Positions 1 through 64,000 of a stretch of 64,000 bases of DNA are shown here, piece after piece. The number at the start of each line of letters is the position of its first letter. Position 1 is the first letter of the stretch. This stretch comes from Candidatus Uhrbacteria bacterium CG10_big_fil_rev_8_21_14_0_10_50_16 (lineage in GTDB: Bacteria > Patescibacteriota > Patescibacteriia > UBA9934 > UBA11717), in assembly GCA_002774875.1 (NCBI GenBank), contig PCYM01000010.1, forward strand, positions 8,645 through 72,644, given 5' to 3'. The position numbers were made by a program, and so were the translations under genes. The notes beneath the pieces are model-generated. The model was not told where the DNA came from. It was given only the letters and a program-made list of their open reading frames with translations, and made no database searches.

Positions 1-850
1 CTCCACCAAGTGGATCGAGTGTTTGTATGCGGACGTTGAGGTCTTTAATGAATGACTGTAGAACGTTGTCGGACAATTGTGGCTCCTTGTAAAGCGTATC
101 TATATTGTACACGTTTATGGCCTGCTGTAGAGCAGCTAGTTGCTGTGGTGAAGGTTCGCGGCCAGGCGAGGGCTCCACGGTCGCGCGAATAATAAATCCA
201 TATTCCTGGGCAAAATACGTAAAACTTTCGTGAAACGTTACCATGTCGTGCTGCGTGGCAGTGTCGGTCCGTGTACGGATATCTGCATCGAGTTGCGAGA
301 GTTCTGCAAGGTAGAGATCTGCGTTTGATCGGTAAATCGCGCTGTTTAGAGGGTCTAGTGCGGAAAATTCCTCCACGAGCTGATTAACCATCGCACTCGC
401 GTTTGGAACGCTCAACCAGTAATGCGGATCACAAGGTTGATCAGACTCGTCAGGTGCGTCGGAAGCGCGAATGGAAGGTGGCTCTTGACCGCATAAGAGC
501 GAAACTTGCTTGTCGAGCGCAATAAAAGGGGCTCCAGAAATTGAGGCAACGCCGTCCGCCCACGAATCAAGCCCATGACCAATGCCAAAGATCGCCGAAA
601 TATTGGTGAGTTGAATCGCCTTTGCAGGCGTAAGGTCAAACGTGTGAGGGGAAGCACCGGGTGTGAGAATGAGCTGTACATCCACGAGATCCCCTCCGAC
701 GTACTGCGCAAAATCTGCTACGGGAGCAATCGTTGCGGCAACATGCAAACGACCTGTATCTGTTGGAGCTATACGCGCCGATAAAAACCCTGTCAAAATT
801 AAGAAGAGGAGGGAGGAGAGGATGATAAGTAATAACGTGATGTTCTTCAT
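1..850 (-). CDS. ZnuA/TroA-family metal ABC transporter substrate-binding protein (3' end runs off the window)
   Basis: Own translation of the minus strand from ATG (complement of 848-850) is open to position 2. Signal peptide MKNITLLLIILSSLLF. Motifs DPHYWL and HESFTYFAQEYG are typical of the TroA/ZnuA cluster-9 SBP family. Not in the ORF track because it is truncated by the window edge. Confidence 0.7.
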   Translation of the reverse strand, partial: MKNITLLLIILSSLLFLILTGFLSARIAPTDTGRLHVAATIAPVADFAQYVGGDLVDVQLILTPGASPHTFDLTPAKAIQLTNISAIFGIGHGLDSWADGVASISGAPFIALDKQVSLLCGQEPPSIRASDAPDESDQPCDPHYWLSVPNASAMVNQLVEEFSALDPLNSAIYRSNADLYLAELSQLDADIRTRTDTATQHDMVTFHESFTYFAQEYGFIIRATVEPSPGREPSPQQLAALQQAINVYNIDTLYKEPQLSDNVLQSFIKDLNVRIQTLDPLGG

Positions 851-905
851 ATTCTTTCTGCGAATCATTTGCATTATAGCACATGAGGTTATTTCATGGG
901 CTCTG

Positions 906-1000
906 CCTTTCAAAACACACGTGTTCTCGGGTTGCGAAAGATTAGATCAGATCAAGAGCAATGACGACGGGATGCTCAAAAACATCCTCAAAGGATTTAT
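906..1000 (+). repeat. Repeated intergenic element B, copy 1 (CTTTCAAAACACACGTGTTCT core; about 70% identical to 35584-35680)
   Basis: First 21 nt identical to the copy at 35584. A downstream hairpin is conserved with compensatory changes: GGATG-ctcaaaaac-CATCC here versus GATGAT-caacaac-ATCAT in copy 2. Confidence 0.45.
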
Positions 1001-1039
1001 GTTTAACTATCTATGGTCGTGAGAAAATAACCCTAAACC

Positions 1040-1072
1040 AAAAACCCACGTGTGCGGGTTTTTGCAGAGGTA
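1040..1072. terminator. Bidirectional rho-independent terminator (AAAACCC-acgtgtgc-GGGTTTTT)
   Basis: Stem-loop flanked by an A-run and a T-run, immediately downstream of the minus-strand RNase J gene. Confidence 0.5.
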
Positions 1073-1078
1073 CGTGTC

Positions 1079-2998
1079 TTACACGCGAATGACCACGGGT
1101 AAAATCATTGGACGTCGCTCTGTTTTCTTGAGAACAAATTGTCCAATCTGATTCCGAATACTTTCGCGAATGTAATCGTCATCGGCACCACCTGTAGTTG
1201 CCTTTTTCTGCAACGCGAGCTCGACGCCTTTCTTGATTCCCGTAATGAGCTCCTGATTATCCTTCATATGAACAAATCCACGTGAGATGACATCTGGTGA
1301 TCCAACAAGGTTTCCCGTTTTTCCATCGACCTGCGTAACAATCACGATCATTCCGTCTGCGGCTAACTCGTTTCGGTCGCGCAGTACGACGTCGCTCACA
1401 TCACCCACGCCAATACCATCCACAAACACATAGTCCGTTGGAGCTTTCTCTTTGCGTAAAAATCCTTGGTTTCCCTTAAACTCCATGATTTGTCCGTTGT
1501 CGCCAACGAACACATGCTCTTTGTCCCATCCAAGTGAATAGGCAATCTTGGCGTTTTCCTTGAGAAGGAAGTGGTTTCCCTCAATTGGAACGTAGTAGGC
1601 AGGCTTAAAGAGGGAGATCATGAGTTTGATGTCCTCCTGATGCCCATGTCCGCTTGCGTGCACATCCATCATTTTATAGCTGATGACGTCCGCACCTTGT
1701 CGATAAAGCGTGTCTGTAAGACGTTGAACGGATCCTTCGTTACCAGGCACAACGGAGGAGGAGAAGATAACAAGGTCACCCTCATGTAAACTCACAAATC
1801 GGTGTTCGCGATTGGCAATACGCATAAGCGCCGCGTTGGACTCACCTTGCGCGCCCGTACACATAATAATTACCTTGTTGTCCGGGTAACGATTAACCTG
1901 GTCTACTTTAATGATCGTGCTTGATTTACATTTGATGTACCCAAGCTCTCGTGCAATTTCCACGTTTGATTTCATGGAGAATCCGTCCACGGCTACGACG
2001 CGTCCGGTACGCTCGGCGATTTCGATCACCTGTCGTACGCGTGAGAGAAGGGAAGCAAACGTTCCAACGACAATGCGTCCTGGAGCCTTCTCGATGATAT
2101 GCTCCAATTCTTCACCAACGACTTTTTCGGAAATGGTGTGACCGGGGGATTTTGCATTTGTAGAATCTCCCATCAACACATCAACGCCCTGGCTTCCAAT
2201 GAGCGCCATACGTTGAAAGTCTGCAGGAGGTGTTCCCACGGGGTGAAAGTCAAACTTCCAGTCGCCCGTATGAATAAGACGCGTTGTTGGCGTCTCAACG
2301 AGGATACCAGCCGAATCAGGAATGTTGTGATTGATATGAAACAGAGAAACCTTGAACTTTCCAAGGGTCACGGAATCGTTCATCTTAAGATCCTGCATCT
2401 TGAGCGGAGCGGTTTTAAAATCCTCTTGTCGCTTGCGAATAATCGCGTTTGTAATTGGAAGGCCGTAGATAGGGGGGTTTCCAATTTTTGGAACGATATG
2501 AGGGATGCCACCGATGTGGTCGTAATGACCATGGGTAACAATCACGCCCTTTACGTGCTTTTCCTTTCCGCGAAGGTAGGAAATATTTGGAATGATGTAA
2601 TCGATTCCAGGCATGTCTTCCTCGGGAAATTGTAAACCAAGGTCAATGAGAATAATGTCATTGCCGTATTCGAGAAGCGTACAGTTACGTCCTACTTCTT
2701 CAAGTCCTCCCAAAACCATCACACGCAATACGCCTTCGGCGGGTGGTTTGATGTCTTTTGGGTGCACAACAAATGTCTCGTTGGTACTTGAATGCATTTT
2801 TTTTGGCGCGCCTCGTTGTCCGCCTGAGCGAGCTGGAGGTCGTGCACTCTGTCCTCCGTGCCGAGCTGGAGGGCGATTTCCATGGTGTGGTCGATGTGCA
2901 CTTTGAGGTGCTGACCGACGCACAGCAGGTGTTTGTCCCACGTCTGCCGTTTTAGGAACGGCAGGAGATGGACGGCGTGTTTGCCGCTTTTGTATCAT
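1079..2998 (-). CDS. rnj: Ribonuclease J (metallo-beta-lactamase / beta-CASP RNase) with an Arg/Pro-rich N-terminal extension
   Basis: THGHYDHIGG HxHxDH motif, beta-CASP region and RNase J-like length. The first ~67 aa are low-complexity R/P/G-rich. An alternative start at M68 (coordinate 2797, MHSSTNETFVVHPK) is possible. Confidence 0.88.
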   Translation of the reverse strand: MIQKRQTRRPSPAVPKTADVGQTPAVRRSAPQSAHRPHHGNRPPARHGGQSARPPARSGGQRGAPKKMHSSTNETFVVHPKDIKPPAEGVLRVMVLGGLEEVGRNCTLLEYGNDIILIDLGLQFPEEDMPGIDYIIPNISYLRGKEKHVKGVIVTHGHYDHIGGIPHIVPKIGNPPIYGLPITNAIIRKRQEDFKTAPLKMQDLKMNDSVTLGKFKVSLFHINHNIPDSAGILVETPTTRLIHTGDWKFDFHPVGTPPADFQRMALIGSQGVDVLMGDSTNAKSPGHTISEKVVGEELEHIIEKAPGRIVVGTFASLLSRVRQVIEIAERTGRVVAVDGFSMKSNVEIARELGYIKCKSSTIIKVDQVNRYPDNKVIIMCTGAQGESNAALMRIANREHRFVSLHEGDLVIFSSSVVPGNEGSVQRLTDTLYRQGADVISYKMMDVHASGHGHQEDIKLMISLFKPAYYVPIEGNHFLLKENAKIAYSLGWDKEHVFVGDNGQIMEFKGNQGFLRKEKAPTDYVFVDGIGVGDVSDVVLRDRNELAADGMIVIVTQVDGKTGNLVGSPDVISRGFVHMKDNQELITGIKKGVELALQKKATTGGADDDYIRESIRNQIGQFVLKKTERRPMILPVVIRV

Positions 2999-3137
2999 AG
3001 GTATAACAGTTGTCTACACCAAAACGCATGTCTTGGTGTGAATTAGTAAGTGAATGTCGTGACGTCGTCACGGATCATTCCTCGTAGTTCGAGAGACTCG
3101 AACAACAGGGAATAATCCATCTGTAAATTTTGTGGTT

Positions 3138-3163
3138 TACCACGTCATTCGCGAACGACGTGG
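3138..3163. repeat. About 24-nt palindromic element fused to the tRNA-Leu CCA end (CCACGTCATTCGCGAACGACGTGG)
   Basis: Near-perfect palindrome starting with the CCA of the adjacent tRNA. A second copy lies at 15099-15122. Confidence 0.5.
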
Positions 3164-3246
3164 TGGGCAAGGGGAGATTCGAACTCCCACAAACTTGCGT
3201 TTACTACGCCCTGAACGTAGCGCGTCTACCATTCCGCCACTTGCCC
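3161..3246 (-). tRNA. tRNA-Leu (anticodon CAG)
   Basis: Manual fold of the reverse complement: acceptor GGGCAAG/CTTGCCC, anticodon loop TTCAGGG, long variable arm, T-arm GGGAGTTCGAATCTCCC, encoded CCA. Confidence 0.85.
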
Positions 3247-3261
3247 GTACCGATCAATCAA

Positions 3262-5061
3262 CTAAAATGCAAGAAAGGTAAACCGTTTCTTGGTCTTAAT
3301 ATACCAGGACTGCACACGACCAAAGCGATCCGATGGGACCACGATGGTTTCCAATTCAATACCATGAATCTTGTTGGCTGTCACGTAGGTATAGGTTGGC
3401 TGATAGAGGAAGATCGCTGGGATGACATCGTTCACCTGATCGGCGAAAGAGGCATAGGCCGTTCGTCGTTCGTCGATATCTGTCGTTGTTCGTGCGGCTT
3501 CAATAAATCCATCTGCGTCTCGATTTGCAAACTGAGACAAATTCAACCCTGGTGCTGCGATCTGTGAGCTATGCCAAAACGGATACGGATCGGGATCCCC
3601 GCCCATAAGAATTCCGGACAGAAGAATAGAGTAATCGCGGTTCTTTAAGGTGTTATCTCTAAAATCCGTTGGACTTTTTACCTCTACGTTTACCTCGACT
3701 TCAACCTCGCGCCACATGTCGGCTATTCGATTTGCAACACTCACGGTCTCTGGTTGATCAACTGTCGTGATAGTGAACGTAAGATTTTCTCCGTTCTTAT
3801 CTGTACGAATAGTGTCACCTTCCTTTACGCTCCAGCCAAGATTATCGAGACTCGTACGTGCTACGGATTGGTCAAAAGGCGTTGGATTTCCATAAACGGT
3901 TGAATCGTTGTGATAGGAACTTAGAACAGGGGAGTGTGTGACTGCTGCTTGATTTTGTAAGATCTCTTTTACTAGAACATCCTTATTCACTGCAGATCCA
4001 AGAGCGAGACGCATATTCTTGTTGCTCACGTCGTCGTTCTTGAGGTTAAAGAAGAGCGCAGTAATTTGCGGCAAACTAGGTGTGACGACCTGGCCATTAA
4101 GCTTTGAAAGTTGGTCCTTGGGAGCAAAGGCGATTCCTTCCACGCGTTTGCTGTTGAGCGCCTCAATCGCGGCTGCAGTATCTGGGTAAAATTTAAAAGC
4201 GATTGTATCGATGTTTGGAACGCCCGCGTAATAACCGGTAAAGCGTTGCAATTGATAGCTCTTAATGACACCCAATTTATCTTTTTCCAGTTTGTCGAAT
4301 TTATAGGGCCCACTTCCAATAGGAATGAGGTTACGTTCTGCAAGACGCATTGTGCCAGGGTCTAGCTCACCCCAATAATCGGCCGGTAAAATACCAACAC
4401 CAAGCGTCGACAAAAAAGGCGCAAATGGTTCATCGAGTGTAAAGGAGACGGTGCGCTCATTCACTTGTTCAATAGAAACACCACGATACGTTCCGCTTAA
4501 CGGGCTACCGTAGTTTGGGTTTTGGATGGTGTGAAATGTAAAGATAATGTCTCGTGGCGTAACGGACGTTCCGTCGTGCCACAGGGCGTCACTGCGCAGG
4601 GAAAACGTATAGACAAGTTCATCATCACTCACCGTATAGGACTCTGCGAGATCGGGGATGAGTCCTGCTTGCGGATCCCATTTCATGAGACCTGAGTACA
4701 CAAAGCGCGCGATATCGGCATCGACATCGTTTGCGGGAGCGTAAATTGGGTTGATGAATTGCGGGGAACCAATAAGACCTTCCGTGTAACTTCCGCCATG
4801 TGCGGGAACAACTACGAGGTGTGTGTTATAACCCCACACAAAGAGAAATACAAAAGATAATACGGCGACAGCTACTGCGGTCCAAAATGTTGGACGTTCA
4901 CGTTTGCTGATGAGTCGTGGAAGGTGGGCCAACTGGGCGAGAGTTGGGAAACGCGATCCCTTCTTGAGTGAGCGAAAGAATTGCTTTTGCTTTTCAGAAT
5001 GACCAGAAGAAACCGGACCCGATTTTGGTGACCGGAACAGATTCATGTGTTTAGAAAACAA
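3262..5061 (-). CDS. ABC transporter substrate-binding protein, family 5 (oligopeptide/nickel type), N-terminal membrane anchor
   Basis: 599 aa with one N-terminal TM helix, then an SBP_bac_5-like domain (length and overall organisation). Confidence 0.65.
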   Translation of the reverse strand: MFSKHMNLFRSPKSGPVSSGHSEKQKQFFRSLKKGSRFPTLAQLAHLPRLISKRERPTFWTAVAVAVLSFVFLFVWGYNTHLVVVPAHGGSYTEGLIGSPQFINPIYAPANDVDADIARFVYSGLMKWDPQAGLIPDLAESYTVSDDELVYTFSLRSDALWHDGTSVTPRDIIFTFHTIQNPNYGSPLSGTYRGVSIEQVNERTVSFTLDEPFAPFLSTLGVGILPADYWGELDPGTMRLAERNLIPIGSGPYKFDKLEKDKLGVIKSYQLQRFTGYYAGVPNIDTIAFKFYPDTAAAIEALNSKRVEGIAFAPKDQLSKLNGQVVTPSLPQITALFFNLKNDDVSNKNMRLALGSAVNKDVLVKEILQNQAAVTHSPVLSSYHNDSTVYGNPTPFDQSVARTSLDNLGWSVKEGDTIRTDKNGENLTFTITTVDQPETVSVANRIADMWREVEVEVNVEVKSPTDFRDNTLKNRDYSILLSGILMGGDPDPYPFWHSSQIAAPGLNLSQFANRDADGFIEAARTTTDIDERRTAYASFADQVNDVIPAIFLYQPTYTYVTANKIHGIELETIVVPSDRFGRVQSWYIKTKKRFTFLAF

Positions 5062-5275
5062 TCACGCGAAGGAGTGAAAGACCAAAAAACAAGATTCCAA
5101 GGACAATTGTTGCATTATAGAGCACTTTTTCTGCACCGCGTTTTGTGGTGAAAACCGTGCTATCCCCTCCAAAACCTGCGCCTAATCCTGCTCCACGCTG
5201 CTGTAAGAGAACTGAGAGCATCAGGAGAACGGCGAGAACGATCTGTAGAACGTTTAAGGCTGTAGTCATATTCAT
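5051..5275 (-). CDS. secG: Preprotein translocase subunit SecG
   Basis: 74 aa with two hydrophobic helices and a Gly-rich GAGLGAGFGG segment, typical of SecG. Confidence 0.7.
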   Translation of the reverse strand: MNMTTALNVLQIVLAVLLMLSVLLQQRGAGLGAGFGGDSTVFTTKRGAEKVLYNATIVLGILFFGLSLLRVIVF

Positions 5276-5328
5276 ACGTAGGGCAAGTCTGCCTTATTTG
5301 GGGTTTTTTGTCAACTTTTCTTCGTGCG

Positions 5329-6132
5329 TTATGACTGATTTACCGTGTGTGCCTCAATGAACCGATTGAGGAGCTGTAAAAAGACCGATTCAGGGATGGC
5401 TCCCTCAATGGGGGCGCCGTTAAGGAAAAACGTTGGCGTTCCACGGACACCAGCTTTGATTCCTGCCTGACGGTCTTCTTCGACCTCTGGGGAATAGCGG
5501 TGACTCTCGAGACACGTGTTAAAGAGGGTTGTATCGAGTCCAAGTTCCTGCGCATAGCGTTCAAGACTGTCCTGCGAGAGATCTGACTGGTTGATATAGA
5601 CCTTGTCGTGATAATCAAAGAAGCGATTTTGTTCTTGTGCGCATTCTCCGGCCTCGGCAGCAAGATCCGCACCCGGGTGGAGGCTCACGATTGGAAAATC
5701 ACGGTACACATAGCGCACAAGATTCGTGTGATTTGCAATCGCTCGTACAATATAACTTGCCTCTCGTGAGTAGGGGCACCCAAAATCGGCGAATTCTACT
5801 ATGGTTAAGAGTGCTTTGTTTGCGGGTGCGCCAAGGTTGGGATCGTCTAAGGTGGCGAGGGTAAGTGCATCAACGGAGTCAATCCCAATCGGTGCCCCAA
5901 GTGAGGAATCCACGGTGAGTGATTGAACAAAACTCGTGGGAATATCAGCCGTGCCGCGCACGATGCCAACGTAAAAAAAGACGATGCGCCAGACAAAGAT
6001 CAAAAAAACCACAAGCAACAGTCCACCTCCCACAAGTGCCGCCACGCTTCTTGGGCGTTGAGTGGGTTGTTGTACGACGGGTTCTTGAGCGTCGTTTAGA
6101 ATGTTGTTTGGAACACCTCCTTCTAATCGCAT
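5329..6132 (-). CDS. DsbA-like thiol:disulfide oxidoreductase (thioredoxin fold, CPYS active site variant), membrane anchored
   Basis: N-terminal TM helix. FADFGCPYS active-site region plus a C-terminal ...FFDYHDKVY...GTPTFFLNG DsbA-like signature. Confidence 0.7.
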   Translation of the reverse strand: MRLEGGVPNNILNDAQEPVVQQPTQRPRSVAALVGGGLLLVVFLIFVWRIVFFYVGIVRGTADIPTSFVQSLTVDSSLGAPIGIDSVDALTLATLDDPNLGAPANKALLTIVEFADFGCPYSREASYIVRAIANHTNLVRYVYRDFPIVSLHPGADLAAEAGECAQEQNRFFDYHDKVYINQSDLSQDSLERYAQELGLDTTLFNTCLESHRYSPEVEEDRQAGIKAGVRGTPTFFLNGAPIEGAIPESVFLQLLNRFIEAHTVNQS

Positions 6133-6301
6133 AGTTCTTAGAGTATAGCAGATTTTGTATGAGTATGAAGGAGAATGTGCGTATTGAGCGCATAGAGGTA
6201 GTTTGATCTGATTTTTTCACTGCACATGATCGAGTATTGACAGAAAGGCACTTTTATGATTGAATGCGTACACTCACGCGGAGTGAGAGAAGGAGGCGAG
6301 G

Positions 6302-6790
6302 ATGACTCGGAGAACAGCTGAGCAACTGGCGTTTCACGTCAAGTTGCTGCAGGATCACGGCTACACCGTGATCCCGCCGCGGGCCCAGGGTGAAGGTGAG
6401 TTCAGCCAGGAGGAACTAGAGGCGATGGCCATTGCGCTTCTCGTGGCGCGTCAGCCGGGTGAGGGGCTCATGCAGGACCTGCTTGGCTGGCAGAAGATGA
6501 ACGGTTACCGCACGCGGATTCTCAAGCATCTGCCGGGACTGTTCTACCGAACTCAGGCAGAGAGGTATCGAACTCCAGGGCAGAGGGACAACTACGAGTA
6601 CTTCTGGGAGGTGTTGGTGCATCGCACGCGAGAGGACGTGCTTGGACTGAAACAGGTGGGCATTGGATCGGCGAACGAGTTCTTCAGTACGCTCGCCAAG
6701 CTGGGCATGTCCATGCGCATGCCCGAGAACCATCCGCTTATCCGCGAGGCAAGAGCGAGACTGGCGGAGAGGGCGTGCGAGCGCTCCTGA
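6302..6790 (+). CDS. Hypothetical protein encoded in a high-GC island
   Basis: Strong RBS GAAGGAGG 7 nt upstream of the ATG. About 60% GC versus about 49% for neighbours. No recognisable motif. Confidence 0.5.
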
Positions 6791-6849
6791 GCCGCGATCT
6801 GGGCCCGAAGAACAACGCTTCGGTCTCCAGATCGCGGCGTTGTGTTTTT
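6791..6849 (+). terminator. Rho-independent terminator (12-bp stem GCCGCGATCTGG/CCAGATCGCGGC plus T-run)
   Basis: Long GC stem followed by TTGTGTTTTT directly after the stop at 6790. Confidence 0.55.
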
Positions 6850-6999
6850 AAAACGTCTCCCAAAACCCTCATAACTTGACAACCGTCTTTTTTTCTGATT
6901 TTGACCTGAGAGCGAGACACTTGACCGTTGTCAAAATGCATGGTAGCCTCGCAGCACTTTCTGTCTGAACCATTTTTGTTGGGACATAACCGTATCGCT

Positions 7000-9933
7000 A
7001 TGCAAGATGTTATCCGCGTTCGCGGCGCACGCGTACACAACCTTAAAAACGTGAATGTCGAGATTCCAAAGGGAAAATTCACGGTCATCACAGGACTTTC
7101 TGGTTCCGGTAAATCCTCGCTCGCATTTGACACGATTTATGCAGAGGGACAGCGCCGTTACATGGAAAGTCTTTCTTCGTACGCACGCCAGTTTTTGGAA
7201 ATGCAGGATAAACCCGATGTGGATGAGATGAGCGGTTTGTCGCCGACGATTGCGATTGATCAAAAAACCGCCTCTACTAATCCACGTTCAACCGTTGGAA
7301 CCGTGACGGAAATTTATGATTCCCTGCGTGTCTTGTACGCGCGTGCAGGCCAGGCGCATTGTCCTGAGACGGGAGAACCTGTCACGGAGCAGACGCCAGA
7401 TCAAATGCTTGCAACAATCGTGGCAGCCGTTGCAGAGACGGATGCGTTTGTGTTGGCACCTGTGGTCAAGCAGCAACGGGGAGAGCATAAGCAGGCCATT
7501 GTCGCGGCGGAGGCAGCAGGTTATAAGAGTGCACGTTATGATGGGCTCCTGATGGATATCGAGGAGCTGACGGACATGCGCAAGGATAAAAAGAAGGTGC
7601 ACGACATAGATGTGGTGGTAGAACGTTACTCGCAAGGCCAAGAGTTGGATCGCGCGACGGTTTTGGAAACAATTAAAAAGACCCTGGACCTTGGAAACGG
7701 TGTCATGCTCCTGATGCGAGACGATACCGGGGAAGATGTGACGTTGAGTGAAGGAATGTTCTGTGCGGCGTCCGGGATCTCTATCCCAACGTTGGAGCCA
7801 AATATGTTTAGCTTTAACTCACCCCACGGAGCCTGTCCTGAATGTATGGGTCTTGGGGTAAAACTTGTTTTGGAGTCAGATTTGGTGATTCCAAATAAGC
7901 GTTTAACGCTTGCAGAAGGTGCGGTAAAACCTTGGAGCCGTATTGCAGGAAACTCCACATCCTACTTAGCCCTGTTAGAAGCGGTTGGTGCCAAGTATAA
8001 GTTTGATGTACATACGCCCCTCAACAAATTGTCTGAATCAAAATTACGGTTGATTCTTAAGGGATCGGCTGGAGAAACCTACACGGTGCAAGGGAAAACC
8101 ATGATATTCCCTGGTGTGCTGGGTATGTTGGAATCCAAATATCGCGAGACAGATTCTGAATACGTGCGCAAGGAATTGGAAACCTATATGCGTTCCATGA
8201 TTTGCCCAGAGTGTGATGGAAAGCGATTGAATGCTATTAGTCTTGCGGTCACCGTTGCCGGAAAAACGATTGACGCGTTGGTGCGTATTCCTTTGGATGA
8301 GTTGTTGGAATGGTTTGTGCAGGTGGATGTGCAAACACGCGAGGGTGGCAGTGCGTTGACCGAGTTGGAGCAAAAAGTGATTACTAATGTTAAACGCGAG
8401 GTGCTTAAGCGCTTGGAGGATTTGATTAACGTGGGATTGTCGTACCTGACGCTTGATCGATCTGCAGTTACATTGTCTGGCGGAGAGAGCCAGCGCGTGC
8501 GATTAGCTACACAGCTTGGAACCGACCTCACCGGCGTAATTTATATTTTGGATGAGCCTTCCATTGGGCTCCATCAACGTGACAATGATAAGTTGATCGA
8601 TACCATGAAGCGCTTGCGTGATGCCGGCAACACCGTGATTGTGGTGGAGCACGACGAGGCTATGATGCGCGCGGCGGATCATGTGATTGACATTGGACCA
8701 GGCGCGGGCGTCTATGGAGGAGAAGTAATTGCGGTGGGAACGGTGGGTGATTTAGAAAAATGTCCGGAGTCGTTAACGGGCCAGTACATGAGTGGCGCGC
8801 GTTGCATCACTATGCCCGCAAAACGTCGAGCTCTGAGTAAAAAGAATATTCGCATTCAAGGTGCAACGGCAAACAACCTGCAAGATGTGGATGTGTCCAT
8901 TCCGCTTGGTGCGTTGGTGTGTGTGACGGGTGTGTCGGGATCGGGAAAATCCACGTTGATTTTGGATATCTTGGGACGTGCGTTGTCCAAACATTTTTAT
9001 CGTGCCAAGGCGTATCCCGCTGAGCATAAATCGATTAAGGGTGTGGAAAATATTGACAAGGTGGTAACGGTAGATCAATCACCAATTGGTCGTACGCCAC
9101 GCTCTAACCCTGCTACATATACGGGCGTATTTACCACGATTCGTGATGTCTATGCGAGCGTACCAGAGGCAAAGATGCGCGGATACGATGCCGGAAAATT
9201 TAGCTTTAACGTTAAGGGAGGTGGACGATGTGAGACGTGTGGCGGAGATGGTGTGAAACGCATTGAGATGCAGTTTATGCCAGACGTGTACATGGATTGT
9301 CCGGAGTGTCATGGAAAGCGTTATAATGCCGAGGCGCTGGAGATTCATTACAAAGGTGAGACGATCTCTGACGTGCTCAACATGACCGTGGAGGAGGCGC
9401 GTCGATTCTTTACGGCGATCCCTGCGATTTACGACAAGCTCACAGTCCTGCATGAGGTGGGTCTTGGATACGTCAAGCTCGGGCAAAGTGCCACAACACT
9501 CTCGGGAGGTGAGGCACAGCGCGTCAAGCTAGCCACGGAATTATCTCGTCGGGCGACCGGGAAGACGCTGTACATCTTGGATGAGCCAACGACGGGATTA
9601 CACTTTGATGATATTAATCGACTGCTTGGTGTGTTGAATCAACTTGTTGATAAAGGAAACACGGTATTGATTATTGAGCATGACTTGGATGTGGTGCGTG
9701 CGGCCGATTATGTGATTGATATGGGACCGGAGGGCGGGACGCGTGGAGGTTTACTTGTGGCCGAGGGAACGCCGGAAGACATTATGAAGGTCAAAGAAAG
9801 TCTTACGGGAAAGTACCTTAAGGAACTCATTAAGACGCGAGGAGATCAAAAACCAATTGGTGTTGCAAAACCCAAGAGGGCCAAAGCGGCCGTTAAAAAA
9901 TCTGTAGCGGCCAAGAAAAAGAAGGAGCTCTAA
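7000..9933 (+). CDS. uvrA: Excinuclease ABC subunit A (UvrA), with Lys-rich C-terminal tail
   Basis: Two ABC ATPase modules ([14 protein letters not shown] and [10 protein letters not shown] Walker A; LSGGE signature twice). Zn-finger cysteines and N-terminus [17 protein letters not shown]. The ORF track begins at 6928, but the conserved N-terminus begins at ATG 7000. Confidence 0.92.
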
Positions 9934-10025
9934 AGCTTCTTTTTTCTTGACAGACTTGGGTTTTGGTGACACTGTTTTATACACAAGGAGGCAATAAGTG
10001 GATACGAATTGTGAACATAACGAAT

Positions 10026-11825
10026 ATGACAAAGTGTCTCAAGGTTTTTACAGGTGTCGCCTTTATGAGTTTGTGTGCGTTATTACTCGTACCGTCTGTC
10101 ATGCAGGGACGCGTTGCGGATGTCGTGTGGCAACCGTTTACCACAACGGTGGAGCAAAGCTCGCAAGCGTTGTCTGTAGCGCGCGTACAGTTGCCGCAGT
10201 CTCTGGACCGACTTCAGCGGATTCAGGGGGTTTTGGTTGCGATTATGTACCCAACAGGCTGTGCGAATATCGACTGCCCAACACGCGATGTCGCTGTAAT
10301 GCGCGATGGCCAACTCAAAGTGGTGTCGGAGATTCCCGTGTCCGCATTGGAGTCGGAACGTGTATTGGATAGTCATGGACGCGTACTCTGGACCCAGAGG
10401 GGTAAGAGCAGTGCACGATTTAATGTGCAGGAGTTGAATCTGGAAACGGCATCGGTCTCTACGTTGGCGCGTGATGTGTTTTTGGGTGATACGTCTGAGG
10501 CGCGCGTGCGCGCAGCAAATGGGAAGCTGTATTTTGAAGTGTACGGATTGCAGGAGCTCGCACCCGGGATTGTGCCGGTGATGATTCGAGAAAGCCAATC
10601 GAACGAGAACTTTAGTGAGACGTTGGTGATGAATCAGCAGTGGCGTAAGTCGCTTGAGGAGATTCAGGATGTGGATGCGCAAGGCCGTATTTTAACGCGA
10701 CTGACGTTTCCAAGCGGAGATCAGGAGCTTTGGTATCATCAACGTACGGTTGAACGAGGAACATTTCCGAAACCACAGAGTGTTGCCGTTGAGGGAAGCT
10801 ACACGATCGATGGACACCTGGTGGGAGTCCATTTTGTGGATGCCGATACAATTGAATTTTTCCGCTATCAAACATTGATGCGCTATACCATTTCTACGGG
10901 TACACTTACAGATTTGGGAGAACGCCTCCATTGGGTAGAGGGGACGGGCTCGCAGGAGGCATTGGTGATTACGGCGGGGGAGATGCTGTATTTTGTGGGA
11001 GAAGATGCAACAGGTGGAACACAGATCAAGGTGCGACACGGAGGTGTTACGACAATCTTAGGTGCTGCAGATTCAACAGGACTGTGGATTGATGATGGAT
11101 TGGTTACGGCGGCGACAACAACCACATACATGTCTCCTACAAGCGGATCAACCGTTTCTCGTTTCGTGAACGAGCTCGAGGCACAAACGGGTGCGTCCAA
11201 ACATGCTTTTGCGGGTGCGATGGATTTGGAGGTCCTAGGTGCTTCATTCATCTATATCGATGGTGCTGGGACGATTCATTGGAACACGACCAACGCGCGT
11301 GATGAGACCGTGTCTGCCGTGGTAGGAACAGGATCGCGTGCGTATCTCGTTAGTGAAACAGAGGTGATGTGGGTAGGATTTGATGGTGTATTGCGACGTG
11401 CAATTGTGCGACCGGCGGCGATTGGATCTATCGCACAACCCACGTTTTATAAGACAGCGACAAGCTCCACTGTCTACCTGGTGCAGGACGGGAAGCGCTG
11501 GATTGTTCCAAATGAACAAACCTACTTTACTTGGGCGTCTACGTTTGACGGAGTCCAGACCATCGGTGCCGCGGTGTTGAATAGCAATACCAATGCCGGA
11601 TACCTGCAGATGAAGCCAGGGACATTGATCAAGACGGCCACGAGCAAACATGTGATGGTGCTGTGGGATGATTGGCACAAACAACGGATTGCCAATGAAG
11701 CCGTGGCGTTAGCGATTTTTGGCGAGCGTTGGTGGCAGCAGATCGTGGTAGTGGATCCAACGGTTATGAATCAATATGTTGAGCGTCCGAGTGCCATTGA
11801 ATCAGTGGAGCAGTACGTTCGATAG
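10026..11825 (+). CDS. Hypothetical secreted protein (signal peptide MTKCLKVFTGVAFMSLCALLLVPSVMQG)
   Basis: Long ORF with a good signal peptide from ATG 10026. The ORF track starts at GTG 9963. No recognisable motifs. Confidence 0.55.
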   Translation: MTKCLKVFTGVAFMSLCALLLVPSVMQGRVADVVWQPFTTTVEQSSQALSVARVQLPQSLDRLQRIQGVLVAIMYPTGCANIDCPTRDVAVMRDGQLKVVSEIPVSALESERVLDSHGRVLWTQRGKSSARFNVQELNLETASVSTLARDVFLGDTSEARVRAANGKLYFEVYGLQELAPGIVPVMIRESQSNENFSETLVMNQQWRKSLEEIQDVDAQGRILTRLTFPSGDQELWYHQRTVERGTFPKPQSVAVEGSYTIDGHLVGVHFVDADTIEFFRYQTLMRYTISTGTLTDLGERLHWVEGTGSQEALVITAGEMLYFVGEDATGGTQIKVRHGGVTTILGAADSTGLWIDDGLVTAATTTTYMSPTSGSTVSRFVNELEAQTGASKHAFAGAMDLEVLGASFIYIDGAGTIHWNTTNARDETVSAVVGTGSRAYLVSETEVMWVGFDGVLRRAIVRPAAIGSIAQPTFYKTATSSTVYLVQDGKRWIVPNEQTYFTWASTFDGVQTIGAAVLNSNTNAGYLQMKPGTLIKTATSKHVMVLWDDWHKQRIANEAVALAIFGERWWQQIVVVDPTVMNQYVERPSAIESVEQYVR

Positions 11826-11916
11826 ATCGTTACAAAAACACCCGCGCACGTGGGTGTTTTTTGATTCATTGACAACACACCGGGATCACGATAGAAAGAA
11901 GCGGAAGGAGGTGCAC

Positions 11917-12078
11917 ATGCACAAGCAACCACAGGGTGAGATGACCGCAGAAGAACGCCAGTCCTGGGAGAGCTTCCGTGAGTTGATGGAGGCCGCCGCA
12001 TGGATGGTGGGCGGGCCAATTGTGGTGTTTCTGCTCGCGAGCGCGACTCTGATGACGATCGCTCGGCTGCTGGCGTGA
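11917..12078 (+). CDS. Small hydrophobic peptide (53 aa, one TM) in a high-GC island
   Basis: RBS GGAGGTG 5 nt upstream of ATG 11917. A second small hydrophobic ORF (27 aa, ATG 12171) follows. About 58% GC. Confidence 0.3.
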   Translation: MHKQPQGEMTAEERQSWESFRELMEAAAWMVGGPIVVFLLASATLMTIARLLA

Positions 12079-12261
12079 GTGCTGCCATGTCGCACGATCG
12101 GCGATCCTGTGAACGCCCGACCGAGGCACTCCAGAGACAAGACGACGAGAGTACAACCGCCTGGGGGAGTATGGCGGTGCGACTAGGTCTTGTTGCCGTC
12201 TTGCTGCTCTTTGCCATCATCTTTGGCGCGTTGATCGTCCCCTTGATCTCGTAGTCGCCAA

Positions 12262-12300
12262 CAAAAAACCCGCACCATCTCTGGCGCGGGCTCCATTTTT
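12262..12300. terminator. Bidirectional terminator between the small-peptide locus and rplS (GCCCGCGCCAGAGATGGTGCGGG plus T-run on the minus strand)
   Basis: GC-rich stem-loop flanked by an A-run and a T-run. Confidence 0.5.
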
Positions 12301-12763
12301 ATTTGACTTCCTTCATGCGACGCTTGGTCTTGCCCTTGCGCAAGAACCAGAGCTTTGCACGGCGAACGCGAAGTGTTTTGACAATCTCGACTTTCTCCAC
12401 GTGTGGGGAGGAAAGCGGGTAGATCTTCTCCACGCCGATCTCGCCTGTCACCTTACGCACGGTCATCGTACGAGTGATTCCGGATCCGTTTAATCCAAGG
12501 AGTGTTCCTTCAAACACCTGTACGCGCTGTCGCTCCTCTCCCTTTGCGTTGGTGTCCTTAATGATCTCGTGAACACGGATCACCATTCCTGGCTTAAGAT
12601 CACGATGTGGCATGGTGACCACCTCTACCTCGGGTTCTACCGCTTCCTCAACGGGTGCCTTTGCAACTTCCTCTGCAGGTGTTGCTGCTTCCTCTGTTGG
12701 AGTTTCCTCTACCGCCTCCTCTGGGGCTACTTGATCCTCTGTCTTGTTTGATTCGTCGCTCAT
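12299..12763 (-). CDS. rplS: 50S ribosomal protein L19 with about 50-aa acidic N-terminal extension
   Basis: C-terminal 100 aa match the L19 pattern (VFEGTLLGLNGSGITRTMTVRKVTGEIGVEKIYPLSSPHVEKVEIV...RRAKLWFLR). The N-terminus is E/A/P/T-rich low complexity. Confidence 0.85.
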   Translation of the reverse strand: MSDESNKTEDQVAPEEAVEETPTEEAATPAEEVAKAPVEEAVEPEVEVVTMPHRDLKPGMVIRVHEIIKDTNAKGEERQRVQVFEGTLLGLNGSGITRTMTVRKVTGEIGVEKIYPLSSPHVEKVEIVKTLRVRRAKLWFLRKGKTKRRMKEVK

Positions 12764-12788
12764 ATAGATATTTCGATGTGGCGTTAAT

Positions 12789-13340
12789 CTACGCTATCGT
12801 GCCCATTTTGTCAATAATCTGCTGTGCTACCTCCTCTGGCGCCGTGTGCGTAGTGTCGATAATCAGGTCAAAATTGGCCGGATTATCGTAGGTTACGTCA
12901 TAATACTCTTTAAAACGCTTGTTTTCCGACGCTACCCGTAGGCGAGCAAGTTCCTGGGCTTCTTCTACGTTTTTGTAGGGAACCTCGTTTGGTCTGGCTC
13001 CCGTACTGGCGTGGGCAAAGATGCGTTTTGCTCCCTCAGCTGGGTCTACACCGAGGAACACTTTGAATGATTGTGGGATGGCATACCAGGAAAGTCGTCC
13101 GTCAACAATAAAGTTATCTTCCGTTTTTCCGAGGTTGGTTTGATACCCCTCTACCATGCGATCGTGCGCGTCCTCCTGCTCTTCCTCGGCGTTCCATTCG
13201 TTGAGTGTCATGCCATTCTGTTCCGCGAGTGTTCGTTGAAAATCTCCCATTGAGTAGCGCTTGTAGCCAAGCTTACCGCTCAAGAGTTTTCCGACGGTGG
13301 ATTTTCCGGACCCTGGGTATCCGGAGAGAGTGATGATCAT
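12789..13340 (-). CDS. P-loop nucleoside monophosphate kinase, cytidylate kinase-like
   Basis: N-terminal IITLSGYPGSGKSTVGKLL Walker A and a size of 183 aa, typical of the CMP kinase / AAA_17-type NMP kinase family. Exact substrate not determinable. Confidence 0.55.
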   Translation of the reverse strand: MIITLSGYPGSGKSTVGKLLSGKLGYKRYSMGDFQRTLAEQNGMTLNEWNAEEEQEDAHDRMVEGYQTNLGKTEDNFIVDGRLSWYAIPQSFKVFLGVDPAEGAKRIFAHASTGARPNEVPYKNVEEAQELARLRVASENKRFKEYYDVTYDNPANFDLIIDTTHTAPEEVAQQIIDKMGTIA

Positions 13341-13346
13341 AGCGCG

Positions 13347-14312
13347 TTAGATTTTGTGAAGTCGATCCGTGAGTTCGGTAAGCTCGGGCGGGATGGGTGC
13401 GTCGAACGTGCGTGCCTCGGTCTCTCCGGGGAGTGCGAGCGTGAGTTGATATGCGTGGAGCCACAAACGTGGGAAGGGAATTTGTTTGACGCTCTTAATC
13501 ACATAGAGCGGATCGCCGACCACAGGGTTTCCAAGCGCATGAAAGTGCGCGCGGATTTGGTGGGTACGCCCGGTGTGTAAATCGACATCGACCTCCGTTG
13601 CATTGGCGTAACGTTGAATTACCTCGTAGTCGGTGCTGGCATCTTTACCTTCTTGTGACTCAGGTCGTGCCACCATACGTCCGGCGGATTTGGAGCGTAT
13701 GATTTTAAACAGCACGGTGTCGTAATCCTTTTGAAGTGATCCGGCAACAAGCGCACGATATTTTTTGTAAACAAACCGTTTTTGAAACTTGTGTTTGAGA
13801 TCTAAGAACGCCTCTTGATTTTTTGCAGCGATCATAACGCCAGAGGTCATACGGTCCAATCGATGCACGATTCCTGCACGCTCCTCGGGTTTATCTCCCA
13901 CTGTGGCCATTGCTGGCACATAGTCCACAAGCGCGTCCATAAGTGAGTACTCGTTGGAGGAAGGTGTAGGGTGAACCAGTACGCCGGCGGCCTTGTTGAG
14001 CACAATGACGTCGTCGTTTTCAAAGAGAATGTTAAGCGTTGGCAGGGTACCCTTTTTTTCCATTGGGTCCGCATCGGTAACGGTCTCATCTTTTTCGTAT
14101 GGAAAGCGCATGTCGGCAACCTCCACCACATCGCCCACCTGTAAAAACTCGTGGGGAACGTAGGTGGTATCCTCATTGATTTCTACACCAGACTGTTTAA
14201 TGTATTTTTGTACCTTTGCACGAGAGGTTTCGCCGACGCGTGCCAAAAAAACGTCCAAGCGGGCATCTTTGTCGATGGCGTCGATGGTAAATTGTCCAAC
14301 ATGTGATTCCAT
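13347..14312 (-). CDS. rluD: RluA-family 23S rRNA pseudouridine synthase (RluD-like) with N-terminal S4 domain
   Basis: S4-like N-terminus (ARLDVFLA...) and catalytic HRLDRMTSGVMIAAKN motif. Confidence 0.85.
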   Translation of the reverse strand: MESHVGQFTIDAIDKDARLDVFLARVGETSRAKVQKYIKQSGVEINEDTTYVPHEFLQVGDVVEVADMRFPYEKDETVTDADPMEKKGTLPTLNILFENDDVIVLNKAAGVLVHPTPSSNEYSLMDALVDYVPAMATVGDKPEERAGIVHRLDRMTSGVMIAAKNQEAFLDLKHKFQKRFVYKKYRALVAGSLQKDYDTVLFKIIRSKSAGRMVARPESQEGKDASTDYEVIQRYANATEVDVDLHTGRTHQIRAHFHALGNPVVGDPLYVIKSVKQIPFPRLWLHAYQLTLALPGETEARTFDAPIPPELTELTDRLHKI

Positions 14313-14381
14313 ACCAGCGACAGATTATTGGGATTCTAAGTGGGTACTTGCCCCAAACAAGGCATAACGTGCCAAGTGGGG

Positions 14382-14457
14382 TGGTAGGCCCGGCAGGAAT
14401 CGAACCTGCAACCACAGAGGTATAAGCTCTGTGCTCTAACCGTTGAGCTACGGGCCC
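14382..14457 (-). tRNA. tRNA-Ile with anticodon UAU
   Basis: Reverse complement folds as GGGCCCG/CGGGCCT acceptor (Ile-like ends GGGCC...GGCCUACCA), anticodon stem CAGAG/CTCTG, loop CTTATAC, T-arm GCAGGTTCGATTCCTGC, CCA encoded. Confidence 0.7.
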
Positions 14458-14550
14458 ATGGGCTTGAATCTAGCGCATATTGGACAATTTTTCAAGGTGT
14501 GGAGTAATTTTTGTCTTGTTTGATGGATTATCTGCTATACTTGTCTCCAC

Positions 14551-14952
14551 ATGACCGCCGAACTTGGAACATTCTTAGTGTCACTAACTGTCCTCTGGTT
14601 TTTGGTGTATTGGATTTTTGGGGGCGTGGTGTTTGCCATTATCAGTCTTGTGCGGCCGGGTAAAATGAAGCGCGTGCGGTTTAGTTGTCTCTATTCTATC
14701 TTCTCGGCGTTCATTGCCTACCAGGCAGCAAAATTGGGAATTTTGTGGGCATCGGCGGCAACAGGGAATATCCCACAATCGTCATCATTAAGTGAAGCGA
14801 TTGTGGTTATGGGAGGGCTCGGCTTTGTTGGGATCTTGCTGGGGCTTATGGCCGGGTTTGTGGTGTTGTTTATCGGGGGTTGGATTATTATGTTGTTTTC
14901 CCGCAGTCAAGAAAAAACCTGGTACGACCGTGTAACAGATAAGGGAGAGTAA
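14551..14952 (+). CDS. Hypothetical membrane protein (3-4 TM helices)
   Basis: Hydrophobic 133-aa ORF. TGCTATACT -10 box 10 nt upstream of the ATG (leaderless-type arrangement). Confidence 0.5.
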   Translation: MTAELGTFLVSLTVLWFLVYWIFGGVVFAIISLVRPGKMKRVRFSCLYSIFSAFIAYQAAKLGILWASAATGNIPQSSSLSEAIVVMGGLGFVGILLGLMAGFVVLFIGGWIIMLFSRSQEKTWYDRVTDKGE

Positions 14953-15025
14953 TAAAGAGATTGACCGGAATAATTTTGCGTGATACCTTGCGGTCGATCC
15001 ACGCGGATACAAGAGCAGAATACAG

Positions 15026-15102
15026 GGGCGTATAGCTCAGTTGGTTAGAGCGCCACATTGACATTGTGGAGGTCTCCGGTTCGAGTCCGGGTACGCCCAC
15101 CA
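15026..15102 (+). tRNA. tRNA-Val (anticodon GAC)
   Basis: Acceptor GGGCGTA/TACGCCC, anticodon stem CCACA/TGTGG, loop TTGACAT, T-arm CCGGTTCGAGTCCGG, CCA encoded. Confidence 0.85.
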
Positions 15103-15122
15103 CGTCGTTCGCGAACGATGTG
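15099..15122. repeat. 24-nt palindromic element fused to the tRNA-Val CCA end (CCACGTCGTTCGCGAACGATGTGG)
   Basis: Second copy of the 3138-3163 palindrome. Flanked on both sides by CCCACCA. Confidence 0.5.
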
Positions 15123-15235
15123 GCCCACCATTTAGAAATACCGAGCAAGGCTCGTTATTTTTTTTGTTTAAAAAATGTACCTCCACGCCGGCAGATGGCC
15201 AGCGCAGGGAGAAGGGGACGGGAACTCGTTGTTAG

Positions 15236-15526
15236 TCAGGCCTGGTCGGAGTCGGACGTCTTGAGCTTGTTGAGCAGCAGTACGGCCTGCATCTGCAGGA
15301 ACTCCGGAGTCACGTCCAACAGCGCGGCGCAGATCGCGAGGTCTTCTATCCGCATCCTATAGGTCATGTAGGTGAGCTCGCGCTCTCGGACTATGATCTG
15401 CGCCGCGCTGTTTGCCCCACTCTCACCATTGACGCTCGTCGGCGGGCAGGGTATAGTGCTCTCTTCGTCAAAAACGATCGATACAAAGGCATTTATGCCT
15501 GTAGAGAACGGATAGGCGTACCGCAC
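15236..15526 (-). CDS. Hypothetical ORF in a about 400-bp high-GC segment abutting tRNA-Val (possibly a gene remnant)
   Basis: ORF-track ORF only. GC about 60% with no motif. The location directly 3' of a tRNA suggests foreign DNA. Confidence 0.25.
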   Translation of the reverse strand: MRYAYPFSTGINAFVSIVFDEESTIPCPPTSVNGESGANSAAQIIVRERELTYMTYRMRIEDLAICAALLDVTPEFLQMQAVLLLNKLKTSDSDQA

Positions 15527-15593
15527 GACGGCGAAGAATCCCAGAGTGCGATCTGGCGGGGAGAGAGATGGAAGCTAGTATCTATAGTGAAAC

Positions 15594-16739
15594 ATGGCAC
15601 TTCCACGAAACGAACAAACCTTAGAACTCATGAAACGGGCTCAGCGGCCGGTGATTGTGTTAGCACAAGGATCGGGCGTGGATGGGTATGTCACGGGGTT
15701 TGCGTGTCAGCAGATTCTCAATCAACTCGGAAAGGTCTCGGACATTGTGGCGGCAGACGGTCCGGCGCCCAAAACGCTTGATTTTCTCCACATACTAGAA
15801 CGCGTGCGTCCAACGTTTGGGCAGTTGCGCAAGTTTGTGGTGTCGGTGGATTTGTCCAAGGCTCCACTCGATGAATTATCCTACAACGTAGAAGATCACG
15901 AATTACAAATCTTCCTTACACCAAAAGACGGCATCTGGTCTGAGGCAGACATCAAGACGCACACAAGCACCTTCCGATACGATTTGATTTTAGTTGTCGG
16001 CGCTGCCTCGTTGGACGGACTAGGCGAGCTCTATACCAAACACAGTGAATTTTTTTATGAGACACCGATGATTAACATCGACCATGTCGCGGCGAATGAA
16101 CATTTTGGTCAGGTGAACGTGGTAGATTTAACGGCAACCAGTTCGGCCGAGGTGCTGCTTACCCAAATTGACGAGTGGCCAAGTATCGCCATGACAGAGG
16201 ATTTGGCGACGATGTTGCTCACGGGAATGATTGCCAAAACGCAGAGTTTTAAAACAGCCACGGTCACGCCAAAGACGCTCAAACGTGCAAGCGCCCTGTT
16301 GCGACAAGGAGCAAGACGCGAGGAGATTGTCGACAATCTTTACAGAACGCGATCAGTGGAGACCTTACGATTGTGGGGACGCGCGTTGGCGAGACTCAAA
16401 AACGACGAGCCGACGCGGCTTGTGTGGAGCGTGTTGTCGCAGCAAGATTTTATCCATGCCGGTGCGCGTGAAGAGGACTTGCCGGACGTGATTGAGGAGC
16501 TTATTAAGAATGCGCCTATGGCAGAAGTCGTTGTCTTGCTGTACGAGGATTATCAAAAACACATTTGTGGTCTTATCTCCACCCACCGTGGCATGGATAG
16601 CGTGGAGTTAGCGCTTCCGTTTAAGCCTACCGGTACCAGAGAACTCGCGCGTATTTGTTTTATGAACAAAACGATTGTTGAGGCGGAGAAGGTAGTGATA
16701 GAATCCATGAAGGAACGGATAAAAAAATTCCGCGTGTAA
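15594..16739 (+). CDS. DHH/DHHA1-family phosphoesterase-like protein (NrnA-like, motifs partly degenerate)
   Basis: 381 aa. An IDHVAANEH segment resembles DHH motif III, with C-terminal DHHA1-like organisation. The assignment is tentative. Confidence 0.45.
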   Translation: MALPRNEQTLELMKRAQRPVIVLAQGSGVDGYVTGFACQQILNQLGKVSDIVAADGPAPKTLDFLHILERVRPTFGQLRKFVVSVDLSKAPLDELSYNVEDHELQIFLTPKDGIWSEADIKTHTSTFRYDLILVVGAASLDGLGELYTKHSEFFYETPMINIDHVAANEHFGQVNVVDLTATSSAEVLLTQIDEWPSIAMTEDLATMLLTGMIAKTQSFKTATVTPKTLKRASALLRQGARREEIVDNLYRTRSVETLRLWGRALARLKNDEPTRLVWSVLSQQDFIHAGAREEDLPDVIEELIKNAPMAEVVVLLYEDYQKHICGLISTHRGMDSVELALPFKPTGTRELARICFMNKTIVEAEKVVIESMKERIKKFRV

Positions 16740-16740
16740 T

Positions 16741-17328
16741 ATGAAGATGGTGATTCGCTTTTTTTCAAAACCGGTGCTGCGTACATGGGCGTGGGTCTTT
16801 GGCCTTTTGGCTATTGTTTTGTCACACGCAAAGATTGCTTATTTTATTACGGAGGATAAGCGTGGACTCTTTATTTTGTCTACGATACTGGCGACGATTG
16901 GTGCGATCGTATGGTATGTCTATGTTCTCCGTTTTGTTTCAACGCGAACATGGAAATGGCTGCAATCAACGTTTTATACAAACGGGCACGTGTTTGCGCT
17001 CGTCGGATTGCTCTTGTTGTGGCTCAAAATTGGAAGTGATCTTCTATTTTTCTTTGGTGGAAGCACTCGCGGTTTTTTTGACGTTGTTTGGACGGTGATG
17101 TTCGTTGTTTTTTTGTGGCCGCTGGTTCCATTCGTGTGGTCGGCCGGCTATCTTGCTAATACGACGGAGATTGAATACAGCTGGCATGTTTTGGGTCACG
17201 ATGAATGGTCTCTATTTATTGTTGTTGGTGCCTTTTTGGCGATCACCATTGTGCCGATCGTGTGGGGAATCATTTTTTCCTTTACCGGATATTCGATCAA
17301 AAAGATTCGTGCGCGGGAAAAAGAATGA
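16741..17328 (+). CDS. Hypothetical polytopic membrane protein
   Basis: 195 aa with about 5 hydrophobic helices. Start overlaps the upstream stop (TAATATG). Confidence 0.5.
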   Translation: MKMVIRFFSKPVLRTWAWVFGLLAIVLSHAKIAYFITEDKRGLFILSTILATIGAIVWYVYVLRFVSTRTWKWLQSTFYTNGHVFALVGLLLLWLKIGSDLLFFFGGSTRGFFDVVWTVMFVVFLWPLVPFVWSAGYLANTTEIEYSWHVLGHDEWSLFIVVGAFLAITIVPIVWGIIFSFTGYSIKKIRAREKE

Positions 17329-17397
17329 TTGTGTATCTCGGTCCTTGCGATTTTTGCCTGAGAAAGGTACATTTGGGAGGCTAAACCTAGAGAAATA

Positions 17398-20079
17398 GTG
17401 GATATGCCAGAGCTCCCAAAGGCCTACGAGCCATCAAAACAGGAAGATGAGATCGCCTTAAAAGAACGCGAAAGCGGTTTATATTCCCCAGAAAACCTCC
17501 CAGGTAATAGAACGGAGGTTTTTTCTATGGTCTTGCCACCGCCCAACGCCACAGGAACGCTCCACATGGGGCACGCCGTGATGTTGGCGATTCAAGATAT
17601 TTTGGTGCGGTTTGCACGTATGCAGGGAAAGAAAACCTTGTGGGTGCCAGGGACAGATCACGCGGCGATCGCCACACAGGTAAAGGTGGAAAAATTGTTA
17701 ATGAAGGAAGAAGGGAAGACACGTTTTGATTTGGGTCGCGAAGTATTTTTAGGTCGCGTGGATGCGTTTGTGGAGGAGAGTCGCGCAACCATCCAACACC
17801 AGGTTCGCAGCATGGGTTGCAGCATCGATTGGACGCGTGAGGCGTTTACGTTGGACGAGCCGCGGAACCTAGCCGTGCGAACCATGTTTAAAAAAATGTA
17901 CGACGATGGGCTCATTTATCGCGGGTACCGTGTGATCAACTGGGACCCGGTGGGGCAGACGGTGATCTCAGACGACGAGTTGGTGTCCAAGGAACGTGCA
18001 GGAAAACTCTACACATTCAAGTACAGCAAAGATTTTCCGATTACGATTGCAACCACACGGCCCGAGACAAAAGTGGGAGACACGGCGGTGGCGGTGCATC
18101 CAAGTGATGAACGATACAAAACGTTTGTTGGAAAAACGTTCAATGTTTTGTTCGCCGGCGCGGAATTGAAGATCAAAATTATTGCAGACGAAGAAGTAGA
18201 TCCAACATTTGGAACGGGAGCGCTTGGTGTGACGCCGGCACATAGTGTGATCGACGAGGGCATGGCAAAACGTCACAATCTGGAAATGATTCAGGTGATT
18301 GATGAGCAGGCGAACATGACCGAGGTGGCTGGCACGTTGGTTGCAGGTCTTCCTGTGTTAGAGGCGCGTGAGAATATTGTGGCGTGGTTAAAGGATGAAG
18401 GATTGTTGGAGGCTGAGGAGGAGACGACGCAGATGATTGCCACGGCAGAACGCACTGGTGCCGTTATTGAGCCTCTTCCAAAACTTCAATGGTTTGTGGA
18501 TGTGGAGAAAGAGTTTGCGTTTAAACAGTCTAAACATCACCCAATCTCGGCGTTAAATGATGGGGAAAAGGTGACGCTTAAATCGCTCATGCAGCACGTG
18601 GTGGAGACGAAGGAGGTAAAGATTGTCCCAGAATCGTTTGAGAAAACGTATTTTCATTGGATTAACAATCTGCGCCCTTGGTGTATTTCACGCCAGCTTT
18701 GGTACGGACATCGTGTGCCGGCTTGGTATAGGGGAGAAGATGTTTTTGTGGGAGTTGACGCGCCAGAAGGCGAAGGTTGGATACAGGATGAGGACACGCT
18801 CGACACCTGGTTTTCCGCGGGCATGTGGACGTTCTCCACACTCGGCTGGCCCAATGCGGACGCGCCTGATGTACAGATGTATCACCCAACAACCCTGTTG
18901 GAGACGGGCCGAGATATTTTGTTCTTCTGGGTGGCGCGCATGATTCTTATGTCCACGTATGCGCTCGGCGAGGTTCCGTTTAGATATGCGTATCTACACG
19001 GGATGGTGCGAGACGATCAAGGCCGCAAGATGAGTAAGTCATTGGACAACATCATTGATCCGCTGACCATGAAGGAAACGTATGGTGCCGATGCCACACG
19101 GTTGAGTCTTGTGGTGGGGTCGACTCCGGGGAATGACGTAAAACTTTCCGAGGAGAAGATTGCCGGCTTCCGCAACTTTGTGAATAAGCTATGGAACATT
19201 GCACGTTTTGTGTTCATGTCGGTGAGCGATGTGCACAAAATTGATTCAGCGCCCGCGCCTGTTACAGATGCAGATGCGTGGATTCTTTGGGAACTCAATC
19301 GGTTGATCGCAGGTATCCCATTTATGATTGGTGAGCCAAACTTTCAATTGTCGCTTGCTGCGGAACGATTACGAGATGTTACCTGGAGCGATTTTGCCGA
19401 CTGGTATGTGGAGGTGGCCAAGGTTCAACTGCAAGACCCGGCGCTTAAAGAGAGTACGGAGGATATGCTGCTCTATGTGTTGCAATGCCTCTTAAAAATG
19501 TGGCATCCCTACATGCCGTTTGTCACCACACGATTGTGGGAGGAATTTGGATCGGACAAGATGCTTCTTATTGAAGACTGGCCAGAGATTGTCTCGACAG
19601 ATACCAAATCACCTGCCGTGGTGAATTTTGAGAATGCAAAAGAGATCGTGACGGCGATTCGTGCAACGCGTGCGAGTTACAAGATTGATCCTGTAAAGAC
19701 CGTGGACGCGATTGTAACAGGTGAGACGGTGGACGCAATGACAGCGACGGTGGAGATCATTAAGCGACTGGGTCGCGTGGGTACGCTAACGTTGCGTGCA
19801 GGCGTGGAGCGGCCTGAGGGGTCTGTTTCTCTTGTCGCAGGCGGCCACACAATCTACATCCCACTCGCGGGCGTGATTGATCTTGCTGCCGAGAAAACGC
19901 GATTACAAGCGGAATTAGCCTCGGTTGAAGCCTATACCAAGAGCGTCGGTGCCAAACTCAACAATCAAGGATTCGTTGATAATGCACCCGCGGAAGCCGT
20001 GCAAAAAGAGCAAGAAAAACTTGCTGAGGCAACCGCGCGACGAGACGCTCTACAGCAGCAATTGGAAGCGTTCTCTTGA
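17398..20079 (+). CDS. valS: Valine--tRNA ligase
   Basis: PPPNATGTLHMGHA (HIGH), KMSKS, editing domain, C-terminal coiled coil, 893 aa. Confidence 0.95.
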   Translation: MDMPELPKAYEPSKQEDEIALKERESGLYSPENLPGNRTEVFSMVLPPPNATGTLHMGHAVMLAIQDILVRFARMQGKKTLWVPGTDHAAIATQVKVEKLLMKEEGKTRFDLGREVFLGRVDAFVEESRATIQHQVRSMGCSIDWTREAFTLDEPRNLAVRTMFKKMYDDGLIYRGYRVINWDPVGQTVISDDELVSKERAGKLYTFKYSKDFPITIATTRPETKVGDTAVAVHPSDERYKTFVGKTFNVLFAGAELKIKIIADEEVDPTFGTGALGVTPAHSVIDEGMAKRHNLEMIQVIDEQANMTEVAGTLVAGLPVLEARENIVAWLKDEGLLEAEEETTQMIATAERTGAVIEPLPKLQWFVDVEKEFAFKQSKHHPISALNDGEKVTLKSLMQHVVETKEVKIVPESFEKTYFHWINNLRPWCISRQLWYGHRVPAWYRGEDVFVGVDAPEGEGWIQDEDTLDTWFSAGMWTFSTLGWPNADAPDVQMYHPTTLLETGRDILFFWVARMILMSTYALGEVPFRYAYLHGMVRDDQGRKMSKSLDNIIDPLTMKETYGADATRLSLVVGSTPGNDVKLSEEKIAGFRNFVNKLWNIARFVFMSVSDVHKIDSAPAPVTDADAWILWELNRLIAGIPFMIGEPNFQLSLAAERLRDVTWSDFADWYVEVAKVQLQDPALKESTEDMLLYVLQCLLKMWHPYMPFVTTRLWEEFGSDKMLLIEDWPEIVSTDTKSPAVVNFENAKEIVTAIRATRASYKIDPVKTVDAIVTGETVDAMTATVEIIKRLGRVGTLTLRAGVERPEGSVSLVAGGHTIYIPLAGVIDLAAEKTRLQAELASVEAYTKSVGAKLNNQGFVDNAPAEAVQKEQEKLAEATARRDALQQQLEAFS

Positions 20080-20095
20080 TTATCACTCTCTTTTT

Positions 20096-21292
20096 ATGTT
20101 TAAAAAACACAAAATAATAACAGACCCCGACAAGATTCACGAAGTGCTTTCGCGCGGCGTGGATTCTGTTTACCCAGACGCCGATTGGCTTAAGAAGCAA
20201 CTTATGAGCGGTAAGCGTTTGCGTTTGTATTTGGGGTGGGATCCAACGACGACGGACGTGCATATTGGTCACACGGTGCAACTGTGGAAGATGCGCGAGT
20301 TTCAACGATTGGGGCACGAGGTGATTTTGCTCATGGGAACGTTTACGGCAACGCTTGGCGATCCAACAGGTAAGGCAGACGCGCGCAAGGCACTTACGCT
20401 CGAGGAGACAAAACGTAACGCAAAAGGCTTTGCCCAAAAGACAAAAGCCATTTTTGATTTCCCGGAGAATCCCATCACCATCAAATACAACCACGAGTGG
20501 CTGGCCAAGATGGATCTCTCCGATGTGATCAAATTATCATCCAACTTCACCGTTCAACAGATGTTGGAGCGGGATATGTTTGAGAAGCGGATGAAGGAAG
20601 GACTGCCAATCGGACTCCATGAATTTTTGTATCCACTGATGCAAGGGTATGACTCGGTGGCAATGGATGTGGATTTGGAGGTAGGCGGAACGGATCAAAC
20701 ATTCAATATGTTGGCAGGACGTACCTTGCAAAAACGCCTCAACGCCAAAGAGAAAGGTGTGCTCACACGTCCGTTGTTGGCAGATGCATCTGGTCGCAAG
20801 ATCGGAAAATCAGAAGGTAACGCAATCAATATTGATCTGGCTCCCGAGGATTTGTTTGGTAAGGTGATGACGTTACCGGACGATGTCATCTGGCCAACGT
20901 TTACCATGTGCACGGATGTGGAACTCGCACGTATCAATGAAATCAAACGCGAGTTAGCAGACGATCCGCGTGCAGCCAAGGCACAGCTTGCGTGGGAGTT
21001 GGTGCGGATTTACAACGATGCGGAGGCGGCAGACAGAGCGCGCGCGCATTTTACAAGTGTGTTTACCAACAAAGCGATTCCAGAGGAGATGCCATCGTTT
21101 ACATTGCGTGAGGGGATGACGTATGTGGATGTGTTGGAGGAGGCAAAGATCTGTCCATCTAAGTCTGACGCACGACGTCAGATTACGCAACGTGCAGTTA
21201 AGTTAGATGGTCAACTCGTGTTTGATGCGGACGCCATCGCACGCGTGGGAGTGTTACAAAAAGGGAAGCGTCATTTTGTTCGTCTCGTCTAA
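20096..21292 (+). CDS. tyrS: Tyrosine--tRNA ligase (class I, C-terminal S4-like domain)
   Basis: DVHIGHTV (HIGH), KIGKSEGN (KMSKS-like) and a C-terminal S4-like RNA-binding region. The ORF track starts at 19925 inside valS; the in-frame ATG at 20096 follows the valS stop. Confidence 0.85.
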   Translation: MFKKHKIITDPDKIHEVLSRGVDSVYPDADWLKKQLMSGKRLRLYLGWDPTTTDVHIGHTVQLWKMREFQRLGHEVILLMGTFTATLGDPTGKADARKALTLEETKRNAKGFAQKTKAIFDFPENPITIKYNHEWLAKMDLSDVIKLSSNFTVQQMLERDMFEKRMKEGLPIGLHEFLYPLMQGYDSVAMDVDLEVGGTDQTFNMLAGRTLQKRLNAKEKGVLTRPLLADASGRKIGKSEGNAINIDLAPEDLFGKVMTLPDDVIWPTFTMCTDVELARINEIKRELADDPRAAKAQLAWELVRIYNDAEAADRARAHFTSVFTNKAIPEEMPSFTLREGMTYVDVLEEAKICPSKSDARRQITQRAVKLDGQLVFDADAIARVGVLQKGKRHFVRLV

Positions 21293-21293
21293 T

Positions 21294-23012
21294 ATGTCTG
21301 ATCAATCGTACACATATATTGCCGCGCGTTTGGAGGTGCTTAAGGCTCTCAAGGGCGCCATCGGCAAAACGTACACACCAACGTTTGAAGAATTAGAACT
21401 CCCACCTCAGCGCACGCTGGGTGATGTTGCGTTTCCGTGTTTTAGCCTTGCGCAAGGGCTAAAGCGTAACCCATCGGAGATTGCCACGGAGCTTGCCGCA
21501 AAGATTGGATCCAAGGGCGTGATTCAAAAGGTGGAGGCGCGCGGGCCCTACGTCAACTTTACGTTCGACATGGCCAAGTACGGCGACCAGGTTGTGCAAC
21601 AAGTTTTGAGGATGAAGGAAAACTACGGCACATGGACCATTGGGCACGGACGTCGCGTGATGATTGAGTATGCTAACTTTAACACGCATAAGGAGGTGCA
21701 CATTGGGCATATTCGTAACATGGTCGTGGGACATGTGGCGATTAATCTCCTGCGCGCAACGGGCCATGACGTGGTTGCCTGCAGCTATATCAACGACCTT
21801 GGTAACAACGTGGCTAAGTGTTTGTGGGCGATGCAAAAATTTCATGAGCATGAGGTTCCAGCCAAGGGCGATGAGATCAACTTTTTAGGACGTGTGTATA
21901 CGGAGGCTACGTATGCGGCGGAGGAAAACGAGGAGGCACGCGCAGAAATTTCCGAGATTCAACGTGAGTTGGAGGAGAAACGCGGAGACTGGACCAAGCT
22001 TTGGAAGACTACACGTCAGTGGTCGATCGATGCCATTTATGCGATTTTCAAGGAAATGGGGATTCCGATCGATGTGCAATATTACGAGAGTGATTTGTTA
22101 GAGGACACCAAACGTATTGTAAAACGGTTGCAGGCTGAGGGGATTGCGGTGGAGAGTCAGGGGGCAATTATTGTAGATTTGGAAGAGGAGGGGTTAGGCG
22201 CGAGTCTGCTTGTGAAGACCGATGGAACGCATTTGTACAACGCAAAAGATTTGGCGCTCGCCGAGCGAAAGTCTTCGGATTATGATTTGGACCGTAGCGC
22301 CATTGTGGTCGACAAACGTCAGTCGCTTGCTATGCAACAGTTGTTTGCCACGCTGAAGTTGATGGGACGTGATATCCCGTACGAGCACCTCTCGTATGAT
22401 TTTGTGACGCTGCCAGAGGGTGCGATGTCCTCACGTAAGGGAAACATTATTCGTTTTGAGGAGTTGCGTGATTTATTGCGCGACGCGGCGCTCAAAGAAA
22501 CTCGTGAGAGACACAATGAGTGGTCTGAGAAGCAGGTGCGCAACACGGCATCGGCTATTGGTTATGCCGCGATGATCTATGCAATGGCTAAGCAGGACCC
22601 AAACAAGGAGATTGTCTTTTCTATCGACGAGGCGGTCGCATTTGAAGGCGTGTCTGGTCCATACTTGCTCTACACGGCCTCACGTATTCAAAGTCTGATG
22701 AAAAAAGCGGGCGTGAAACCCGCGTTTGATGCGGCCGTGATTGATTCTCCTGAGGCTGAGGACGTGGTGGATCATTTGGCGCGTTTCCCGATTGTTTTGC
22801 GCGAAAGTGCAACGTATTTGGCGCTGGCGGATGTTCCGCAGTTTGCGTTTGATTTGGCTCAAAGCTTTTCTCGTTACTACGCATCGACGCGCATTTTGGA
22901 TCCAGAGAATAATGTATCCACAGCCGGTAGGCTTGCTCTTTGTGAGGCGGTCTTGATAACGTTGACCAATACGTTGGCGATTATGCACATAACGCCTGTA
23001 GATCACATGTAG
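21294..23012 (+). CDS. argS: Arginine--tRNA ligase
   Basis: Arg_tRNA_synt_N-like N-terminus, NTHKEVHIGHIRN HIGH region, DALR-type C-terminal anticodon-binding domain. In-frame ATG at 21294 immediately after the tyrS stop. Confidence 0.9.
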   Translation: MSDQSYTYIAARLEVLKALKGAIGKTYTPTFEELELPPQRTLGDVAFPCFSLAQGLKRNPSEIATELAAKIGSKGVIQKVEARGPYVNFTFDMAKYGDQVVQQVLRMKENYGTWTIGHGRRVMIEYANFNTHKEVHIGHIRNMVVGHVAINLLRATGHDVVACSYINDLGNNVAKCLWAMQKFHEHEVPAKGDEINFLGRVYTEATYAAEENEEARAEISEIQRELEEKRGDWTKLWKTTRQWSIDAIYAIFKEMGIPIDVQYYESDLLEDTKRIVKRLQAEGIAVESQGAIIVDLEEEGLGASLLVKTDGTHLYNAKDLALAERKSSDYDLDRSAIVVDKRQSLAMQQLFATLKLMGRDIPYEHLSYDFVTLPEGAMSSRKGNIIRFEELRDLLRDAALKETRERHNEWSEKQVRNTASAIGYAAMIYAMAKQDPNKEIVFSIDEAVAFEGVSGPYLLYTASRIQSLMKKAGVKPAFDAAVIDSPEAEDVVDHLARFPIVLRESATYLALADVPQFAFDLAQSFSRYYASTRILDPENNVSTAGRLALCEAVLITLTNTLAIMHITPVDHM

Positions 23013-23040
23013 GTTGGAGGGGTATTTACACAAAACAATC

Positions 23041-23412
23041 ATGAATATGAAAGGAAAAAGCGTCGGAGGGGAAACGATTATTGCAGAAGGTGTAAAAGTA
23101 GAGGGAGATTTTACCAGTAATGGAGACGTGACAATCGAGGGAATGGTACACGGAAACGTTTCGGCATCTGGGAACGTGATTGTGGGCGTGACGGCGGTGA
23201 TTGACGCAGATCTCACAGCCAATAATTTGATGTTGTCAGGGAGAATTAAGGGAAATGTGCACGTGCAAGAAAAGGCAGAGCTAGCATCCTCTTCTGTGTT
23301 GGAAGGTGATTTAACAACGCATGTTCTAAGCGTGGCAGCGGGCGCAACGATCAACGGGAAAATCCTGATGCCAAACGGCGCGTCCGTGGCCGTTGAGGAA
23401 GACGGTGAATAA
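23041..23412 (+). CDS. Bactofilin (polymer-forming cytoskeletal protein, beta-helical repeats)
   Basis: Repeated GxVxG/IxGxV motifs (VKVEGDFTSNGDVTIEGMVHGNVSASGNVIVG...). A TTG start at 23014 is possible; ATG 23041 is preferred. Confidence 0.75.
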   Translation: MNMKGKSVGGETIIAEGVKVEGDFTSNGDVTIEGMVHGNVSASGNVIVGVTAVIDADLTANNLMLSGRIKGNVHVQEKAELASSSVLEGDLTTHVLSVAAGATINGKILMPNGASVAVEEDGE

Positions 23413-23417
23413 AGGGA

Positions 23418-24161
23418 ATGTATTGCTACATTTACGATGCAGAAGTGCAGGATCGAAAATACGAACGCGAATTGATCGCCATTGAACATCGTATTACGGA
23501 CCTGGGGTTGCAAGGAAAGATTGTTCGCCTTGCCTTGTTTAGAGACCCTGATGAGCAAATTCGCAAAGAGGTAGCGGCAGGTGCTAAAACTGTTGTGGTG
23601 ATTGGAAACGATCAAACGGTGCATCGCGTGCTAACGACGATTGTAGATGCAGGGGCGACGCTCGCCATTATTCCGGTAGGAGAACCAAATGTGCTCGCCA
23701 GAATTTTAGGAGTTCCAAAAGGTGTTCAAGCCTGTGATACGCTCTCTCAACGTATTATTGAGTCACTCGATGTCGGTAATATCAACGGTCAACGGTTTTT
23801 AACAGGTGTGCGATTTCCAAAAGCTATTACGCGAGTTCGATACGGAAAGGCCTATGATCTTGTGTCTAATAAGACAGGCCAATTAGAGATTTTAAATCTG
23901 TCTGTGGAGGCACCGTCTGGTGAGGCCGACATTGCCAATCCGATAGATGGAAAATTACAGGTGACGATTACAACACAAAAACGCAAAGGGTTTCGGTCTA
24001 TTCCGGCGGTTACGACCATCCCGTTTGAGGCATTTGAAGTGCTGTACGATACGTCTGTAAAAGCGGTGGCCGATGGGGTTGAGATAGAAGGGGATCGATT
24101 TAACGTCACTACGGAGCAAGGGGCATTGAACGTGGTTGTTTCTCGCGAGCGGATGTTTTAA
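23418..24161 (+). CDS. DAGK_cat-like (diacylglycerol/lipid kinase catalytic fold) protein with degenerate GGDGT motif
   Basis: VVVIGNDQTVHRV...LAIIPVGEPN resembles the GGDGT...PxGT(G)N pattern of YegS/BmrU lipid kinases, but it is short (247 aa). Tentative. Confidence 0.4.
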   Translation: MYCYIYDAEVQDRKYERELIAIEHRITDLGLQGKIVRLALFRDPDEQIRKEVAAGAKTVVVIGNDQTVHRVLTTIVDAGATLAIIPVGEPNVLARILGVPKGVQACDTLSQRIIESLDVGNINGQRFLTGVRFPKAITRVRYGKAYDLVSNKTGQLEILNLSVEAPSGEADIANPIDGKLQVTITTQKRKGFRSIPAVTTIPFEAFEVLYDTSVKAVADGVEIEGDRFNVTTEQGALNVVVSRERMF

Positions 24162-24197
24162 AAGATCTTGGCGGTCCAGGGTCTTTTTTTTGTTTCA

Positions 24198-24222
24198 CCT
24201 TCAAACACATGTATTTTGAGAA
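24198..24222. promoter_or_regulatory. Imperfect palindromic motif A (TTCAAACACATGTATTTTGAGAA), also at 35542
   Basis: Dyad TCAAACAC-n-RTTTTGA. The second copy at 35542-35566 is 22/25 identical. Confidence 0.35.
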
Positions 24223-24450
24223 TTGTGCTCGGTGCATTGCTTTAAATGATCCGCAAGGAGTCGTCGACATACTGGTACATTGCCTAAACATGCGAGAGAT
24301 TGGGTCGACGCCCAACACGGATTATTTATAAGCAACACATCTCGCTCCTGTATTGTCTGAATCCTTCGCTGACACGGTCTCTAACGTGGTATTCCATGCG
24401 AAGTGGGAATTTATCTACTCCTGTGGATAAAAGGGACAGGCACCTTTATC

Positions 24451-24538
24451 CGCAGGTCCTGTTCTCTCCAACGCGCACACCAACAAAAACCTCCCAGACA
24501 AGCTGAGAGTTTTTTGCTGGTGCGCGCTGGGGGATTCG
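24451..24538. repeat. Direct repeat copy 1 (88 bp, 100% identical to 24653-24740): tRNA-Val trailer/terminator plus 21-nt 3' fragment of tRNA-Val(UAC)
   Basis: Exact string match. Ends at ...GGGGGATTCG (mid T-loop) and then diverges. Confidence 0.85.
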
Positions 24539-24652
24539 CCTTCACCTCTCATGTTCTTCCGAAAATTCGGGTTCAGGTCCGGGCCTCGCCGTTGCGCTTC
24601 TCACCATTGTCAGCGCAACATGGCTCCGGCCGTTCGAATCCGTCGAACAGGA

Positions 24653-24740
24653 CGCAGGTCCTGTTCTCTCCAACGCGCACACCAACAAAAACCTCCCAGA
24701 CAAGCTGAGAGTTTTTTGCTGGTGCGCGCTGGGGGATTCG
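24653..24740. repeat. Direct repeat copy 2 (overlaps the 3' end of the intact tRNA-Val(UAC))
   Basis: Exact 88-bp identity with 24451-24538. Confidence 0.85.
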
Positions 24741-24796
24741 AACCCTCGACCCCCTCGGTGTAAACGAGGTGCTCTAACCAACTGAGCTAAGCGCGC
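24720..24796 (-). tRNA. tRNA-Val (anticodon UAC)
   Basis: Reverse complement: acceptor GCGCGCT/AGCGCGC, anticodon stem CCTCG/CGAGG, loop TTTACAC, T-arm GAGGGTTCGAATCCCCC, CCA. Confidence 0.85.
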
Positions 24797-24886
24797 AAGT
24801 GAATTGCGGAGCAAACGTACCATACTCGGTTTGGCTGGTCAAGATCGTTGACAGGCAAGACAAGACCTGGCATACTCTCATCGCCT

Positions 24887-24973
24887 GCGGACGTGGCGGA
24901 ATCGGTAGACGCGCCAGCTTGAGGGGCTGGTCTCTTTCGGGAGATGGAGGTTCAAGTCCTCTCGTCCGCACCA
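24887..24973 (+). tRNA. tRNA-Leu (anticodon GAG)
   Basis: Acceptor GCGGACG/CGTCCGC, anticodon stem CCAGC/GCTGG, loop TTGAGGG, long variable arm, T-arm GGAGGTTCAAGTCCTCT, CCA. Confidence 0.85.
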
Positions 24974-25010
24974 AAAAAAAATCTCAGCTTGCTGGGATTT
25001 TTTTTATAAG
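24974..25010 (+). terminator. Rho-independent terminator after tRNA-Leu(GAG)
   Basis: A-run, ATCTCAG-cttg-CTGGGAT hairpin, T8. Confidence 0.55.
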
Positions 25011-25141
25011 GACGATGAGGACTTGGACCCAGGGGATGGTAAGGGGAAACCCTTCCCCTTACTTGGTGGGGGTGACTGAGCATAGCGAAGACAAGAGGGG
25101 CGGAAGCCCCTATTGAGAGGAGCAAGGCGACGACGTGAAAT

Positions 25142-25159
25142 GTCCTCTCGTCCGCACCA
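25142..25159 (+). repeat. 18-nt duplicate of the tRNA-Leu(GAG) 3' end (GTCCTCTCGTCCGCACCA), 170 bp downstream of the gene
   Basis: Exact match to tRNA positions 24956-24973. Confidence 0.6.
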
Positions 25160-25269
25160 TCTTGTGTGATTCCTGACCGGATTCACAGGGGTTCAATGAA
25201 AACCGAGTCGTGTACTCGGTTTTTGTGTTCACGGATTTAAAGAGGAAATCGTGCTATACTCTCCGTACT

Positions 25270-25536
25270 ATGGCTTGGATATTACGCATTCTTTTGGGCG
25301 GCGCTGTGTCTGCATTGGGGTATTTTGCTATTTGGAAAGCGGAGGATGTTGTGGGATGGATTGGTGGTGAATCGTATTGGGCCGAGCAAAATTTTGGCGT
25401 GTGGGGTGGAACAAAGGGGCTGATTAAAATCGTCGGCATTGTGATTATGTTTGTAGGATTTGGGATTATGGTGCAGCTCCATACGGAAATCCTCTCATTT
25501 ATTACGGGTCTTGTGATTCCGGCAACACGAAAATAA
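25270..25536 (+). CDS. Small hypothetical membrane protein (about 88 aa, 3 TM)
   Basis: TGCTATACT -10 box 9 nt upstream of ATG 25270 (leaderless arrangement). The ORF track starts at 25210. Confidence 0.45.
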   Translation: MAWILRILLGGAVSALGYFAIWKAEDVVGWIGGESYWAEQNFGVWGGTKGLIKIVGIVIMFVGFGIMVQLHTEILSFITGLVIPATRK

Positions 25537-25537
25537 T

Positions 25538-26092
25538 ATGCAGGGTGCAATGCAACAACGTTTCTATTCGCCAATGACCGTTGCGCGTGCCGGGAATATT
25601 CGATCCGGACACACGGTTGTTGATTTTCTGGCAGGGCATCAGGGAACCATGACCTTTCCGGCGGCCTCCCTTGCGGGGTCTCGGGGAATTGTTTATGCGG
25701 TTGATTTACGTCCAACAGCCCTGCAGGCTATTAAAGGACGCTGTGAATTGGGTCATGCGGGCAACATTGAGGTCGTGCATGGTCACCTGGAACGTGTGGG
25801 TGGCGTGCCTCTTACGGATCAGATTGCTGATACTGTTTTTTTGGTAGATGCCCTTTCTTTATTGGAAAATCGACTAGAAGTTGTACGAGAAGCCATTCGT
25901 CTGCTAAAATCCGGTGGCATTTTAATGGTGGTCGATTGGCACCCCTTTGGTGACGCACGTCAGGGGCCCGATGTAGGCCGCCGATTAAGTGAGCAGGAGG
26001 CACGATCACTATGCTTGGTAAACGCTCTCCAGTACGAAGGGACGTTTGACGCGGGCGATTATCATTATGGATTTACCTGTCGAAGAATCTAG
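25538..26092 (+). CDS. Class I SAM-dependent methyltransferase-like protein
   Basis: VVDFLAGHQGTMT...VYAVDL resembles methyltransferase motif I and post-I. 184 aa. Confidence 0.45.
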   Translation: MQGAMQQRFYSPMTVARAGNIRSGHTVVDFLAGHQGTMTFPAASLAGSRGIVYAVDLRPTALQAIKGRCELGHAGNIEVVHGHLERVGGVPLTDQIADTVFLVDALSLLENRLEVVREAIRLLKSGGILMVVDWHPFGDARQGPDVGRRLSEQEARSLCLVNALQYEGTFDAGDYHYGFTCRRI

Positions 26093-26098
26093 AGAACT

Positions 26099-26503
26099 AT
26101 GGATGTCTACTCATTTGCTTGGTGGTTTGGAACAATACCTCTCTATAACGCAACAACGCTGCGTATCTACTTTATTGTTTTTCTTTCGTTAATTATTGTT
26201 GGATCGCTTGTGCGGATGGTGAGTAGGCGACAACTGCAAGATCGTTTTCAGGTGGAGATTGCTAAGAAGTTTGCATCGATGCTCGTGGTAATGGGAATCG
26301 TTGGTCTTTGGTATTGGTTTGTGGCAGGTCAGCAAATTCCTTTTCTTTCGGCACGGTTTTGGCTTCCGTTGATCGTGGTTGCAATACTCGTGTGGATTCT
26401 GGCGATTGTTCGCTATGTACGCAAAGACGTTCCGGCGGCACGCGCGCAGGTCCACAGTACAAAAGATGACAAAAAGTATTTTGAACCGAAGCATAAAAAA
26501 TGA
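26099..26503 (+). CDS. Hypothetical membrane protein (3 TM)
   Basis: Hydrophobic 134-aa ORF. Confidence 0.45.
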   Translation: MDVYSFAWWFGTIPLYNATTLRIYFIVFLSLIIVGSLVRMVSRRQLQDRFQVEIAKKFASMLVVMGIVGLWYWFVAGQQIPFLSARFWLPLIVVAILVWILAIVRYVRKDVPAARAQVHSTKDDKKYFEPKHKK

Positions 26504-26838
26504 GACGGGAGGTTGGACAACGAGGTGAATTAATGGCGGCACGGTATCTCAAAAAAATGGGGTACCGTGTTTTGCAAACCAACGTTCGTTTAGCGGGCTG
26601 TGAGATTGATATTGTGGCAAAACAGGGCAAGGAGATTGTGTTTGTAGAGGTAAAAACGCGGCAATCCAATGTGGCAGGGTACCCGGAGGATTCGGTGACG
26701 CCGCAAAAGGTGCATCATATTGAGAGGGCGGCGCTGGCGTGGTTGTTGGAGAATGGCGAGCAACCCTGGCGCGTGGATGTGATTGCAGTGACTATGGGGG
26801 GAGAAAGCGAGGAAATTAAGCATTTTGTAGGTATTTAG
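26500..26838 (+). CDS. YraN-family (UPF0102) endonuclease-like protein
   Basis: GELMAARYLKKMGYRVL...GCEIDIVAKQGKEIVFVEVKTR matches the YraN/UPF0102 signature. Confidence 0.75.
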   Translation: MRREVGQRGELMAARYLKKMGYRVLQTNVRLAGCEIDIVAKQGKEIVFVEVKTRQSNVAGYPEDSVTPQKVHHIERAALAWLLENGEQPWRVDVIAVTMGGESEEIKHFVGI

Positions 26839-26904
26839 CAAATGCCGCAATGAGGGTTTTGCAATCAAGAGATTCCGCGCTCTAACAAGCATTTATCATC
26901 TAGT

Positions 26905-27028
26905 AATGTAGGAGCGAAGGGTTGTGTTTAGAAAAAGTGACAATCGGATAGAGACGTACAAGACTTACTCCTGACCAGCTGTCTTCTGAGTGCGAAGGCA
27001 CGAAGACGTGTCTCTACCTCCGAGTCAC
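26905..27028. repeat. About 125-bp direct repeat, copy 1 (about 85% identical to 28819-28943), left flank of the high-GC insert
   Basis: AATGTAGGAGCGAAGGGTTGTGTTTAGAAAAAGTGACAATCGGATAGAGACGTACAAGACTTACTCCTG... shared with 28819. Internally hairpin-rich. Confidence 0.75.
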
Positions 27029-27158
27029 TTTTTTAAACATAACCCGAGCAACCCTTGACATAAAAGCCTTATTCTGCTATATTTTGGCGTTGTTCTTTAC
27101 AAGAGATGACACGGGCGGGTGGTTCTTAGAGAGAACTGTTGCCCGGAGGAGAGAGATC

Positions 27159-27773
27159 ATGAAGGTGTTTTTGTTGGCGTTCCTACTGCTGCCCTCGATG
27201 GCGACGGCCGCCGAGGATTCTTCCACCTCGTCGACGGTCGAGATCACCACCCCGGGAAACCCCCGGGGCGTTCTGGCGGACGCCTCCGGGCCCGCCAAGC
27301 CTAGCCTGCCCGGCTCCACCGAGCCGACCCCCACGGCTCATTCCGCCCCTCCGGTGGTGATCGAGTTTCGCCAGGTCGACGATGGGTCGACCATCCAGGT
27401 CGTCGACGACGCGAGCGGAATGCTTGCGGCGGCCTACGACCGGATCGAACTTTTGGAGGGCGCCCTTGAGGCGCGTGACCAGCAGGTCGAGAGCCTGCGC
27501 GAGGAGCTCACCGCCGCTCGACTCTCCGACAAGGAGACCGGGAACACGGCGGTTCTGGGTCGCGAGATGCTCCTGGACAAGATCCGGGAGCTCACGGCAG
27601 CCCTCGCCGAGGCCCTCAAGACTTCGGAGGCCAAGGTCGCCGCCGCCCCCTCCACCGGGCTGACCCCCACGGTCGCCCCGGAGCCGGCTCCCACCCCCAA
27701 CACGAGCGCAGCGGAGGACATCCTCCGCCGCCTTGAGGAAGGAGATAGGAAGCTCAAGGCCGCAGGCCACTGA
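27159..27773 (+). CDS. Secreted Ala/Pro-rich coiled-coil protein (signal peptide MKVFLLAFLLLPSMATA), encoded in a about 66% GC island
   Basis: Promoter TTGACA-17-TATATT at about 27058-27085. RBS GGAGGAGAGAG before ATG 27159. Strong GC jump relative to flanks. Confidence 0.5.
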   Translation: MKVFLLAFLLLPSMATAAEDSSTSSTVEITTPGNPRGVLADASGPAKPSLPGSTEPTPTAHSAPPVVIEFRQVDDGSTIQVVDDASGMLAAAYDRIELLEGALEARDQQVESLREELTAARLSDKETGNTAVLGREMLLDKIRELTAALAEALKTSEAKVAAAPSTGLTPTVAPEPAPTPNTSAAEDILRRLEEGDRKLKAAGH

Positions 27774-27929
27774 GCACGAGGGATGGGGAACTTATTCTCA
27801 CACGTCTAAGGACCACATCCCGCCTGTGTCATCTCTGTAAAACAACACAATCAACTCCTACGGGAGTTTTTTGTTTTAAAAAAAGAGACCGCTCACAGAG
27901 AGTGAACGGCGTATGGGAAGGGTGTGGAG

Positions 27930-28820
27930 TCAGCTGAGTTGTGGCACAAACCCCGTGGGAACGCCCAGGTAGGCGTGATGGACACTGCCATGCATCACCT
28001 GGATTTCCGGCGCTTGATTCCTTCCTAGAATCATGAGCGTGGCCGGTTGCGACTTCAGAAGAGAGTTGTCGTTCCCTCCACAGATCATTCCCAGATCACC
28101 AAGCCTTGGCAACTGCGTTGGATGCGCAAGGAGCATGGCACCCACGCAAATGATGTCCAGAGGAAACTCGTCGGGTGCGCAGACCATCTTTGCACGCTGC
28201 GCAGAAGCGCCGGCAAACCGCTTTCCAAATTGGGCGGGGATGACCCAAATGCCACCGGCCTGTTGCTCTGCGATGTGCGCGAGACACTCCGCCGTGCGGT
28301 AGCTAATGGCAACGTCCAGCAGGACCCGGTTCGTACGCTTGTACCCAAAGGCGCAGAGAGCGCCAACCACGCGTCGCATACCGCGTAGGTAGCGTTCGGG
28401 TGCGTTGCCACGCGGACCTCCTGTGAGTCCGGCCAGACTGGGCACTGCAAACCATCCTTCGGCGCCTTCCGGCAGGGGTGCGCGACAGGTGCGTTCTACG
28501 TTGCTCATGGCAGGCTCCGGGCTTATGCCCAGACGTTCTGACAGGAGTGTGATCTGCACTCGAATTGGCTGAGGACCCGTGTAGAGACGGGGGTACCCTG
28601 CTTGTGACTGCACTGTCTCAAACGCGTACTGACTATCCATTGGGCGACAGGTATTTGCCCACGACATACTGCCTCCTATTCTCCTACATGTGTAAGGGAA
28701 CAGCTTTAGCTTTTCACAATGGGGTACAGCCGTCAATGGTGTTTTGAAATACGAGTTTACGAGTATTCTCAAAACGACTGTGTTTAAAGATGAGTGTATT
28801 CGACGAAGGAGTCCAGGCAA
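27930..28820 (-). CDS. Hypothetical protein in the high-GC island (longest ORF; true extent uncertain)
   Basis: ORF track only. High GC creates many overlapping ORFs; no motif recognised. Confidence 0.3.
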   Translation of the reverse strand: MPGLLRRIHSSLNTVVLRILVNSYFKTPLTAVPHCEKLKLFPYTCRRIGGSMSWANTCRPMDSQYAFETVQSQAGYPRLYTGPQPIRVQITLLSERLGISPEPAMSNVERTCRAPLPEGAEGWFAVPSLAGLTGGPRGNAPERYLRGMRRVVGALCAFGYKRTNRVLLDVAISYRTAECLAHIAEQQAGGIWVIPAQFGKRFAGASAQRAKMVCAPDEFPLDIICVGAMLLAHPTQLPRLGDLGMICGGNDNSLLKSQPATLMILGRNQAPEIQVMHGSVHHAYLGVPTGFVPQLS

Positions 28821-28943
28821 TGTAGGAAGCGAGGGATTGTGTTTACAGAAAGGGACAATCGGATAGAGACGTACAAGGCTTACTCCTGGCTAGCTGTCTT
28901 CTGAGTGCGAATGCACGCAGAGTGGCGTGGCCTGCCGAGTCAC
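28819..28943. repeat. About 125-bp direct repeat, copy 2, right flank of the high-GC insert, upstream of the nusA promoter
   Basis: See copy 1. Confidence 0.75.
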
Positions 28944-29065
28944 TTATTTTTGCACCACTCCGAGCGACCTCTTGACAACACGAATGAATTCCCTTAGTAT
29001 AGCGATGTAGATGACTCGGCCGCGGCCGGGCTCATTTTTTAGACAATCTTAACCAAAACAATTTT

Positions 29066-30508
29066 ATGGCTTCACCTATTGAACAAGCCATTCGACAAAT
29101 CGTCGAAGAAAAAGGACTCTCCTATGAGAGTGTGATGGAAACAATCGAGGCAGCCCTTTCGGCGGCTTTCAGAAAAGACTTTGGTCACAAATTACAAAAC
29201 ATCGAAGCGCAATTTAACACGGAAGATGGAAGCGTGAAGGTTTGGGATGTCAAAACAGTTGTGGAAGATCAGGAGGTCCCAGAGCTCGTGGAGGAACCCG
29301 AGGTACCAGAGGGACGCCGCGAACCACGCGAGGTGGTAGAGGAAGTGGACGCAGATGCTGAGCCAAAGTTCAATCCAAAAACGGAGGTCATGATAACGGT
29401 TGCGCAGCAAAAAAATCCCGATGCACAAATTGGAGATGTGATTCGAGAACCGTTGGAGGTCCCTGGTGAATTTGGTCGCATGGCCGCCATGACCGCCAAG
29501 CAGGTGATTACGCAGAAGCTCCGAGAAGCCGAGCGCGAGGTACTCTACAACGAGTATAAAGATCAAGAAGGTGAGGTGTTGATTGGGACCGTACAGCGTC
29601 GTGAAGGACGTGTGATTTTGGTCGACATTGGTCGTGGGACCGCGGTGATGCGCCCAGACGATCAAATCCCCGGAGAGCGATACAACTCGGGTGAGCGCAT
29701 CAAAGTCTTCTTGCGATCCGTAGATCTTGGAGTGCGTGGACCAGAAATTTTGGTATCGCGTACGGCGCCAGAACTTGTGTTGGAATTATTTAAAGTGGAA
29801 ATCCCCGAGATTGCCGATGGAACCGTGAAGATTGAATCTATTGCTCGTGAGGCCGGGTCTCGTTCCAAGGTAGCTGTGTCATGTGAGGATGAAGGTGTGG
29901 ATCCAATTGGTGCCTGCATTGGACAACGTGGCGCACGTATCCAGACCATTATCGCGGAACTTGGAAACGAGAAAGTAGACATTATTGAATTTGATACCGA
30001 TCCCGGTGTGTTTGTCATGAATGCGCTCGCACCCGCAAAAGTTTCTGGTGTGACCTTGGATGAGTCCGAGAAAATGGCAACGGTGACGGTTGCAGCGGAT
30101 CAATTGTCCTTGGCGATTGGTCGTGGAGGTCAAAACGTTCGCCTTGCTGCACGACTAACGGATTGGCGCATTAACGTTGCCGAGGAAGGTGGAGAGGTAA
30201 AGGGATCGAGTGAGGGAGCGGTGCGTACGCCGATCGCGGTTGTCAAACCTGCCGTTGTGGAAGCCGACGCGGAGGGAGCCTCCGAGGAAGTTGTGGATGC
30301 AGAAGCTGTTGAGGAAATAGAACAAGCAACCCTAACGGAAAGCCTGGATGAGCTTGCAGAAGCTGCGGATGATAACGACGATACAGCGGACCTAGAGGAT
30401 GAATCAGACGACGAGGCCGAGGAGGCACAGGCGGGACTTGAGGCGGACGAGCTTCCAACGGTAGAGATGGAAGAGTCAGACGAAGCGCACGAGGAGATTA
30501 CCGAGTAG
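29066..30508 (+). CDS. nusA: Transcription termination/antitermination factor NusA with long acidic C-terminal tail
   Basis: S1 and KH domain region (GACIGQRGARIQTIIAELGNEKVDII) and typical N-terminus. The last about 100 aa are E/D/A-rich. Confidence 0.9.
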   Translation: MASPIEQAIRQIVEEKGLSYESVMETIEAALSAAFRKDFGHKLQNIEAQFNTEDGSVKVWDVKTVVEDQEVPELVEEPEVPEGRREPREVVEEVDADAEPKFNPKTEVMITVAQQKNPDAQIGDVIREPLEVPGEFGRMAAMTAKQVITQKLREAEREVLYNEYKDQEGEVLIGTVQRREGRVILVDIGRGTAVMRPDDQIPGERYNSGERIKVFLRSVDLGVRGPEILVSRTAPELVLELFKVEIPEIADGTVKIESIAREAGSRSKVAVSCEDEGVDPIGACIGQRGARIQTIIAELGNEKVDIIEFDTDPGVFVMNALAPAKVSGVTLDESEKMATVTVAADQLSLAIGRGGQNVRLAARLTDWRINVAEEGGEVKGSSEGAVRTPIAVVKPAVVEADAEGASEEVVDAEAVEEIEQATLTESLDELAEAADDNDDTADLEDESDDEAEEAQAGLEADELPTVEMEESDEAHEEITE

Positions 30509-30509
30509 T

Positions 30510-31253
30510 ATGGGAAATCTTTTCTTTCTCATTCTTACACAACCGATATATAACGCACTCGTCTTTTTGTACGAGATGATTCCGGGGCAGGATCTTGGTG
30601 TCGCTATTGTTGTTCTTACTGTGTTGATTAAGTTGATTTTGTGGCCGTTTACAGGCAAATCACTTTCGTCGCAAAAGGCGATGCAGGAGTTACAGCCCAA
30701 AGTGGAAGAGGTAAAAGAGCAGTACAAGGACGACAAAGAGGGCCAGGCAAAGGCACTTATGGAGCTCTATAAAGAGGAAAAGGTGAACCCGTTTTCTTCT
30801 TGCTTGCCCATGGTGATTCAGCTGCCGGTGTTGCTAGCACTCTACAGTGTGTTGCGACAGTCTATTACAAATCCAGAATTTATTTCTAATTTGTATGCGT
30901 TTGTTCCTGCACCTGAGGTGATTAACAGTACGTTGTTTGGTTTTATGGATCTGCATGCACGTAGCATCCCACTCGCGATTTTGGCGGGTGCGGTGCAGTA
31001 TGTGCAAGCACGTCAGTTGCAGGTTAATCGACCACCAAAAGAGCTGGCAAAGAAGCCAGGCGCAAAGGATGAGTCTATGACGGCTGCCATGAGCAAATCA
31101 ATGCTCTACACCATGCCACTGGTGACGATTGTCTTTGGTGCATCATTGCCGGGTGGTGTGACGCTGTACTGGTTAACATCAAGTGTTGTAAGTGTGATTC
31201 AACAGTTCTACGTGTTTCGTGGAATGGAAAAATCAAAGGCCAAAAACAACTAG
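30510..31253 (+). CDS. yidC: Membrane protein insertase YidC/Oxa1 (short form)
   Basis: 247 aa. LILWPFTGKSLSSQKAMQELQPKVEEVKEQYKDDKE...NPFSSCLPMVIQLPVLLALYSVL matches the YidC core. Confidence 0.85.
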   Translation: MGNLFFLILTQPIYNALVFLYEMIPGQDLGVAIVVLTVLIKLILWPFTGKSLSSQKAMQELQPKVEEVKEQYKDDKEGQAKALMELYKEEKVNPFSSCLPMVIQLPVLLALYSVLRQSITNPEFISNLYAFVPAPEVINSTLFGFMDLHARSIPLAILAGAVQYVQARQLQVNRPPKELAKKPGAKDESMTAAMSKSMLYTMPLVTIVFGASLPGGVTLYWLTSSVVSVIQQFYVFRGMEKSKAKNN

Positions 31254-31254
31254 T

Positions 31255-32211
31255 ATGTCTTTGACTGTGGGACAACCACAGGAGGCAATCTTGCGCGACA
31301 TATTGCGCACGGTTGCCTTTTTTACATTGCGTGGACAGGCCGTGACACCCACGGATTGTTGGCGCTGGTTGTATTGTCCAACGCTGTCATGGACGCTTGG
31401 AGAGGTGATTGTGGCTGTGCGGTATGCGTGCGAACGGTCACTGCTTTCTCTAGAGAATGGTCGTGTTGTTTTGGTGGGCGAGGAAGCCGTATTTGCAACA
31501 CAGCAAACGCAATTTTCTGATGCAAACATCAAGTGGCGGATTGCACGTCGTGTGGCGTGGTGGGCGGCACTCATTCCAGGTGTGCGTTTAGTGGCGGTTG
31601 GCAATACCCTTGCGTGGGAGGCGACGCGTTCAGAAAGTGATATTGATTTGTTTGTGATTACGCGCTCAGGGTGCGTTTGGTTTGTACGTTTTTTGTGCGT
31701 GGTTCCTCTGATGATACGACGAGCACGACCCGGTGTGCGTAGACAGCATCCAATTGATTTTACGTTTTTTGTGGACCAAACACGGTTGGATCTTTCACGA
31801 CTGCGCATTCATCCAGACGATCCTTATTTGGCGTATTGGTTGACGTCACTCGTTCCGCTTGTGGACGACGGGGTGTTTGCGGAGTTTTGGGAGGCAAACG
31901 CTTGGGCACGTGAGACGCTTCCAAACGCGACGCCGGTGCGTGTTGCCTGGTATCGTCGAGTTAAGAATGGTCAAGCAATGGGTCAGTGGGTGTATTGGAT
32001 CGTTCAGATAACGGGTCTGATGTCCATCATGAACGGACTGGCAAAACGTCTGTCAGAACGCAGATTCCCCGAAGCGATCCGCACCAAAATGAATCACTCA
32101 ACAGACGTTGTGGTAAACGACACAATGCTCAAGTTTCATGTCGCGGATCAACGTCGACAAATTGTAAACGCGTGGAATCAACGATGCCAATCCTATGAAC
32201 TATTACCGTAA
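31255..32211 (+). CDS. Pol-beta-superfamily nucleotidyltransferase-like protein (hypothetical)
   Basis: VGNTLAWEATRSESDIDLFVI fits the hG[GS]x(9-13)DhDh NTase motif. ATG 31255 directly follows the yidC stop. Confidence 0.45.
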   Translation: MSLTVGQPQEAILRDILRTVAFFTLRGQAVTPTDCWRWLYCPTLSWTLGEVIVAVRYACERSLLSLENGRVVLVGEEAVFATQQTQFSDANIKWRIARRVAWWAALIPGVRLVAVGNTLAWEATRSESDIDLFVITRSGCVWFVRFLCVVPLMIRRARPGVRRQHPIDFTFFVDQTRLDLSRLRIHPDDPYLAYWLTSLVPLVDDGVFAEFWEANAWARETLPNATPVRVAWYRRVKNGQAMGQWVYWIVQITGLMSIMNGLAKRLSERRFPEAIRTKMNHSTDVVVNDTMLKFHVADQRRQIVNAWNQRCQSYELLP

Positions 32212-33511
32212 CGTTCTCTTGTTTTTATTCCTTCTTGTACTGCCGTGGCAAACGCGATGGATTGTGCAGGATGTGTTGATGCAAAGTGAGGTGACGCAGT
32301 ATGGTCGGCTCAGTGTGTACGTGTTTGATGTGCTGCTTGTGGGATATCTTGCCGTCGTTCTTCCTGTGGTTGTACAGCAGACCCGCCGGTGGATGGATCT
32401 TTCGTTTGTGCGACGTGCTGCGTTGGGATGTTTTGGGGCGTTGGTTGTATGGAGTGTTGGTTCTATTTTTTGGAGTTTGGAGCCGCGTGTTGCAATCGTG
32501 GCCGCAGGACACTTGTTGCTTGCGGTGGGATTGTTTACGGCGATTGTGCTGGATCGGGATGCTTCTCCGGATGTTATTTTGGCGGGGATTGCGTTGGGTA
32601 TGATGGTGCCGTCACTATTTGGATGGATACAATCTGCCACACAGTCGATAGGTGCCTCAACACTTCTTGGAATCGCGGCGCAGGATCCTGCTGTTTTGGG
32701 CACGGCGGTTATTGAACAGACGCAGGGGCGGTGGTTGCGAGCCTATGGAAGTTTCCCGCACCCGAATATATTTGGAGGATTTTTGGCCGTGGGACTTGTG
32801 GCGGTTTTGGGGGTGATTGGCCGCGCACGGATGCAGATGTCGGAAACGTTGCTTTGGTGCGCCACAGTGGTGATAGCGGGAGCATTGATACTTACGGCCT
32901 CGCGTGGTGCCTGGTTGGCGGCGTTGCTGGGAGTAGTTGTATTGCTCATTGGATCGCGCATAAATAACGATCGGTTATTTTTACAACGTCTCAAAAAACC
33001 GGTCACGATCGCTCTTGTCGTGATGACGATTATGGTTGTATCGCTTGGGTCAATTCTTCTAACGCGGTTTGATGTGACGAATCGATTAGAAACACAGTCC
33101 GTGATAGAACGCGTGGATCAATGGGGAGATGTAGGAACGCTTGCGACACAAAATATCTCGTCATTTGTAGGGGGAGCCGGCATTGGGAATATGGTTTTCG
33201 CATTGGAAGAACGACAACCGCTACTTCATGCATGGACGTATCAACCTGCGCACAATGTGTTTGGGCTTGTGTTGGTTGAGCTTGGAGCTCTCGGCCTCTT
33301 GTTGTTGATCGGATTGATTGCAATGACAAACTGGTATCTGCCAAGATATTGGCGCCACACGAGTGTTCTCTTGGCCTGCTCGCTTGGAATCACCGTACTT
33401 GCACTGGCGTGCGTCGATCATTATCTTTGGACACAGCCGTCTGGTTTGTATTTACTCGCGATCTGTTTGGCCGTTATTCTGCGTTTGGGCGAGGAGGCAC
33501 GCTCACATTGA
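32195..33511 (+). CDS. O-antigen ligase / Wzy-like polytopic membrane protein
   Basis: 438 aa with about 10-12 TM helices and one large loop. Architecture of the Wzy_C/O-antigen ligase family. Confidence 0.55.
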   Translation: MNYYRNVLLFLFLLVLPWQTRWIVQDVLMQSEVTQYGRLSVYVFDVLLVGYLAVVLPVVVQQTRRWMDLSFVRRAALGCFGALVVWSVGSIFWSLEPRVAIVAAGHLLLAVGLFTAIVLDRDASPDVILAGIALGMMVPSLFGWIQSATQSIGASTLLGIAAQDPAVLGTAVIEQTQGRWLRAYGSFPHPNIFGGFLAVGLVAVLGVIGRARMQMSETLLWCATVVIAGALILTASRGAWLAALLGVVVLLIGSRINNDRLFLQRLKKPVTIALVVMTIMVVSLGSILLTRFDVTNRLETQSVIERVDQWGDVGTLATQNISSFVGGAGIGNMVFALEERQPLLHAWTYQPAHNVFGLVLVELGALGLLLLIGLIAMTNWYLPRYWRHTSVLLACSLGITVLALACVDHYLWTQPSGLYLLAICLAVILRLGEEARSH

Positions 33512-33561
33512 CGATCACGTAAGGGAACAGTAAGATAGCCACGAATTTATTCATAAAAGAA

Positions 33562-35470
<1,909 letters not shown>

Positions 35471-35474
35471 GACA

Positions 35475-35502
35475 ACGAGCCCACCATGGGCTCGTTTTTT
35501 TT
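35475..35502 (+). terminator. Rho-independent terminator after groEL (GAGCCCA-cca-TGGGCTC plus T8)
   Basis: Perfect 7-bp stem followed by a T-run. Confidence 0.6.
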
Positions 35503-35541
35503 GTGGCGAAGACCTTGATTGCTTCGCCGAACTCGCTCATC

Positions 35542-35566
35542 TTCAAACACATGCGTTTTGAGAAGA
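35542..35566. promoter_or_regulatory. Motif A, copy 2 (CTTCAAACACATGCGTTTTGAGAA)
   Basis: Matches 24198-24222. Confidence 0.35.
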
Positions 35567-35583
35567 CTCCGTATCAACTCCAT

Positions 35584-35680
35584 CTTTCAAAACACACGTG
35601 TTCTTGGGGGTGAAGTCTAAATCAGATCAGGCCGAGAGCCATGACGGCCGAGATGATCAACAACATCATATAAGGAGTTA
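35584..35680 (+). repeat. Repeated intergenic element B, copy 2 (upstream of prfB)
   Basis: See 906-1000. Confidence 0.45.
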
Positions 35681-35736
35681 CGTTCAAATCGCTACGATCG
35701 TAACAAATCGCTTTTATCTGCTATACTCTATTGACT

Positions 35737-36820
35737 ATGACCATTGCCGAGCTTAAATCATGTAGCGCCCAACTTGCCAAATCTATAGCGCAAGCATGGG
35801 ACTCTCTTTGACCTGGATTCGCAGATACAGGAGCGAGATGCCTTGGAGGTCCAAATGTCCGAGCCTGGATTTTGGACAAATCCAGAACAGGCGCAAACGG
35901 TGGCGCGAGCATTTGGCGATAAAAAAAATGAGATTGAAACCTGGACCACGTTAAAAGACGATGTGGAATTTGTGCAGCTTATGCTCGAGGAGGGGAGCGA
36001 CGCGGGCGCAATCGAACAGAAATTACAAGAGATTCAAGCGCACTACGACGCGATTGAGCTGCAGCTCCTTTTTACAGGGGCCTACGATGCAGCGAACGCG
36101 ATCGTTTCGATTCACGCAGGTGCGGGAGGGGTTGATGCACAGGATTGGTCCGAGATGTTGTTACGCATGTATCTGCGGTTCTGTGAGCAACAGGGTTGGA
36201 AGACCACATTGATTGATGAGAGCCGTGGGAGTGAGGCAGGAATTAAATCAGCCACATTCCGTGTAGGGGGGACGCGCGTGTATGGACATCTCAAAACAGA
36301 GGCCGGTGTGCATCGCTTGGTGCGACAATCACCGTTTAATGCGGACGGGCTGCGGCAAACGAGTTTTGCGCTCGTGGACGTGTTACCGGAGATTGAACGC
36401 GACGAAGAAGTAGATCTAGACATGAAAGACGTACGTATTGATACGTTTCTCTCGAGCGGCAAGGGCGGGCAAAGCGTTAACACCACCTATTCTGCGGTAC
36501 GACTGGTACATGAACCGACGGGAATTACGGTGAGTTGCCAAAATGAGCGCTCACAAACGCAAAATAAGGAGACGGCGCTTAAAATCTTGCGTGGAAAGCT
36601 GTTACAACGTAAACTCGAGGCGCACGCACAGGAAATGGAATCCATTCGCGGTGAAGTGAGCTCGGCCGAATGGGGCAGTCAGATTCGTTCCTATGTGCTC
36701 CATCCATATCAACTCGTTAAGGATCATCGCACGCAGTTTGAAACATCAGATACGGAGGCGGTGTTAAATGGAGAGGTGTTACCTTTTATCAATGCACGAC
36801 TACGACAGTCACATAACTAA
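35737..36820 (+). CDS. prfB: Peptide chain release factor 2 with programmed +1 frameshift (frame-0 ORF 35737-35808 ends at CTT TGA C; continues in the +1 frame from 35810)
   Basis: Canonical RF2 shift site CTT-TGA-C at 35806-35812. The upstream frame encodes MTIAELKSCSAQLAKSIAQAWDSL and the downstream frame DLDSQIQERDALEVQMSEPGFW...SGKGGQSVNT (GGQ). Combined length about 360 aa is a normal RF2 size. TGCTATACT -10 box 9 nt before ATG 35737. Confidence 0.85.
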
Positions 36821-36823
36821 CGT

Positions 36824-37744
36824 ATGGCAGCAGAAAAAGAACGTATTATTGTTACCGGTGGGTGTGGATTTATTGGTTCGCACTTGGTAAGTCGACTCCT
36901 ACAGGACGGTCACGAAGTTCTTGTGATCGATAATATGAGTACAGGAAAGGTGGAATATATTCAGGGGACCTGTGCCATTCAGAAGCTGGATGTGTGGGCC
37001 GATGGAAAAAAGATGACAAAAGCGTTTCAAAAATTCCGGCCAGATGTTGTGTTCCATCTTGCCGCGCAAAAAGTGGTCCAATCGAGCATGGAGAATCCTA
37101 TTTTAGATGCACAGGAGAACATTCTGGGTTCAATTAACGTGTTAGAGGCAATGCGTGCTGTGGGTGGTGGCCGTGTGGTTTTTGCGTCAACCGCCGCCGT
37201 GTATGATCCTGCTGCGCGCGTGCCGATTCAAGAAACCTCGCTCGTGCGACCGATCTCTCCCTATGGCGTGAGCAAACGATCTGCGGAGATGTACATGTGG
37301 GACTACTCAGAACACTATCCAATTGCCGCTATCTCACTTCGTTTTTCTAATGCGTATGGCCCTCGCGGAGTAAATGCGGTCAATACGTTTATTGAGTTGA
37401 TGTTAAAAGGAGAGGCTCCAACAATCTTTGGAACAGGAGAAAAGACACGAGATTTTATTTACGTCGACGATATTGTGGAAGCGTACTTGCGTGCCATGAA
37501 GACATCGTGGTGTGGAGAGTTAAATATTGCAACCGATACGGAGACATCGATCAAAGAACTGACGTCCCTTGTTGCAACAGCGGTTGGGAAGGAGATTAAT
37601 CCAATTTTTGCGGATGATCGAGAAGGAGAGATTTTCCGCAGCCGGTTAGATGCGACGCAGGCAAAGGAAGTATTAGGCTGGAGTGCAAAAGTGCGTGTCG
37701 CAGAAGGAATTGCAAAAACGGTTGAATGGTACAAGCAATCCTAA
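36824..37744 (+). CDS. NAD-dependent epimerase/dehydratase (UDP-glucose 4-epimerase-like SDR)
   Basis: IIVTGGCGFIGSHLV Rossmann motif and the YxxxK catalytic pattern. 306 aa. Confidence 0.8.
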   Translation: MAAEKERIIVTGGCGFIGSHLVSRLLQDGHEVLVIDNMSTGKVEYIQGTCAIQKLDVWADGKKMTKAFQKFRPDVVFHLAAQKVVQSSMENPILDAQENILGSINVLEAMRAVGGGRVVFASTAAVYDPAARVPIQETSLVRPISPYGVSKRSAEMYMWDYSEHYPIAAISLRFSNAYGPRGVNAVNTFIELMLKGEAPTIFGTGEKTRDFIYVDDIVEAYLRAMKTSWCGELNIATDTETSIKELTSLVATAVGKEINPIFADDREGEIFRSRLDATQAKEVLGWSAKVRVAEGIAKTVEWYKQS

Positions 37745-38337
37745 TGGCTATGTCTGTTACAAAGGCGCAACTCGAGGAGGCAATTAGGCAACTCAAGCAA
37801 GGTGGCGTCGTTATTTTTCCGACAGAAACGTCTTATGGGATTGCCTGTGATGCAACAAATCACCAGGCGGTGGAGCGTGTGATGCGCATTAAACAGCGAT
37901 CCGATACAATGCCGATGGCGTTGATTATTGCCGATATGTCCATGGCGCAGTGGTGCGGTCAACTAGATCCTGCATTAGAGGAACTGGCAAAACGTCATTG
38001 GCCAGGTCCGTTGACAGTTGTTGTTCCAAACGCAAATAGGGACCTCTCACCGCTGTGTTTACGTGACGGAACCGTAGGTTTGCGTATCTCGAGTCATCCG
38101 ATCGCACATGCTCTTACAGAAGGCCTCGGAAAACCTATTGTTGCCACATCGGCCAATCGGTCTGGCTGCCCGTCTGCATACTCGGTTGCAGAAATACAGG
38201 AACAGTTTGCCAATCAACAAGATCAACCAGATCTTTACCTAGACGGAGGAACGCTAGAACCGTCACCGCCGTCTATGATTATCGAGTTAGTGAACGGGGA
38301 GATTGTGGTACATCGCCAAGGATCCTTTAAGCTCTAG
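37744..38337 (+). CDS. tsaC: L-threonylcarbamoyladenylate synthase (YrdC/TsaC/Sua5 family)
   Basis: GGVVIFPTETSYGIACDA signature. ATG overlaps the upstream stop (TAATG). Confidence 0.8.
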   Translation: MAMSVTKAQLEEAIRQLKQGGVVIFPTETSYGIACDATNHQAVERVMRIKQRSDTMPMALIIADMSMAQWCGQLDPALEELAKRHWPGPLTVVVPNANRDLSPLCLRDGTVGLRISSHPIAHALTEGLGKPIVATSANRSGCPSAYSVAEIQEQFANQQDQPDLYLDGGTLEPSPPSMIIELVNGEIVVHRQGSFKL

Positions 38338-38338
38338 T

Positions 38339-39136
38339 ATGGAGGCAAAGAAATTTTTTGGACAACATTTTTTGCGTGATGACGCCGTGATCGCGGCGAT
38401 TGTTGAGGCCGCAGACGTTGCAGGCCTGCCTGTGTTGGAGGTGGGACCAGGCGAGGGTGTATTGACGGAGGTCCTTGTACAACAAGCTGCCCGTGTGGTG
38501 GCGGTGGATGTGGATACGGAGGCCATTGAGGCAACACGGGCGCGCATTGCAAGCACTAACCTTGAGCTGATTGAGCGCGATGTATTGGATGCACGTTTGG
38601 AAGATGTTCGAACCTTGTTCACAGAAGCGTTTGTTCTTGTTGGAAATCTTCCTTATAACATTACTTCTGATTTGTTACGTTGGATGCTGTCAGTGGGTCA
38701 TAAACCATTACGTGCCGTGATCATGGTACAAAAGGAGGTTGCCGACAGGCTGACGGCAGAGGCGGGCGATATGAGTCTCTTGGGACTTATGGTGCAGCTT
38801 TATGCGTCTGTTCAGCCGGTTGTGCAGGTTCCACGGACGGCGTTTGCGCCACCGCCAAAGGTGGATTCAGCCGTTGTACGATTAGACGTGTATACGCAAG
38901 AGGATCTAGACGCACATGGCGTGCGTAATCCAGAAAAATTGCTCAGTTTTGCCGGTGTCGCCTTCGCGCAAAAGCGGAAACAGCTCAAATCAACGCTTGG
39001 AACGCTGCCATCTATAACAATCAGCGCGCTCGAGGAGGCACTTCGTACACTCAGCCATCCGGCTACCGCGCGTCCACAAGAACTCTCGACCGACGAATGG
39101 ATCCGGCTCTACAATCTTTTGCATGAATATTGCTAA
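38339..39136 (+). CDS. rsmA: 16S rRNA (adenine1518/1519-N6)-dimethyltransferase RsmA/KsgA
   Basis: FGQHFLRD N-terminus and VLEVGPGEGVLT SAM motif. ATG 38339 follows the tsaC stop. Confidence 0.85.
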   Translation: MEAKKFFGQHFLRDDAVIAAIVEAADVAGLPVLEVGPGEGVLTEVLVQQAARVVAVDVDTEAIEATRARIASTNLELIERDVLDARLEDVRTLFTEAFVLVGNLPYNITSDLLRWMLSVGHKPLRAVIMVQKEVADRLTAEAGDMSLLGLMVQLYASVQPVVQVPRTAFAPPPKVDSAVVRLDVYTQEDLDAHGVRNPEKLLSFAGVAFAQKRKQLKSTLGTLPSITISALEEALRTLSHPATARPQELSTDEWIRLYNLLHEYC

Positions 39137-39213
39137 CGCTCCTCAATGCGAGGGGCGTATTATTTTCCACAGGGCAATGTGCGGTGTGCGTGCTATACTT
39201 ATGTGTGAAATCT

Positions 39214-39888
39214 ATGGCAACTCCCTCCTCACAACAACCCAAGAAGGGTTGGGCGGCCTATGCTCTTGAGCAGAAGGTCGGTCTTGTTATTTTTGGTGTG
39301 ACGGGTGTGGTTGGACTTATTTTGAGCATGGTGTTTATTGTGCAGGGAATCCGAGCACCGTTTATTGTGAGTTATTCCGGGGATCGATTTACGACTACGA
39401 GCGAGCGCAACGCGGAGGAAATTCAAAAACAGAAGACCACAGATACAGATGGTGATGGCATTAACGATTACGATGAGTTGAACGTGTTTCGAACAAGCCC
39501 GTACTTGGCGGACTCCGACTCGGATGGCTTTGACGATAATCAAGAGATTAAAAGTGGTAACGACCCTAACTGTCCCGTGGATCAAAACTGCGGTCGCGCG
39601 TCCGATGCGGGTGTCAATAATCCGTTGATCGCCTCCGACCTGACCGATAAGCTTCCGTTTGAAGAATCTGGGTTGAATACGCAGATCAACGACGCGGGTG
39701 ATGTAGAGAACCTGCTGGGTCAACTGACAAATGACGATATTCGTGCGGCACTTTTGCAACAGGGAATCGATCAAACAACCATCGATGCGTTGAGTGACGC
39801 TGAGATTCGCGACCTGTTTAACTCGGCCCTACAAGAATTAGCAGCGAGTGGTGCAATCAATGACATCCTCAAACAAGCAAAACAATGA
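39214..39888 (+). CDS. Membrane-anchored protein with thrombospondin-type-3-like Ca-binding repeats (DTDGDGINDYDE, DSDSDGFDDNQE)
   Basis: One TM helix, then DxDxDG repeats. TGCTATACT -10 box upstream. Stop overlaps the start of the giant gene (CAATGAAA), suggesting translational coupling. Confidence 0.55.
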   Translation: MATPSSQQPKKGWAAYALEQKVGLVIFGVTGVVGLILSMVFIVQGIRAPFIVSYSGDRFTTTSERNAEEIQKQKTTDTDGDGINDYDELNVFRTSPYLADSDSDGFDDNQEIKSGNDPNCPVDQNCGRASDAGVNNPLIASDLTDKLPFEESGLNTQINDAGDVENLLGQLTNDDIRAALLQQGIDQTTIDALSDAEIRDLFNSALQELAASGAINDILKQAKQ

Positions 39889-42800
39889 AACGCGCACGTC
39901 ACATCTTTGAAAAGCTTTTCCTCGGATGGATGATCGGAGTTATGCTTGTAGCCTCTTCGTTTGCGGTTCCTCGCGCTGCGTTGGCGCAAGGATTGCCTGT
40001 TATCGACTCCTCGTTGCTTGGATTTAAGACGAAGGAAGAAATTGAGAAAGCGATTCTTAAACCACTGGGCGTGGCGTTGATTCAAATTCTTATTAACCTG
40101 GTTTCGTTCGTGGCAAACCGATTAGCCTACGACGCAGCGTTGGCGATTGCCTCGGGTGGTAAGGGACAAACGGCAAACTTTGAATATCGGAGTATTGAAG
40201 AATACGGACAAGATTTGTGGCAGTCTGTGTTAGGAGAATCTATTGGTCAGCTTTCCGAAGGGTTAGATATGGCGGGGGTGAATTTTGATGTTTGTGCGCC
40301 AACAAGCCCAATAAAGACATTGAATTTACAACTAGGGATAGCCGGTGGTGCACGACCAGAGCCGACCTGTGACTTTAGGGATATTCAATCCAACTGGGAA
40401 GGATTCGTGGCGACGTTGCAGGAGGATGCCGATCCAAACAGGATTTTTGATGAATTTGCGGCTTCTTTCGGTCAGGGTCAAACGGAATTGTCGGCGACAA
40501 TTAGTATTTTGTCTCAAACATACGCACAGGCGGCTCAGACGCAAGATATAAAAACCAGTGAACTCCTCGCAAACGATCGCTTTAAAGACGTGGAGGATTT
40601 TATTACGGGGAATGTCAAAACACCTTCCACTGTGTTGGAGGATCAGTTTAAGGGGAAGTTAGATGAGGCTCAGAACAATCAGACAGAGGCACTTAAGAGC
40701 GCCTTATTTGGAAACGAGGGAGCTTTGTTGCAAATTGGTGTGTCAGCGGGATCGGTATTCTTAAATACCTTGTTGAGCCAATTGACCAACAAGATTTACA
40801 CAGGATTGTTTGAACCGCCAACTACGGGAGGCGTGTTTAATCCAGACTTTATTAATATTCGTGGACGCGATCGGGCACGAGAGACGTTTAAGGGATTGCT
40901 CACGACGCCTATCCAAACGTTGGATCAGTACAACGTAGTAAACCAATTTGTCACGTGTCCCGGTGCTACAAATCGCGGTCCAAATAACTGTGTCATGGAC
41001 ACAAGTTTTGCGGCGATTATCTCGCGTTCGGAGGCGGGTGAGGGAATGACGATTCAGCAAGCGATTGACGCGGATTTGTTGCACGGTGGATGGCCGTTGG
41101 TCTCTTCTGCGCGAGCGGATTTAGATCAAGACGCATTTTGTTACACACAGGCATACTGTTATTCCAACCTCGTTAAGATGCGTGTCGCCCGTGTTATTCC
41201 GGTGGGTCTTGAGATCGCGGCCGACAAATCAGGGCAAGGAAACTTACCCGTGATTACGCTGCAACAGGCCGTGAACGCCTTTAACGATTGTAATTTTGAA
41301 AATCCCGACGCCTTGTTAGATGCGAATAATCCTTACTGTCACTTGGTGGATCCAAATTGGGTGATTAAGTATCCAGAAACGCAATGTCGCGCGCAAGTGT
41401 TTGGTCAAACATTAGTTGCGGAGAGCGCAAATGTTCGTGCCGAGACCTGTGTAGACACACCAAGTTGTATCTCTGAAGATGAGAATGGAAACTGTGTGGG
41501 TGGATATGGATACTGTACACGTGAGCGAAACGTGTGGCAGTTTGATGGAGATGTGTGTCCATCGCAATATGCAAGTTGTACAACGCTTACGAGTCGTACG
41601 GGTGAGAGAGATAGTTTGCTTACCAACACGGTTGATTTTGCCGGATGTAATGCCGACAATGCTGGTTGTGCATGGTATCGAACAGAACAACAGCGTAACG
41701 ACAACGACACACCCGCAGATCCAACGGATGATATATTTACATGGGGAACAGAAGTGCCAAACGACAATGGAACACCGGGCGATCCAACGGATGATTTTGT
41801 GGACATTACGGACACTAACCCTGCTGCCGCACCGAATGTATCTACAGTTCGAACCTATTTTAACGCGCAGACGCAGGCGTGTCGCGCAGCAGATGCAGGA
41901 TGTACCGATCTCGTACGCGCGTCGTCGTCCACATTAAACCCAGTGCTTAATGCGAGTTTTGAAGATGATGCAGATCAAAACAACGCTCCGGATCATTGGG
42001 ATTTGGGATCAGGATCGCAATATCGTACGTCTGGCTTGGATGCCGCTTTTGGGGGAGACGCTGTGTGGATTCCCGAAGGGGATGCGATTCTTACGCATGA
42101 ATCTGTTCATCTATCCGCAAATCAATTTGTAACCGTATCGTTTCATACACGCGGAGAGGCTTTGTTAAACACGAGTGTAGAATCTTTGTTGACGTTTGTG
42201 AACGCAAGTGGAGTTGGCGTTACACCAACAATCTTGTTGAATTCCCCAAACTGTACGTCGGGCGGAGGATCAGTCTTTTTTGAAGGAACGGCGGGAGATA
42301 CGTATGAACGATTCTCGTGTACGTTTACGACACCTTCTCTTGCGGACACGTGGATGACTATTCGACTCGAGGCAGTAGCAGGGGACGCCTATATTGATGG
42401 GGTGCAGGTGGACGAACAGGAGGTCACAACAAACTTCCATGTCGGGTACGGTTCCTCTTCAGAACGCGTAGATATTCGCGTAGCTCCAGACTATTTGGAA
42501 TGTACGGGTAATGCGACAGACGCAGAGATTTGTAATAATTATGCACCCGTGTGTCGCGCGTCGGAGGTGGGATGTACCGCCTACACACCAACAAACGGAG
42601 ACCCAACGGTGCCTGGAATCGTTAATTCTACTAATACGTGTCCGTCTGAGTGTGTAGGGTATGAGACCTATCGTCAGTTAGCATCTAACTTCTCTACAGC
42701 AGTTTTCCCAACCACCTTTATTGCCGATTCTGCACGGAGCTGTACCGCGGAGGCGGCGGGATGTTCTGAATTTACCAATCTTGACGCACTCGCAGAGGGT

Positions 42801-45800
42801 GGAGAGAGCCGTGAGTATTTTGTTGACGTGCGAGCGTGTCAGGAAGAGGCAGAGGCGGCAAATACGGGCGCGGTATATTACACATGGGAAGGATCCGATG
42901 TATCAGGATTTCAACTCCGTACATGGTCACTTAAACAATCCAATGCAGGAGATGCTCCTTGTACAGACTTTAATGCGGCCTCGGGCACGTGTGTTGATGC
43001 GTCAACGGCGGCCCCTGCGGGATGTAGCCAGCATGCGGATATCTTCCTTGACCCAGATTGTCGCGAGTTTTACGATGCGAGCGGCGACATTCATTATCGC
43101 TACTATTCGGATACCGTCACGGTGGACAACGCGTGTAGCCCTTATCGTAAGACCAACTCAACGCTTAACGATTGTCAGACAACGGGTGGCGTATGGAACG
43201 TCTCGGCGGGAAACTGTACGTATAACATCATGCCATCGGAAAGTACACAGTGTTCTGCAGCGGCAAACGGCTGTCGTGGATACACCGGAAACACCGGAAA
43301 CAATACACGCATCGTGTTACAAGAATATTTTGAGACAGGGAACTTGGGCAATTGGCCAGATGTTTCCGGTACGTCGTTATACAGTAATGAGTCCGTCGCG
43401 GCCGGTGGTCATTCGATGCTCGTTGGCAATGTGGTTGCGGCACAGCAAAGCGAAGGACAGATCTTTGCCGAGCGTGGTTACATCTTGTCTTTCTGGGCAA
43501 AAGGAAGTGGTACATTGCTTGCCAATTTTGTGGGGGCGACTGGTCCAAGCGTAAGTATGGTGCCAGGATTAACGTTGACCAACGGATGGCAGGAATACAC
43601 GTTTGGTCCTGTGACTCCAACGGGTGCCGGATTTGACGAGGCAACTGCGCGTTTAACGTTTGATCTCAACGGAACAGCAGCGTACGTGGATAATATTACA
43701 TTGCGAGAAGTACAAGACACGGCGTACCTCATTGAGAATAGCTGGGTTACTCCGTCCACGTGTGACCAGACGCCACAGGGCGTTGCGGCGCCACAGTTCT
43801 ACCTTGGTTGTCAGGAATACCGCACACATCGCGGAGAGACGGTAGACCTTACCTCATTTGCCTCAATTTGCCGTCAGGAGGCAATTGGTTGTGAAGGATT
43901 CTTTGATACGCAAAACTCTAATAGCCCGTATCCTCAGGCCTTTAATCTTACCTGTAGCGTGGGCGGATCGGTAACGGAGCCAACGCCTTGTTCGTTTGAT
44001 GGTAAGGACGTCTGTACTGTTTTCCCAGGTCAGGCAACGTGTAAGTTTCAGGCAAATGGAGTAGACGCGCCGTTTACGCTCGCGCCGTACTTGGCAGAAG
44101 ACACCGAGGTGGTCCCTCGCGACGAGAAGGTATTCCTCGTTGATCTACCACAGTATCGTTGTAGCGCACAGGCGGCAGGGTGTACGTTGTACGGCAGCCC
44201 AGACTTTAATATCGACAATACAGAAGTAACGGCCTACGCGAGCGTGGCATTGTTGAACGATCCAGACACCTATGGAGACACGTTGTGTGAGCAGGAAGAT
44301 TTATTCTGCGATGCGTATAGCTCGGACGGTGGCGCGCTGTTCTACTTTAAGAATCCTGGAAGTCAGAAATGTGAGTACAAGGAGTTGGTGACGATCGAGG
44401 GAACGGTGTATTCCGGTTGGTTCCGTGTAGGTGGAAGTGAGCCATGTTATTACGACGACCTCAACAATAATGGAGAATTTGATGCAGCAAGTGAGTTATC
44501 AGACAGCTACTTGATTGGCGGAACAGCGTTTGGCATTTGGCACAATGGGGATGCAGCAAACTACGATGGTTGGGCGGGAACTTGTCCTGCTGAGCAGAGT
44601 TCGTGTTCTGAGTTTGTGGATGTTGTGGACGTGGCCGATGGTCTCCATCCAAACGGTCGACCGTATTACTATTTGAACAATGACCGCATTAATCCTGCGG
44701 CAGATTCGGCGTCAGAATCGTGTAATGGCCTTATTTCGCAAGAGCAAGGTTGTGTTGGATTCAATAATAATGCAACACCGTTTGTGACGTTTAATGCGTC
44801 GGCAAGTTACATTAAGAGTTGGCACTCGGATACATTAGTGAATGCCGACAAGCGGTTTACGCCTGTGGATCCGGTGGATTGTAGCTCGGGAACGGGAGGC
44901 ATCTACACACTGCCAGACGGATCGACCATCGATTTGTGTCAAAGCTTCTGTGTGTATCCAACGCAAACAGGGTTTAGTGGCGATCTTCCGCAGTACAACG
45001 TGAGTGTAGAGGGATCGTGCGTGGTGGATCAGGATTGCGGAACGCGGACCGATACATTCGGGGCGGATCAACAAGGTTCTTGTTACAAGGCGTATGAGCC
45101 AAACCCAGATGCGTACCTCTGTTTGGGGGGTGGAGAGCATGGCGAGTTACACCAGAACAGTGGTTCTTGTGTAACAAGTCAGGCATTCTTTGTGCCGGGT
45201 CGTGTGCAGAGTATTTACGGAACTTCGCAACGACAGCCAAATGATGCGAATACTATTTTAAATGTGCGACGTGATCGACAATGTTCGGAATGGTTGGCCT
45301 GCGATAGTCAGACATCTGCGTGGGACGATGAGCAAGGAAAATTTGTGAATGTGTGTAACTCGGTCAGCTTGTGTAACGAGTATTCAGCCGTTGGAAGCCA
45401 GTCATTCTGCTCCAACTGGATTGAGGAGCCAATACGTGTGTTGGACGACGTAGAATACGCAAACCGTGATGTTACCTGGTATGGATCCGAATATTCTGGG
45501 TACTCAATTCCGGATCAGTATGCGGTTCAGGATTACAGTCAGATCAACATTAATCCGGAGAAGCTGTGTCAGAATTCTGTCAGCGGAAAAATCTATAATG
45601 TCTCGGGTGGTGTGACGGTTTATAATTCAGTGAGTGGTCAATGGGATAATGGTGTGCCTGCCTCCTGTGCGTCTACAAATAACTGTCTCGGATTTAGTGC
45701 GGATGCAATTTGTACGAGTGCGGACGAGGATTATCGGCTTGCCGTTACGCTGGGGCCATGTGTTACCGGAACGGCTAATGGAGCAAGTTGTTCTGTTGGT

Positions 45801-48800
45801 CAGTGTACCGATACGCTGCTTGCCTGTGCTTCTAATGCGGATTGCGGTACCGGTCCTGGAGTCTTCTGTAATCTTGCACCAACGGTAGCAGAATCCGGTC
45901 AGTGTTTTAATGGTCTTTGTGCAAGTTCTGTTGATGGAACGGATTTGGTAAACGCCACCAGACAAGAGTGTCGTGGATACCCGGAAAGTAACGCTCCATT
46001 CCCAAATGACATCGTAACAAACTGGACGGCACAGCGGGCGCTTGTTTTGCCAAACGATGGTCCATTAGAAGAACGTCCAACGGCGTTTAGGCCCGGTTTT
46101 GCCAATGCGACCTATTGTGCCAGCGGTGAGGCGTGTGATTGTTCCTATGTCACGGCCGAATACGGTGGAGGGGTGAAGAGTTTAAATTTGGCGAGAGGAA
46201 ATGGTGAAGGTGCGCTTCCGGGGGTCTGTGTTGGGGGAGAATTTGAGGGAAGCTCTTGTACGGGAGATAATCAATGTAGCAACACTTCCGGTGGAGGCGG
46301 AGGTATCTGTGAGTTTATTACCGCAAAGAACACCTTTATTGGGTGGCCGGGATTCTGTATCCAGAGTGATTTGAGCATCAACATTAACGCGAGCCAGGAT
46401 AAAAACGCGTGTTTGCTCTGGTTGCCGGTAGACCAGTTGCGTGGCGGAACAGATATCTATAATAAGTTTACCGAGGCGGGATTCTCTATTGCTAACACTA
46501 CGTACTGCACACAAAACAGCGTGTTTATTGACTTGGGCGTAACGGGTGCGCAGGATACAATTAGCAACGATGACATTAATGACACCATTGCGCCTGCGTG
46601 TGCCGCTTCCTTCCCACCAGATGCCACGGGCGTGCCAACACCTCCTATCGGATTTACGGATCCATTGGGTGCTTGGTTTGTGCAAATGGTGAATGCAACC
46701 GCAAACGGTGTTACAAGAAATGTTCCGGAAAACGCAAGCGGATCCGAGGCTGCGACCGGTGGATGTGACGCAGATGAATATAACTCGTGTTGGGCGAGTG
46801 TGGCGTGTCCAAAAAATTACTTTGCTGTGATTGGAGCCTGCGAGGCAGACGCCAACGTGTGTGGAAACTCGGCAGGGCCAGAAGGTGATGTGTTTGAGGA
46901 TTGTCCGTACTTCTGTGTGCCATATGGCTCAAAGTACGAGCTTCCGGTTGATGCAATCGGTGCGGTACCCGGAGACGTGTGTGCTCCGCCTGCCAACATG
47001 GTTGCCAATGGAATGACGGTGCCCATTAACTCAACGGCATTGGATCTTGGGTTGACGGACGAGGAAGAAATCTTTAGTAGAGCCACCTGGTCCGGAACTT
47101 CTGGCCCTGCATCTGAACAGGGCACAGACACGGCGTTTGGATACTTGGTAAACGACGAGGACTTCCAAGCTCTTGAGGACCGTTATGCAAGCTGCAGAGT
47201 ACGAGGATATGAGTGGAATGCGGACAGTCTTCTAGATAATTATTACGTCCCTTTGTGGCCTGTAGAAAGTTTAATGATCTCTGATCTGGAGCATAACTGG
47301 GAATATTATCTTGGATGCTCGGAGCTCGCCTTTACAAGCGTAGAGGCAGGGTACGGTAATCAGTCAGATACCGTTGGTAACGCGGCCTATACAAACCGTG
47401 CGTTGACGCCAAACCAGAATGTTGCTTGGCAATACACACTCAATGAAGCCGGAATGCCAAGTGCGTTGAGTTACAACAGCGCAACACAGCCGGATGATGT
47501 GGGACGTATTGTGCCAAGTTATGAGTTTACGGATGCGTCGCACATAACAATCAACGATCCAACACAGGCAGACTTTGCCGGTGCCACCGTGTTGGCATGT
47601 AACAACTCAAACCTCTCCCTGGAACCGCTCGCGGAGGGAAGTGCCTGCACCACGCTTACAGGAAACATTACAACGTCTGCCAGAAGTTACGATGATACAA
47701 GTTTCTCTTTGCCGTCTGCCTTAAATGGAGGTGAGTTTGATTGTGATATTGCGACGGATTGTCCAAACTACACAGCGCCAAGCGGAGGGCAGTGTTTAAC
47801 AGGTGTAAATAACTTTGCTTGTTTTGTTGGGTGTGATGAGGGGTCTATGCAAGCAAATGACATTGCAAATGCGTATATTGCAAGTGGATGGAACATAGCA
47901 GGTGCCAACAGTTGGTGTGCTTCGATGGAACTTGGATCCTGTGTGGCAGATATAAATAATTTATCTAATCAATTGGACTATACATGTCAGCGATATTATG
48001 GACATCCATTAAGCTCGATCGTTGGAGAGGCAAACCAAGCAGCTGCTCTTGGAACCTCACAAAATGTCTGTAACTCAGCCTCGGCAAACGGCACCTTCTT
48101 TGATTCGTCGACCTGGATGGCAGCAAACCCAACAGGTGATTGGGAGTCGTTCGTTTTCGCCACAGAACATCAGTGCGATATAAGTGGTGGAGATGCGATG
48201 TGTGATACGGATTCGCAGTGTGGAGGGTCGCCTGGAACGCTGTGTCTTAACAACACCTGTTCAATAGACCTCACATCGATTCCAAACGCGGATATTATTC
48301 CAATTAAAAATCCGGGTTCTACGCCGGCGCAGGTGTTAGGTCGTCTGAAGCAATTCTTTGCACGCGTGTATTCCTTCTGGGAGTATGACGATGAAACAGC
48401 AACGATTGCCCGTTCAACCAATAATGCCGATGCGCCAGTTACGGTTGGAGGAACAGGTGTGTATGAAAAAATTGGACTCGGACCTTTCTCTGCCGCCGAT
48501 CTTGATGATCGGCAAGACGGAGATGCAAACGGCACGGGACCAAACAATGGAACGCCAACATCTCCACAAGTGGCGAGCGTGACGGATAATTGCGTAGGGA
48601 CGAATTGTGTGGAAGGTGAAACGGGAACATTTAGTGTCAACGGTAGCGCGGGACGTATTTGGAACGCGCAACGGAGCTTCTTGGCAAACATTGAGTTCTA
48701 TGCCTTTACTGATCCAAACCAATATCCATTAAAGAATGTGATTGTGGATTGGGGAGATGGGCAGGAGACAGGTTGGGGAGCATCGCTGAGTATTCCAAAT

Positions 48801-49361
48801 TCGCTCGCCAATGTTTGGGGGCGTGGTGATGAGGTGGGGTCTACAACGGATGACAATTATTACAAAGCCCACCGTGGGTTGAACGCGAGCCAACAGCAAA
48901 TTTGTGTGCCTCCATCCGGGGAGGAAGAATGGGGCAAGACGTCCGATAGTTGTCAAAGCGGACCGTTCCAATTCCAACATAATTACCGTTGTACACCGGG
49001 GATGTTTAACTGGCTCCAGGTCGCTGGGCGTGAGTGTCATTATGTAACGGGCACAAACATCTTAGAAAACTCGCCGTGTTATGAGCCGGGTGGGGATGTG
49101 TGTATCTTCCAACCGCGGGTGTACGTAAAAGATAACTGGGATTACTGTACGGGTGTGTGTACGATTGGGCCGAATGGCAATTCTACGTGTCAGGGGTCTG
49201 TATTGTTACCTTTTTCGCCGGTTGATTTAATAGCAGAGTGTAATCAAAATATTTGGCCTCGCACAGAATTAGATGACCCAGGGTATCCAAATGGCAGTTA
49301 TAATAATCCTTGGATCAACTGGGATGGCAACATCCGTATAACACCTACCAATAACTTGTAA
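39885..49361 (+). CDS. Giant secreted cysteine-rich protein (3158 aa): signal peptide, about 330-aa Cys-poor helical N-terminal region, then about 2800 aa rich in C/G/T/S/D/N
   Basis: Single uninterrupted ORF of 9.5 kb. Signal peptide MKRARHIFEKLFLGWMIGVMLVASSFAVPRAALAQG. Very many Cys residues spread over the length, with no obvious tandem repeat. One internal segment resembles a carbohydrate-binding/jelly-roll module. Confidence 0.85.
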   Translation: MKRARHIFEKLFLGWMIGVMLVASSFAVPRAALAQGLPVIDSSLLGFKTKEEIEKAILKPLGVALIQILINLVSFVANRLAYDAALAIASGGKGQTANFEYRSIEEYGQDLWQSVLGESIGQLSEGLDMAGVNFDVCAPTSPIKTLNLQLGIAGGARPEPTCDFRDIQSNWEGFVATLQEDADPNRIFDEFAASFGQGQTELSATISILSQTYAQAAQTQDIKTSELLANDRFKDVEDFITGNVKTPSTVLEDQFKGKLDEAQNNQTEALKSALFGNEGALLQIGVSAGSVFLNTLLSQLTNKIYTGLFEPPTTGGVFNPDFINIRGRDRARETFKGLLTTPIQTLDQYNVVNQFVTCPGATNRGPNNCVMDTSFAAIISRSEAGEGMTIQQAIDADLLHGGWPLVSSARADLDQDAFCYTQAYCYSNLVKMRVARVIPVGLEIAADKSGQGNLPVITLQQAVNAFNDCNFENPDALLDANNPYCHLVDPNWVIKYPETQCRAQVFGQTLVAESANVRAETCVDTPSCISEDENGNCVGGYGYCTRERNVWQFDGDVCPSQYASCTTLTSRTGERDSLLTNTVDFAGCNADNAGCAWYRTEQQRNDNDTPADPTDDIFTWGTEVPNDNGTPGDPTDDFVDITDTNPAAAPNVSTVRTYFNAQTQACRAADAGCTDLVRASSSTLNPVLNASFEDDADQNNAPDHWDLGSGSQYRTSGLDAAFGGDAVWIPEGDAILTHESVHLSANQFVTVSFHTRGEALLNTSVESLLTFVNASGVGVTPTILLNSPNCTSGGGSVFFEGTAGDTYERFSCTFTTPSLADTWMTIRLEAVAGDAYIDGVQVDEQEVTTNFHVGYGSSSERVDIRVAPDYLECTGNATDAEICNNYAPVCRASEVGCTAYTPTNGDPTVPGIVNSTNTCPSECVGYETYRQLASNFSTAVFPTTFIADSARSCTAEAAGCSEFTNLDALAEGGESREYFVDVRACQEEAEAANTGAVYYTWEGSDVSGFQLRTWSLKQSNAGDAPCTDFNAASGTCVDASTAAPAGCSQHADIFLDPDCREFYDASGDIHYRYYSDTVTVDNACSPYRKTNSTLNDCQTTGGVWNVSAGNCTYNIMPSESTQCSAAANGCRGYTGNTGNNTRIVLQEYFETGNLGNWPDVSGTSLYSNESVAAGGHSMLVGNVVAAQQSEGQIFAERGYILSFWAKGSGTLLANFVGATGPSVSMVPGLTLTNGWQEYTFGPVTPTGAGFDEATARLTFDLNGTAAYVDNITLREVQDTAYLIENSWVTPSTCDQTPQGVAAPQFYLGCQEYRTHRGETVDLTSFASICRQEAIGCEGFFDTQNSNSPYPQAFNLTCSVGGSVTEPTPCSFDGKDVCTVFPGQATCKFQANGVDAPFTLAPYLAEDTEVVPRDEKVFLVDLPQYRCSAQAAGCTLYGSPDFNIDNTEVTAYASVALLNDPDTYGDTLCEQEDLFCDAYSSDGGALFYFKNPGSQKCEYKELVTIEGTVYSGWFRVGGSEPCYYDDLNNNGEFDAASELSDSYLIGGTAFGIWHNGDAANYDGWAGTCPAEQSSCSEFVDVVDVADGLHPNGRPYYYLNNDRINPAADSASESCNGLISQEQGCVGFNNNATPFVTFNASASYIKSWHSDTLVNADKRFTPVDPVDCSSGTGGIYTLPDGSTIDLCQSFCVYPTQTGFSGDLPQYNVSVEGSCVVDQDCGTRTDTFGADQQGSCYKAYEPNPDAYLCLGGGEHGELHQNSGSCVTSQAFFVPGRVQSIYGTSQRQPNDANTILNVRRDRQCSEWLACDSQTSAWDDEQGKFVNVCNSVSLCNEYSAVGSQSFCSNWIEEPIRVLDDVEYANRDVTWYGSEYSGYSIPDQYAVQDYSQININPEKLCQNSVSGKIYNVSGGVTVYNSVSGQWDNGVPASCASTNNCLGFSADAICTSADEDYRLAVTLGPCVTGTANGASCSVGQCTDTLLACASNADCGTGPGVFCNLAPTVAESGQCFNGLCASSVDGTDLVNATRQECRGYPESNAPFPNDIVTNWTAQRALVLPNDGPLEERPTAFRPGFANATYCASGEACDCSYVTAEYGGGVKSLNLARGNGEGALPGVCVGGEFEGSSCTGDNQCSNTSGGGGGICEFITAKNTFIGWPGFCIQSDLSININASQDKNACLLWLPVDQLRGGTDIYNKFTEAGFSIANTTYCTQNSVFIDLGVTGAQDTISNDDINDTIAPACAASFPPDATGVPTPPIGFTDPLGAWFVQMVNATANGVTRNVPENASGSEAATGGCDADEYNSCWASVACPKNYFAVIGACEADANVCGNSAGPEGDVFEDCPYFCVPYGSKYELPVDAIGAVPGDVCAPPANMVANGMTVPINSTALDLGLTDEEEIFSRATWSGTSGPASEQGTDTAFGYLVNDEDFQALEDRYASCRVRGYEWNADSLLDNYYVPLWPVESLMISDLEHNWEYYLGCSELAFTSVEAGYGNQSDTVGNAAYTNRALTPNQNVAWQYTLNEAGMPSALSYNSATQPDDVGRIVPSYEFTDASHITINDPTQADFAGATVLACNNSNLSLEPLAEGSACTTLTGNITTSARSYDDTSFSLPSALNGGEFDCDIATDCPNYTAPSGGQCLTGVNNFACFVGCDEGSMQANDIANAYIASGWNIAGANSWCASMELGSCVADINNLSNQLDYTCQRYYGHPLSSIVGEANQAAALGTSQNVCNSASANGTFFDSSTWMAANPTGDWESFVFATEHQCDISGGDAMCDTDSQCGGSPGTLCLNNTCSIDLTSIPNADIIPIKNPGSTPAQVLGRLKQFFARVYSFWEYDDETATIARSTNNADAPVTVGGTGVYEKIGLGPFSAADLDDRQDGDANGTGPNNGTPTSPQVASVTDNCVGTNCVEGETGTFSVNGSAGRIWNAQRSFLANIEFYAFTDPNQYPLKNVIVDWGDGQETGWGASLSIPNSLANVWGRGDEVGSTTDDNYYKAHRGLNASQQQICVPPSGEEEWGKTSDSCQSGPFQFQHNYRCTPGMFNWLQVAGRECHYVTGTNILENSPCYEPGGDVCIFQPRVYVKDNWDYCTGVCTIGPNGNSTCQGSVLLPFSPVDLIAECNQNIWPRTELDDPGYPNGSYNNPWINWDGNIRITPTNNL

Positions 49362-49388
49362 CATAAAAGAGCCGTAAGGCTCTTTTAT
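49362..49388 (+). terminator. Terminator after the giant gene (AAAGAGCC-gtaa-GGCTCTTTT)
   Basis: Perfect hairpin with a T-run immediately after the stop. Confidence 0.55.
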
Positions 49389-49488
49389 CTTTAAGGTAAG
49401 ATTAGAAAAAGGTCTATTTTGCCTAGAAAAAAGGACACCCGCCACGTACAGGAGGTACGGGCGGGGTCGTGAGGGTTGAACGGAGCGA

Positions 49489-50142
49489 TCAGAGGCGATC
49501 GCAGTGGATGTTGAGTTGATCACCGAGATCGTAGGTGATGGCACCTTCGATCTCGGTGTAGCTCTCGTCGAACGTGGCATCGAGGCGTCCCTGCCCATCC
49601 ACGATGGCCACCAATTCGCGGTTGAAGAGCACTCCACCCACCTGGCCGGTGATCTCTTGACCATCTTCGGTCTGAAGAAAGACGGTGCTGTGGGACGGCC
49701 CGAAGGCGCAGTCCCACGCCCATCCGGCGTAGGGGGTGTCGATCGTGGGGACGTTGAGCATCCCTCCGTCCCGAACGCTGAACTCGATGGTCTCCGGCTG
49801 GTTGAACATCTCCGCCCAGCGAGGGTTGTTGTAGGTCACAACCTCCGCCTTGCCGTGGGCTACGGTCACCTCACACGGCGGGCGGGCCCAGGGGGCGTCG
49901 CGGGGATCGATCCCGGGGGGGATGACCTCGATCTCGTACGGACCTCCCTCCTGGAGGGTGACCGTGTGATCCACGGCATGGCCGTCGATCTCGAGGTCGA
50001 ACGCGTCCGGACGGCCGATGTCGACCGTGACCGTGACGTCGCCGCTGATGACCGTGTCGTCGTCGTCCCCGGGGAGCAGGGACGGGTCGCAACCGGTGAA
50101 CAGGACGCTGCCGAGCAGCGCCGCGATGAGCATGGAACGCAT
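49489..50142 (-). CDS. Lipoprotein (lipobox LFTGC) encoded in a about 66% GC island
   Basis: RBS GGAGAA before the internal ATG (MRSMLIAALLGSVLFTGC). The ORF track extends to 50208. Sharp GC jump at about 49430-50210. Confidence 0.5.
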   Translation of the reverse strand: MRSMLIAALLGSVLFTGCDPSLLPGDDDDTVISGDVTVTVDIGRPDAFDLEIDGHAVDHTVTLQEGGPYEIEVIPPGIDPRDAPWARPPCEVTVAHGKAEVVTYNNPRWAEMFNQPETIEFSVRDGGMLNVPTIDTPYAGWAWDCAFGPSHSTVFLQTEDGQEITGQVGGVLFNRELVAIVDGQGRLDATFDESYTEIEGAITYDLGDQLNIHCDRL

Positions 50143-50754
50143 GGCGTTCTCCTTTGCCCCGAAGGGCGGCATTTGCCGCGCTGTAGGGCGCTGCTGTGAG
50201 GGCTGCATCTAACGGATTTATTCCCGCCAGACACTGCTTCCTACCTATAAGCTAGCATATATTTTGAAAATTGTCAATAAAGACCCTCAACAAGGGCTTT
50301 CTCTCTTTAAAATAGCATTGCCGGTTTTACGCCAACGTTAGCCGTGTTTTTGAAAGGGTTCTACACAGGTTATCCACAGGTCAGTGTCGATGGGTGTCGA
50401 CAAAAAAGAGTAGAGAACCCGCCTTACTGGGTTGATCGTAAAAAAGGACGCGTGCAAAACCTGTCGACGTGGATCGACAAAAACACGTCCAATTACCCCC
50501 AGAATCCCCGATTGACGGAACAAAACGACTCTGTTGATATGGACGTGTTGACGCAAACAAACGACAACCCGGTGAAGCAAATCAACCGTTTGAATCACTT
50601 GCTTGTAGGTGTGTTTGCGCGCGACGTGTACGGATCGGGGGGCGTCTTAAGCGCTTGAGGCGCGCAATGTGATCTTTGCCTCTGGGTGGCTCTGGGTTTG
50701 GGGAGGCCTGTAACCGCTCAGGGCGACGGTCACATACCGTTGGAGGGTTTTATC

Positions 50755-51303
50755 ATGATGCAGAGAACAATTTTGTGTGCGGTTTTGGTGCTGTGTTGCC
50801 AGTGTACGGAGACGAATGAGCCTGGGTATGCCTATACGCCCATGTTCACAATTCCATTTAGTCGAGAGGAAACACTCTCCGTGAGTTCGTCTACACCTTG
50901 GCAGATGGAGCTGGAGGCAGATGTAGCCACGGATGTCGTGGCACCGCAACACGGCAAGGTGATTGAGGTTCGGGTGGGTTCTATTACCATTCGTCATTGG
51001 GACGCGAGTGCAGTTCTGGTGGTGGATGACGTGTGGGAGCCTCTGGTGTTGGTGGGTGATCGCCTGTGTGCAGGAGATGTGATCGGTCATTCCCGACGTG
51101 CGCGGGTTCGTGCATTTTGGGATGAGAAGGAGATGACGGATCAGCAAGACATTTCCATGGTTCGTTTGGTGCGAGATCACGTGGTGATCAACGGTTCCGA
51201 TGTGTCTGCAGGGGACAGAGTCTATAGTGCTCTTTCCTTGGCGCAGGACGAACGAGATTCAGATGTCGATCGGGCACGGTGTCCGTATCGAGATGGAGAG
51301 TAA
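50755..51303 (+). CDS. Lipoprotein, possibly a degenerate LytM-like domain, first gene of the T4SS-like module
   Basis: RBS GGAGGG 7 nt before ATG 50755. Signal/lipobox MMQRTILCAVLVLCCQC. A central segment (HGKVIEVRVGSITIRHWDASAVLVVDDV...) loosely resembles an M23 fold without the HxH motif. Confidence 0.45.
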   Translation: MMQRTILCAVLVLCCQCTETNEPGYAYTPMFTIPFSREETLSVSSSTPWQMELEADVATDVVAPQHGKVIEVRVGSITIRHWDASAVLVVDDVWEPLVLVGDRLCAGDVIGHSRRARVRAFWDEKEMTDQQDISMVRLVRDHVVINGSDVSAGDRVYSALSLAQDERDSDVDRARCPYRDGE

Positions 51304-51304
51304 G

Positions 51305-52441
51305 ATGAGAAATCGAGCAATGATGTGTGTAGTGATGGTTCTGACGGCATGCAACTTTGGACCCAGCGACTCGGAGACGGGTGACATGGGTGGTGGTGCG
51401 CCGGTAGTGGATGGTCGTCCCACGTTGCATATGCCGTTTCCAGTTGGGACGGCCTGGCGCTGCACACAGGGCGCCAACGGGTCGTGGTCGCATCGGTACA
51501 ACTCCACACGGTACGACGTGGACTTTGACACGCCCAACCCGCCGAGTCCGGTGACCAAGATCTACGCGCCGGTGGACGGTGTGGCGTACGTGCACAACGA
51601 CCAGACCGGATTCGGTCTGCACGTGAACGTGGATCATGGCGATGGCACCTACAGCGTTCTGGGGCACATGTCGCAGACGTTGGTGGAAGATGACAGTTGG
51701 GTGAGTGCCGGACAGCCCTTGGGTCTGGACGGCTGCACGGGCAACTGCACCGGAGATCATGTCCACCTGGGCGTGCACACGGGTGATGCCTCGCGTCCGG
51801 CGGGCGAAGGATCGTCCATCCCGTTCAACGTGTTTGCGGTGGACAGTAACGTGAGCATTACGCCCACGGCGCACAACACGAGTAACATGGTGTGCGGTCT
51901 CACGCAGGGACACTTCTACGAGAGCCAGTTGCCCGCGTGGTCGGACAACCAGACCGACGACTCGGATGTACCTACACCGCCGGACGAGGAAGACCCGACG
52001 CCATCGGATGCAGGTGACTCCGCGGACGACGATTCGGACGCAGCTGATGACGATTCGGACGCCGTAGACGACCCTGGTTCGCCGGACCCCAACCCGTCTA
52101 CGGGGCTTATTGAGCTCTGCTGGCTGCCCACCGGTCTTGTGAATCCGCACGACGGTGAGCTCTGGGTTTGGGACGGTGGATGGCAGACGGTCAACATGGT
52201 CGCGGGCGGCTTTGTGCAGCTCTGCGGCACGGTGACGGCGGACCCTGGTGACGTGTTGTTGATCAACGGGGAATTTGAGGCGGCCAACGTGCTGTCCAAC
52301 CCCTGGTGGATCTGCAGCAACTGGGGTGCTGCCGGTGGCATGGTGGTGCATGGGACGTTCTTCGTGAACGGCATCGCACTCCCGGCCACGGGTGTGGATA
52401 ACGGTGTCAACGGTTGCAATACGCGACTGATGGTGCCCTAA
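51305..52441 (+). CDS. M23-family (LytM-type) peptidoglycan endopeptidase lipoprotein with acidic linker, the T4SS-associated cell-wall hydrolase
   Basis: Lipobox MRNRAMMCVVMVLTAC. M23 motifs H-x-x-x-D (SHRYNSTRYDVD) and HxH (GDHVHLGVH). D/E/P-rich linker followed by a C-terminal domain. Confidence 0.75.
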   Translation: MRNRAMMCVVMVLTACNFGPSDSETGDMGGGAPVVDGRPTLHMPFPVGTAWRCTQGANGSWSHRYNSTRYDVDFDTPNPPSPVTKIYAPVDGVAYVHNDQTGFGLHVNVDHGDGTYSVLGHMSQTLVEDDSWVSAGQPLGLDGCTGNCTGDHVHLGVHTGDASRPAGEGSSIPFNVFAVDSNVSITPTAHNTSNMVCGLTQGHFYESQLPAWSDNQTDDSDVPTPPDEEDPTPSDAGDSADDDSDAADDDSDAVDDPGSPDPNPSTGLIELCWLPTGLVNPHDGELWVWDGGWQTVNMVAGGFVQLCGTVTADPGDVLLINGEFEAANVLSNPWWICSNWGAAGGMVVHGTFFVNGIALPATGVDNGVNGCNTRLMVP

Positions 52442-52552
52442 CGTAGCACTTGGTACGATCGATTTTGTTCGGTCGTGCCAAGCTTCAATTTGTGGATAGC
52501 CGGCTCACATCTCTTAGCGGTGCGTGCTATACTGGAGCTAATTACAAGGCAC

Positions 52553-55327
52553 ATGCTTAATTGGTTTCAACGTTCTAAACAAGTAATTCTGCGCGTTACA
52601 ACATCCCTCTCTGTTGTTGCGTTGTTTCTGTTTGTAGCACCGTCTGTTCACGCGGGTAGTTTATCCGATGCGTGGAATGATCCAGGATTATTTCTGGCAC
52701 GCATGATTGCCTATCTCATTGATAATTTGGGAGAGGTTATTGCGAGTCTCGCGACGTTGGAGCTCAAGATTCTGCAACCGATTTTGCAGTACAGCGATTT
52801 TATTAGCCACCCTGTTGTAGTAATGGGATGGGAGATTGTGCGGAACCTTACAAATACGGCGCTCATTGTCTTTATGTTGATCATTGCTTTTGGCACCATG
52901 TTTGGGGTCAAAAAGGTTAACTGGCAACAACAGATTCCAAAGTTACTAATTGCCGCCATTGCCATAAACTACAGCCGCATCATTACAGGTTTGTTCATTG
53001 ATATTGGTCAGGTAGTGATGAATGCATTCGTCAACGCACTCCAACAGGTAGGATTTGCCAACTTTTTTGAGATGCTCAAAATTCGAGAGGCCTACCAGCT
53101 TTCAGACCATCCTACGGGATTGGCAGAAGCGGGTACAGCGTTGACGTTATTGGGAACATCAATTTTTGCGCTCGTTCAAATTATTATTGTTGTGATTGTG
53201 TTGGGTGTAATGATTGCTGTTTTGTTGTACCGCGTTGTGGTTCTGTGGGTACTGATTGTGTTGTCGCCGGCCGCCTTTGGGGCGCGTGCAGCCGATGGGA
53301 TGCTTTCCAAGGCGGGAAATTATTACAGTGAATGGTGGGGTAAACTCACGGCGGCGGTGATGATTGGGCCGATTTTGGCGTTTTTTTTGTGGTTGTCTTT
53401 GGCGGCAACGGGAGCGAGCGATAAAGGATTGGCGGCAAACTTCGACACGTCTCTTGCAGAAGAAAACCAAGGAATTATCCAAAATAAGTCTTCTAATACA
53501 TCGCATTTACTCGCGTATGTGATTGGTATTGCGCTTTTGCTTGCTGGATTGGAGATGGCAAGTGGTACGGCGGGGCAGTTGGGAGGGTTCGCGGCCAAGG
53601 CGGTGAGCACCGGGTCCGGGTGGTCCAAAAAATTCGCCGCGGCACCTGTGTCGCTTGCGGGTGCGGCAACGGCCAAGACCGCACGTTTTGGTGGGCGGCA
53701 AGTCAAAAAAGTCGGTCGTTCCGGGGTTGAGTTGGCAACAGATCAAGTAAAGGGTCGAACGGCCGATTTTCGTCAATACACGCGTAAACGACTGGATCGT
53801 TTTGCCGATCGCTCTATTTTGGGTGGTGGTCTTGTAGGGGGAGCTATCGGACGACGCGCACGGGGAGTTTCTAGAAAAATGGGTAGTATGGACGATGCAG
53901 ATCGTAAACGCTTTCAGCAAGAAGAAGCCGGGTTTGGAGCAGACCTTTCCTTGGAGGAAAGTATGCGTTATCTGGAGGAAAACAGAGATTCAGGAAGTGC
54001 GCGCACACAAGCGCGAGTGGCACAACTACGTGGTTCTGTTGCATCTAACAAGGATCACATGAACACATTGCTTCAGGGTACGCCGGCACAGGCTGGACAG
54101 GCACGCCAAATGGTCAAAGATTCCATGCAACACTTTAAGGACACGGGTGATGATGCTTCTGTAAAGAAACTTGAGGATCGCATGAAGCAAGATTTGCGTC
54201 TTGGCAATGTAGATGCAAGTGGTATGAGTAGCGCCATGGAGAAGATGACAGACCGAGAGCTAAAAGGTCTATCAGAAGACAACTTTTCCGATGCAAACTT
54301 CCGTCAGGCAATGGCAAGTTCCGGTATGTTAAATCGATTCTTTGGTGGTACAGCGGACGAAAATGCGCGCAATCAGCAAGGATACTCTCGTTCCTTTATT
54401 CAGGGAGCGACGCGCGCAAATGCAAACCGGGCCCTGGACGGAGCGGAGACAACGCGTAATCAGGATGAACAAGACAGAATTGCCGCATTGGCACCGGCCG
54501 CTGCACGTGAGATTCCGCAACAGAGCAACAATACAGCGCATCGTCTTATGAATGCCCATTCTGCAGGAACGATGGGCAATACATTGTCTGCCGGTCTTAA
54601 TTTGCAGGATATTGATCTTGCAGAAATGCGTGCTGCGGGCGGAGGAACACTAGACCCTGTATTTGAAAATAGACTTATCGATGCAATACATGAGGCAATG
54701 ACATCCAGTAAGTCCGTTCCAATGGTTCAAGGATTGATGGAGGCAAGCCGCAACGCGGGTGCACCGCAGGAGCAGGCGCGTGCTCGGGAAATGATTAACT
54801 TTATGAGTGGAGCAAACGTTGCAGGATTGGACATTGGAACAGAAATTGATGCCGATGTTGCTAGCGGTGCTATTACCGGTGGTTCAGCGAGTGCTGTTCG
54901 TGCCCATCGAGCATTGCGAAACGGAGCTGTAGGATTTGGAGACATGGATCAATACGGTTTTGATGCTGCACGTCCACCCGCTAACCAGTTTGGTAATGAA
55001 ACAAATCGTCGCGAGTTTAGAACTGCGATTGCAACCAATCCATCCATCATTACAAACATTAACAACCGTATAACGGCAAACGGTGGGAATAATGACGTAG
55101 CTCGATCTGTAGCGCAGACCTTTGACAAACAAGCGCTTAATGGATTGCTAGAGAGTTTTGAAAAGGCGCGTGGAGGTCCACAAGAGGAAATGTATCGAGG
55201 AATTATTCAACAGGTTGGACAGGTGTTACAAAACCAGAGCCAGCTCATTGCCGAGGGCGATGAGATTTACGATCAAGTACAGCAAGCACAGCAACACTTT
55301 AGAACGCGTATTCGTACGCAACTATAA
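52553..55327 (+). CDS. VirB6/TrbL-like polytopic membrane protein with long hydrophilic C-terminal extension (Gram-positive T4SS channel component analogue)
   Basis: Signal peptide MLNWFQRSKQVILRVTTSLSVVALFLFVAPSVHAGS, then about 6 TM helices over about 300 aa, then about 550 hydrophilic aa. Architecture of VirB6-like proteins (ConG/Orf15/TcpH type). The ORF track starts at 52475. Confidence 0.55.
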   Translation: MLNWFQRSKQVILRVTTSLSVVALFLFVAPSVHAGSLSDAWNDPGLFLARMIAYLIDNLGEVIASLATLELKILQPILQYSDFISHPVVVMGWEIVRNLTNTALIVFMLIIAFGTMFGVKKVNWQQQIPKLLIAAIAINYSRIITGLFIDIGQVVMNAFVNALQQVGFANFFEMLKIREAYQLSDHPTGLAEAGTALTLLGTSIFALVQIIIVVIVLGVMIAVLLYRVVVLWVLIVLSPAAFGARAADGMLSKAGNYYSEWWGKLTAAVMIGPILAFFLWLSLAATGASDKGLAANFDTSLAEENQGIIQNKSSNTSHLLAYVIGIALLLAGLEMASGTAGQLGGFAAKAVSTGSGWSKKFAAAPVSLAGAATAKTARFGGRQVKKVGRSGVELATDQVKGRTADFRQYTRKRLDRFADRSILGGGLVGGAIGRRARGVSRKMGSMDDADRKRFQQEEAGFGADLSLEESMRYLEENRDSGSARTQARVAQLRGSVASNKDHMNTLLQGTPAQAGQARQMVKDSMQHFKDTGDDASVKKLEDRMKQDLRLGNVDASGMSSAMEKMTDRELKGLSEDNFSDANFRQAMASSGMLNRFFGGTADENARNQQGYSRSFIQGATRANANRALDGAETTRNQDEQDRIAALAPAAAREIPQQSNNTAHRLMNAHSAGTMGNTLSAGLNLQDIDLAEMRAAGGGTLDPVFENRLIDAIHEAMTSSKSVPMVQGLMEASRNAGAPQEQARAREMINFMSGANVAGLDIGTEIDADVASGAITGGSASAVRAHRALRNGAVGFGDMDQYGFDAARPPANQFGNETNRREFRTAIATNPSIITNINNRITANGGNNDVARSVAQTFDKQALNGLLESFEKARGGPQEEMYRGIIQQVGQVLQNQSQLIAEGDEIYDQVQQAQQHFRTRIRTQL

Positions 55328-55329
55328 CT

Positions 55330-57279
55330 ATGCCGCAATTGTCAGAGAGAACGTTCCTCTATCGGTTTTTGCCCGATGAGATTCGAGCATTCTTTTTGGC
55401 ATCTGGGTTTGAGGATATTGAAGCGATTGCAAAGGTCTACGGACTGTCTCAAGACGCAATAGACACCTTGGACACCATTCAACAGGAGGTTTTATTTGGG
55501 TATGAGCCGGTCGACAAGGTGCGTAACCTCATTCAAGATCGACTTAAGTTCGATGAAAAACTTGCTACACGCGTGGCGTTAGATTTGATCGAGAAGCGCT
55601 TTTTGCCGATTGATTCGTATCTCGGCTCCACGGCATACAGGGTTTTTTCTAGTCTTGGGGGTAATGTAACGGTGGTCAATATTAAACGCATCGACGCATC
55701 TGGCGGTACAGTCGTGGATGTTCGTCGAAGCATGACGGAATATCTCGCAGAGCAAGCGGTTAAAGCCGCCAATCCACCTGCGGCTGCGCCTGTTATTGAG
55801 GCGCCGGCAGCTATTCAACCTACACCGGTTCTTCAAACTCCCAAGCCCGTTGTTGAGCCTGTTGTGCAGAAGGCAGATCAGCCCACGGTAAAACCGACTG
55901 TTCAGAAAATGACGGAGCCTGTTAAAGAACAAAAGATCGGATCAAAATCTGTCGCTGCACCGATCGTAAAACCATTCGTCGAACAACAATCTTCGCCAAA
56001 ACCTGTCGAGAAGGTGTCCGTTGTTTTGCCACCTGTAGAATCGGATGAGGTAAAAACGGTAAAAGCATTTGATAAAAAATTAGATCGCCTAGACCCTGTT
56101 CGTAAGGGAGAAAAAGGGAAGGAGACGGGCGTGGTGAATGCGCCACTGGATCCGTCGCATGAGTTAGCTCCACCGCCCCCGGTGCTTGTAACAACGTTGG
56201 ATCAACCTAAAACGCGTAAAATTGCTGCGTTCTTTTCGCGTAAACCCAAAACGGGAATTAAACCTGAGCCGATTGTTTCATCGAAGCCAGAGCCAGTTGT
56301 CCCAAAGAAACAGGCGCCCATCTCCTCTGCTCCCGTAAAAGCGACGGAGTCCATTATGCGTGCTCCTGCCAAGGAGATTGTGGCAAAGGTAACCCCGGTC
56401 AAGCGTTCCCATGCGTTTCCCGAGGTGGAGGAAGAGGCAGAAGTCGCCAAGATGATGAAAAGTCTCGGCAGAGGGTCGCAGGTGCCGCCAAGCTTGGAGA
56501 ACAGTAAAATTGATGAGGTACAACGTAAACTTTCTTTGTCGTTTCCGTCGGCGGAACTCGACAAGCGATTTCGTGTGCTTGTGGGGTCACGATTGTCTGG
56601 GGTACGAACAGGTACGGCGTTCGCATCTGCGCTAGCGCGACCAATTGTCCAAGGGGGACTTGGATTTGATACACACACCGTGGAGCGTGTGTTGGATACC
56701 GTGGAAGGACATTTGGAATCGTCTCATTCCTCTGCAACCACAAAACTTGCGGAGGAAAAAGCTGCCTATGTTGCCACGAGGACCGAGCAATACAAAACAG
56801 ACACGCAAACACCTCCAGTACCGGAGACTGCGCCTGTAAAGACCTCTTTTACATCGACCGCGCCAAAAACACGCGCCGTGTTGTCGCAATCAACGGTTAA
56901 AGCAGGAAGGACGGCCTCTGGCAAGCAGCCGGTTGTGGACGTGCAATACAAGCGTCGTCTTGTGGGTCCTGTGGAGGAGCTTCAGAGGATGAATCTGGAG
57001 GATTTTAGGCGGTTACCAGGGGACGCAACGGAGGTGTTGGAAAATATTCGCGAGGATATTCATGCGATGTCTCGGCGAGATCCTGCCTTGTATATTCAAG
57101 GCGTGGAGGCGTGGCGGTCTAGCCCGCTTGTTGGGTTGTATCGCAAGCTAATGAGTACGGCGCTGCAACAAGGTGTTGCGATTGAATCCATTTTGTCTGA
57201 CAAGCACCTTAATCCCGGTGTTATTACACTTGAGGAACTCAACGCAATTCGTTCGTTCAATGCTTCTCTGCGTTATTAA
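55330..57279 (+). CDS. Hypothetical protein with central Pro/Val/Lys-rich linker (T4SS-module gene, no TM)
   Basis: 649 aa: N-terminal globular region, PVxEPVVQK-type low-complexity middle, conserved-looking C-terminal about 120 aa. Confidence 0.5.
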   Translation: MPQLSERTFLYRFLPDEIRAFFLASGFEDIEAIAKVYGLSQDAIDTLDTIQQEVLFGYEPVDKVRNLIQDRLKFDEKLATRVALDLIEKRFLPIDSYLGSTAYRVFSSLGGNVTVVNIKRIDASGGTVVDVRRSMTEYLAEQAVKAANPPAAAPVIEAPAAIQPTPVLQTPKPVVEPVVQKADQPTVKPTVQKMTEPVKEQKIGSKSVAAPIVKPFVEQQSSPKPVEKVSVVLPPVESDEVKTVKAFDKKLDRLDPVRKGEKGKETGVVNAPLDPSHELAPPPPVLVTTLDQPKTRKIAAFFSRKPKTGIKPEPIVSSKPEPVVPKKQAPISSAPVKATESIMRAPAKEIVAKVTPVKRSHAFPEVEEEAEVAKMMKSLGRGSQVPPSLENSKIDEVQRKLSLSFPSAELDKRFRVLVGSRLSGVRTGTAFASALARPIVQGGLGFDTHTVERVLDTVEGHLESSHSSATTKLAEEKAAYVATRTEQYKTDTQTPPVPETAPVKTSFTSTAPKTRAVLSQSTVKAGRTASGKQPVVDVQYKRRLVGPVEELQRMNLEDFRRLPGDATEVLENIREDIHAMSRRDPALYIQGVEAWRSSPLVGLYRKLMSTALQQGVAIESILSDKHLNPGVITLEELNAIRSFNASLRY

Positions 57280-57344
57280 CTGTTGACAAAAATACGTGCA
57301 CCGTTTCTGTCACGCGTCTTACACTAATCTGTTATACTGTACCC

Positions 57345-57797
57345 ATGGCTGGAGAGTCAGAACAATTCGTGATCCCGCAGTTTATAGATGTGGAAAGCAA
57401 GATTATCGGTCCGATTACGGTCCGACAGTTTACGCTTATCATGGCATCAGGGCTTGTGGGAGCGATTATCTACAAGCTGTTTGATTTTAGCTTGTTTTTA
57501 CTGATTGTTATTCCACAAGCTATCGTAACGCTCCTGTTTGCCTTCGTAAAAATTAACGGTCAAGGATTGCATTATGTGGCGCTGAATTGGATTCAAACAC
57601 TGCGTCGCCCCTCGTTGCGTGTATGGAATAAAAATAGAACAGACGCGGATCTCAAGGCGAAGATTTTTAAAAAGGAACCTCCCCCTCCACCACCGTCATT
57701 CACAAAACCCTCGTTGCATGGATCGCGATTGCGAGACCTATCGCTCGTGGTCAATACGGGTGGCGTATATATTCCTGATGATGAGAAAACAACCTAG
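57345..57797 (+). CDS. PrgI/VirB3-like small membrane protein (2 TM)
   Basis: N-terminus ...FVIPQFIDVESKIIGPITVRQFTLIMASGLVGAIIY then a second TM, the PrgI-family pattern. TGTTATACT -10 box 6 nt before the ATG. Pro-run PPPPPP near the C-terminus. Confidence 0.6.
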   Translation: MAGESEQFVIPQFIDVESKIIGPITVRQFTLIMASGLVGAIIYKLFDFSLFLLIVIPQAIVTLLFAFVKINGQGLHYVALNWIQTLRRPSLRVWNKNRTDADLKAKIFKKEPPPPPPSFTKPSLHGSRLRDLSLVVNTGGVYIPDDEKTT

Positions 57798-57799
57798 GT

Positions 57800-58495
57800 A
57801 TGGCCTCAAAACAGAAACAAACAAGCGATCCAAAGCGACCCACCACGCAACGATACCTGGATATTCAGGAAATTCGTGACGATATTGTTGCATTAAAAGA
57901 CGGAACTGTTCGCGCGGTTATTTTGGTGTCGAGTATCAACTTTGCCCTCAAGTCGACCGACGAGCAGCAGGCGGTGATTCAGGCGTATATGCAGTTTTTG
58001 AATGGGCTTGATTATCCACTGCAAGTAGTGATTCAATCACGAAAAATGCGCATCGACGATTATGTGGCTCGTATGCGGGAGGCAAGTGCCGATCTCAAGA
58101 ATGAGCTCCTTAGAACACAAACGGACGATTATATTTCCTTTATCCAGGAGCTTGTGGCGGGGAACGACATTATGAGTAAACGGTTCTATATTATTGTGCC
58201 TTACGATCCGTTTACTAACAAGAAGCGGAATTTTTGGACGCGAGCCGGAGAGGCATTGGCGCCAGGGTCGCGTATCCGGTTGAGTGAGAAACAGTTTGTG
58301 GAACGACAACATGAATTGGAACAACGTGTAGCGCAGGCGTTGGGAAGTCTCAATAGTATGGGCTTGTCTGGTGCGCGGTTGGATACACAGAGTTTGATTG
58401 AGATGTATTACAATTCGTATAACCCGGTTACCTCACAAGCACAACCGCTCGCGGATGTAAGTAAGTTAGATATCGACACGTCGTATGGCTTTTGA
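57800..58495 (+). CDS. VirB4-like ATPase, N-terminal fragment (Gram-positive VirB4 N-domain signature), overlaps the next ORF by 11 nt in a different frame
   Basis: INFALKSTDEQQAVIQAYMQFLNGLDYPLQVVIQSRKMRIDDYV matches the conserved N-terminal block of PrgJ/TcpF/Orf16-type VirB4 proteins. Confidence 0.6.
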   Translation: MASKQKQTSDPKRPTTQRYLDIQEIRDDIVALKDGTVRAVILVSSINFALKSTDEQQAVIQAYMQFLNGLDYPLQVVIQSRKMRIDDYVARMREASADLKNELLRTQTDDYISFIQELVAGNDIMSKRFYIIVPYDPFTNKKRNFWTRAGEALAPGSRIRLSEKQFVERQHELEQRVAQALGSLNSMGLSGARLDTQSLIEMYYNSYNPVTSQAQPLADVSKLDIDTSYGF

Positions 58496-60542
58496 ACAAC
58501 AAATTGAATCGTTCGAGCAGTCGAGTCGGAAGAAGGCAAAAACGGAAAAGGGACCTGCGCACCCACAGGCACCAAAAAAGCTCAATCCAAAACAGGAGCA
58601 GCAGCAACAGCAACGCCGCGAACAAGACAGTGTACGGCAGCTCCTTGAGGAAGAACGCGTGTACCAGCGTGGCGTCATCTCTATTCGTGACCTCATCGCA
58701 CCGTCTTCCTTTGACGTCAACTCGAGCTATCTAAAAATCGCGGACGTGTACATGCGCACGCTCTTTATTGTTGCTTATCCTCGGTATGTGGGTGTTGGTT
58801 GGGCAGCCCCTGTGATTAACCTTAACTGGACGTTGGACATCTCGATGTTCTTTTACCCAATCGAGGCCAAGGTTATTTTAAAACAGTTGCAAAAGAAGGC
58901 CGGAGAGGTGGAAGCACAGCTTTCTACGGATCAACAAAAAGGAAAGCCTCGGGACCCGTTGCGAGAGACGGCATTGCGAGATATAGAAGGTTTGCGCGAT
59001 TCGCTCACCCAGGGGGTAGAGCACTTCTTCCAATTTGCGTTTTACGTGACAATCTATGCAAAAGACAAAGAGGAACTTGATCGCGTGAGTGACGATATCG
59101 ATTCACTCTTTGGATCAAAACTCATCCATACAAAACGTGGATACTACCAGTCGGAGCAGGGATTCAACTCGACGATTCCTTTAGGCAACGACGAACTTCA
59201 GATTACGTTTAACATGAGCACAAGCCCGATTGCGTCGAGTTTCCCCTTTATCTCTTCTGAGTTGACGAGCGACAATGGAATTTTATACGGCATTAATCGT
59301 CATAATAACAGTTTAATCTTGTTTGATCGGTTTAGTTTGCAAAATGCTAACGGTGTAGTGTTTGCAACCTCTGGAGCCGGAAAAAGTTACGCCGTGAAGT
59401 TGGAAATTATCCGTTCCATGATGTTGGGTGTGGAGGTGATTGTTATTGACCCGGAAATGGAATACAAAACACTGTCGGATGCAGTTGGAGGAACTTACGT
59501 CAACGTATCGCTCTCGTCGGAAAGTAAGATCAACCCATTCGATTTGCCGCGTGCGATTACCGTGGATCAAGCGGTGGATGATATTATTCGATCAGCGGTT
59601 ATTACGGCAAAGGGTTTGCTGCGGATTATGATGGGAACGCCGCAAGGACAGGCGGGAAAGGTTGGCTTTACACCAGAGGAAGATGCTTTGCTGGATCGGG
59701 GCATCTTGGAGGCGTATGCAAAGAAGGATATTACCGCGCACAGTGATTTGGCGACGGTGGATCCACCAACCATGAAGGATCTGCAAGAGGTCTTGGAGGG
59801 TATGACGGGTGCCGAACAATTGGTAGAGCGGCTCAAGAAGTACACACTTGGAACCTTCGCTGGATTGTTTAACTCGCCAACAACGGTAGAAACGGATAAT
59901 CAACTGGTCATTTTTTCTGTGCGAGATTTGGAGGACGAGTTGCGGCCAATGGCGATTTACAACATTATTACTTACATTTGGAACGTTGTACGATCCACAC
60001 GCAAAAAACGTTTGCTCGTGATTGATGAGGCCTGGTGGTTGATGCAGCACGAGGACTCCGCGCGATTCATTTTTGCACTCGTTAAACGTGGCCGTAAGTA
60101 CTACTTGGGCGTGCAGACCATTACGCAGGATGTAAACGACTTTTTACGATCGCCCTACGGACAGGCTATTGTGACTAACTCCAGTATGCAGTTGCTCATG
60201 AAGCAATCACCGGCGTCTGCCGACTTGGTGCAGAGCACGTTTAATCTGACGGATGCAGAAAAATACTTGCTTTTAGAGGCAGGAATTGGACAAGGGATCT
60301 TCTTTGCAGGTAACAAACACGCGGCAATTCAGGTGGTAGCAAGTTATGCCGAAGACAAACTGGTGACCACAAACCCACAACAGCTTTTGGAGCTGGAGGC
60401 ACAGCGACGACAGTTTGAGCAGGAACTCGCATCGGAGCAGGCATCACAGCAGGGCATTGTAGATGAAGAAGTAGCAAAAAAAGAACTAGAAGAAACAATT
60501 GCAGATGAGGGGGAGGGGCTCGTGGATAGTCTCGCAAGCTAA
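58485..60542 (+). CDS. VirB4/TrbE/CagE-family T4SS ATPase (main part)
   Basis: YLKIADVYMRTLFIVAYPRYVGVGW block, Walker A FATSGAGKSYAV, Walker B LLVIDEAWWLM, conserved C-terminal motifs. Confidence 0.85.
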   Translation: MAFEQQIESFEQSSRKKAKTEKGPAHPQAPKKLNPKQEQQQQQRREQDSVRQLLEEERVYQRGVISIRDLIAPSSFDVNSSYLKIADVYMRTLFIVAYPRYVGVGWAAPVINLNWTLDISMFFYPIEAKVILKQLQKKAGEVEAQLSTDQQKGKPRDPLRETALRDIEGLRDSLTQGVEHFFQFAFYVTIYAKDKEELDRVSDDIDSLFGSKLIHTKRGYYQSEQGFNSTIPLGNDELQITFNMSTSPIASSFPFISSELTSDNGILYGINRHNNSLILFDRFSLQNANGVVFATSGAGKSYAVKLEIIRSMMLGVEVIVIDPEMEYKTLSDAVGGTYVNVSLSSESKINPFDLPRAITVDQAVDDIIRSAVITAKGLLRIMMGTPQGQAGKVGFTPEEDALLDRGILEAYAKKDITAHSDLATVDPPTMKDLQEVLEGMTGAEQLVERLKKYTLGTFAGLFNSPTTVETDNQLVIFSVRDLEDELRPMAIYNIITYIWNVVRSTRKKRLLVIDEAWWLMQHEDSARFIFALVKRGRKYYLGVQTITQDVNDFLRSPYGQAIVTNSSMQLLMKQSPASADLVQSTFNLTDAEKYLLLEAGIGQGIFFAGNKHAAIQVVASYAEDKLVTTNPQQLLELEAQRRQFEQELASEQASQQGIVDEEVAKKELEETIADEGEGLVDSLAS

Positions 60543-60560
60543 TCGACGCACATAATTTGT

Positions 60561-61127
60561 ATGATGATCACACCAGAACAACGACGAAACGGCATTATCG
60601 GTATTATTATTTTGTGTTTATTGGCAATCCTACTTGTTTGGTTCTTCTTGTTCCGATCGCCTGCGGAGACACCGGTGGAGCTGGATCCTGGAGCTGTTCC
60701 AACGGCAAACGTAAAGGACAATACAACGACCCCCTCTGTTGCACCGCTTATAAGTCCGGACACGGCAAATGCAAAAACGGTTACGCGGAATTTTGCGGAG
60801 CGATTTGGGACTTATTCAACAGACGTGCCGTTTACCAACATCGAAGAAGTAAGAGAGCTTGCAACACCCGAGTATTTTGCGCAATTGCAGAGTCAGGTAT
60901 TTACGTTGCCTGAGGGAACGGAATATCAGGGTCGTACCACACGCGCGATTTCTACAGAGCAGACGAGTGGGAGTGAGACGAGTGGAGTTATGACGTTTTC
61001 TGTGACGGTACAACATGAAATCACCACCGGGAATCGCTTAAATGCAGAATTACAGTATCAAACTGCACAGGTCGCAGTGGAAAAACGAGGATCTGTGTGG
61101 CTTGTTAGTAGCTTCACATGGCAGTAG
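60561..61127 (+). CDS. Bitopic membrane protein (N-terminal TM plus about 150-aa extracytoplasmic domain), candidate VirB8-like component
   Basis: Topology and size only; no sequence motif. Confidence 0.4.
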   Translation: MMITPEQRRNGIIGIIILCLLAILLVWFFLFRSPAETPVELDPGAVPTANVKDNTTTPSVAPLISPDTANAKTVTRNFAERFGTYSTDVPFTNIEEVRELATPEYFAQLQSQVFTLPEGTEYQGRTTRAISTEQTSGSETSGVMTFSVTVQHEITTGNRLNAELQYQTAQVAVEKRGSVWLVSSFTWQ

Positions 61128-61813
61128 GATTGTTTAAAACATTGAAAGACACAATCTTCCCCCTGAGCTGTGTTGGTTGCCAGCGCGACGGTGAGCTGTT
61201 ATGCACTGTATGTCGTGCTGGTTTTGTTTTTAGAAACACACAGCATTGCCCCGTTTGTGAAGCGCCAACTGTGTATGGCTCTACATGTGCGGAACATGTG
61301 GGAGGTGATTTGGATGGTGTGGTTGCGCTTGGGTGGTATGCAAACCCGCAATTACAAACGCTGATTCGTCAGTGGAAGTATGGGTATGTGCGCGAGGCAG
61401 AGCCGGTGATTGAGAGATTGGTTTCCGTCTGGATGAATCAAACCCAGCAACTACCCACGGGGGAGTGGGTAGTTGTGCCGGTGCCGTTACACCCGATTCG
61501 AGAGCGTCAGCGGGGATTTAATCAGGCGAGTATTTTAAGCCGTATGGTATCCGATGAGCTCGGGATTCCGATGGATACTTTGATTCTTATACGAACACGA
61601 CATGTCCTTAAGGCTCAAGCGAAGATGGAAGACAAAACCAAACGTGCAGCTAATCATTTGGACCATTTCCGTGTAGACGGGCAGGCGCCGCGCCAGGTTA
61701 TCTTGGTCGACGACGTCTATACAACGGGCAAGACCATGCAGGCCTGTGCGCGTGTCCTTAAACGCGCAGGCGCTCAGACTGTTTGGGGGTGTGTTCTTGC
61801 GCGTGGGGATTGA
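61118..61813 (+). CDS. comFC: ComF-family protein (ComFC: N-terminal 4-Cys zinc finger plus phosphoribosyltransferase domain)
   Basis: CVGCQ...CTVC...CPVC...C Zn-finger cysteines and PRTase motif VILVDDVYTTGKTM. Start overlaps the upstream gene by 10 nt. Confidence 0.8.
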   Translation: MAVGLFKTLKDTIFPLSCVGCQRDGELLCTVCRAGFVFRNTQHCPVCEAPTVYGSTCAEHVGGDLDGVVALGWYANPQLQTLIRQWKYGYVREAEPVIERLVSVWMNQTQQLPTGEWVVVPVPLHPIRERQRGFNQASILSRMVSDELGIPMDTLILIRTRHVLKAQAKMEDKTKRAANHLDHFRVDGQAPRQVILVDDVYTTGKTMQACARVLKRAGAQTVWGCVLARGD

Positions 61814-61999
61814 CGAAGAGAAGATTGTCTGCTGGCGTGCGCGTAGAGGTGTCATGAAGATACTCATGTTGATTGGTTTGTTGGTTGTGTGCGTGCCGTG
61901 AAAGGTGCAGAGCCGCCCACGCCTGATACTGCCATCATTCGCACTATAAGCGTTAAGGTGCTCCCTCAAGAGGTCCGTCTGGACCTTCTTATTTTTTAC

Positions 62000-62015
62000 G
62001 AGAGAGTGGGATTCG
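62000..62015 (-). repeat. Partial degenerate copy of the tRNA-Ser(UGA) 3' end (GAGAGAGTGGGATTCG), about 165 bp from the intact gene
   Basis: 16/16 identical to 62186-62201 and then diverges at the same T-loop position as the tRNA-Val fragment at 24538. Confidence 0.55.
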
Positions 62016-62180
62016 CCCTCGTGTCAATTTTCTGCAGAAAATTATATTCGAGTCCAGGCCTCGCGATGCGTCGTGCTCGTCGCATATCGCTCCGGCCGTT
62101 CGAATCCGTCGCACATGCCCTGTGGCATGTGCTCCACCTCGCCAAAGAAAAAAGCCCGCCTTACGACGAGCATTTTTCTT

Positions 62181-62268
62181 TGGCGGAGAGAGTGGGATTC
62201 GAACCCACGAGAGCTTGCGCCCTACTGGTTTTCAAGACCAGCGCCATCGACCACTCGGCCATCTCTCC
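62181..62268 (-). tRNA. tRNA-Ser (anticodon UGA)
   Basis: Acceptor GGAGAGA/TCTCTCC, anticodon stem CTGGT/ACCAG, loop CTTGAAA, long variable arm, T-arm GTGGGTTCGAATCCCAC, CCA. Confidence 0.85.
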
Positions 62269-62514
62269 AAATTGTGGCAACACGTCCGGAACCGTTGTTG
62301 CAAATCATCTCTTCGGCTCAGGTCCTCGTGATCTGGCAAGCTCTCTCAGCTGGGCAAACTCACGATCCTCGTTTATCGGAGGATCAGGCTCGGGATCAGG
62401 TGCCTGCTGAGGCTTGACCACTTGAGCCGGGAATCGACACACCGAAGGAACCTCACCTTGCTCTACGGTCATGTTGCCTCCAGCAGCTGACGTCCAAGCG
62501 TGAACGTCATGTGC

Positions 62515-62603
62515 TGGCGGAGAGAGAGGGATTCGAACCCTCGCGCCGGCGAACCGACCTAACGGATTAGCAATCCGTCCCCTTCAGCCTCTTGGGTACC
62601 TCT
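62515..62603 (-). tRNA. tRNA-Ser (anticodon GCU)
   Basis: Acceptor GGAGAGG/CCTCTCC, anticodon stem ACGGA/TCCGT, loop TTGCTAA, long variable arm, T-arm GAGGGTTCGAATCCCTC, CCA. Confidence 0.85.
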
Positions 62604-62703
62604 CCAAGGCAGGAGTACTCTACTATATTGGCACAATAGAATCAAGGGCGTCGCCCAATATCATCCACACGACGCTTTTTGCGTTTTCCGCTATACTGGG
62701 CGC

Positions 62704-63225
62704 ATGGACGAAGCACAATGGGAAAAAATCCAAGATGAGATTGATCCTCGCTACGGGGAGGTGGTTATGTATTGGACGATGGACGAGTTTCATCAACATG
62801 AACGTTCCAACGCCTGGTACGTGATTTTTCTTATTCTGGGTCTGGGACTCATTTTGTCTGCGATCCTCACGTCTAATTACGTATTTGCCGTGTTGCTGGT
62901 GCTTATTGGGACCTTTATGATTCTGCAGCATTTCCGGGACCCAGAGAACGTACCGATTTTGGTGTTGACGGCTGGGTTGAGTGTTGGCGAACATTACTAT
63001 CCTTGGGACGAGATCAAGGATTTCTGGGTGGCGTTTGACCCACCTCATGTGAGTAAGCTCTATGTGGACTTTAACAAGTCGAGTGAACCGTTTATCAGTA
63101 TCGATTTGCCCGAGGACATGGACCCCAACGAGATTCGAGAGACAATGCTTGAATTTACGCAGGAAAGCGTGACCCGCAAGGAAGAGTCCTTGACAGACTA
63201 TATCCGAAGGCTGTATAAGTTATAG
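62704..63225 (+). CDS. Hypothetical membrane protein (2 TM)
   Basis: 173-aa ORF. CGCTATACT -10 box 6 nt before the ATG (leaderless arrangement). Confidence 0.45.
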   Translation: MDEAQWEKIQDEIDPRYGEVVMYWTMDEFHQHERSNAWYVIFLILGLGLILSAILTSNYVFAVLLVLIGTFMILQHFRDPENVPILVLTAGLSVGEHYYPWDEIKDFWVAFDPPHVSKLYVDFNKSSEPFISIDLPEDMDPNEIRETMLEFTQESVTRKEESLTDYIRRLYKL

Positions 63226-63234
63226 CGCTTCCAT

Positions 63235-63311
63235 GTACCCGTAGCTCAGCTGGATAGAGCGTTGGCTTGCGGAGCCAAAGGTCGCACGTTCAAGTCGTGC
63301 CGGGTACACCA
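63235..63311 (+). tRNA. tRNA-Arg with anticodon GCG
   Basis: Acceptor GTACCCG/CGGGTAC, Arg-like D-arm GTAGCTCAGCTGGATAGAGC, anticodon stem TTGGC/GCCAA, loop TTGCGGA, T-arm GCACGTTCAAGTCGTGC, CCA. Confidence 0.7.
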
Positions 63312-63525
63312 CAAAAGGGATCAACGATAGTTGGTCTTTTTTGTTTGGTTACCCGTGCGCGACTTGAACCAGGGGATGGTAAGGAGATAAACAATCCCTT
63401 GACATAAATCAACAATGCGAACCTTTATATCACGTACCAAGAATTTCACGCATGATAAAATATCAAAACACCGACGATCGTCGCGTGTTTGAAACCTCCC
63501 CATTTACTCATTAACGGGGAGATTT

Positions 63526-64000
63526 ATGTTATCTGGAACAGAGCAATGGCTCATGGCGATAGAGGATGTAATATTACTATCACGTGATTTTACCCACGAA
63601 GTTGGAATGACAACGGGTGACGCACGGATTCTTCGACATGCATACAGCACGCATGATGCGAGACAAAATATAAAACGGTTAGCAAACAGAGAATTTATTA
63701 AGATTAGGAAGATTGAAGATGGGATTGTTATTCAATTAACAAATAATGCTCAGTTATCGTTAATGAAAGCGCGCATTAAGTCCGTTGAGCGAGATCTTCC
63801 ATCGCGAGAATACTGTATGGTTGCGTTTGATATCCCTGAAAGTTCAAGAACCGTACGGAATGCTTTTCGTCACTTTTTACAACAATCAAACTTTACTCAA
63901 TCTCAGAAAAGTTTATGGTTAACCAAGAAGGATGTGGGCTCGGATATGATTAAGTTGGTTTATCGATTAAAGCTTGAGGAATGGGTAAATGTTTATGTTG
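63526..64000 (+). CDS. PaaX-like / Cas2-like domain protein (3' end runs off the window) in an AT-rich segment
   Basis: Own translation MLSGTEQWLMAIEDVILLSRDF...YCMVAFDIPESSRTVRNAFRHFLQQSNFTQSQKSLWL. The latter block resembles the Cas2 / PaaX C-terminal fold. About 36% GC versus about 49% elsewhere. Confidence 0.35.
   Translation, partial: MLSGTEQWLMAIEDVILLSRDFTHEVGMTTGDARILRHAYSTHDARQNIKRLANREFIKIRKIEDGIVIQLTNNAQLSLMKARIKSVERDLPSREYCMVAFDIPESSRTVRNAFRHFLQQSNFTQSQKSLWLTKKDVGSDMIKLVYRLKLEEWVNVYV

Follow-up and report, generated by a model that had tools for sequence, protein, structure and literature searches.

Duplicated tRNA 3' ends in a Candidatus Uhrbacteria contig as probable footprints of small, protein-less insertion elements

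The duplicated tRNA 3' ends in the 64,000-nt stretch of DNA analysed here (the window) are, on balance, probably footprints of insertion elements, small, protein-less and non-autonomous, whose homing site is the T-loop of a tRNA or tmRNA gene and which keep the target intact, a reading based on sequence comparison. The element is a folded DNA or RNA unit of about 100-150 bases, encoding no protein, that lies behind tRNA and tmRNA genes. It is previously undescribed; no account of such an element was found in the literature. The window appears to hold two related families, family A at tRNA-Val(UAC) and tRNA-Ser(UGA), and family B at tRNA-Leu(GAG) with a fragment at tRNA-Arg(GCG).

The tRNA-Val locus has the following organization:

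24720-24796, minus strand: tRNA-Val(UAC), intact (ARAGORN; Rfam tRNA, 68.5 bits), with the T-arm GTTCGAATCC
24653-24740, minus strand: proximal copy of an 88-nt repeat, in which tRNA-Val nt 56-76 and a trailer of 44 nt are followed by the initial 23 nt of the family A element
24693-24711, minus strand: terminator-like hairpin in the tRNA-Val trailer
24517-24675, minus strand: family A element (covariance model match, 120.6 bits), with a 5' motif among its parts
24645-24666, minus strand: P0 hairpin of the element (loop CUGC)
24632-24641, minus strand: antisense "guide" GGATTCGAAC
24539-24631, minus strand: three-way-junction core, followed by the distal tRNA-Val 3' copy
24451-24538, minus strand: distal copy of the 88-nt repeat, with the 21-nt tRNA-Val 3' part, the terminator and the first 23 nt of the element

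The two 88-nt copies are identical and are spaced by 202 nt. An earlier note, made from the letters of the window, had described the repeat as the end of tRNA-Val plus its terminator. Both are indeed contained in it at the positions given there (the last 21 nt of the tRNA, starting at C56 of the T-loop, and the terminator-like hairpin, present in both copies), but a further stretch of about 23 nt enters the element and includes, of the first hairpin, the 5' arm and the loop. With 23 nt of the element in the repeat, a simple target-site duplication is excluded as its sole origin, and the distal copy is accordingly a second unit in truncated form. The Val locus is a special case, consisting of one full 202-bp unit and a second unit truncated in the P0 loop. 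The assignments of tRNA-Val(UAC) and tRNA-Leu(GAG) were upheld.

An origin of the 88-bp repeat as an artefact of assembly, or by a chance tandem duplication of no wider meaning, is extremely improbable and can be regarded as already effectively refuted by comparison of assemblies. An independent assembly (L001) contains this 202-bp duplication with both its copies, two substitutions being confined to the distal one (window 24513 T>C and 24531 G>A), and the same architecture is found at the tRNA-Ser of the window and at more than 15 other loci. A collapsed form does occur: contig L003 fuses 24538 straight to 24741, leaving a single copy, and several contigs break within or near the repeat. L003 ends exactly 127 nt past its last unique base and is for that reason taken to be a k=127 unitig. 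The two-copy and single-copy forms of the locus may coexist in the L003 sample. Judging from the assemblies, the Val tandem is unstable and polymorphic in the population.

Within the window there is a second family A element, at the tRNA-Ser locus:

62181-62268, minus strand: tRNA-Ser(UGA), intact
62154-62171, minus strand: terminator-like hairpin, next to the tRNA
61994-62141, minus strand: family A element (covariance model, 120.3 bits)
62112-62133, minus strand: P0 hairpin
62098-62107, minus strand: guide
62016-62097, minus strand: core
62000-62015, minus strand: distal 16-nt copy of the tRNA-Ser 3' part
61970-61987: native bidirectional terminator, adjoining the distal copy

The Val and Ser segments are homologous, sharing a 23-nt identical block and compensatory hairpins. 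The sequence CTCCGGCCGTTCGAATCCGTCG occurs twice in the window, at 24624 and 62090, against 0.01 expected; the search for further copies of it proposed earlier had named both, at coordinates off by 2. The P0 hairpin of the Ser element matches that of an element behind a tRNA-Ala (L042), indicating a mosaic of shared hairpins. The position of the distal Ser copy against the native terminator was counted in favour of the insertion-element explanation. The 16-nt Ser copy is a third case of a duplicated 3' end, absent from the earlier note. At both the Ser and Leu loci the DNA beside the intact tRNA has a terminator-like hairpin of its own, which would fit equally well a unit that brings its own tRNA 3' copy, as in integrase-type insertion.

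Family B is described from one full copy, at tRNA-Leu, and one partial copy, at tRNA-Arg:

24848-24876, plus strand: promoter-like site
24887-24973, plus strand: tRNA-Leu(GAG), intact, with the T-arm GTTCAAGTCC
24974-25005, plus strand: A-tract/U-tract hairpin, terminator-like by eye and related by homology to the hairpin in the tRNA-Val trailer (inverted repeats I1/I2, I3)
25010-25029, plus strand: antisense segment GGACGATGAGGACTTGGACC, complementary to tRNA-Leu nt 53-72
25030-25141, plus strand: family B core, with predicted hairpins at 25038-25063 and 25096-25111
25142-25159, plus strand: distal sense copy of tRNA-Leu nt 59-76 (to CCA), 18 nt, exact
63235-63311, plus strand: tRNA-Arg(GCG)
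63346-63385, plus strand: partial family B-like element behind tRNA-Arg, consisting of the antisense copy and CAGGGGATGGTAAGG, the rest being absent
63346-63369, plus strand: 24-nt antisense copy of the tRNA-Arg(GCG) 3' end

The layout is that of family A without P0. In a direct reading, the pattern CUGA...UGAGAGGNGNAAGG is common to the family B core and the 3' region of family A. The segment at 25010-25029 is complementary to tRNA-Leu 53-72 at 19 of 20 positions, with one bulge and one G.U pair; the inverted T-arm copy reported previously is thus present but more extensive than described. The 18-nt direct copy of the tRNA-Leu 3' end reported at 25142-25159 proved exact, and it is followed by a T, as is tRNA-Leu in relatives. 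A second motif, proposed to lie at 25019 and 63361, is exact only at 25020, its other copy being one C short; a 16-nt part of it, CCAGGGGATGGTAAGG, is common to 25029-25044 and 63369-63384. The inverted copy behind tRNA-Arg(GCG) had not been recorded before. A terminator pattern scan did not list the hairpin at 24974-25005. No further family B copies were found in any of the fetched loci, and the family A model, run over 24100-25300, detected neither family B nor any decayed copy.

In the orthologous loci of six related Uhrbacteria (L077, L079, L080, L081, L082 and L083), tRNA-Val and tRNA-Leu are each followed directly by a terminator. By comparison with these empty sites, the elements are demonstrably extra DNA. 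The proposal that the duplicated 3' ends mark insertions of foreign DNA at tRNA genes is supported by the empty sites, by the breakpoint in the T-loop, where integration classically occurs, and by the lack of an integrase in the 64-kb window. Mobility is suggested by the distribution of the copies, the empty sites and one presence/absence polymorphism, which could equally be a recombinational deletion. The suggestion that no cargo remains and that the repeats are mere scars is not supported: the segment between the repeats is a conserved, structured element that recurs with cognate 3' copies. Random deletion of integrase-borne islands would not leave units of such uniform size, with hairpins that covary and tailoring to each tRNA. 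The empty-scar reading as a whole is thus only partly right.

The covariance model recovered 17 distinct family A copies, in bacteria of the candidate phyla radiation and in genomes labelled Bdellovibrionales and Gammaproteobacteria (record titles for L022, L043 and L052). In scans of genome collections and metagenomes, every true copy had a tRNA 8-205 nt upstream of it on its own strand, and was followed by the 3' part of that tRNA; in L015 and L020 the target is the tmRNA gene. Family A recurs in this way, across several phyla, behind at least 10 tRNA species and the tmRNA gene, always with the cognate 3' copy and always behind an intact gene. Of 19 tRNAs with GTTCGAATCC, 15 were the nearest upstream neighbour of an element, as against 0 of 20 tRNAs with other T-loops (p=1.5e-7). 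Another tRNA of the window with GTTCGAATCC is tRNA-Ser(GCU), at 62515-62605. The inserted unit is about 150-200 nt long in simple cases, the element itself about 100-150 nt.

The flanking duplication varies in length from 16 to 88 nt but has one fixed edge. The other edge falls at or near CCA in about 8 copies and 7-67 nt into the trailer in 5-6 copies; the repeat reaches into locus-specific trailer in L043 (58 nt), L033 (83 nt), L018 (28 nt) and the window Val locus (88 nt). No single simple rule accounts for the right edge of the repeat. In the window Val locus and in L033, where serial units are found behind one tRNA, it falls within the 5' portion of an element, which is not predicted by plain target-site duplication and requires tandem units together with deletion or template switching. 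An origin of the sense copies from mature tRNA, with post-transcriptional CCA, was unsupported: the copies in L015, L020 and L033 carry the non-CCA trailer of the gene. An extra CCA was seen only in L023, where it may be due to chance.

Family A elements consist, in order, of the hairpin P0, a stretch of 10-15 nt complementary to the T-arm of the gene, the three-way junction and the sense 3' copy. The core, with two predicted hairpins on the junction, is longer in family B (about 112 nt) than in family A (about 80-90 nt). Over both families the antisense stretch is 10-24 nt long and always ends at the complement of G53. The sense copy starts within the T-loop, at C56 in family A, A58 in a Saccharibacteria subtype and G59 in family B. 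The antisense stretch is predicted to pair with the sense copy, thereby closing the three-way junction. Paired cells amount to 89.6% in the family A alignment, compared with 68% in shuffles and 30-41% in slid controls, and 20 of the 30 pairs have changes on both sides. Among the pairs G.T is found 21 times and A.C 8 times (p=0.024), so the sense strand is favoured. These alignments show the fold to be under selection on the tRNA-sense strand.

The guide is complementary to the target across the insertion point, GGATTCGAAC being matched to GTT/CGAATCC (insertion at the slash), and its variants covary with the T-loop. The lone element behind a TTCGACT T-loop has the compensated guide GGGTGAGAGTCGAAC. 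Longer guides, of 15 nt (L022), 20 nt (family B at Leu) and 24 nt (family B at Arg), are all cognate. Nearly every family A copy has G as the nucleotide immediately preceding the junction. Consensus cores of hammerheads, k-turns and BHB introns, compared by eye, do not match.

Such a fold could also belong to a resident, immobile functional RNA gene, whose product might mimic the tRNA minihelix, regulate the processing of tRNA 3' ends, or serve as guide RNA to a TnpB/Cas12k-like or other effector acting in trans. The repeats would then have arisen by local template switching between the T-loop and the closing helix. The strong covariation fits this explanation, as do the constant orientation relative to the tRNA, repeat edges at hairpins, where polymerase might stall or RNAs end, and junction nucleotides that are nearly invariant in the aligned copies, those recovered with an 18-mer being invariant there by construction. 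A scaffold with a 16-21-nt tail identical to the tRNA gene downstream of GGTT also recalls TnpB/Cas12 guide RNAs. However, close relatives have the same tRNAs without the element, and the tRNAs occupied differ between genomes, the hairpins being shared in a mosaic fashion. Between tRNA and element there is usually a terminator-like hairpin, neither the window nor the surroundings of the copies yielded an effector gene, and the putative guide would be sequestered in the predicted closing helix. We regard the RNA-gene explanation as quite unlikely in its immobile form; being an RNA gene would not preclude mobility.

The T-loop of tRNA and tmRNA genes, where the breakpoint falls, is one of the sublocations that integrases are known to use. 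The units might accordingly be minimal integrative elements, either attP-only circles or deletion remnants of islands, that carry their own tRNA 3' part and terminator, use a tyrosine or serine integrase in trans, and displace the native 3' end downstream. The T-loop breakpoint at both kinds of target, the serial units in L033 and the single-copy allele L003, which is compatible with excision, agree with this; so does the presence at Ser and Leu of a non-native terminator-like hairpin after the proximal 3' part, with the distal copy adjoining the native flank. Against it, Pfam scans of about 38 open reading frames revealed no recombinase, reverse transcriptase or transposase in the 64-kb window, as the earlier note had supposed for integrases. 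No integrase, reverse transcriptase or transposase was found near any copy, and two extra genes beside the L015 copy, considered as recombinases, are not. All-against-all clustering of open reading frames around the copies yielded no shared protein, only syntenic housekeeping genes and spurious frames that overlie the element. None of the copies proved to be a larger version. The same core accompanies the cognate 3' parts of all its tRNA and tmRNA targets, whereas an element bringing its own 3' part would create hybrid, defective tRNAs at each change of target. The repeats that reach into locus-specific trailer also speak against it. Double-stranded attP arms, moreover, do not feature tailored antisense stretches or hairpins that covary and keep their loops conserved. 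Integration in trans therefore seems unlikely.

Searches for known relatives gave no match. Rfam 15 had nothing over the element at the gathering threshold, and nothing at E<=10 in 24400-25250, except tRNAs, a result limited for omega, re and tracr RNA scaffolds by how few of these Rfam holds. Matches above threshold were tRNAs only in the window, and tmRNA only in L015 and L020. BLAST against phage and plasmid collections produced no meaningful match. In viral contigs the family A 18-mer had 0 matches and the family B 16-mer had 6, all in unrelated contexts.

Several known systems resemble the elements in part. Tyrosine-integrase islands, prophages and integrase-less cis-mobilizable elements likewise break the 3' half of a tRNA or tmRNA gene in the T-loop, leave the gene intact and have a partial 3' copy at the far end; serial units can also pile up at one tRNA. 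As in an att remnant, a partial direct repeat of the tRNA 3' part bounds the insert and the tRNA is reconstituted. In contrast to islands, the present units measure about 150-200 nt, have neither integrase nor cargo, possess a core that covaries and folds, and combine one core family and target-tailored antisense with many cognate tRNAs, the repeat often extending into host trailer. Group I introns (P1/P10, internal guide sequence) and group II introns (EBS/IBS retrohoming) also have a short 5'-side stretch whose complement spans the insertion point in the uninterrupted target and which changes with that target; here AAC would pair with G53-U55 and GGAUUCG with C56-C62. However, the core is far smaller than any such ribozyme and lacks an Rfam match, and the element, known from its sequence, lies behind an intact gene, needs no splicing, and has no reverse transcriptase or homing endonuclease.

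The forked hairpin of CTX-phage attP(+) and integron attC sites share with the elements two inverted, target-like half-sites about 85-110 nt apart that pair as a target mimic. They too keep structure while sequence varies, and can be very small and non-coding. The target here is neither dif nor attI, though, the predicted fold, a three-way junction, differs from a simple bulged hairpin, and on direct reading GTTCGAA does not match the R-box consensus GTTRRRY of attC. TnpB/Cas12 guide RNAs, including the tRNA-homing short crRNA of type V-K CRISPR-associated transposons, presumably join a structured scaffold to a 3' target-identical segment as seen here. The elements would be analogous in having a 16-21-nt segment identical to the tRNA gene from the T-loop on, with a target preceded by GGTT or TTCAA; they differ in that this segment is base-paired with the element's own 5' stretch, and no TnpB, Cas12k or Tn7-like gene was detected among the window reading frames (Pfam) or near any copy. 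MITEs are similarly small, non-coding, multi-copy, highly structured and reliant on a factor in trans. Unlike MITEs, the elements have no fixed terminal inverted repeats of their own and no short duplication of fixed length (16-88 nt here); their inverted stretches copy the target and vary with it, and both site and orientation specificity are strict.

In the insertion-element explanation, which we favour, the antisense stretch would recognize T-loops of the GTT/CGAATCC type by base pairing. The 3' end of the element would be joined to position 56, and the 3' part of the target, sometimes with trailer, would be re-synthesized, so that the gene stays whole. The putative enzyme may be host-encoded or encoded elsewhere in the genome, and RNA, single-stranded DNA or a small circle are candidate intermediates. 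A bolder version, which we hold to be doubtful, is a self-guided mobile nucleic acid whose antisense stretch selects any T-loop and whose 3'-terminal G is joined to position 56 either through self-catalysis or with the help of a ubiquitous host enzyme, the 3' part then being re-synthesized. If true, it would be an insertion system both programmable and protein-less, which spares the tRNA and stands apart from introns, IS elements, integrase islands and CRISPR/OMEGA.

Even the conservative reading, as integrase substrates in trans, yields a new and easily searchable RNA or DNA motif absent from Rfam. A compact, retargetable guide-plus-scaffold at a universally conserved sequence would be of interest to genome engineers. 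Elements that insert while leaving the gene undamaged, and recognize the target through base pairing, would be a new kind among the few mobile elements guided by nucleic acid. They would account for many of the orphan tRNA fragments that confound tRNA and island annotation in genomes of uncultivated bacteria. The elements would also mark recombination hot spots, the tRNA pair of the window being flipped or lost in close relatives. If the elements are as they appear, the tRNA genes of streamlined symbiotic bacteria have been colonized by widespread structured elements of about 100 nt.

The tRNA genes behind which the full elements of the window lie are listed below, the first two being confirmed by ARAGORN and Rfam.
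24720-24796, minus strand, tRNA-Val(UAC)
24887-24973, plus strand, tRNA-Leu(GAG)
62181-62268, minus strand, tRNA-Ser(UGA)

The exact 88-bp direct repeat at tRNA-Val described in the earlier note was recovered by the repeat finder (24451-24538 and 24653-24740, spacing 202), as was the exact 18-nt copy of the tRNA-Leu 3' end (25142-25159). Read on the tRNA-Val strand, the 88-nt copy comprises the last 21 nucleotides of the tRNA from C56 of the T-loop (CGAATCCCCCAGCGCGCACCA), a terminator-like hairpin and about 23 further bases. A k-mer search of all tRNA 3' ends against the window gave a third case, absent from that note: a 16-nt copy of the 3' part of tRNA-Ser(UGA) (CGAATCCCACTCTCTC) at 62000-62015. 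The window also has a tRNA-Ile with the anticodon UAU (14382-14457, minus strand), which is rare for this tRNA in bacteria, the usual form being CAU modified to lysidine.

Alignment on the tRNA strand showed that the DNA downstream of tRNA-Val and tRNA-Ser is homologous (family A). The common order is a terminator, a 9-bp hairpin, a 23-nt block, a variable hairpin, GCGAGGCCYGGAC, a second hairpin and the copy of the tRNA 3' part. The arms of the 9-bp hairpin differ between the loci yet remain complementary (GAACAGGAC/GUCCUGUUC versus GCACAUGCC/GGCAUGUGC), and the 23-nt block is identical (CGACGGATTCGAACGGCCGGAGC); 0.01 common 22-mers are expected by chance. In the predicted fold, pairing of GGAUUCG with CGAAUCC in the tRNA copy forms the closing helix of a three-way junction at both loci. 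RNAalifold predicts the first hairpin (P0), the closing helix, P2 and P3, with compensatory changes in 20 of 30 pairs. Paired cells amount to 89.6% in the model-based alignment, against 68% in shuffles, none of the 500 being as high, and 30-41% with slid partners. G.T pairs outnumber A.C pairs (21 versus 8, p=0.024), so that the folding strand is the tRNA-sense strand, as RNA or single-stranded DNA. The junction nucleotides of the aligned copies are near-invariant, those of copies found through the 18-mer by construction, and the stems vary freely. The element behind tRNA-Leu (family B) has the same layout. Direct reading finds CUGA...UGAGAGGNGNAAGG ahead of the junction in both families, and a run of the family A covariance model did not detect family B. 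No Rfam family matches the element. The fold could be that of a resident functional RNA, such as a guide RNA or a tRNA mimic, a reading compatible with mobility that we regard as quite improbable.

Scanning a genome collection with GGATTCGAACGGCCGGAG gave 49 matches, 12 of them true homologues, from Saccharibacteria, Paceibacterota, Yanofsky-, Kaiser- and Uhrbacteria, a Bdellovibrionales MAG and two MAGs titled Gammaproteobacteria (taxa from record titles). A metagenome scan contributed ten further loci, which include several duplicates. Each element sits shortly downstream of a tRNA encoded on the same strand, and behind it comes a copy of the cognate tRNA 3' part that begins in the T-loop; in two Saccharibacteria contigs (L015 and L020) the upstream gene is tmRNA. 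A covariance model built on 14 copies identified 17 distinct copies, including a divergent one behind tRNA-Leu(UAA) in locus L018; only two of the 17 are within the window. The element is absent from the viral contigs, phages and plasmids searched, and no description of it was found in the literature searched. Between L015 (3908-5262) and L020 (2162-2202), tmRNA and element are 96% identical and the distal tmRNA fragment differs; directly after this fragment there is a 1.35-kb indel with two genes and no recombinase.

Relatives of the window genome (Candidatus Uhrbacteria) were fetched through the DAGK neighbour, a comparison of orthologous loci that the earlier note had proposed. In L077 (86% identity), L079, L080, L081 and L083, a terminator comes straight after tRNA-Val(UAC) and/or tRNA-Leu(GAG), and in L082 straight after tRNA-Val; the element is absent from the tRNA-Val/tRNA-Leu sites examined in all six. 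At the Ser locus, the 16-nt distal copy borders directly on the native bidirectional terminator that also serves the convergent gene, and the distal Leu copy is followed by the base that follows tRNA-Leu in the relatives. These empty sites and native flanks indicate that the inserted DNA runs from the intact gene's T-loop up to where the distal copy begins, a length of about 185 nt at Ser, 186 nt at Leu and 202 nt at Val.

In some relatives the divergent tRNA-Val/tRNA-Leu pair is inverted as a whole, with the flanking terminators left in place (L080 4075-4328, L081 3845-4098 and L083 2922-3145, compared with window 24720-24973, L079 and L082). In L075/L076, whose neighbour gene is 94% identical, the pair is absent and the downstream synteny is different. 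One relative's assembly lacks the terminator together with the 3' half of tRNA-Val(UAC), the deletion running between two AAACC repeats (L078 3770-3790, compared with L079 3735-3815). The flips and losses of the pair mark its locus as a rearrangement hot spot. The hairpins behind tRNA-Val (24693-24711 and 24491-24509, minus strand) and tRNA-Leu (24974-25005, plus strand) are homologous and inverted in orientation; they could be mediators of the relatives' inversion or a module borne by both elements. A separate family of short, intergenic interspersed repeats, TTCAAACA...TTTTGAGAA in type with units of about 110-140 nt, has several copies in the 94%-related genome (L075/L076).
Window 35514-35626, interspersed repeat
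Window 28760-28808, interspersed repeat
Window 899-957, interspersed repeat
Window 24195-24222, interspersed repeat
L075/L076 3900-4520, interspersed repeats

Public assemblies of the Val locus were found through the flanking DAGK-like gene. An assembly from a different sample (L001) contains the same 202-bp duplication, its distal copy having two substitutions absent from the proximal copy (window 24513 T>C and 24531 G>A), so that the 88-bp repeat is no assembly artefact. In another (L003), 24538 is joined straight to 24741, leaving a single copy, and the contig ends exactly 127 nt past the last unique base. We infer a k=127 unitig that stops where two real paths merge, suggesting that this sample contains both the single-copy and the tandem form. 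The duplication is thus real and probably unstable. Several independent contigs of the window's species stop at 24326 (L002, L005) or at 24510 (L004), 3 nt before the 24513 variant, which suggests more strain variation beyond the distal repeat.

The conserved GGATTCGAAC matches the reverse complement of the T-arm GTTCGAATCC exactly and is therefore complementary to the uninterrupted target on either side of the junction (GTT|CGAATCC). Among 39 tRNAs at element-bearing loci, 15 of the 19 with GTTCGAATCC are the nearest upstream neighbour of an element, compared with 0 of 20 with other T-loops that have an element with the canonical stretch (p=1.5e-7). The sole element behind a non-canonical T-loop, TTCGACT of the L018 tRNA-Leu(UAA), carries GGGTGAGAGTCGAAC, complementary to that T-arm. 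The antisense match in locus L022 is 15/15. In family B, GGACGATGAGGACTTGGACC behind tRNA-Leu(GAG) (T-arm GTTCAAGTCC) is complementary to nucleotides 53-72 with one bulge and one G.U, and tRNA-Arg(GCG) is followed by a 24-nt antisense copy of its own 3' end. The complement of G53 is the last base of every antisense stretch; sense copies start at C56 (family A), A58 (a Saccharibacteria subtype) or G59 (family B). In family B, stretch and tRNA 3' end are mirror images on the two sides of the terminator-like hairpin, an arrangement suggestive of fold-back synthesis. In L022 (4288-4533), tRNA-Ser and element are separated by a 238-nt spacer, a long palindrome that starts inside the tRNA 3' end (CTCCGCCA...) and finishes with its complement (...TGGCGGAG). 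Locus L033 has a third element type (1679-1880) placed between tRNA-Ser and a family A copy; it begins with GGGATTCGAAGAATCCC, also a T-arm complement, and finishes in a 15-nt tRNA-Ser 3' fragment, so that different types stack behind one tRNA.

The earlier reading of the repeats as scars without cargo holds in part, as to origin, the repeats being footprints of insertion at tRNA genes, but the supposed spacer is a conserved, structured and target-matched element family. The T-loop is targeted specifically, the gene is preserved, and both flanking stretches are tailored to each target; the folded sense strand is under selection, and the element is present or absent between relatives and spread over many tRNA species. 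Together these point to insertion in which the antisense stretch would have to pair with the target, whose 3' part would be re-synthesised. The classical integrase model for tRNA-end elements accords with the T-loops of tRNA and tmRNA genes being classical att sites and with the unit next to the tRNA carrying its own terminator-like hairpin at Ser and Leu; that the genome was inspected over 64 kb only also leaves it room. Yet a fixed, carried tRNA 3' end would produce defective hybrid tRNAs at each change of target, and all copies are cognate; we consider this model viable but unlikely. By Pfam, the roughly 38 window ORFs scanned are housekeeping genes only (among them RNase J, UvrA, aminoacyl-tRNA synthetases, NusA, YidC, GroEL, RF) besides PrgI, TraC-like and VirB4-like genes, and no protein family was found to recur near element copies. 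A 3158-aa ORF and a cluster of PrgI, TraC-like and VirB4/TraG-like ATPase genes (39885-49361 and 52475-60542) lie upstream of ComF and the tRNA-Ser pair.

The left edge of the direct repeat is fixed in the T-loop, and the right edge is variable.
At or no more than 2 nt from CCA: L042, L019, L061, L068, L070, L018-Leu, window Leu
+7: L018-Ser
+37, just past the terminator U-tract and just ahead of P0: L043
With a terminator copy: L031
+64: L033
+67: window Val

For L043 and the short cases, plain staggered-cut duplication is a sufficient explanation. The window Val repeat takes in the 5' motif of the element, the P0 5' arm and the P0 loop, and that of L033 stops within the 12 initial nt of a different element behind the tRNA; such ends inside an element's 5' part are not explained by this duplication. 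Both repeats have the appearance of a second unit cut short at a hairpin, which could have arisen by tandem insertion and then deletion, by template switching primed at the distal copy, or by copying of a transcript ending in a hairpin loop. Beyond 24451, no decayed rest of a second element was detectable with the family A model. In locus L023 (1455-1500) the distal copy reads ...CTCCGCCA, while the tRNA-Ser gene has no encoded CCA (...CTCCGC|AATATC); this possibly hints at an RNA-derived copy and could be a 1-in-16 coincidence.

That the element represents a categorically new self-guided system seems doubtful. It is classified here as a new variant of tRNA-targeting mobile DNA, and the family is new to Rfam and to the literature searched.

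Follow-up and report, generated by a model that had tools for sequence, protein, structure and literature searches.

Gene content and base composition of the yraN-nusA junction

The window, that is, the whole 64,000-nt stretch of Candidatus Uhrbacteria DNA that was analyzed, carries between yraN and nusA a segment of deviant base composition that holds two genes, here called A and B (loci compared with the window are given as L numbers). To the left, yraN (UPF0102; positions 26500 to 26838, plus strand; Pfam PF02021, E = 2.6e-26) is the terminal gene of a conserved upstream block, and its synteny is kept across Uhrbacteria. To the right, nusA (29066 to 30508, plus strand) has matches to Pfam NusA_N and KH_5. 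GC content is ~50% in the window, 65 to 70% at 27100 to 27850, and 58 to 63% at 28000 to 28600. An earlier sequence-only reading had put the insert at ~66% GC; the deviation is real, but the stretch between the repeats has 59.4% GC overall, and 65% is reached only over the gene A region. GC3 is 84% in gene A, 62% in gene B, and 42 to 58% in core genes. A terminator scan marked terminator-like hairpins with T-runs for gene A (27853 to 27875, plus strand), for gene B (27888 to 27910, minus strand), and in the nusA leader (29015 to 29040, plus strand), the last of which is kept with paired changes in L001, L002, and L003.

Gene A (27159 to 27773, plus strand; GC, 68%) encodes a 204-amino-acid protein that starts with a signal-like segment, is rich in Ala and Pro, and has coiled-coil-like sequence; the called protein P0017 is the same sequence. 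It corresponds to the secreted coiled-coil protein that the sequence-only reading had described, together with its σ70-like promoter, predicted at 27055 to 27083 (plus strand; TTGACA-17-TATATT with an upstream TG; 11 of 12 matches in the scan). No Pfam, NCBIfam, or PHROG family matched gene A, no relatives were found in the viral collection, and a search of 5.8 billion proteins returned homologs only from Uhrbacteria. The sister genome encodes a protein with 78% amino acid identity, differing also by indels and repeat expansions. A 29-nt inverted repeat with 83% complementarity brackets the gene (5′-UTR arm, 27091 to 27119; 3′-UTR arm, 27819 to 27847; plus strand), and UTR complementarity of this kind was found in none of three other GC-rich cassettes. 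Right after the stop codon lies a hairpin (GGGATGGGG...CCACATCCC; 27780 to 27821, plus strand). In the more distant genome L002, a secreted coiled-coil gene of 70% GC and 91% GC3 adjoins nusA upstream and carries the same hairpin motif after its stop codon. BLASTP found no significant similarity between the gene A product and this L002 protein, and the tie between the two genes consists of position and the hairpin only. To judge from these comparisons, gene A appears to be a fast-evolving, older resident of the yraN-nusA junction.

Gene B (27930 to 28667, minus strand; GC, 59.5%) is the opposite-strand ORF of the sequence-only reading and encodes 245 amino acids (236 in the NCBI annotation, COV06_04270). 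The protein falls, as a divergent member, within a large uncharacterized Patescibacteria/CPR family and matches no Pfam, NCBIfam, or PHROG family. Its structure model resembles no recombinase fold and gives a weak C-type-lectin-like fold signal. Gene B was also considered as a DGR target and rejected for this locus, as the window holds no second copy of its 3′ region and no YxDD-type reverse transcriptase ORF. With gene A confined to Uhrbacteria and gene B belonging to a Patescibacteria/CPR family, there is no sign of the actinobacterial donor that had been suggested for the segment.

Divergence from the sister genome

The DNA between the repeats does not have a single history. From 27705 to 28738, the window and the sister genome share 94 to 100% nucleotide identity, versus ~79% in the flanks; over the gene B block, blastn gives 94.9% over 1,051 nt. 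Divergence from the sister genome at 4-fold sites is 5.1% in gene B, 27% in gene A, and 38 to 58% in seven core genes. The contrast between gene B and the flanking core genes indicates that the gene B block was exchanged recently between lineages. Low synonymous divergence in gene B could in principle reflect constraint, but this is disfavored because the adjoining noncoding DNA is equally conserved. The DNA between the two repeat copies is therefore made up of two pieces with different histories and is not a single inserted unit. On its right side, the exchanged block runs up to 28738, directly against the right repeat copy.

In the sister genome (L039 to L042), the order is yraN, gene A, gene B, repeat, and nusA, and the left repeat is absent. 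There, yraN and the TTGACA of the gene A promoter are only 42 nt apart, and homology with the window picks up exactly at this TTGACA. The comparison with L039 shows replacement of this 42-nt spacer, not a clean insertion, and no target site duplication can be defined from it. As the sister genome has both genes without the left repeat, the repeats are not scars of a single 1.9-kb insertion. The sequence-only reading had taken them for the footprints of inserted foreign DNA; the filled site with a right repeat only contradicts this. Recent movement is supported for one part of the segment, the gene B block. The segment is also lineage specific, in line with the sequence-only reading: in other Uhrbacteria, such as L006, L009, and L038, yraN and nusA are only 120 to 190 nt apart. 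Genomes lacking gene A and gene B also lack the repeat.

Two copies of the repeat in the window

The nhmmer profile bounds the direct repeats at 26897 to 27061 and 28812 to 28978, with 137 of 162 aligned bases identical (84.6%). Direct repeats bracketing the GC-rich segment between yraN and nusA had been recognized in the sequence-only reading at this identity (~85%) but with a length of ~125 bp, which is too short; they extend over ~165 bp, or over ~220 to 240 bp with 5′ flanks that recur at another locus. A repeat search yields a core of 94 nt (26913 to 27006 and 28828 to 28921) with 89% identity and a spacing of 1,915. Uninterrupted identity extends over 24 nt in the longest stretch and over 20 nt in the next, and the chance expectation of the shared 24-mer is 0.00.

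The left module copy (26839 to 27061, plus strand) comprises an L-type 5′ flank (26839 to 26896) and the core (26897 to 27061) with a long hairpin (26925 to 27040), and its final bases are the −35 hexamer TTGACA. It scores an nhmmer E value of 4e-50, 122 bits with the covariance model (CM), and a fold z of −5.3, and its flank and core recur with 84.8% identity at L048 7285 to 7448. The right module copy (28739 to 28978, plus strand; nhmmer E = 1e-56) comprises an R-type 5′ flank (28739 to 28811), which recurs at L048 9446 to 9619, and the core (28812 to 28978). In alignments, this copy is chimeric, its left arm being of type 1 and its right arm of type 2, and it folds no better than shuffled sequences (z = −0.3). 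The sequence-only reading had placed it just upstream of the nusA promoter; its position is correct, but it is not merely upstream, as its last six bases are the −35 hexamer of nusA (predicted promoter at 28972 to 29000, plus strand; TTGACA-17-TAGTAT; identical in L001).

A dispersed repeat family

The repeat belongs to a dispersed family, with at least six copies in this MAG and at least three in the sister Uhrbacteria genome (UBA11717 type). Outside the window, copies of this MAG lie at L048 7346, L048 9518, L047 580 to 749, and L045 4163 to 4283; L047 580 to 749 and L046 11380 to 11549 are one locus. The contigs carrying the L045 to L048 copies have COV06_ locus tags and therefore belong to the same MAG as the window. 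Sister-genome copies lie upstream of nusA (start of L001; ends of L039, L041, and L042), at L039 4691 to 4863, and after groEL (end of L001). Seven contig ends fall inside repeat copies, and a rearrangement between the window genome and the sister genome has its breakpoint at one copy.

Identity among copies is 79 to 95% over 100 to 170 nt upstream of nonhomologous genes. The genes 3′ of the repeats are gene A, nusA, three GC-rich secreted or lipoprotein-like genes, a membrane protein gene, and a gene of 164 amino acids. For five of the six copies in this genome, the gene that follows has a GC3 of 67 to 93% (rough binomial P = 2e-4). Some copies stand without a paired partner at their locus. 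Elsewhere in the same genome, at L048 7285 to 9790, an L-type and an R-type module bracket different cargo; in both of these copies, the right arm is swapped for a 165-nt segment. The sequence-only reading had tied the repeat to an insertion unless it proved to be a widespread conserved leader unrelated to one; since the family is dispersed beside unrelated genes, that tie is given up. Duplication of a leader-like element, which it had offered as the other option, agrees with the left copy as a paralogous duplicate of a promoter element. We read the window repeats as paralogs of each other, both belonging to a dispersed intergenic module ~165 to 240 nt long.

The module is specific to a narrow Uhrbacteria clade. 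A covariance-model search for divergent hairpin copies in 27 loci, including the nusA regions of other Uhrbacteria, found none outside the known clade, and no copy was found in the viral collection. Rfam 15 gave no match for the repeat at gathering thresholds over the whole window and no relevant match at an E value of 10 or less over 26700 to 29200.

Hairpin and promoter motif within the module

Intact copies fold into a hairpin of ~115 nt (fold z of −5.3, −7.8, and −6.9). Its inverted arms are A/T rich and 24 to 30 nt long, the hairpin ends read TGTTTAGAAAAAGTGAC and GTCACTTTTTTAAACAT, and the center holds ~30 conserved nt for which no pairing is predicted. The covariation check that the sequence-only reading had put forward turned up compensatory changes: across four full copies, RNAalifold gives 34 pairs, 7 of which have changes on both sides. 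Type-1 and type-2 inner arms have wholly different sequences, and each still pairs. Homology between copies runs 25 to 90 nt past both hairpin arms, and the arms are thus not the ends of the unit. The hairpin is not intact in three of the six copies of this genome (the right window copy and both L048 copies), so it is not needed for a copy to persist. Typical intrinsic terminators are far shorter.

The 3′ end of the module, CCGAGCGACCCCTTGACA, supplies the −35 box of a predicted σ70-type promoter. Eight copies end in TTGACA, followed by 17 nt (18 in L039), a TAnnnT-like hexamer, and a co-oriented gene; all complete copies have TTGACA-17-TAnnnT. One copy, that after groEL in L001, has ATAGCA where TTGACA would stand and no co-oriented gene downstream. 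The promoter scan found promoter-like sites only 3′ of the hairpin and none 5′ of it. Promoter and terminator activities of the module are predicted from consensus matches only.

Interpretation and alternative explanations

We favor, with slightly better than even confidence, a portable module of hairpin plus promoter whose copies spread from locus to locus and recombine. From 5′ to 3′, the module consists of a variable 5′ flank, the ~115-nt A/T-clamped hairpin ending in a T-run, and the 3′ end bearing the −35 box, and it could act as a portable insulator plus promoter: the hairpin and T-run would keep upstream transcription from reading through, and transcription of the next gene would be driven by the TTGACA-17-TAnnnT element. 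Copies may spread and reshuffle by recombination among themselves, which would explain their mosaic structure. In this genome, they lie mainly 5′ of GC3-rich genes for secreted, lipoprotein-like, or membrane proteins and also 5′ of nusA. At the window locus, recent recombination with a related lineage would have replaced the gene B block or brought it in, and the left module would have been either gained before the gene A promoter here or lost in the sister genome, independently of the genes.

Two alternatives give the segment a foreign origin. In one, the 1.9 kb is a single foreign island that entered a leader-like element by site-specific or homologous recombination, and the repeats are an attL/attR-like duplication. 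Direct repeats around a compositionally deviant, lineage-specific segment point this way, as do the junction of the exchanged block with the right module and the L-type/R-type pair around other cargo in L048. We nevertheless regard the island as very unlikely, given a sister genome with both genes and only the right repeat, the lack of a recombinase family match (Pfam, NCBIfam, or PHROG) in either ORF, repeats that are only 85% identical with no shared stretch above 24 nt, the unequal divergence of gene A and gene B, and repeats at loci with no paired partner. The related genomes compared show neither an empty site with one repeat nor a filled site with two, as att duplication would leave them. 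In the other alternative, the GC-rich genes came in recently from an organism of high GC content, for example a host, and the module is just the local promoter region upstream of their landing site. Genes with a GC3 of 81 to 93% in a genome of ~50% GC, mostly encoding orphan proteins, are what suggests this. The GC rise, however, ends at ORF boundaries, leaving UTRs, promoters, and terminators at ~45 to 52%; gene A homologs are restricted to Uhrbacteria in the protein search; and the insert DNA has no match in plasmid or phage collections. The 91% GC3 of the distant Uhrbacteria counterpart further indicates that high GC has been maintained over a long divergence and not ameliorated. There is, in our view, little chance that such imports account for the locus.

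The remaining alternatives concern the repeat itself. Multiple intergenic copies with A/T-rich inverted arms, assemblies broken by copies, and the copy at the breakpoint between genomes could betray a nonautonomous transposable element, MITE-like or REP/Correia-like, in which the hairpin arms are terminal inverted repeats and the outward-facing −35 box is incidental; Correia elements in Neisseria create promoters as well. This is improbable, though less so than the foreign-origin alternatives, in that homology continues beyond both arms, the copies are mosaic and not uniform, and no transposase was seen nearby in the loci read. Compensatory changes, the significant stability of intact copies, and the conserved unpaired center are instead features of a structured RNA (a small RNA gene, a cis-regulatory leader, or a riboswitch) whose duplication would reflect shared regulation of the genes downstream. 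Against this, promoter-like sites occur only 3′ of the hairpin, which would leave it outside the downstream mRNA; moreover, there is no Rfam family even at the relaxed threshold, and the hairpin is broken in three of the six copies of this genome. An RNA of this kind is a poor prospect.

A more speculative extension of the favored portable module, which we think rather unlikely, makes the modules the fixed frame of a surface-protein gene-shuffling system in these host-dependent CPR bacteria. Recombination, inside the genome as well as with related lineages, would swap unrelated secreted or lipoprotein-like ORFs in and out of the space between an L-type and an R-type module, and the ORF-limited GC3 of 81 to 93% would be actively maintained, e.g., by GC-biased gene conversion accompanying frequent recombination, as opposed to being a relic of a foreign donor.

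Comparison with known systems

Correia/NEMIS elements of Neisseria, like other MITE/REP-like repeats, are short, multicopy, intergenic sequences with hairpin-forming inverted arms, and they can supply promoter elements, terminate transcription, and promote rearrangements. The module is likewise dispersed in multiple intergenic copies with inverted arms that fold. It differs in that terminal inverted repeats do not form the unit ends, copies are few (at least six seen), and nearly all of them are oriented alike with respect to the gene downstream; a partner transposase was seen in none of the loci read, and no target duplication could be defined from the one filled and empty site pair compared. 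In the vsp and vlp surface-lipoprotein families of Mycoplasma, a small-genome bacterium dependent on hosts, arrays are made up of fast-evolving, repeat-rich secreted or lipoprotein genes, each with a near-identical promoter or 5′ region, and recombination between these regions reshuffles expression. The L048 array looks similar, but the coding regions linked to modules are mutually unrelated, signal peptides lie outside the repeat, one copy serves the housekeeping gene nusA, and neither a site-specific invertase nor a homopolymeric tract for phase variation turned up here. The alternation of imperfect hairpin repeats, conserved more in structure than in sequence, with unrelated co-oriented ORFs recalls integron cassettes. 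An attC site, however, lies 3′ of a promoterless ORF, whereas the module lies 5′ of an ORF and bears a predicted promoter; RYYYAAC/GTTRRRY attC cores were absent by inspection from the hairpin ends of the module; and integrons have an IntI integrase nearby, while gene A and gene B have no recombinase match.

Putative mobile promoters (PMPs) are similar (at least 80%), promoter-bearing sequences of 50 to 100 nt located 5′ of nonhomologous genes within one genome and shared with a related genome (Matus-Garcia, Nijveen and van Passel, NAR 2012, PMC3488235). Module copies show exactly this arrangement: they lie, with a predicted promoter, 5′ of nonhomologous genes, with 79 to 95% identity over 100 to 170 nt, and occur in a related genome as well. 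The module is longer than a PMP (165 to 240 nt versus 50 to 100 nt), has a large covarying hairpin 5′ of the −35 box, is mosaic, and is biased toward one compositional class of genes.

Implications

The regulation and diversification of cell-surface proteins in CPR/Patescibacteria, proteins that presumably mediate attachment to hosts, are very poorly understood. The locus shows a reusable repeat with a predicted promoter tied mainly to compositionally distinct secreted-protein genes, as well as evidence that a piece of DNA was exchanged between lineages long after their divergence. ORF-limited GC3 enrichment that persists across divergent Uhrbacteria is unexplained by simple foreign-DNA models. 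A literature search on GC-rich genes in Uhrbacteria returned nothing relevant. Island prediction from GC content would wrongly class such genes as acquired from a high-GC donor. At module loci, the repeat also breaks metagenome assemblies.

Repeat-bracketed GC-rich stretch between yraN and nusA

We delimited the direct repeats at the yraN-nusA junction of this Candidatus Uhrbacteria MAG (CPR/Patescibacteria). The repeat search gave a 94-nt core (89% identity; spacing, 1915 nt), and the profile search extended the copies to 26897-27061 and 28812-28978, which align over 162 positions with 84.6% identity and share a 24-mer (chance expectation, 0.00). The neighboring genes encode YraN/UPF0102 and NusA. 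GC content is 65-70% at 27100-27850 and 58-63% at 28000-28600. The sequence-only reading had described two repeats of ∼85% identity bracketing a GC-deviant stretch here; the direct repeats, their identity and the GC shift are all real, but its insert GC of ∼66% was too high, as the entire inter-repeat stretch has 59.4%. It had also correctly recognized a secreted Ala/Pro-rich coiled-coil gene with a sigma70-like promoter and an opposite-strand open reading frame (ORF). The former, gene A (27159-27773, + strand), encodes 204 aa with a signal-like N terminus and Ala/Pro-rich, coiled-coil-like sequence; the latter, gene B (27930-28667, − strand), encodes 245 aa and has an identical NCBI entry, COV06_04270. 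The genes are convergent, each with its own terminator-like hairpin. Third-position GC (GC3) is 84% in gene A, 62% in gene B and 42-58% in core genes. Sigma70-like promoters precede gene A (27055-27083) and nusA (28972-29000), and in each the −35 element TTGACA is the end of the adjoining repeat.

The repeats belong to a dispersed family

Among the collected genomes, the nearest relative is UBA11717 (NusA, ∼86% identical). In this sister genome, 42 nt separate yraN from the promoter that gene A has in the window; homology to the latter restarts exactly at TTGACA (27055), with genes A and B and the right repeat downstream. The left repeat is absent from the sister junction. As the sister has both genes without that repeat, the repeats do not mark the insertion; a repeat unrelated to insertion was an outcome that the sequence-only reading itself had counted against its proposal. 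Nor is the repeat a simple pair; it is a dispersed family with at least six copies in the window's genome and at least three in the sister. The sister nusA contig (L001) begins inside a repeat and carries an inverted copy after groEL at its end. Four contigs of the sister species with genes A and B (L039 to L042) all end inside the right repeat, and L039 has an extra inverted copy (4691-4863) that precedes a 164-aa gene and coincides with a rearrangement breakpoint between the two genomes. The block of uvrA and this gene (L039 978-4863; window 6308-9933) is inverted in the sister genome and moved beside the tRNA-Val/tRNA-Leu region, with the inverted copy at its junction. Scanning JGI metagenomes for an exact pattern yielded four further repeat-bearing stretches (L045 to L048), whose proteins have COV06_ locus tags and which therefore derive from the window's MAG. 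A covariance-model search of other Uhrbacteria nusA loci found no copies.

Module anatomy

Intact copies are predicted to fold into a ∼115-nt hairpin closed by an A-run/T-run clamp (z-scores, −5.3, −7.8 and −6.9). RNAalifold predicted 34 pairs across four copies, with both sides changed in 7. The inner arms come in two versions, type 1 (ATAGAGACGT/ACGTGTCTCTA) and type 2 (GCCATGC/GCGTGGC), unrelated in sequence yet each self-complementary. The window's left copy is type 1 throughout, whereas in the right copy a type 1 left arm is joined to a type 2 right arm, and the predicted fold is no more stable than that of shuffled sequence (z, −0.3). In both L048 copies, a 165-nt segment takes the place of the hairpin's right half. 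Copies of the module are thus mosaic, as would be expected from recombination among them. Eight copies end in TTGACA, followed by 17 nt (18 in L039), a TAnnnT-like hexamer and a gene in the same orientation; the sole exception is the L001 copy after groEL, which has ATAGCA instead.

The reading best supported by these features is a portable module, combining hairpin and promoter, whose copies recombine between loci, with promoter and terminator activity, as well as the mode of spread, being putative. Conceptually, the module resembles putative mobile promoters (PMC3488235) and Correia-like repeats. The module failed the tests for att duplication, a classic MITE and an integron attC site, and an Rfam search returned no matching family. 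Neither the gene A nor the gene B protein resembles a recombinase. Exchange of whole cassettes is kept alive, albeit not proven, by L048, on which the window's left copy recurs with its 68-nt 5′ flank behind an unrelated GC-rich gene and the right copy also recurs with its own flank; a single genome thus has two instances of this pair of copy types, each enclosing different cargo. There is no sign of Actinobacteria, named earlier as candidate donors. The insert had no DNA match in plasmid and phage collections, and among 5.8 billion proteins gene A has only three relatives, all on Uhrbacteria-type contigs.

Separate histories within the junction

We compared four-fold degenerate sites between the window and the sister genome. 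Divergence is 38-58% in seven flanking or nearby core genes, 27% in gene A (78% amino acid identity, with indels and coiled-coil repeat expansions) and 5.1% in gene B (136 sites). The adjacent noncoding DNA within 27705-28738 is 94-100% identical. The low divergence of gene B and this near identity argue that the two lineages exchanged the block long after their split; at its right end, the block stops where the right module starts. The interior between the repeats has two separate histories. In a more distant Uhrbacteria genome (L002), a 398-aa secreted coiled-coil gene (GC, 70%; GC3, 91%) lies directly upstream of nusA and is followed by the same post-stop hairpin motif as gene A, with no detectable similarity between the two proteins. 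The motif is AGGGATGGGG...ACCACATCCCGCC (27780-27821; L002 1305-1350). Other Uhrbacteria have a yraN-nusA gap of 120-190 nt or unrelated membrane or secreted genes in it. Genes like gene A are older residents of this junction, which has long been a variable spot.

GC3-rich genes served by the module

Five of the six copies in the window's genome lie upstream of genes with GC3 of 67-93% (rough binomial P = 2 × 10−4; background, 13%): gene A, two lipoprotein-like genes in the L048 array and the genes for a 205-aa membrane-anchored protein and a 303-aa membrane protein. The sixth precedes nusA. The L048 array alternates between ORFs (65-71% GC) and module-bearing spacers (45-50% GC); GC enrichment is therefore confined to ORFs. 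This persistently high, ORF-limited GC3 in secreted-protein genes served by the module is to us the most interesting point. Two unrelated GC-rich lipoprotein-like genes on L048 are followed by a near-identical 3′ terminator hairpin (GCACAACGACGCAACGCGTCGAT...ATCGGCGCGTTGTTGTTTTTG; 7190-7265 and 9140-9210), so that both cassette ends are conserved though the ORFs differ.

A second GC-rich island in the window encodes a 239-aa lipoprotein-like ORF (49489-50208, − strand; GC3, 83%) and a secreted 413-aa protein with an M23 peptidase domain (51200-52441, + strand; GC3, 74%). Its flanking genes encode a giant protein of 3158 aa on one side and a membrane protein of 950 aa on the other, and no repeat copy lies nearby. 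A GC-rich ORF on L045 (224-1627, − strand; GC3, 82%) unusually fuses sigma-70 region 4 to an RNA polymerase alpha C-terminal domain.

Further features of gene A, gene B and the nusA leader

Gene A varies in length by strain (window, 204 aa; L039, 241 aa; L041, 351 aa as called) through duplication of coiled-coil segments (window 27380-27700; L039 8097-8822; L041 2736-3791); L039 and L041 are 100% identical outside this difference. A 29-nt inverted repeat (27091-27119/27819-27847; 83% complementary), identical in the sister genome, could pair the gene A 5′ and 3′ untranslated regions over a long range. Three other GC-rich cassettes have no equivalent.

Near-identical members of the gene B family (P0004 to P0016) vary almost solely at scattered positions in the C-terminal ∼35 residues (...APxFxWxxGxLxFxxxW...GSASGF). 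The pattern is like that of DGR variable regions, and the gene B model has weak C-type-lectin-like matches; neither a template repeat nor a reverse transcriptase was found near gene B in the window or in L044. The family also occurs on five IMG/VR contigs classed as viral (L049 to L053), which may have been misclassified and belong to CPR genomes, or may represent prophage regions. One of them, at 52966 nt, matches in length the longest contig on record for P0273, a family member.

Between the nusA promoter and start codon, a terminator-like hairpin with a T-run (29015-29040) is conserved with paired base changes at three other nusA loci (L001, L002 and L003) and may be a NusA autoregulatory attenuator.

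Follow-up and report, generated by a model that had tools for sequence, protein, structure and literature searches.

A putative surface-protein cassette of ABY1-type Patescibacteria: two overlapping genes for a giant cysteine-rich protein and a small membrane partner

Two overlapping genes of a Candidatus Uhrbacteria genome belong, on sequence grounds, to a cassette that is conserved among Patescibacteria of ABY1 type (Uhrbacteria, Magasanikbacteria, Falkowbacteria). The first encodes a small membrane protein (the partner) and the second a giant Cys-rich protein (the giant). The preferred reading, to which a probability of about 0.6 is given as a whole, is that of a host- or glycan-binding surface protein anchored by its partner. 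The giant most likely helps the cell to bind its host, a role that is putative. The window, i.e., the whole stretch of DNA analysed, is 64,000 nucleotides long, and all coordinates refer to it.

The giant gene (39885..49361, plus strand) is a single uninterrupted ORF with an ATG start and encodes 3158 residues. The protein contains 132 Cys (4.2%), is enriched in Gly, Thr, Ser, Asn and Asp and has a net charge of −241. The partner gene (39214..39888, plus strand, 224 aa) starts with the ATG at 39214 and ends with the stop codon at 39886-39888, and its end overlaps the start of the giant gene by 4 nt (ATGA, 39885-39888); the closest relative has the identical overlap. The earlier note had described both the 9.5 kb Cys-rich ORF and this overlap, and both descriptions hold. 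Upstream lies a housekeeping gene, KsgA (38303-39136, Pfam RrnaAD 1.2e-50), followed by a terminator-like hairpin (39136..39158, plus strand, 9-bp stem with 6 GC pairs, T-rich tail) that marks the two genes as a transcription unit of their own. Directly 3' of the giant stop codon is a strong hairpin resembling an intrinsic terminator (49363..49388, plus strand, 11-bp stem, GUAA loop, U-rich tail; dG −15.2 kcal/mol, z −4.4). Comparison with the closest relative indicates purifying selection on the giant (overall pN/pS 0.09). A pseudogene reading was dropped on account of this value and of the intact gene; intact orthologues occur in more than 1000 clusters.

The giant family comprises at least 199 homologue matches, all of about 3000-3700 aa, and 1243 clusters at 50% identity. 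These share the same architecture of roughly 3000 aa, with the N-domain always N-terminal. The named members all belong to Patescibacteria (Uhrbacteria, Magasanikbacteria, Falkowbacteria) and every one is annotated as «hypothetical». The cassette is present in 146 species-representative genomes, the family is confined to part of Patescibacteria, and there is one copy per locus. No description of the family was found in the literature. The best reading is an uncharacterised family of a known kind. Giant host-attachment surface proteins of other CPR/Patescibacteria are among the closest known systems: those of Vampirococcus lugosii and Strigamonas methylophilicida are also Sec-targeted envelope proteins of 1.4-4.2 kaa (PMC8080830, PMC13059738). 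Their domains are of adhesion type (PKD, FnIII, lectin-like), the organisms are ultra-small episymbionts, and a part in recognising the host has been proposed for these proteins. They differ in that they belong to another class (Absconditicoccaceae), are not reported as Cys-rich and have no detected homology to the present giant; moreover, no conserved two-gene cassette or T4SS neighbourhood is described for them.

The segments distinguished in the giant are given below with residues and plus-strand coordinates. Residues 1-34 (39885..39986) are a Sec-type signal peptide with a K/R-rich n-region, a hydrophobic core and a cleavage site between ALA and QG. A34 reaches a conservation of at least 90%, within a family consensus AxAQ; the clean signal peptide announced by the earlier note is thereby confirmed as a family trait. 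The giant itself lacks both a membrane anchor and a sortase anchor: no LPxTG is found anywhere and there is no C-terminal TM segment. Residues 35-345 (39987..40919) are a Cys-poor helical domain, conserved in the family, with a conserved helix (RLAYDAAxxIASGGxGQ). The region had been called Cys-free over about 330 aa; it is Cys-poor over roughly 340 residues and contains the conserved pair C137 and C162, found in 118 of 121 sequences. AF2 builds long helices here, with pLDDT <50, and the domain profile has no match among PDB sequences. Residues 55-80 form a moderately hydrophobic helix (mean hydropathy 1.69), which could be membrane-embedded and would then complicate the topology of the giant. 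A likeness of the mature N-terminus (GLPVIDSS...) to those of VirB5/TrbJ is conceivable but is not claimed.

The most conserved domain (residues 346-600, 40920..41684) is Cys-rich and alpha/beta, with at least 16 invariant Cys and a pLDDT of 72-88 for residues 350-500; its profile has no significant match in PDB. It is followed by an acidic D/N/T/P-rich linker (residues 601-680, 41685..41924) of low conservation (occupancy 0.5, pLDDT <50). Residues 681-860 (41925..42464) are modelled as a CBM4/9-type jelly roll (AF2 pLDDT 82-92). The model superposes in Foldseek on solved PDB structures of CBM4-2, CBM16, CBM22 and CBM61 (E 6.6e-8, TM(target) 0.65-0.75; 4bj0_A among the matches). The predicted jelly roll is thus that of the PF02018 clan (CBM4, CBM9, CBM16, CBM22, CBM61), but identity is only 12-19%, Pfam matches of the giant to the clan are below threshold and no glycoside-hydrolase domain is attached. 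Pfam gives no PF02018 match for residues 681-860 of the giant itself; a precomputed PF02018 assignment exists in about half of its homologues. A second, CBM_4_9-like module (residues 1141-1290, 43305..43754) has a weak Pfam match at residues ~1143-1209 (16.4 bits, E 0.012), the best in the giant and below the gathering score of 25.9 bits; its signature FE..W...SNES..GGHSL...FWAKG is conserved.

These two modules alternate with two Cys-hairpin scaffold modules, A (residues 861-1140, 42465..43304), which carries C-x6-C-x2-[FY] motifs, and B (residues 1291-1650, 43755..44834), which appears as a cryptic duplicate of A. Comparison of residues 860-1140 with 1291-1650 by hhalign (probability 90%, E 1.6e-6, 123 columns) shows that A is homologous to the start of B; the profile of B has no match in PDB. 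The absence of tandem repeats stated by the earlier note is correct for the DNA (TRF) and for self-BLAST, but it overlooks the recurrent hairpin motif and the cryptic duplication. Further on are a conserved Cys-rich domain (residues 1801-2210, 45285..46514; AF2 pLDDT 65-83 for residues ~2029-2250; no PDB match), a variable region (residues 2211-2860, 46515..48464) and a conserved C-terminal domain (residues 2861-3158, 48465..49358). The latter consists of a putative PKD-like beta-sandwich and a Cys-rich beta region. The sandwich carries a VDWGDG motif, to be compared with the PKD signature WxxGDG; when the C-terminal model was compared with PDB by Foldseek, no match had an E below 0.1. The view that no motif can be assigned is therefore superseded, since two CBM_4_9-like modules and one putative PKD-like module are recognised.

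For about 80% of the giant no relative can be detected in Pfam, NCBIfam or PDB, thus it probably contains new disulfide-stabilised folds. Pfam, applied to the whole protein and to ten overlapping 450-aa segments, returned the weak CBM_4_9 match alone. Searches of NCBIfam, PHROGs and PADLOC gave nothing, and neither phmmer of the whole protein nor six domain profiles gave a significant match among PDB sequences. A match to PIT54/SRCR (E 5e-4) was rejected as a Cys-composition bias, no stretch passing alone. The two AF2 models were built with 26 homologues only, which probably lowered their confidence: about 45% of both has pLDDT <50.

The large part without an assignable fold leaves room for a secreted enzyme or toxin directed against the host envelope, i.e., a hidden glycan-degrading or lytic domain with the CBMs for targeting. 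As a rule, modules of the CBM4/9, CBM16 and CBM22 types occur together with glycoside hydrolases, and an M23 peptidase gene is close by. However, no catalytic family and no homology to a characterised enzyme are detected by Pfam, NCBIfam, PHROGs, PADLOC, PDB sequence profiles or fold searches. The near-invariant positions are mainly Cys, Gly and aromatic residues, and no immunity-like gene is present. Moreover, the variable part lies inside the protein and does not form a toxin tip at the C-terminus: unlike in the polymorphic toxin/Rhs type, residues 2211-2860 are followed by a conserved C-terminal domain, Pfam gives no Rhs/YD match, and the gene downstream encodes a variable, non-conserved lipoprotein. 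An enzyme or toxin is very improbable.

Of the 132 Cys of the giant, 93 show a conservation of at least 80% in the family alignment, and many of these are present in 121 of 121 sequences; the number of Cys is even in 80% of the members and the giant contains no CxxC motif. Taken together, these three properties point to structural disulfides formed outside the cell. Most Cys are in short C-x6/7-C hairpins, and the C-x6-C-x2-[FY] motif occurs 8 times (0.6 expected). A cytoplasmic metal-binding protein was rejected on account of the absence of CxxC, the even Cys counts and the extracellular folds. A DsbA-like thiol-disulfide oxidoreductase is encoded at 5329..6132 (minus strand; Thioredoxin_4 4.5e-20, DSBA 2.2e-17), which would give the genome the capacity for extracytoplasmic disulfide formation. 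The earlier note was right about this DsbA-like thioredoxin, but the gene is 34 kb away and is not a member of the giant locus.

The partner is predicted to have its N-terminus inside, a single N-terminal TM anchor (residues ~22-45) and a helical C-terminal part, and one Cys is conserved. It contains two putative Ca-binding loops of TSP3 type, DTDGDGINDYDE and DSDSDGFDDNQE, whose Asp and Gly positions do not vary among six orthologues. The match to Pfam TSP3_bac (PF18884) reaches 20.8 bits (E 3.4e-4) for a threshold of 25 bits. The NCBIfam models of Myxococcus MtsD and CglD, proteins of cell-cell cohesion and adhesion complexes, match the loops well below their cut-offs. The partner carries two DxDxDGxxDxxE loops and no more; it is a short, anchored protein, and the sub-threshold matches cover the loops only. 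In 71 of 71 species loci a homologue of the partner immediately precedes the giant, and the pairing of the giant with a Ca-binding membrane protein, already suggested by the earlier note, is borne out.

The preferred reading can be described as follows: (i) Sec would export the giant, and oxidation beyond the membrane would turn it into a multidomain protein that is rigid, very acidic and stapled by disulfides; (ii) the translationally coupled partner would hold it at the cell surface; (iii) as a type II membrane protein, the partner would bind the Cys-poor N-domain of the giant through its external Ca2+-binding TSP3 loops and its helical tail, an interaction that is pure inference; (iv) the CBM modules and the variable region would bind glycans or other structures of the host envelope and so determine host specificity; (v) recombination would shuffle the distal part of the giant between lineages. 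The secreted, disulfide-rich, adhesin-like protein proposed by the earlier note agrees with the AxA site, the Cys pattern, the predicted CBM4/9-type and PKD-like folds and the faster-evolving, recombining regions of putative binding function. In CPR, giant surface proteins have been accepted as candidates for attachment to the host (PMC8080830, PMC13059738), and T4SS as well as polysaccharide-binding envelope proteins are essential for the epibiotic growth of a Saccharibacterium (PMC10633639). Giant repetitive adhesins of Gram-negative bacteria such as LapA, SiiE and MpIBP (RTX/BIg) are likewise multi-kiloresidue, very acidic, Ca2+-associated surface proteins with ligand-binding modules near the distal end. 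They consist of Ig-like repeats in tandem and contain practically no Cys, and T1SS exports them by means of an RTX signal at the C-terminus. The giant, in contrast, has a Sec signal, 132 Cys and no tandem repeats, the Ca-binding loops being on its partner; no GGxGxD repeats and no RTX Pfam match are found in it.

The variable region is 0 to 1143 aa long across the family and includes a hypervariable patch (residues 2639-2772). According to their Pfam content some homologues carry PKD or Big_9 Ig-like domains, plausibly located in this region. Evolution is faster in the CBM modules and in the variable region than in the scaffold; among pairs with scaffold identity >80%, identity of the variable region ranges from 27% to 92%. 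Comparison with the gene of the closest relative reveals a recombination tract (45700..49200, plus strand) with 93-100% identity against a background of 70-81%, broken by a divergent patch at about 47,800-48,200. The synonymous difference pS is 0.075 in this 3' tract vs. 0.74. The 3' 40% of the giant gene is a recombination mosaic. It is detectable at synonymous sites only, and a family-wide search at the protein level found no pair in which the variable region is more similar than the scaffold.

These data also bear on the idea of a general structural protein of the envelope (surface layer or wall scaffold), for which host recognition and T4SS would be irrelevant, whose CBMs would bind the peptidoglycan or glycans of the cell itself and whose neighbourhood would be no more than conserved backbone. 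The CBM-like modules could have the wall of their own cell as ligand. The single copy per locus, a scaffold highly conserved over about 2500 residues, the strong purifying selection and a position equally conserved among the housekeeping genes GroEL, RF, Sua5 and KsgA are in line with this idea. Nevertheless, a variable recombining distal region and fast CBMs are more typical of proteins with changing partners. S-layer proteins are usually Cys-poor, and 4.2% Cys argues against such a role; a family present in part of Patescibacteria only is not a universal element of the envelope. A structural scaffold is considered unlikely.

Downstream of the giant is a T4SS-like (MPF_FATA-type) module (52475..61813, plus strand), whose component order is shared by many loci and which is of a type described for class ABY1 (PMC12102498). 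It encodes, on the plus strand, a 950-aa polytopic membrane protein with about 6 TM segments (52475-55327), a 649-aa cytoplasmic protein (55330-57279), PrgI/VirB3 (57345-57797), a TrsD-like protein (57800-58495), the VirB4 ATPase (58485-60542), a 188-aa anchored protein (60561-61127) and a ComF-like PRTase (61118-61813). The 950-aa protein is «VirB6-like» by topology and position only, no VirB6/TrbL Pfam match being found among 19 orthologues. The giant does not qualify as a VirB6/TrbL protein (the giant extended VirB6 proteins of Rickettsiales included) either: against at least 5 TM helices it has a signal peptide and one moderately hydrophobic helix only. An M23 peptidase lipoprotein precedes the module (51200..52441, plus strand, Pfam Peptidase_M23 2.1e-15; true start probably near 51300) and is a candidate VirB1-like wall hydrolase of it (PMC12102498).

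The giant had been placed immediately upstream of this module. It is near, but the statement is loose: in the window its distance is 1.8 kb to the M23 peptidase gene and 3.1 kb to the first core membrane gene, and its terminator and a probable convergent lipoprotein gene (49489..50208, minus strand, 239 aa, lipobox LFTGC) are located in this interval. A minus-strand terminator (49452-49438) is close to the latter. The minus-strand ORF was considered as a third conserved component and rejected; a lipobox occurs in several loci, without real sequence conservation. The interval between giant and module varies even in the closest relative.

Across genomes the module is at most 10 kb downstream of the giant in 28 of 38 species loci (74%) and adjacent to it in 18 (47%); in the reverse direction, the giant is at most 10 kb upstream in 20 of 33 metagenome T4SS loci. 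However, in 66 of 80 loci KsgA precedes the giant, its synteny being conserved to the same degree as that of the module, and SerRS, protein kinase and other housekeeping genes separate giant and module in some genomes. The proximity may be only the conserved synteny of the chromosomal backbone. As KsgA is equally syntenic and as the terminator and about 3 kb lie between, the functional link is putative. The host-interaction locus with a secretion module proposed by the earlier note keeps its statistical proximity but is not operonic here.

It is nevertheless conceivable, though distinctly the lesser option, that the giant is a dedicated extracellular component of the T4SS-like machine (docking stalk, channel extension or mating-pair adhesin), co-regulated with and attached to the translocon and replacing PrgB-type adhesins. 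The order partner, giant, polytopic protein, 649-aa protein, PrgI, TrsD, VirB4, with gaps of 0.2-2.5 kb, is that of the 18 adjacent species loci, including the complete genome CP129476.1 (L082), and the 20 metagenome loci point the same way. KsgA is near virB4 across Patescibacteria classes (PMC12102498), thus it looks as if in this lineage the cassette had been inserted beside the T4SS cluster, at its border. PrgB homologues and PrgB-type adhesins were not found in Patescibacteria, and no other adhesin is known for these T4SS systems (PMC12102498). PrgB (Antigen I/II, pCF10), a surface adhesin with a lectin-like binding domain encoded together with an MPF_FATA-type conjugative T4SS of Gram-positive bacteria, would be a functional analogue. 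In comparison, the giant has no LPxTG and no similarity to it in sequence, Pfam or NCBIfam, is 2.4 times longer and disulfide-rich, and would be anchored via a separate membrane protein. Against such a component stand (i) the lack of a shared operon here (strong terminator, convergent ORF, variable insert of 2-3 kb); (ii) up to about 12 kb of intervening housekeeping genes elsewhere; (iii) one locus (L005) without a module in the 10 kb flank downstream of the giant; (iv) the far wider spread of T4SS than of the giant family in Patescibacteria. Moreover, the giant has a Sec signal and hence is not a T4SS substrate; an effector was rejected on this ground.

A more specific and slightly more doubtful version supposes that the ABY1 T4SS-like machine has an extracellular part, missing so far, in the small Ca-binding anchor together with the giant. 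The two would make up a rigid, partner-anchored stalk for docking. Its distal cassette (residues ~1940-3105), which can be exchanged, would select the host, and the stalk would position the VirB4-driven translocon for transfer across the host envelope. Pili or PrgB-type adhesins would thereby be replaced by something not homologous to them, and recombination of the tip would reprogram host range. The partner-anchored binding protein preferred here may for its part dock the cell so that the T4SS-like machine can act at the contact site, a step suggested by the usual location of the cassette just upstream of the T4SS-like cluster and the weakest of the proposed mechanism.

Patescibacteria represent a large share of bacterial diversity. 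To our knowledge, all those cultivated so far live on other microbes, and we know of no test of host recognition and holding outside Saccharibacteria. The cassette is a concrete and widespread candidate for recognising and holding the host (>1200 clusters, 146 species-representative genomes), and it belongs to the ABY1 lineages, where the most recent T4SS survey explicitly reported no adhesin. The recombination mosaic of its distal 40% suggests a testable mechanism of host-range change, and may be used as a marker linking epibiont lineages to their hosts in metagenomes.

The giant gene is a single intact ORF (39885..49361, + strand, ATG start, 3158 codons), as had been described earlier, and its product is indeed rich in Cys (132 residues, i.e., 4.2%), with high contents of Gly, Thr, Ser, Asn and Asp. 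Lys is used only 47 times and the net charge is −241. The stop codon of the preceding gene (ATG at 39214, TGA at 39886-39888) overlaps the start of the giant gene within an ATGA, which was also read correctly from the sequence; the same 4-nt overlap is found in the closest relative. Upstream, the KsgA gene is closed by a terminator-like hairpin (39136-39158), and the stop codon of the giant gene is followed by a strong hairpin (49363-49388) with an 11-bp stem, a GUAA loop and a U-rich tail (dG −15.2 kcal/mol, z −4.4 vs. shuffles). From these flanking hairpins and the ATGA overlap, the genes of the giant and of its membrane partner look like a separate bicistronic unit.

In the partner (224 aa) a K-rich N-terminus leads into a single TM helix (predicted N-in, C-out); two putative TSP3-type Ca-binding loops, one conserved Cys and a helical C-terminal region are also present. 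Its match to TSP3_bac is sub-threshold (20.8 bits), and the loops match the Myxococcus cohesion/adhesion models MtsD and CglD far below the cut-offs. A partner homologue is localized directly upstream of the giant in 71/71 species loci, i.e., all those with enough upstream sequence to judge, and the pairing is kept where the wider neighbourhood has changed (e.g., locus L005 of another genome). The small gene and the giant gene are therefore a conserved unit.

A word-indexed search retrieved at least 199 homologues of the giant, nearly all of 2600-3900 aa and all annotated «hypothetical protein»; the names among them are Candidatus Uhrbacteria, Magasanikbacteria, Falkowbacteria and Patescibacteria group. 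The exhaustive phmmer search with residues 1-600 gave 1243 clusters at 50% identity for E <= 1e-3 and 885 for E <= 1e-30; in the matched clusters the N-domain is always N-terminal and protein length is similar. When one genome per species was scanned, a relative was found in 146 species-representative genomes. Residues about 50-2200 and about 2860-3150 are conserved, while residues 2211-2860 vary across the family in sequence and in length (0 to 1143 aa). It must be noted that the giant locus also occurs in MAGs titled «uncultured Gammaproteobacteria», «Kapaibacterium», «Udaeobacter» or «Binatia» (loci L008, L012, L020, L023, L024, L031, L069, L076 and others). These are probably mislabelled or contaminated bins, since their flanks keep the Patescibacteria-type order RF-Sua5-KsgA-small-giant.

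The most conserved feature of the family is its cysteines: 93 of the 132 are kept in at least 80% of 121 sequences, dozens of them in 121/121, and the Cys count is even in 80% of the members. The commonest spacings are C-x6-C and C-x5-C. The motif C-x6-C-x2-[FYW] is observed 8 times (0.6 expected) and C-x5-G-C-x2-[FYW] 6 times (0.06 expected), values reached by 0/2000 shuffles in both cases; no CxxC is present in the giant. The conservation of the pattern, the even counts, the hairpin spacings and the lack of CxxC point to extracytoplasmic structural disulfide hairpins and argue against metal clusters, which were rejected. The N-terminal region, thought to be free of Cys, is instead Cys-poor, with C137 and C162 conserved. 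As for repeats, none in tandem was found, in line with the earlier note; dispersed motifs and a cryptic duplication do exist.

The domain anatomy can be described as follows. A signal peptide (residues 1-34, with an AxA|Q site conserved in the family) precedes an N-domain (residues 35-345) predicted to form long helices (pLDDT < 50), whose profile has no match in the PDB. The N-domain holds a conserved, moderately hydrophobic helix (residues 55-90, RLAYDAAxxIASGGxGQ), whose charged residues speak, tentatively, against a TM segment. The best-conserved Cys-rich domain follows (residues 346-600; pLDDT 72-88 for residues 350-500; no PDB match), and an acidic linker leads to a predicted jelly roll (residues 681-860, pLDDT 82-92) resembling CBM4-2, CBM16, CBM22 and CBM61 (Foldseek, E 6.6e-8, TM 0.65-0.75). 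A second CBM-like module (residues 1141-1290) shares the signature and matches PF02018 weakly (E 0.012), a precomputed match to this family being found in about half of the orthologues. After each CBM-like module comes a Cys-hairpin scaffold (residues 861-1140 and 1291-1650), and the two are homologous at their starts (hhalign probability 90%, E 1.6e-6); the core of the giant thus goes back to the ancient duplication of a unit made of CBM plus scaffold. A further conserved Cys-rich block (residues 1801-2210) is modelled with moderate confidence. Neither LPxTG nor a C-terminal anchor was found. The statement that no motif could be assigned thus no longer holds, CBM-type and, tentatively, PKD-like domains being now assignable. 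Known superfamilies cover only the CBM-type fold and, tentatively, the PKD-like fold: profiles of the six conserved blocks found no sequence relative in the PDB, and the folds are largely novel. That the giant is a hidden enzyme or toxin is most improbable; Pfam, NCBIfam, PHROGs and PADLOC gave no catalytic or other assignment.

The giant gene was compared with that of the closest relative (contig of P0001, the giant protein of that relative). Nucleotide identity is 70-81% over the 24-kb syntenic region and rises to 93-100% at positions about 45,700-47,800 and 48,200-49,200. Correspondingly, pS is 0.74 for codons 1-1935 vs. 0.075 for codons 1940-2638 and 2773-3105; codons 2639-2772 are divergent again (pS 0.50, pN 0.16), as are the last 53 codons (pS 0.62). 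The tract starts inside the conserved block of residues 1801-2210, and the high identity runs out at about 49,200, some 160 nt short of the stop codon. The mosaic is sharp in the comparison of the tract 45,700-49,200 (codons about 1940-3105) with the loci L168 and L169. Such a pattern points to a recent exchange of the distal 40% between genomes that are otherwise well diverged, and to a nested replacement, within it, of the hypervariable core. A chimeric assembly is a possible alternative source of the mosaic; two independent assemblies of the relative gave an identical result. The pN/pS ratio stays at 0.12-0.32 throughout, a sign of purifying selection: the giant gene is intact, conserved and constrained. 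Among family pairs whose scaffold is more than 80% identical, identity in the variable region ranges from 27% to 92%, and divergence is faster in the CBM modules than in the scaffold. A receptor-binding protein would be expected to combine, in this way, a rigid conserved scaffold with distal modules that change fast and can be exchanged.

The window is ordinary chromosomal DNA from a Patescibacteria (CPR) genome and has genes for RNase J, UvrA, tRNA synthetases, NusA, YidC, a Wzy-like ligase, GroEL, a release factor, an epimerase, Sua5 and KsgA, and eight tRNA genes. Bacteria usually decode AUA via a modified CAU anticodon, and a genomic UAU tRNA-Ile is uncommon; ARAGORN calls a tRNA-Ile with anticodon TAT at 14382-14457 (−). 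Four ORFs have no Pfam family: 9963-11825 (+, 620 aa), 15594-16739 (+, 381 aa), 27930-28820 (−, 296 aa) and 31219-32211 (+, 330 aa).

Downstream of the giant comes first a convergent gene on the − strand (49489-50208), probably for a lipoprotein, which has a terminator of its own (49452-49438); about 1 kb of uncertain ORFs and an M23 peptidase lipoprotein gene follow. The interval 49,400-51,300 has a GC content of 0.565 vs. about 0.50 and overlapping ORFs on both strands, and its gene content differs in the closest relative (ORFs of 56, 160 and 182 aa, at 88% giant-protein identity); it looks like an insertion hot-spot. In relatives, mobile or selfish elements are frequent immediately after the giant (L003 19523-20110, L007 19463-19843, L006 22386-25597), i.e., Y1 transposase, GIY-YIG nuclease, HicAB and HepT/MNT toxin-antitoxin pairs, which fits a variable insertion site behind the terminator of the giant.

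The T4SS-like module is thus near the giant and not immediately downstream as first proposed. It begins with a 950-aa protein (52475-55327; signal sequence, about six TM helices, no Cys) and a 649-aa cytoplasmic protein (55330-57279), followed by PrgI/VirB3, a TrsD-like protein, the VirB4 ATPase, a 188-aa anchored protein and a ComF-like PRTase. The first two have no Pfam, NCBIfam or PADLOC match in the window or in 19 orthologues; they precede PrgI-TrsD-VirB4 in the same order in dozens of loci and are uncharacterised core components of the module. The cluster is of the MPF_FATA-like type described for Patescibacteria, which is linked to ksgA and also, in class ABY1, to comF; that survey detected no PrgB-type adhesins and does not mention the giant gene (PMC12102498).

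In 38 species-representative loci the sequence extends at least 9 kb past the giant, and 28 of these (74%) encode a homologue of the 950-aa protein within 10 kb downstream. In 18 (47%) the distance from the giant to the start of this homologue is less than 2.5 kb, and it is followed by the 649-aa protein, PrgI, TrsD, VirB4, the 188-aa protein and ComF (e.g., L082, complete genome CP129476.1). Uhrbacteria-type loci, the window included, carry variable inserts of 2-7 kb, mostly with an M23 peptidase gene. Conversely, the giant is present upstream in 20 of 33 metagenome loci (61%) retrieved with the 950-aa family and having at least 8 kb upstream. Of the 13 negatives, most have kinase-SerRS-M23 upstream, an arrangement which also stands downstream of the giant in L003 and L007; the giant then probably lies about 12 kb away, just past the 10 kb covered. 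The association is both frequent and deep, the orthologues being only about 30% identical. However, KsgA, a housekeeping gene, is equally syntenic (66/80 loci), essential unrelated genes can intervene, a terminator and a convergent gene separate the giant from the module in the window, and the interval differs between genomes. A functional tie to the T4SS, though plausible, is thus treated as a hypothesis, and a dedicated T4SS role for the giant is rather doubtful.

The paired conserved Cys, the CBM-type and (tentatively) PKD-like folds and the obligate neighbouring Ca-loop membrane protein fit a surface, host-binding protein, a reading to which we give a probability of roughly 0.6. The giant, which bears a Sec signal, would be exported by Sec and oxidised extracellularly; the DsbA-like gene cited by the earlier note (5329-6132, − strand) is real but lies 34 kb from the giant locus. 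The membrane-anchored partner would hold the giant on the cell through the helical N-domain, and a disulfide-stapled stalk would project, its CBM modules and variable distal region binding host envelope structures. The same scaffold could belong to a purely structural envelope protein, which is unlikely. As a surface, host-binding protein, the giant would contribute to host attachment and specificity, possibly placing the T4SS-like machine.

In CPR predators and epibionts, giant surface proteins that are targeted by Sec and bear adhesion domains are an accepted theme (PMC8080830, PMC13059738), and a Saccharibacterium cannot grow epibiotically without its T4SS and several envelope proteins that bind polysaccharides (PMC10633639). 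The giant is predicted to act like the CPR giant surface adhesins, and like PrgB only if it serves the T4SS. It was placed outside the PrgB, RTX/BIg, VirB6 and polymorphic-toxin families because defining features of each were looked for and not found. No description of the giant family or of the partner-giant cassette was found in the literature. The family is real, well conserved and uncharacterised, and consists of predicted disulfide-rich surface proteins with an obligate partner. It joins the known theme of giant episymbiont surface/adhesin proteins, to which it adds largely novel folds and a recombination mosaic.

Follow-up and report, generated by a model that had tools for sequence, protein, structure and literature searches.

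A large part of bacterial diversity consists of Patescibacteria, which are unable to synthesise nucleotides, amino acids or lipids for themselves. Their T4SS is by now a described machine: its lack of genes for conjugation, its connection with comF and the proposal that it takes up DNA were all published between 2023 and 2025. In this regard, work with the cultured Saccharibacterium Southlakia epibionticum, the one species tested (Wang et al. 2023, PMC10633639), showed that the T4SS genes (SEML1_0006-0019) are essential and that growth does not require ComEC, ComF or DprA, transformation being dependent on ComEC; the same authors suggested that the T4SS may export proteins or act otherwise, since coupling protein and relaxase are missing. 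With an essential T4SS and dispensable Com proteins, the essential role of the system in that organism is independent of the latter. A later study (Quinonero-Coronel et al. 2025, PMC12102498) described the Patescibacteria T4SS as having TrsD and no relaxase, and proposed import. In its dataset, which held 2,474 virB4 genes, 109 relaxases were found in Patescibacteria, 15 of them near virB4; co-location of the T4SS with comF, recG and radA was reported mainly or only for the class ABY1, which was also nearly the only one where VirB8 homologues turned up. VirB2-like pilin genes near virB4 are frequent in these T4SSs without being universal. DNA uptake of the Helicobacter pylori ComB type has also been proposed for the Patescibacteria T4SS, in bacteria described as being without nucleotide synthesis (PMC11665869) and with an envelope of the monoderm type (PMC12857230). 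In H. pylori itself it is established that ComFC handles incoming ssDNA (cited in PMC10633639 and PMC11665869).

The locus described here occupies positions 50755-61813 (+ strand) of a 64-kb stretch of DNA, the whole of which we call the window, and it is confirmed as a real T4SS-like gene cluster ending in comF. It is very probably a chromosomal, relaxase-less Patescibacteria T4SS in the layout of the class ABY1 (PMC12102498), an identity supported by its domain matches, the match of its VirB4 to PDB 4AG5, the fold of its VirB8-like protein, the orthologs of its VirB6-like protein, homologues in Patescibacteria, the housekeeping flanks and the absence of relaxase and T4CP. As in other Patescibacteria T4SSs, VirB4 is adjacent to a TrsD-like protein and accompanied by PrgI/VirB3 and a putative VirB6-like protein, with a wall hydrolase nearby, in a chromosomal housekeeping setting with KsgA where neither relaxase nor T4CP is adjacent; as in those of ABY1, comF, recG and radA are co-located and a VirB8 is present. 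The Saccharibacterial locus differs in that it carries an essential VirB2-like pilin array inside the cluster, whereas there is none inside the block here, and in that no VirB8 fold was detected in it, whereas a clear VirB8-like protein is found here. Moreover, the block here includes comF, whereas Saccharibacteria grow without its product (PMC10633639) and co-location of T4SS and comF is reported for ABY1 only (PMC12102498). The window offers no new kind of system; it gives a clean and complete example of the ABY1 layout, to which it adds the structural confirmation of the VirB8 subunit and a conserved core gene, p649. A first-pass annotation of the same DNA had read the block as a candidate ComB-like T4SS for uptake or host interaction; the T4SS-like identity (VirB4, PrgI, M23, comF) stood, but not the novelty, as the idea had already been published.

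The module comprises ten co-directional, tightly packed genes, nine of which are delimited individually below, in the order small secreted protein, M23 lipoprotein, VirB6-like protein, 649-aa protein (p649), PrgI/VirB3, TrsD-like protein, VirB4, VirB8-like protein and comF. Eight had been counted previously; all the genes then described are present in their places on the + strand, but the list had omitted 57800-58495, which is the TrsD-like gene. The ATG of comF lies 10 nt inside the VirB8-like gene, in agreement with the overlap that had been claimed, the TrsD-like and VirB4 genes overlap by 11 nt, and the remaining intergenic gaps of the module measure 1-111 nt. Judged by this spacing, comF and the conserved block are probably co-transcribed. 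Pattern scans for promoters and terminators around the module gave matches at background level. A terminator-like hairpin with a T-run found in this way (61970..61987, + strand), about 157 nt past the comF stop, probably closes the transcription unit, although terminator-like matches are as common in shuffled sequence as here and the hairpin is accordingly weak evidence. On the other side, a hairpin located where the 3158-aa gene upstream has its stop codon (49360..49391, unstranded; 14-nt arms, 93% complementary, 4-nt loop) marks the upstream boundary of the locus. The first two genes (50755-52441) sit in an island of 53-64% GC against 44-50% in the flanks, while the core block has the GC of the genome, and these two genes are outside the conserved core.

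The first of them (50755..51303, +) encodes a small secreted protein of 182 aa with a signal peptide and a degenerate M23-like region, which matches Pfam Peptidase_M23 below the cut-off (E 0.044); with a homologue in one of 80 related loci, it is peripheral and poorly conserved. It had been taken for a lipoprotein, but its 'LCCQC' does not make a canonical lipobox. The M23 hydrolase expected next was confirmed (51305..52441, +; 378 aa; PF01551, 2.1e-15, above cut-off), and it is this protein that carries a canonical lipobox (LTAC), together with an HVH motif. Likely an analogue of the VirB1-type cell-wall hydrolases, it has a homologue upstream of VirB6 in 25 of the 80 loci by tblastn (23 loci in the cluster map), conservation being limited to the catalytic domain.

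The next gene (52475..55327, +; 950 aa, or 924 aa if translation starts at the ATG of 52553) encodes a polytopic membrane protein that is putatively VirB6-like. A signal peptide and about six TM or hydrophobic segments are followed by a hydrophilic tail of ~550 aa; the TM domain (~residues 50-400) is conserved, whereas the tail, whose extracellular placement at first pass is only presumptive, starts very K/R-rich and is variable and unconserved. The window protein itself has no match in Pfam or among PDB sequences, but 3 of its 31 orthologs match Pfam TrbL/VirB6 (PF04610, best E 8.4e-6) and synteny of the gene extends to 56 of the 80 loci. The VirB6-like label proposed earlier thus agrees with the polytopic topology and, with regard to homology, would reach the window protein only transitively, through its orthologs. 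Next to it lies p649 (55330..57279, +), a Pro-rich protein with neither TM segment nor signal peptide. The structure prediction suggested at first pass (AF2 model, pLDDT 62) returned three modules, each entirely helical, with disordered Pro-rich linkers between them; no sequence match was found in Pfam, PHROG or PDB, and no fold match. Conservation of its C-terminal 270 aa nevertheless extends to as many as 73 of the 80 loci and the family counts 2158 representative proteins at E<=1e-3; placed between VirB6 and PrgI, p649 belongs to the conserved core. We found no discussion of this family in the parts of PMC12102498 and PMC10633639 that were available to us.

Downstream of p649, the claim of a PrgI/VirB3-like protein held: the small membrane protein at 57345..57797 (+; 150 aa, 2 TM) matches Pfam PF12666 at 2.4e-8 (34.8 bits, cut-off 27) and was found in 74 of the 80 loci. 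The TrsD/TraC-like protein that follows (57800..58495, +; 231 aa) is homologous to the N-terminal domain of VirB4 but encoded separately, with NCBIfam matches to VirB4_plasma (positions 91-233), CD1110 (positions 2-119) and TrsD (5e-5); its gene is annotated as PF26593 TraC-like on contig L081, which is 100% identical to the window, and occurs in 79 of 80 loci. The 685-aa VirB4 ATPase (58485..60542, +) carries the C-terminal motor part, and we propose that the two polypeptides together make one VirB4. Its assignment, with intact Walker motifs as first reported, was supported by NCBIfam conju_CD1110 (4e-102; 342.7 bits, cut-off 325; positions 178-730 of 752), by PDB 4AG5 (1e-44) and by direct inspection of Walker A (ATSGAGKS) and Walker B (LLVIDE). 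The closest named family is thereby CD1110 of CTn2, an MPF_FATA element. The best 120 homologues are all of Patescibacteria/Uhrbacteria type, at 67-93% identity, the 93% belonging to a Candidatus Uhrbacteria protein; the ultra-small bacterium itself stands near this lineage. The 188-aa bitopic protein that had been a VirB8-like candidate (60561..61127, +) consists of an N-terminal TM helix, a disordered linker and an NTF2-like domain, and its VirB8/NTF2-like fold, closest to PrgL, was confirmed by structure. The last gene of the block (61118..61813, +) encodes a 231-aa member of the ComF/ComFC family, in which a double zinc ribbon is combined with a PRTase domain.

The block from VirB6 through p649, PrgI, TrsD, VirB4 and VirB8 to ComF recurs with the same internal order in 80 species-level genomes, and therefore the arrangement is not due to chance; the relatives are placed in ABY1 from NCBI records named Uhrbacteria, Falkowbacteria and Magasanikbacteria. 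Block order is kept although ComF and VirB8 are only ~25-50% identical across these genomes. In all 73 loci that reach that far, comF lies directly 3' of the VirB8-like gene, with a median gap of -10 to +3 nt, whereas the outer flanks vary, neither the gene after comF nor the gene before VirB6 being conserved. Among the related loci recG is found in 23 and radA in 15, and in ~7 dprA lies four genes upstream of VirB6; for the window, contig L081 places recG 2.4 kb and radA 6.3 kb downstream. A large serine recombinase was seen just past comF in a few related loci. The genes flanking the module are of a housekeeping kind (NusA, YidC, GroEL, RF, Sua5, KsgA and aminoacyl-tRNA synthetases), and a giant Cys-rich secreted protein adjoins it.

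The conjugative T4SSs of the MPF_FATA class (pCF10 Prg/Pcf, pGO1 Trs and CTn2 of Clostridioides difficile) share with this locus a minimal set of the monoderm type: a CD1110-type VirB4, PrgI, a VirB8 fold like that of PrgL, a putative VirB6-like protein and a wall hydrolase, with a separate TrsD as in pGO1. In contrast with them, the hydrolase here is an M23 enzyme and not a lytic transglycosylase or CHAP enzyme, the site is chromosomal and fixed across species, the 649-aa gene and comF are additional in the operon, and relaxase, T4CP, adhesin, integrase and replication module are lacking, as is any recognisable oriT, recognition of which would require its relaxase. H. pylori ComB is likewise a T4SS that lacks relaxase and T4CP and is functionally tied to competence proteins, working with ComEC and ComFC, although the comFC gene, as far as is known, sits outside the comB operons. 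ComB belongs however to a diderm, has an outer-membrane core of VirB7/9/10 and brings dsDNA into the periplasm only; these parts are absent here, no VirB7, VirB9 or VirB10 domains being detected with Pfam and NCBIfam. Homology does not go beyond the VirB3/4/6/8 parts that both have. The crenarchaeal Ced system (CedA/CedB), which imports DNA from another cell, also combines a VirB4/HerA-type ATPase with a polytopic membrane protein, but it belongs to another domain of life with another envelope, our VirB4 matches CedB only weakly and in part (5e-13; 48 bits, cut-off 700) and no CedA homologue was seen.

Taken as a whole, the locus is best explained as a Patescibacteria T4SS with comF as its partner and DNA import as its function, to which we give a probability of roughly 0.55. 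VirB6-like protein, PrgI/VirB3, TrsD with VirB4 and the VirB8-like protein would form a membrane translocon powered by VirB4; the M23 lipoprotein would probably open the wall locally, and p649 could be a soluble helical core subunit or adaptor. The channel would act where the cell touches its host and, within ABY1, move DNA inward; ComF would take ssDNA at the cytoplasmic face, replacing the missing relaxase and coupling protein, and might hand it to recombination (the nearby RadA and RecG, with DprA in some relatives) or to nucleotide salvage. Substrate and direction are read from the gene neighbourhood only, no ABY1 organism being known in culture, and the inward direction taken by itself falls somewhat short of an even chance. 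The ABY1 layout, in which comF closes the T4SS block in each relative studied and recG and radA, at times with dprA, are near neighbours, is the sharpest genomic clue at present that the substrate of the Patescibacteria T4SS may be DNA. A bolder version, which we rather doubt, would make the ABY1 T4SS a dedicated line for host-DNA import, with ComF as its fixed operon receiver, p649 as adaptor between VirB4/TrsD and ComF, and RadA and RecG processing the product; if true, it would be a third independently evolved T4SS-based route of DNA uptake beside H. pylori ComB and archaeal Ced.

The case of S. epibionticum, with an essential T4SS and dispensable ComEC, ComF and DprA, suggests that the conserved core role of the Patescibacteria T4SS does not need Com proteins (PMC10633639), which would count against import. 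The same T4SS could instead export proteins or effectors, as the authors of that work suggest, or hold and remodel the host contact, with comF kept for reasons of regulation or history and not as a working partner. We regard this as the most serious alternative, though an unlikely one. The M23 wall hydrolase and the giant Cys-rich secreted protein adjoining the module are in line with it, as is a comF linkage reported mainly for one class, ABY1 (PMC12102498). On the other hand, no candidate effector was recognised, p649 having neither signal nor known fold, and the neighbourhood includes recG, radA and, in some loci, dprA. Moreover, comF follows immediately, often with overlap, in 73 of 73 deeply diverged loci whose outer flanks are unconserved, a linkage difficult to account for unless co-expression is under selection.

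A different role for the last gene, as a nucleotide-salvage phosphoribosyltransferase expressed together with a T4SS through which nucleotides or other small building blocks enter the cell, seems improbable to us. It would suit organisms without nucleotide synthesis (PMC11665869) and a protein whose PRPP loop is intact, with a VILVDDVYTTGKT motif, and whose scores stay under curated family cut-offs, both for TIGR00201 comF (1.7e-25, 90 bits against 233) and for GntX (2.9e-23). In the same direction, the profile of its orthologs matches ordinary PRTases in PDB more strongly than the H. pylori ComF deposited there, with which the match covers the PRPP loop only. The TIGR00201 (positions 1-190 of 190) and GntX matches are however full-length, and both are ~18 orders of magnitude better than that of any catalytic PRTase family. 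Pfam finds DZR_2 and Pribosyltran, both above cut-off; of the three CxxC motifs (at residues 18, 29 and 44), C18, C21, C29 and C32 are invariant in the alignment of 36 orthologs, as is the DDV.T.G loop, and this N-terminal double zinc ribbon is the signature of ComFC/GntX. Furthermore, the neighbours recG and radA work on DNA and not on nucleotides.

Lastly, a remnant or active part of a Gram-positive-type conjugative element, be it ICE or plasmid, with relaxase, coupling protein and oriT beyond the window, is scarcely credible: the CD1110 affinity of VirB4, the conjugation-type PrgI, TrsD and PrgL-closest VirB8-like protein and the occasional serine recombinase past comF would fit it, but the flanks are housekeeping, the core shares the GC of the genome, the block is chromosomal with one internal order in 80 species, only 15 of the 109 relaxases set against 2,474 virB4 genes lie near virB4 (PMC12102498), and no relaxase, T4CP or integrase domain was found in the 64 kb or in a further 7.8 kb downstream on contig L081. 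A classical conjugative T4SS or ICE is thus largely refuted, and the earlier statement that the window holds no VirD4 or relaxase was borne out by a search for the respective Pfam domains in its ORFs of at least 150 aa. As for a pilin, also reported as missing, no VirB2-like small ORF was seen near the module or in the window, but the same contig encodes, ~7.5 kb past comF, a 456-aa protein with a T4SS_pilin domain (E 5.6e-4, below cut-off), an ortholog of which scores 3.3e-10.

Ten co-directional, closely spaced genes fill positions 50755-61813 of the plus strand, where the first-pass annotation had rightly placed a T4SS-like module and its genes, but had counted eight of them and missed some details. 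The VirB4 encoded at 58485-60542 matches the NCBIfam model CD1110 (342.7 bits, cut-off 325; positions 178-730 of 752) and the solved VirB4 ATPase domain 4AG5 (1e-44), and keeps intact the Walker A (ATSGAGKS) and Walker B (LLVIDE) motifs that had been read from the sequence. The preceding gene, unnamed in that first reading, encodes a 231-aa TrsD-like protein (57800-58495), which matches in NCBIfam the TrsD family as well as the N-terminal portion of complete VirB4 proteins, and is annotated as PF26593 TraC-like on an identical public contig; together, therefore, the two proteins make up one VirB4 in two pieces. Upstream, the expected PrgI/VirB3 protein (57345-57797) scores 34.8 bits with PF12666, above the cut-off. 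The bitopic 188-aa protein encoded at 60561-61127 is correctly called VirB8-like, as had been suggested: in its AlphaFold model (ten homologues, pLDDT 78) a transmembrane helix is followed by a disordered linker and then an alpha+beta domain, the profile built from 37 orthologs finds PrgL of pCF10 as the top PDB sequence match (E 0.004), and four orthologs match Pfam VirB8 directly. An identical 188-aa protein is encoded on a 413-kb JGI contig. The polytopic protein encoded at 52475-55327 (first ATG at 52553), which carries about six hydrophobic segments besides a signal peptide and has a hydrophilic tail of 550 aa, is a putative VirB6 through transitive support only: neither the protein itself in Pfam nor its ortholog profile against the PDB found a match, and the proposed family is supported through its orthologs, 3 of whose 31 transmembrane domains match Pfam TrbL/VirB6 (best E 8.4e-6). 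Its tail starts with a very K/R-rich stretch and is conserved only in the closest relatives. The last gene, comF (61118-61813), has its ATG 10 nt within the VirB8-like gene, the overlap noticed at the outset; TrsD and virB4 overlap by 11 nt, and the other intergenic gaps in the module measure 1-111 nt. By sequence or structure, a VirB4 in two pieces, a VirB3, a VirB8 and a probable VirB6 constitute a membrane translocon of the monoderm type, adjoined by an M23 hydrolase gene and with comF as part of the same conserved block. Since promoter and terminator consensus matches occurred at the level of shuffled sequences, it is from gene spacing that we infer a single transcription unit for the core block and comF.

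This block is widely preserved among relatives. A Candidatus Uhrbacteria protein shares 93% identity with the VirB4, and thousands of Patescibacteria proteins share about 70%, in a comparison filled by matches of at least 67% identity and with the T4SS loci of other Patescibacteria classes outside it. A scan of species-representative genomes gave 80 related loci from Uhrbacteria, Falkowbacteria, Magasanikbacteria and other Patescibacteria, and in essentially all of them tblastn and ORF clustering recovered the same order: VirB6-like, 649-aa protein, PrgI, TrsD, VirB4, VirB8-like and ComF. ComF is present in 73 loci, the remaining seven lying on contigs that end too early, and it is always the immediate next gene after the VirB8-like one, at a median distance of -10 to +3 nt and with an overlap in about half of the cases. 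Both proteins are only ~25-50% identical across loci, and the synteny is therefore old and maintained. The gene 5' of VirB6 varies (M23 in 15 loci, LytR in 7, or others), as does the gene 3' of comF, where no cluster was seen more than four times. The first two genes of the module are peripheral additions and not core. The first one (50755-51303) encodes a 182-aa protein with faint M23 similarity (Pfam E 0.044), for which a single locus of the 80 has a homologue; formerly described as a lipoprotein, it is indeed secreted but carries no canonical lipobox. The second (51305-52441) encodes an M23 metallopeptidase lipoprotein (Pfam, 2.1e-15; LTAC lipobox; HVH motif), in agreement with the peptidoglycan hydrolase originally proposed. 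Together with a minus-strand lipoprotein gene (49489-50208), both occupy a GC-rich island (49500-52500) with 53-64% GC against 44-50% in the flanks, a composition unlike that of the core T4SS genes. Between the M23 and VirB6-like genes there is a hairpin with a 14-bp stem and no clear T-run (52449-52482, plus strand), which could act in processing or attenuation, or could separate the peripheral genes from the core operon.

Follow-up would be most useful on the Pro-rich 649-aa protein (55330-57279), whose gene separates those of VirB6 and PrgI at all loci. It is composed of three helical modules separated by disordered Pro-rich linkers, with neither transmembrane segment nor signal peptide, and had no match in Pfam, PHROG, PDB sequences or solved folds. 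Conservation across the 80 loci covers its C-terminal 270 residues; of 1.8 billion representative proteins, 2158 contain this domain (56425-57279) at E<=1e-3, always at the C-terminal end of proteins ~270-980 aa long.

A JGI contig (L081) identical to window positions 51118-64000 (0 mismatches in 12,883 nt) extends the locus by a further 7.8 kb, and carries downstream of comF the genes recG, a thymidylate-synthase fusion, radA, a 456-aa T4SS_pilin protein and dsbA. Of the related loci, 23 have recG and 15 have radA. About seven (L024, L030, L042, L044, L063, L064, L075) show a dprA-pth-der-lytR run directly upstream of the VirB6-like gene, which places dprA, another competence gene near the T4SS, four genes upstream of VirB6. 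The 456-aa secreted protein (L081:18330-19700, minus strand), encoded ~7.5 kb past comF and outside the window, has a two-transmembrane T4SS_pilin domain (PF18895, E 5.6e-4; 3.3e-10 for an ortholog that has a VanY domain as well) ahead of a Cys-rich domain; orthologs such as L009:18191-19513 carry a VanY D-Ala-D-Ala carboxypeptidase domain, and the gene adjoins radA in 16 related loci.

Much of this has been described before. A survey of T4SSs in Patescibacteria by Quinonero-Coronel et al. in 2025 (PMC12102498) reported a VirB4 clade that is separate but related to MPF_FATA, a class of monoderms, with widespread TrsD, PrgI/VirB3 and VirB6, some VirB2-like pilins, VirB8 homologues almost exclusively in the class ABY1, nearly no relaxases, rare nearby T4CPs and KsgA often in the vicinity, and proposed these systems as importers of DNA or other macromolecules. 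Tn-seq work by Wang et al. in 2023 revealed that T4SS genes are indispensable to epibiotic growth in Southlakia epibionticum, where ComEC, ComF and DprA are non-essential and transformation requires ComEC (PMC10633639). Moreover, a 2024 perspective explicitly cited the H. pylori ComB system as a precedent for DNA uptake by the Patescibacteria T4SS (PMC11665869), and a 2025 review of T4SS nomenclature summarised the same points (PMC12857230). The window thus holds a known system in the arrangement already reported for ABY1, and the DNA-uptake hypothesis of the first-pass annotation, reached independently, is already published. The feature is genuine, well preserved and, as a class of system, biologically important, but it does not count as a new finding.

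Regarding function, the invariant linkage of comF, together with recG, radA and dprA nearby, leads us to favour, with a probability of roughly 40%, that in ABY1 DNA moves inwards through the channel, whether out of a host cell or from the surroundings, and that ComF would receive the incoming single strand and pass it on to recombination or salvage. That this would be a ComF-coupled, T4SS-based import route specific to ABY1 and with a new adaptor protein is a doubtful extension, for which the ABY1-specificity of the comF linkage is taken from the literature (PMC12102498). The chief rival, a T4SS for export or host contact with comF as a bystander, is somewhat less likely; it draws on Saccharibacteria, whose essential T4SS role does not need Com proteins, which is the main evidence against DNA import, and it faces that same invariant linkage. 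A third reading takes the comF product as a purely enzymatic PRTase. Its profile hit mostly generic PRTases among solved structures, with H. pylori ComF aligned over the PRPP loop only, and a single-sequence phmmer search of those structures gave no match. This reading is unlikely, since next to the Pfam DZR_2 and PRTase domains, the three CxxC motifs and the PRPP loop VILVDDVYTTGKT, there are zinc ribbons and full-length matches to ComF (TIGR00201, 1.7e-25) and GntX (2.9e-23), both below the NCBI curated cut-offs. A classical ICE is essentially excluded, because window ORFs of at least 150 aa contain no relaxase, T4CP or integrase domain, as had been noted for the first two, and the block keeps a fixed place on the chromosome in 80 species.

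The reported lack of a pilin in the window was also borne out, with no VirB2-like small ORF found near the module. The remaining window is housekeeping (RNase J, UvrA, ValRS, TyrRS, ArgRS, NusA, YidC, GroEL, a release factor, Sua5, KsgA and eight tRNAs), and Rfam detected only those eight tRNAs, and neither a leader nor a riboswitch upstream of the module. A giant Cys-rich secreted ORF of 3158 aa (39885-49361, plus strand), directly upstream of the locus, ends at a hairpin (49360-49391). It has no Pfam domain, and in six loci (L045, L046, L049, L057, L058, L080) a weak homologue is encoded directly upstream of VirB6; this is a possible surface or host-contact protein tied to the T4SS. On the other side, a large serine recombinase (Resolvase, Recombinase, Zn ribbon) and/or a 531-aa protein are encoded just 3' of comF in six loci (L041, L045, L049, L051, L052, L066), and this region beside tRNA genes is a possible hot spot of integration. 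A 173-aa membrane protein (62704-63225, plus strand) has homologues downstream of comF in 30 of the 80 loci, at variable distance and orientation. Finally, ARAGORN predicts a tRNA-Ile with the anticodon UAU (14382-14457, minus strand), an uncommon way for bacteria to read AUA.
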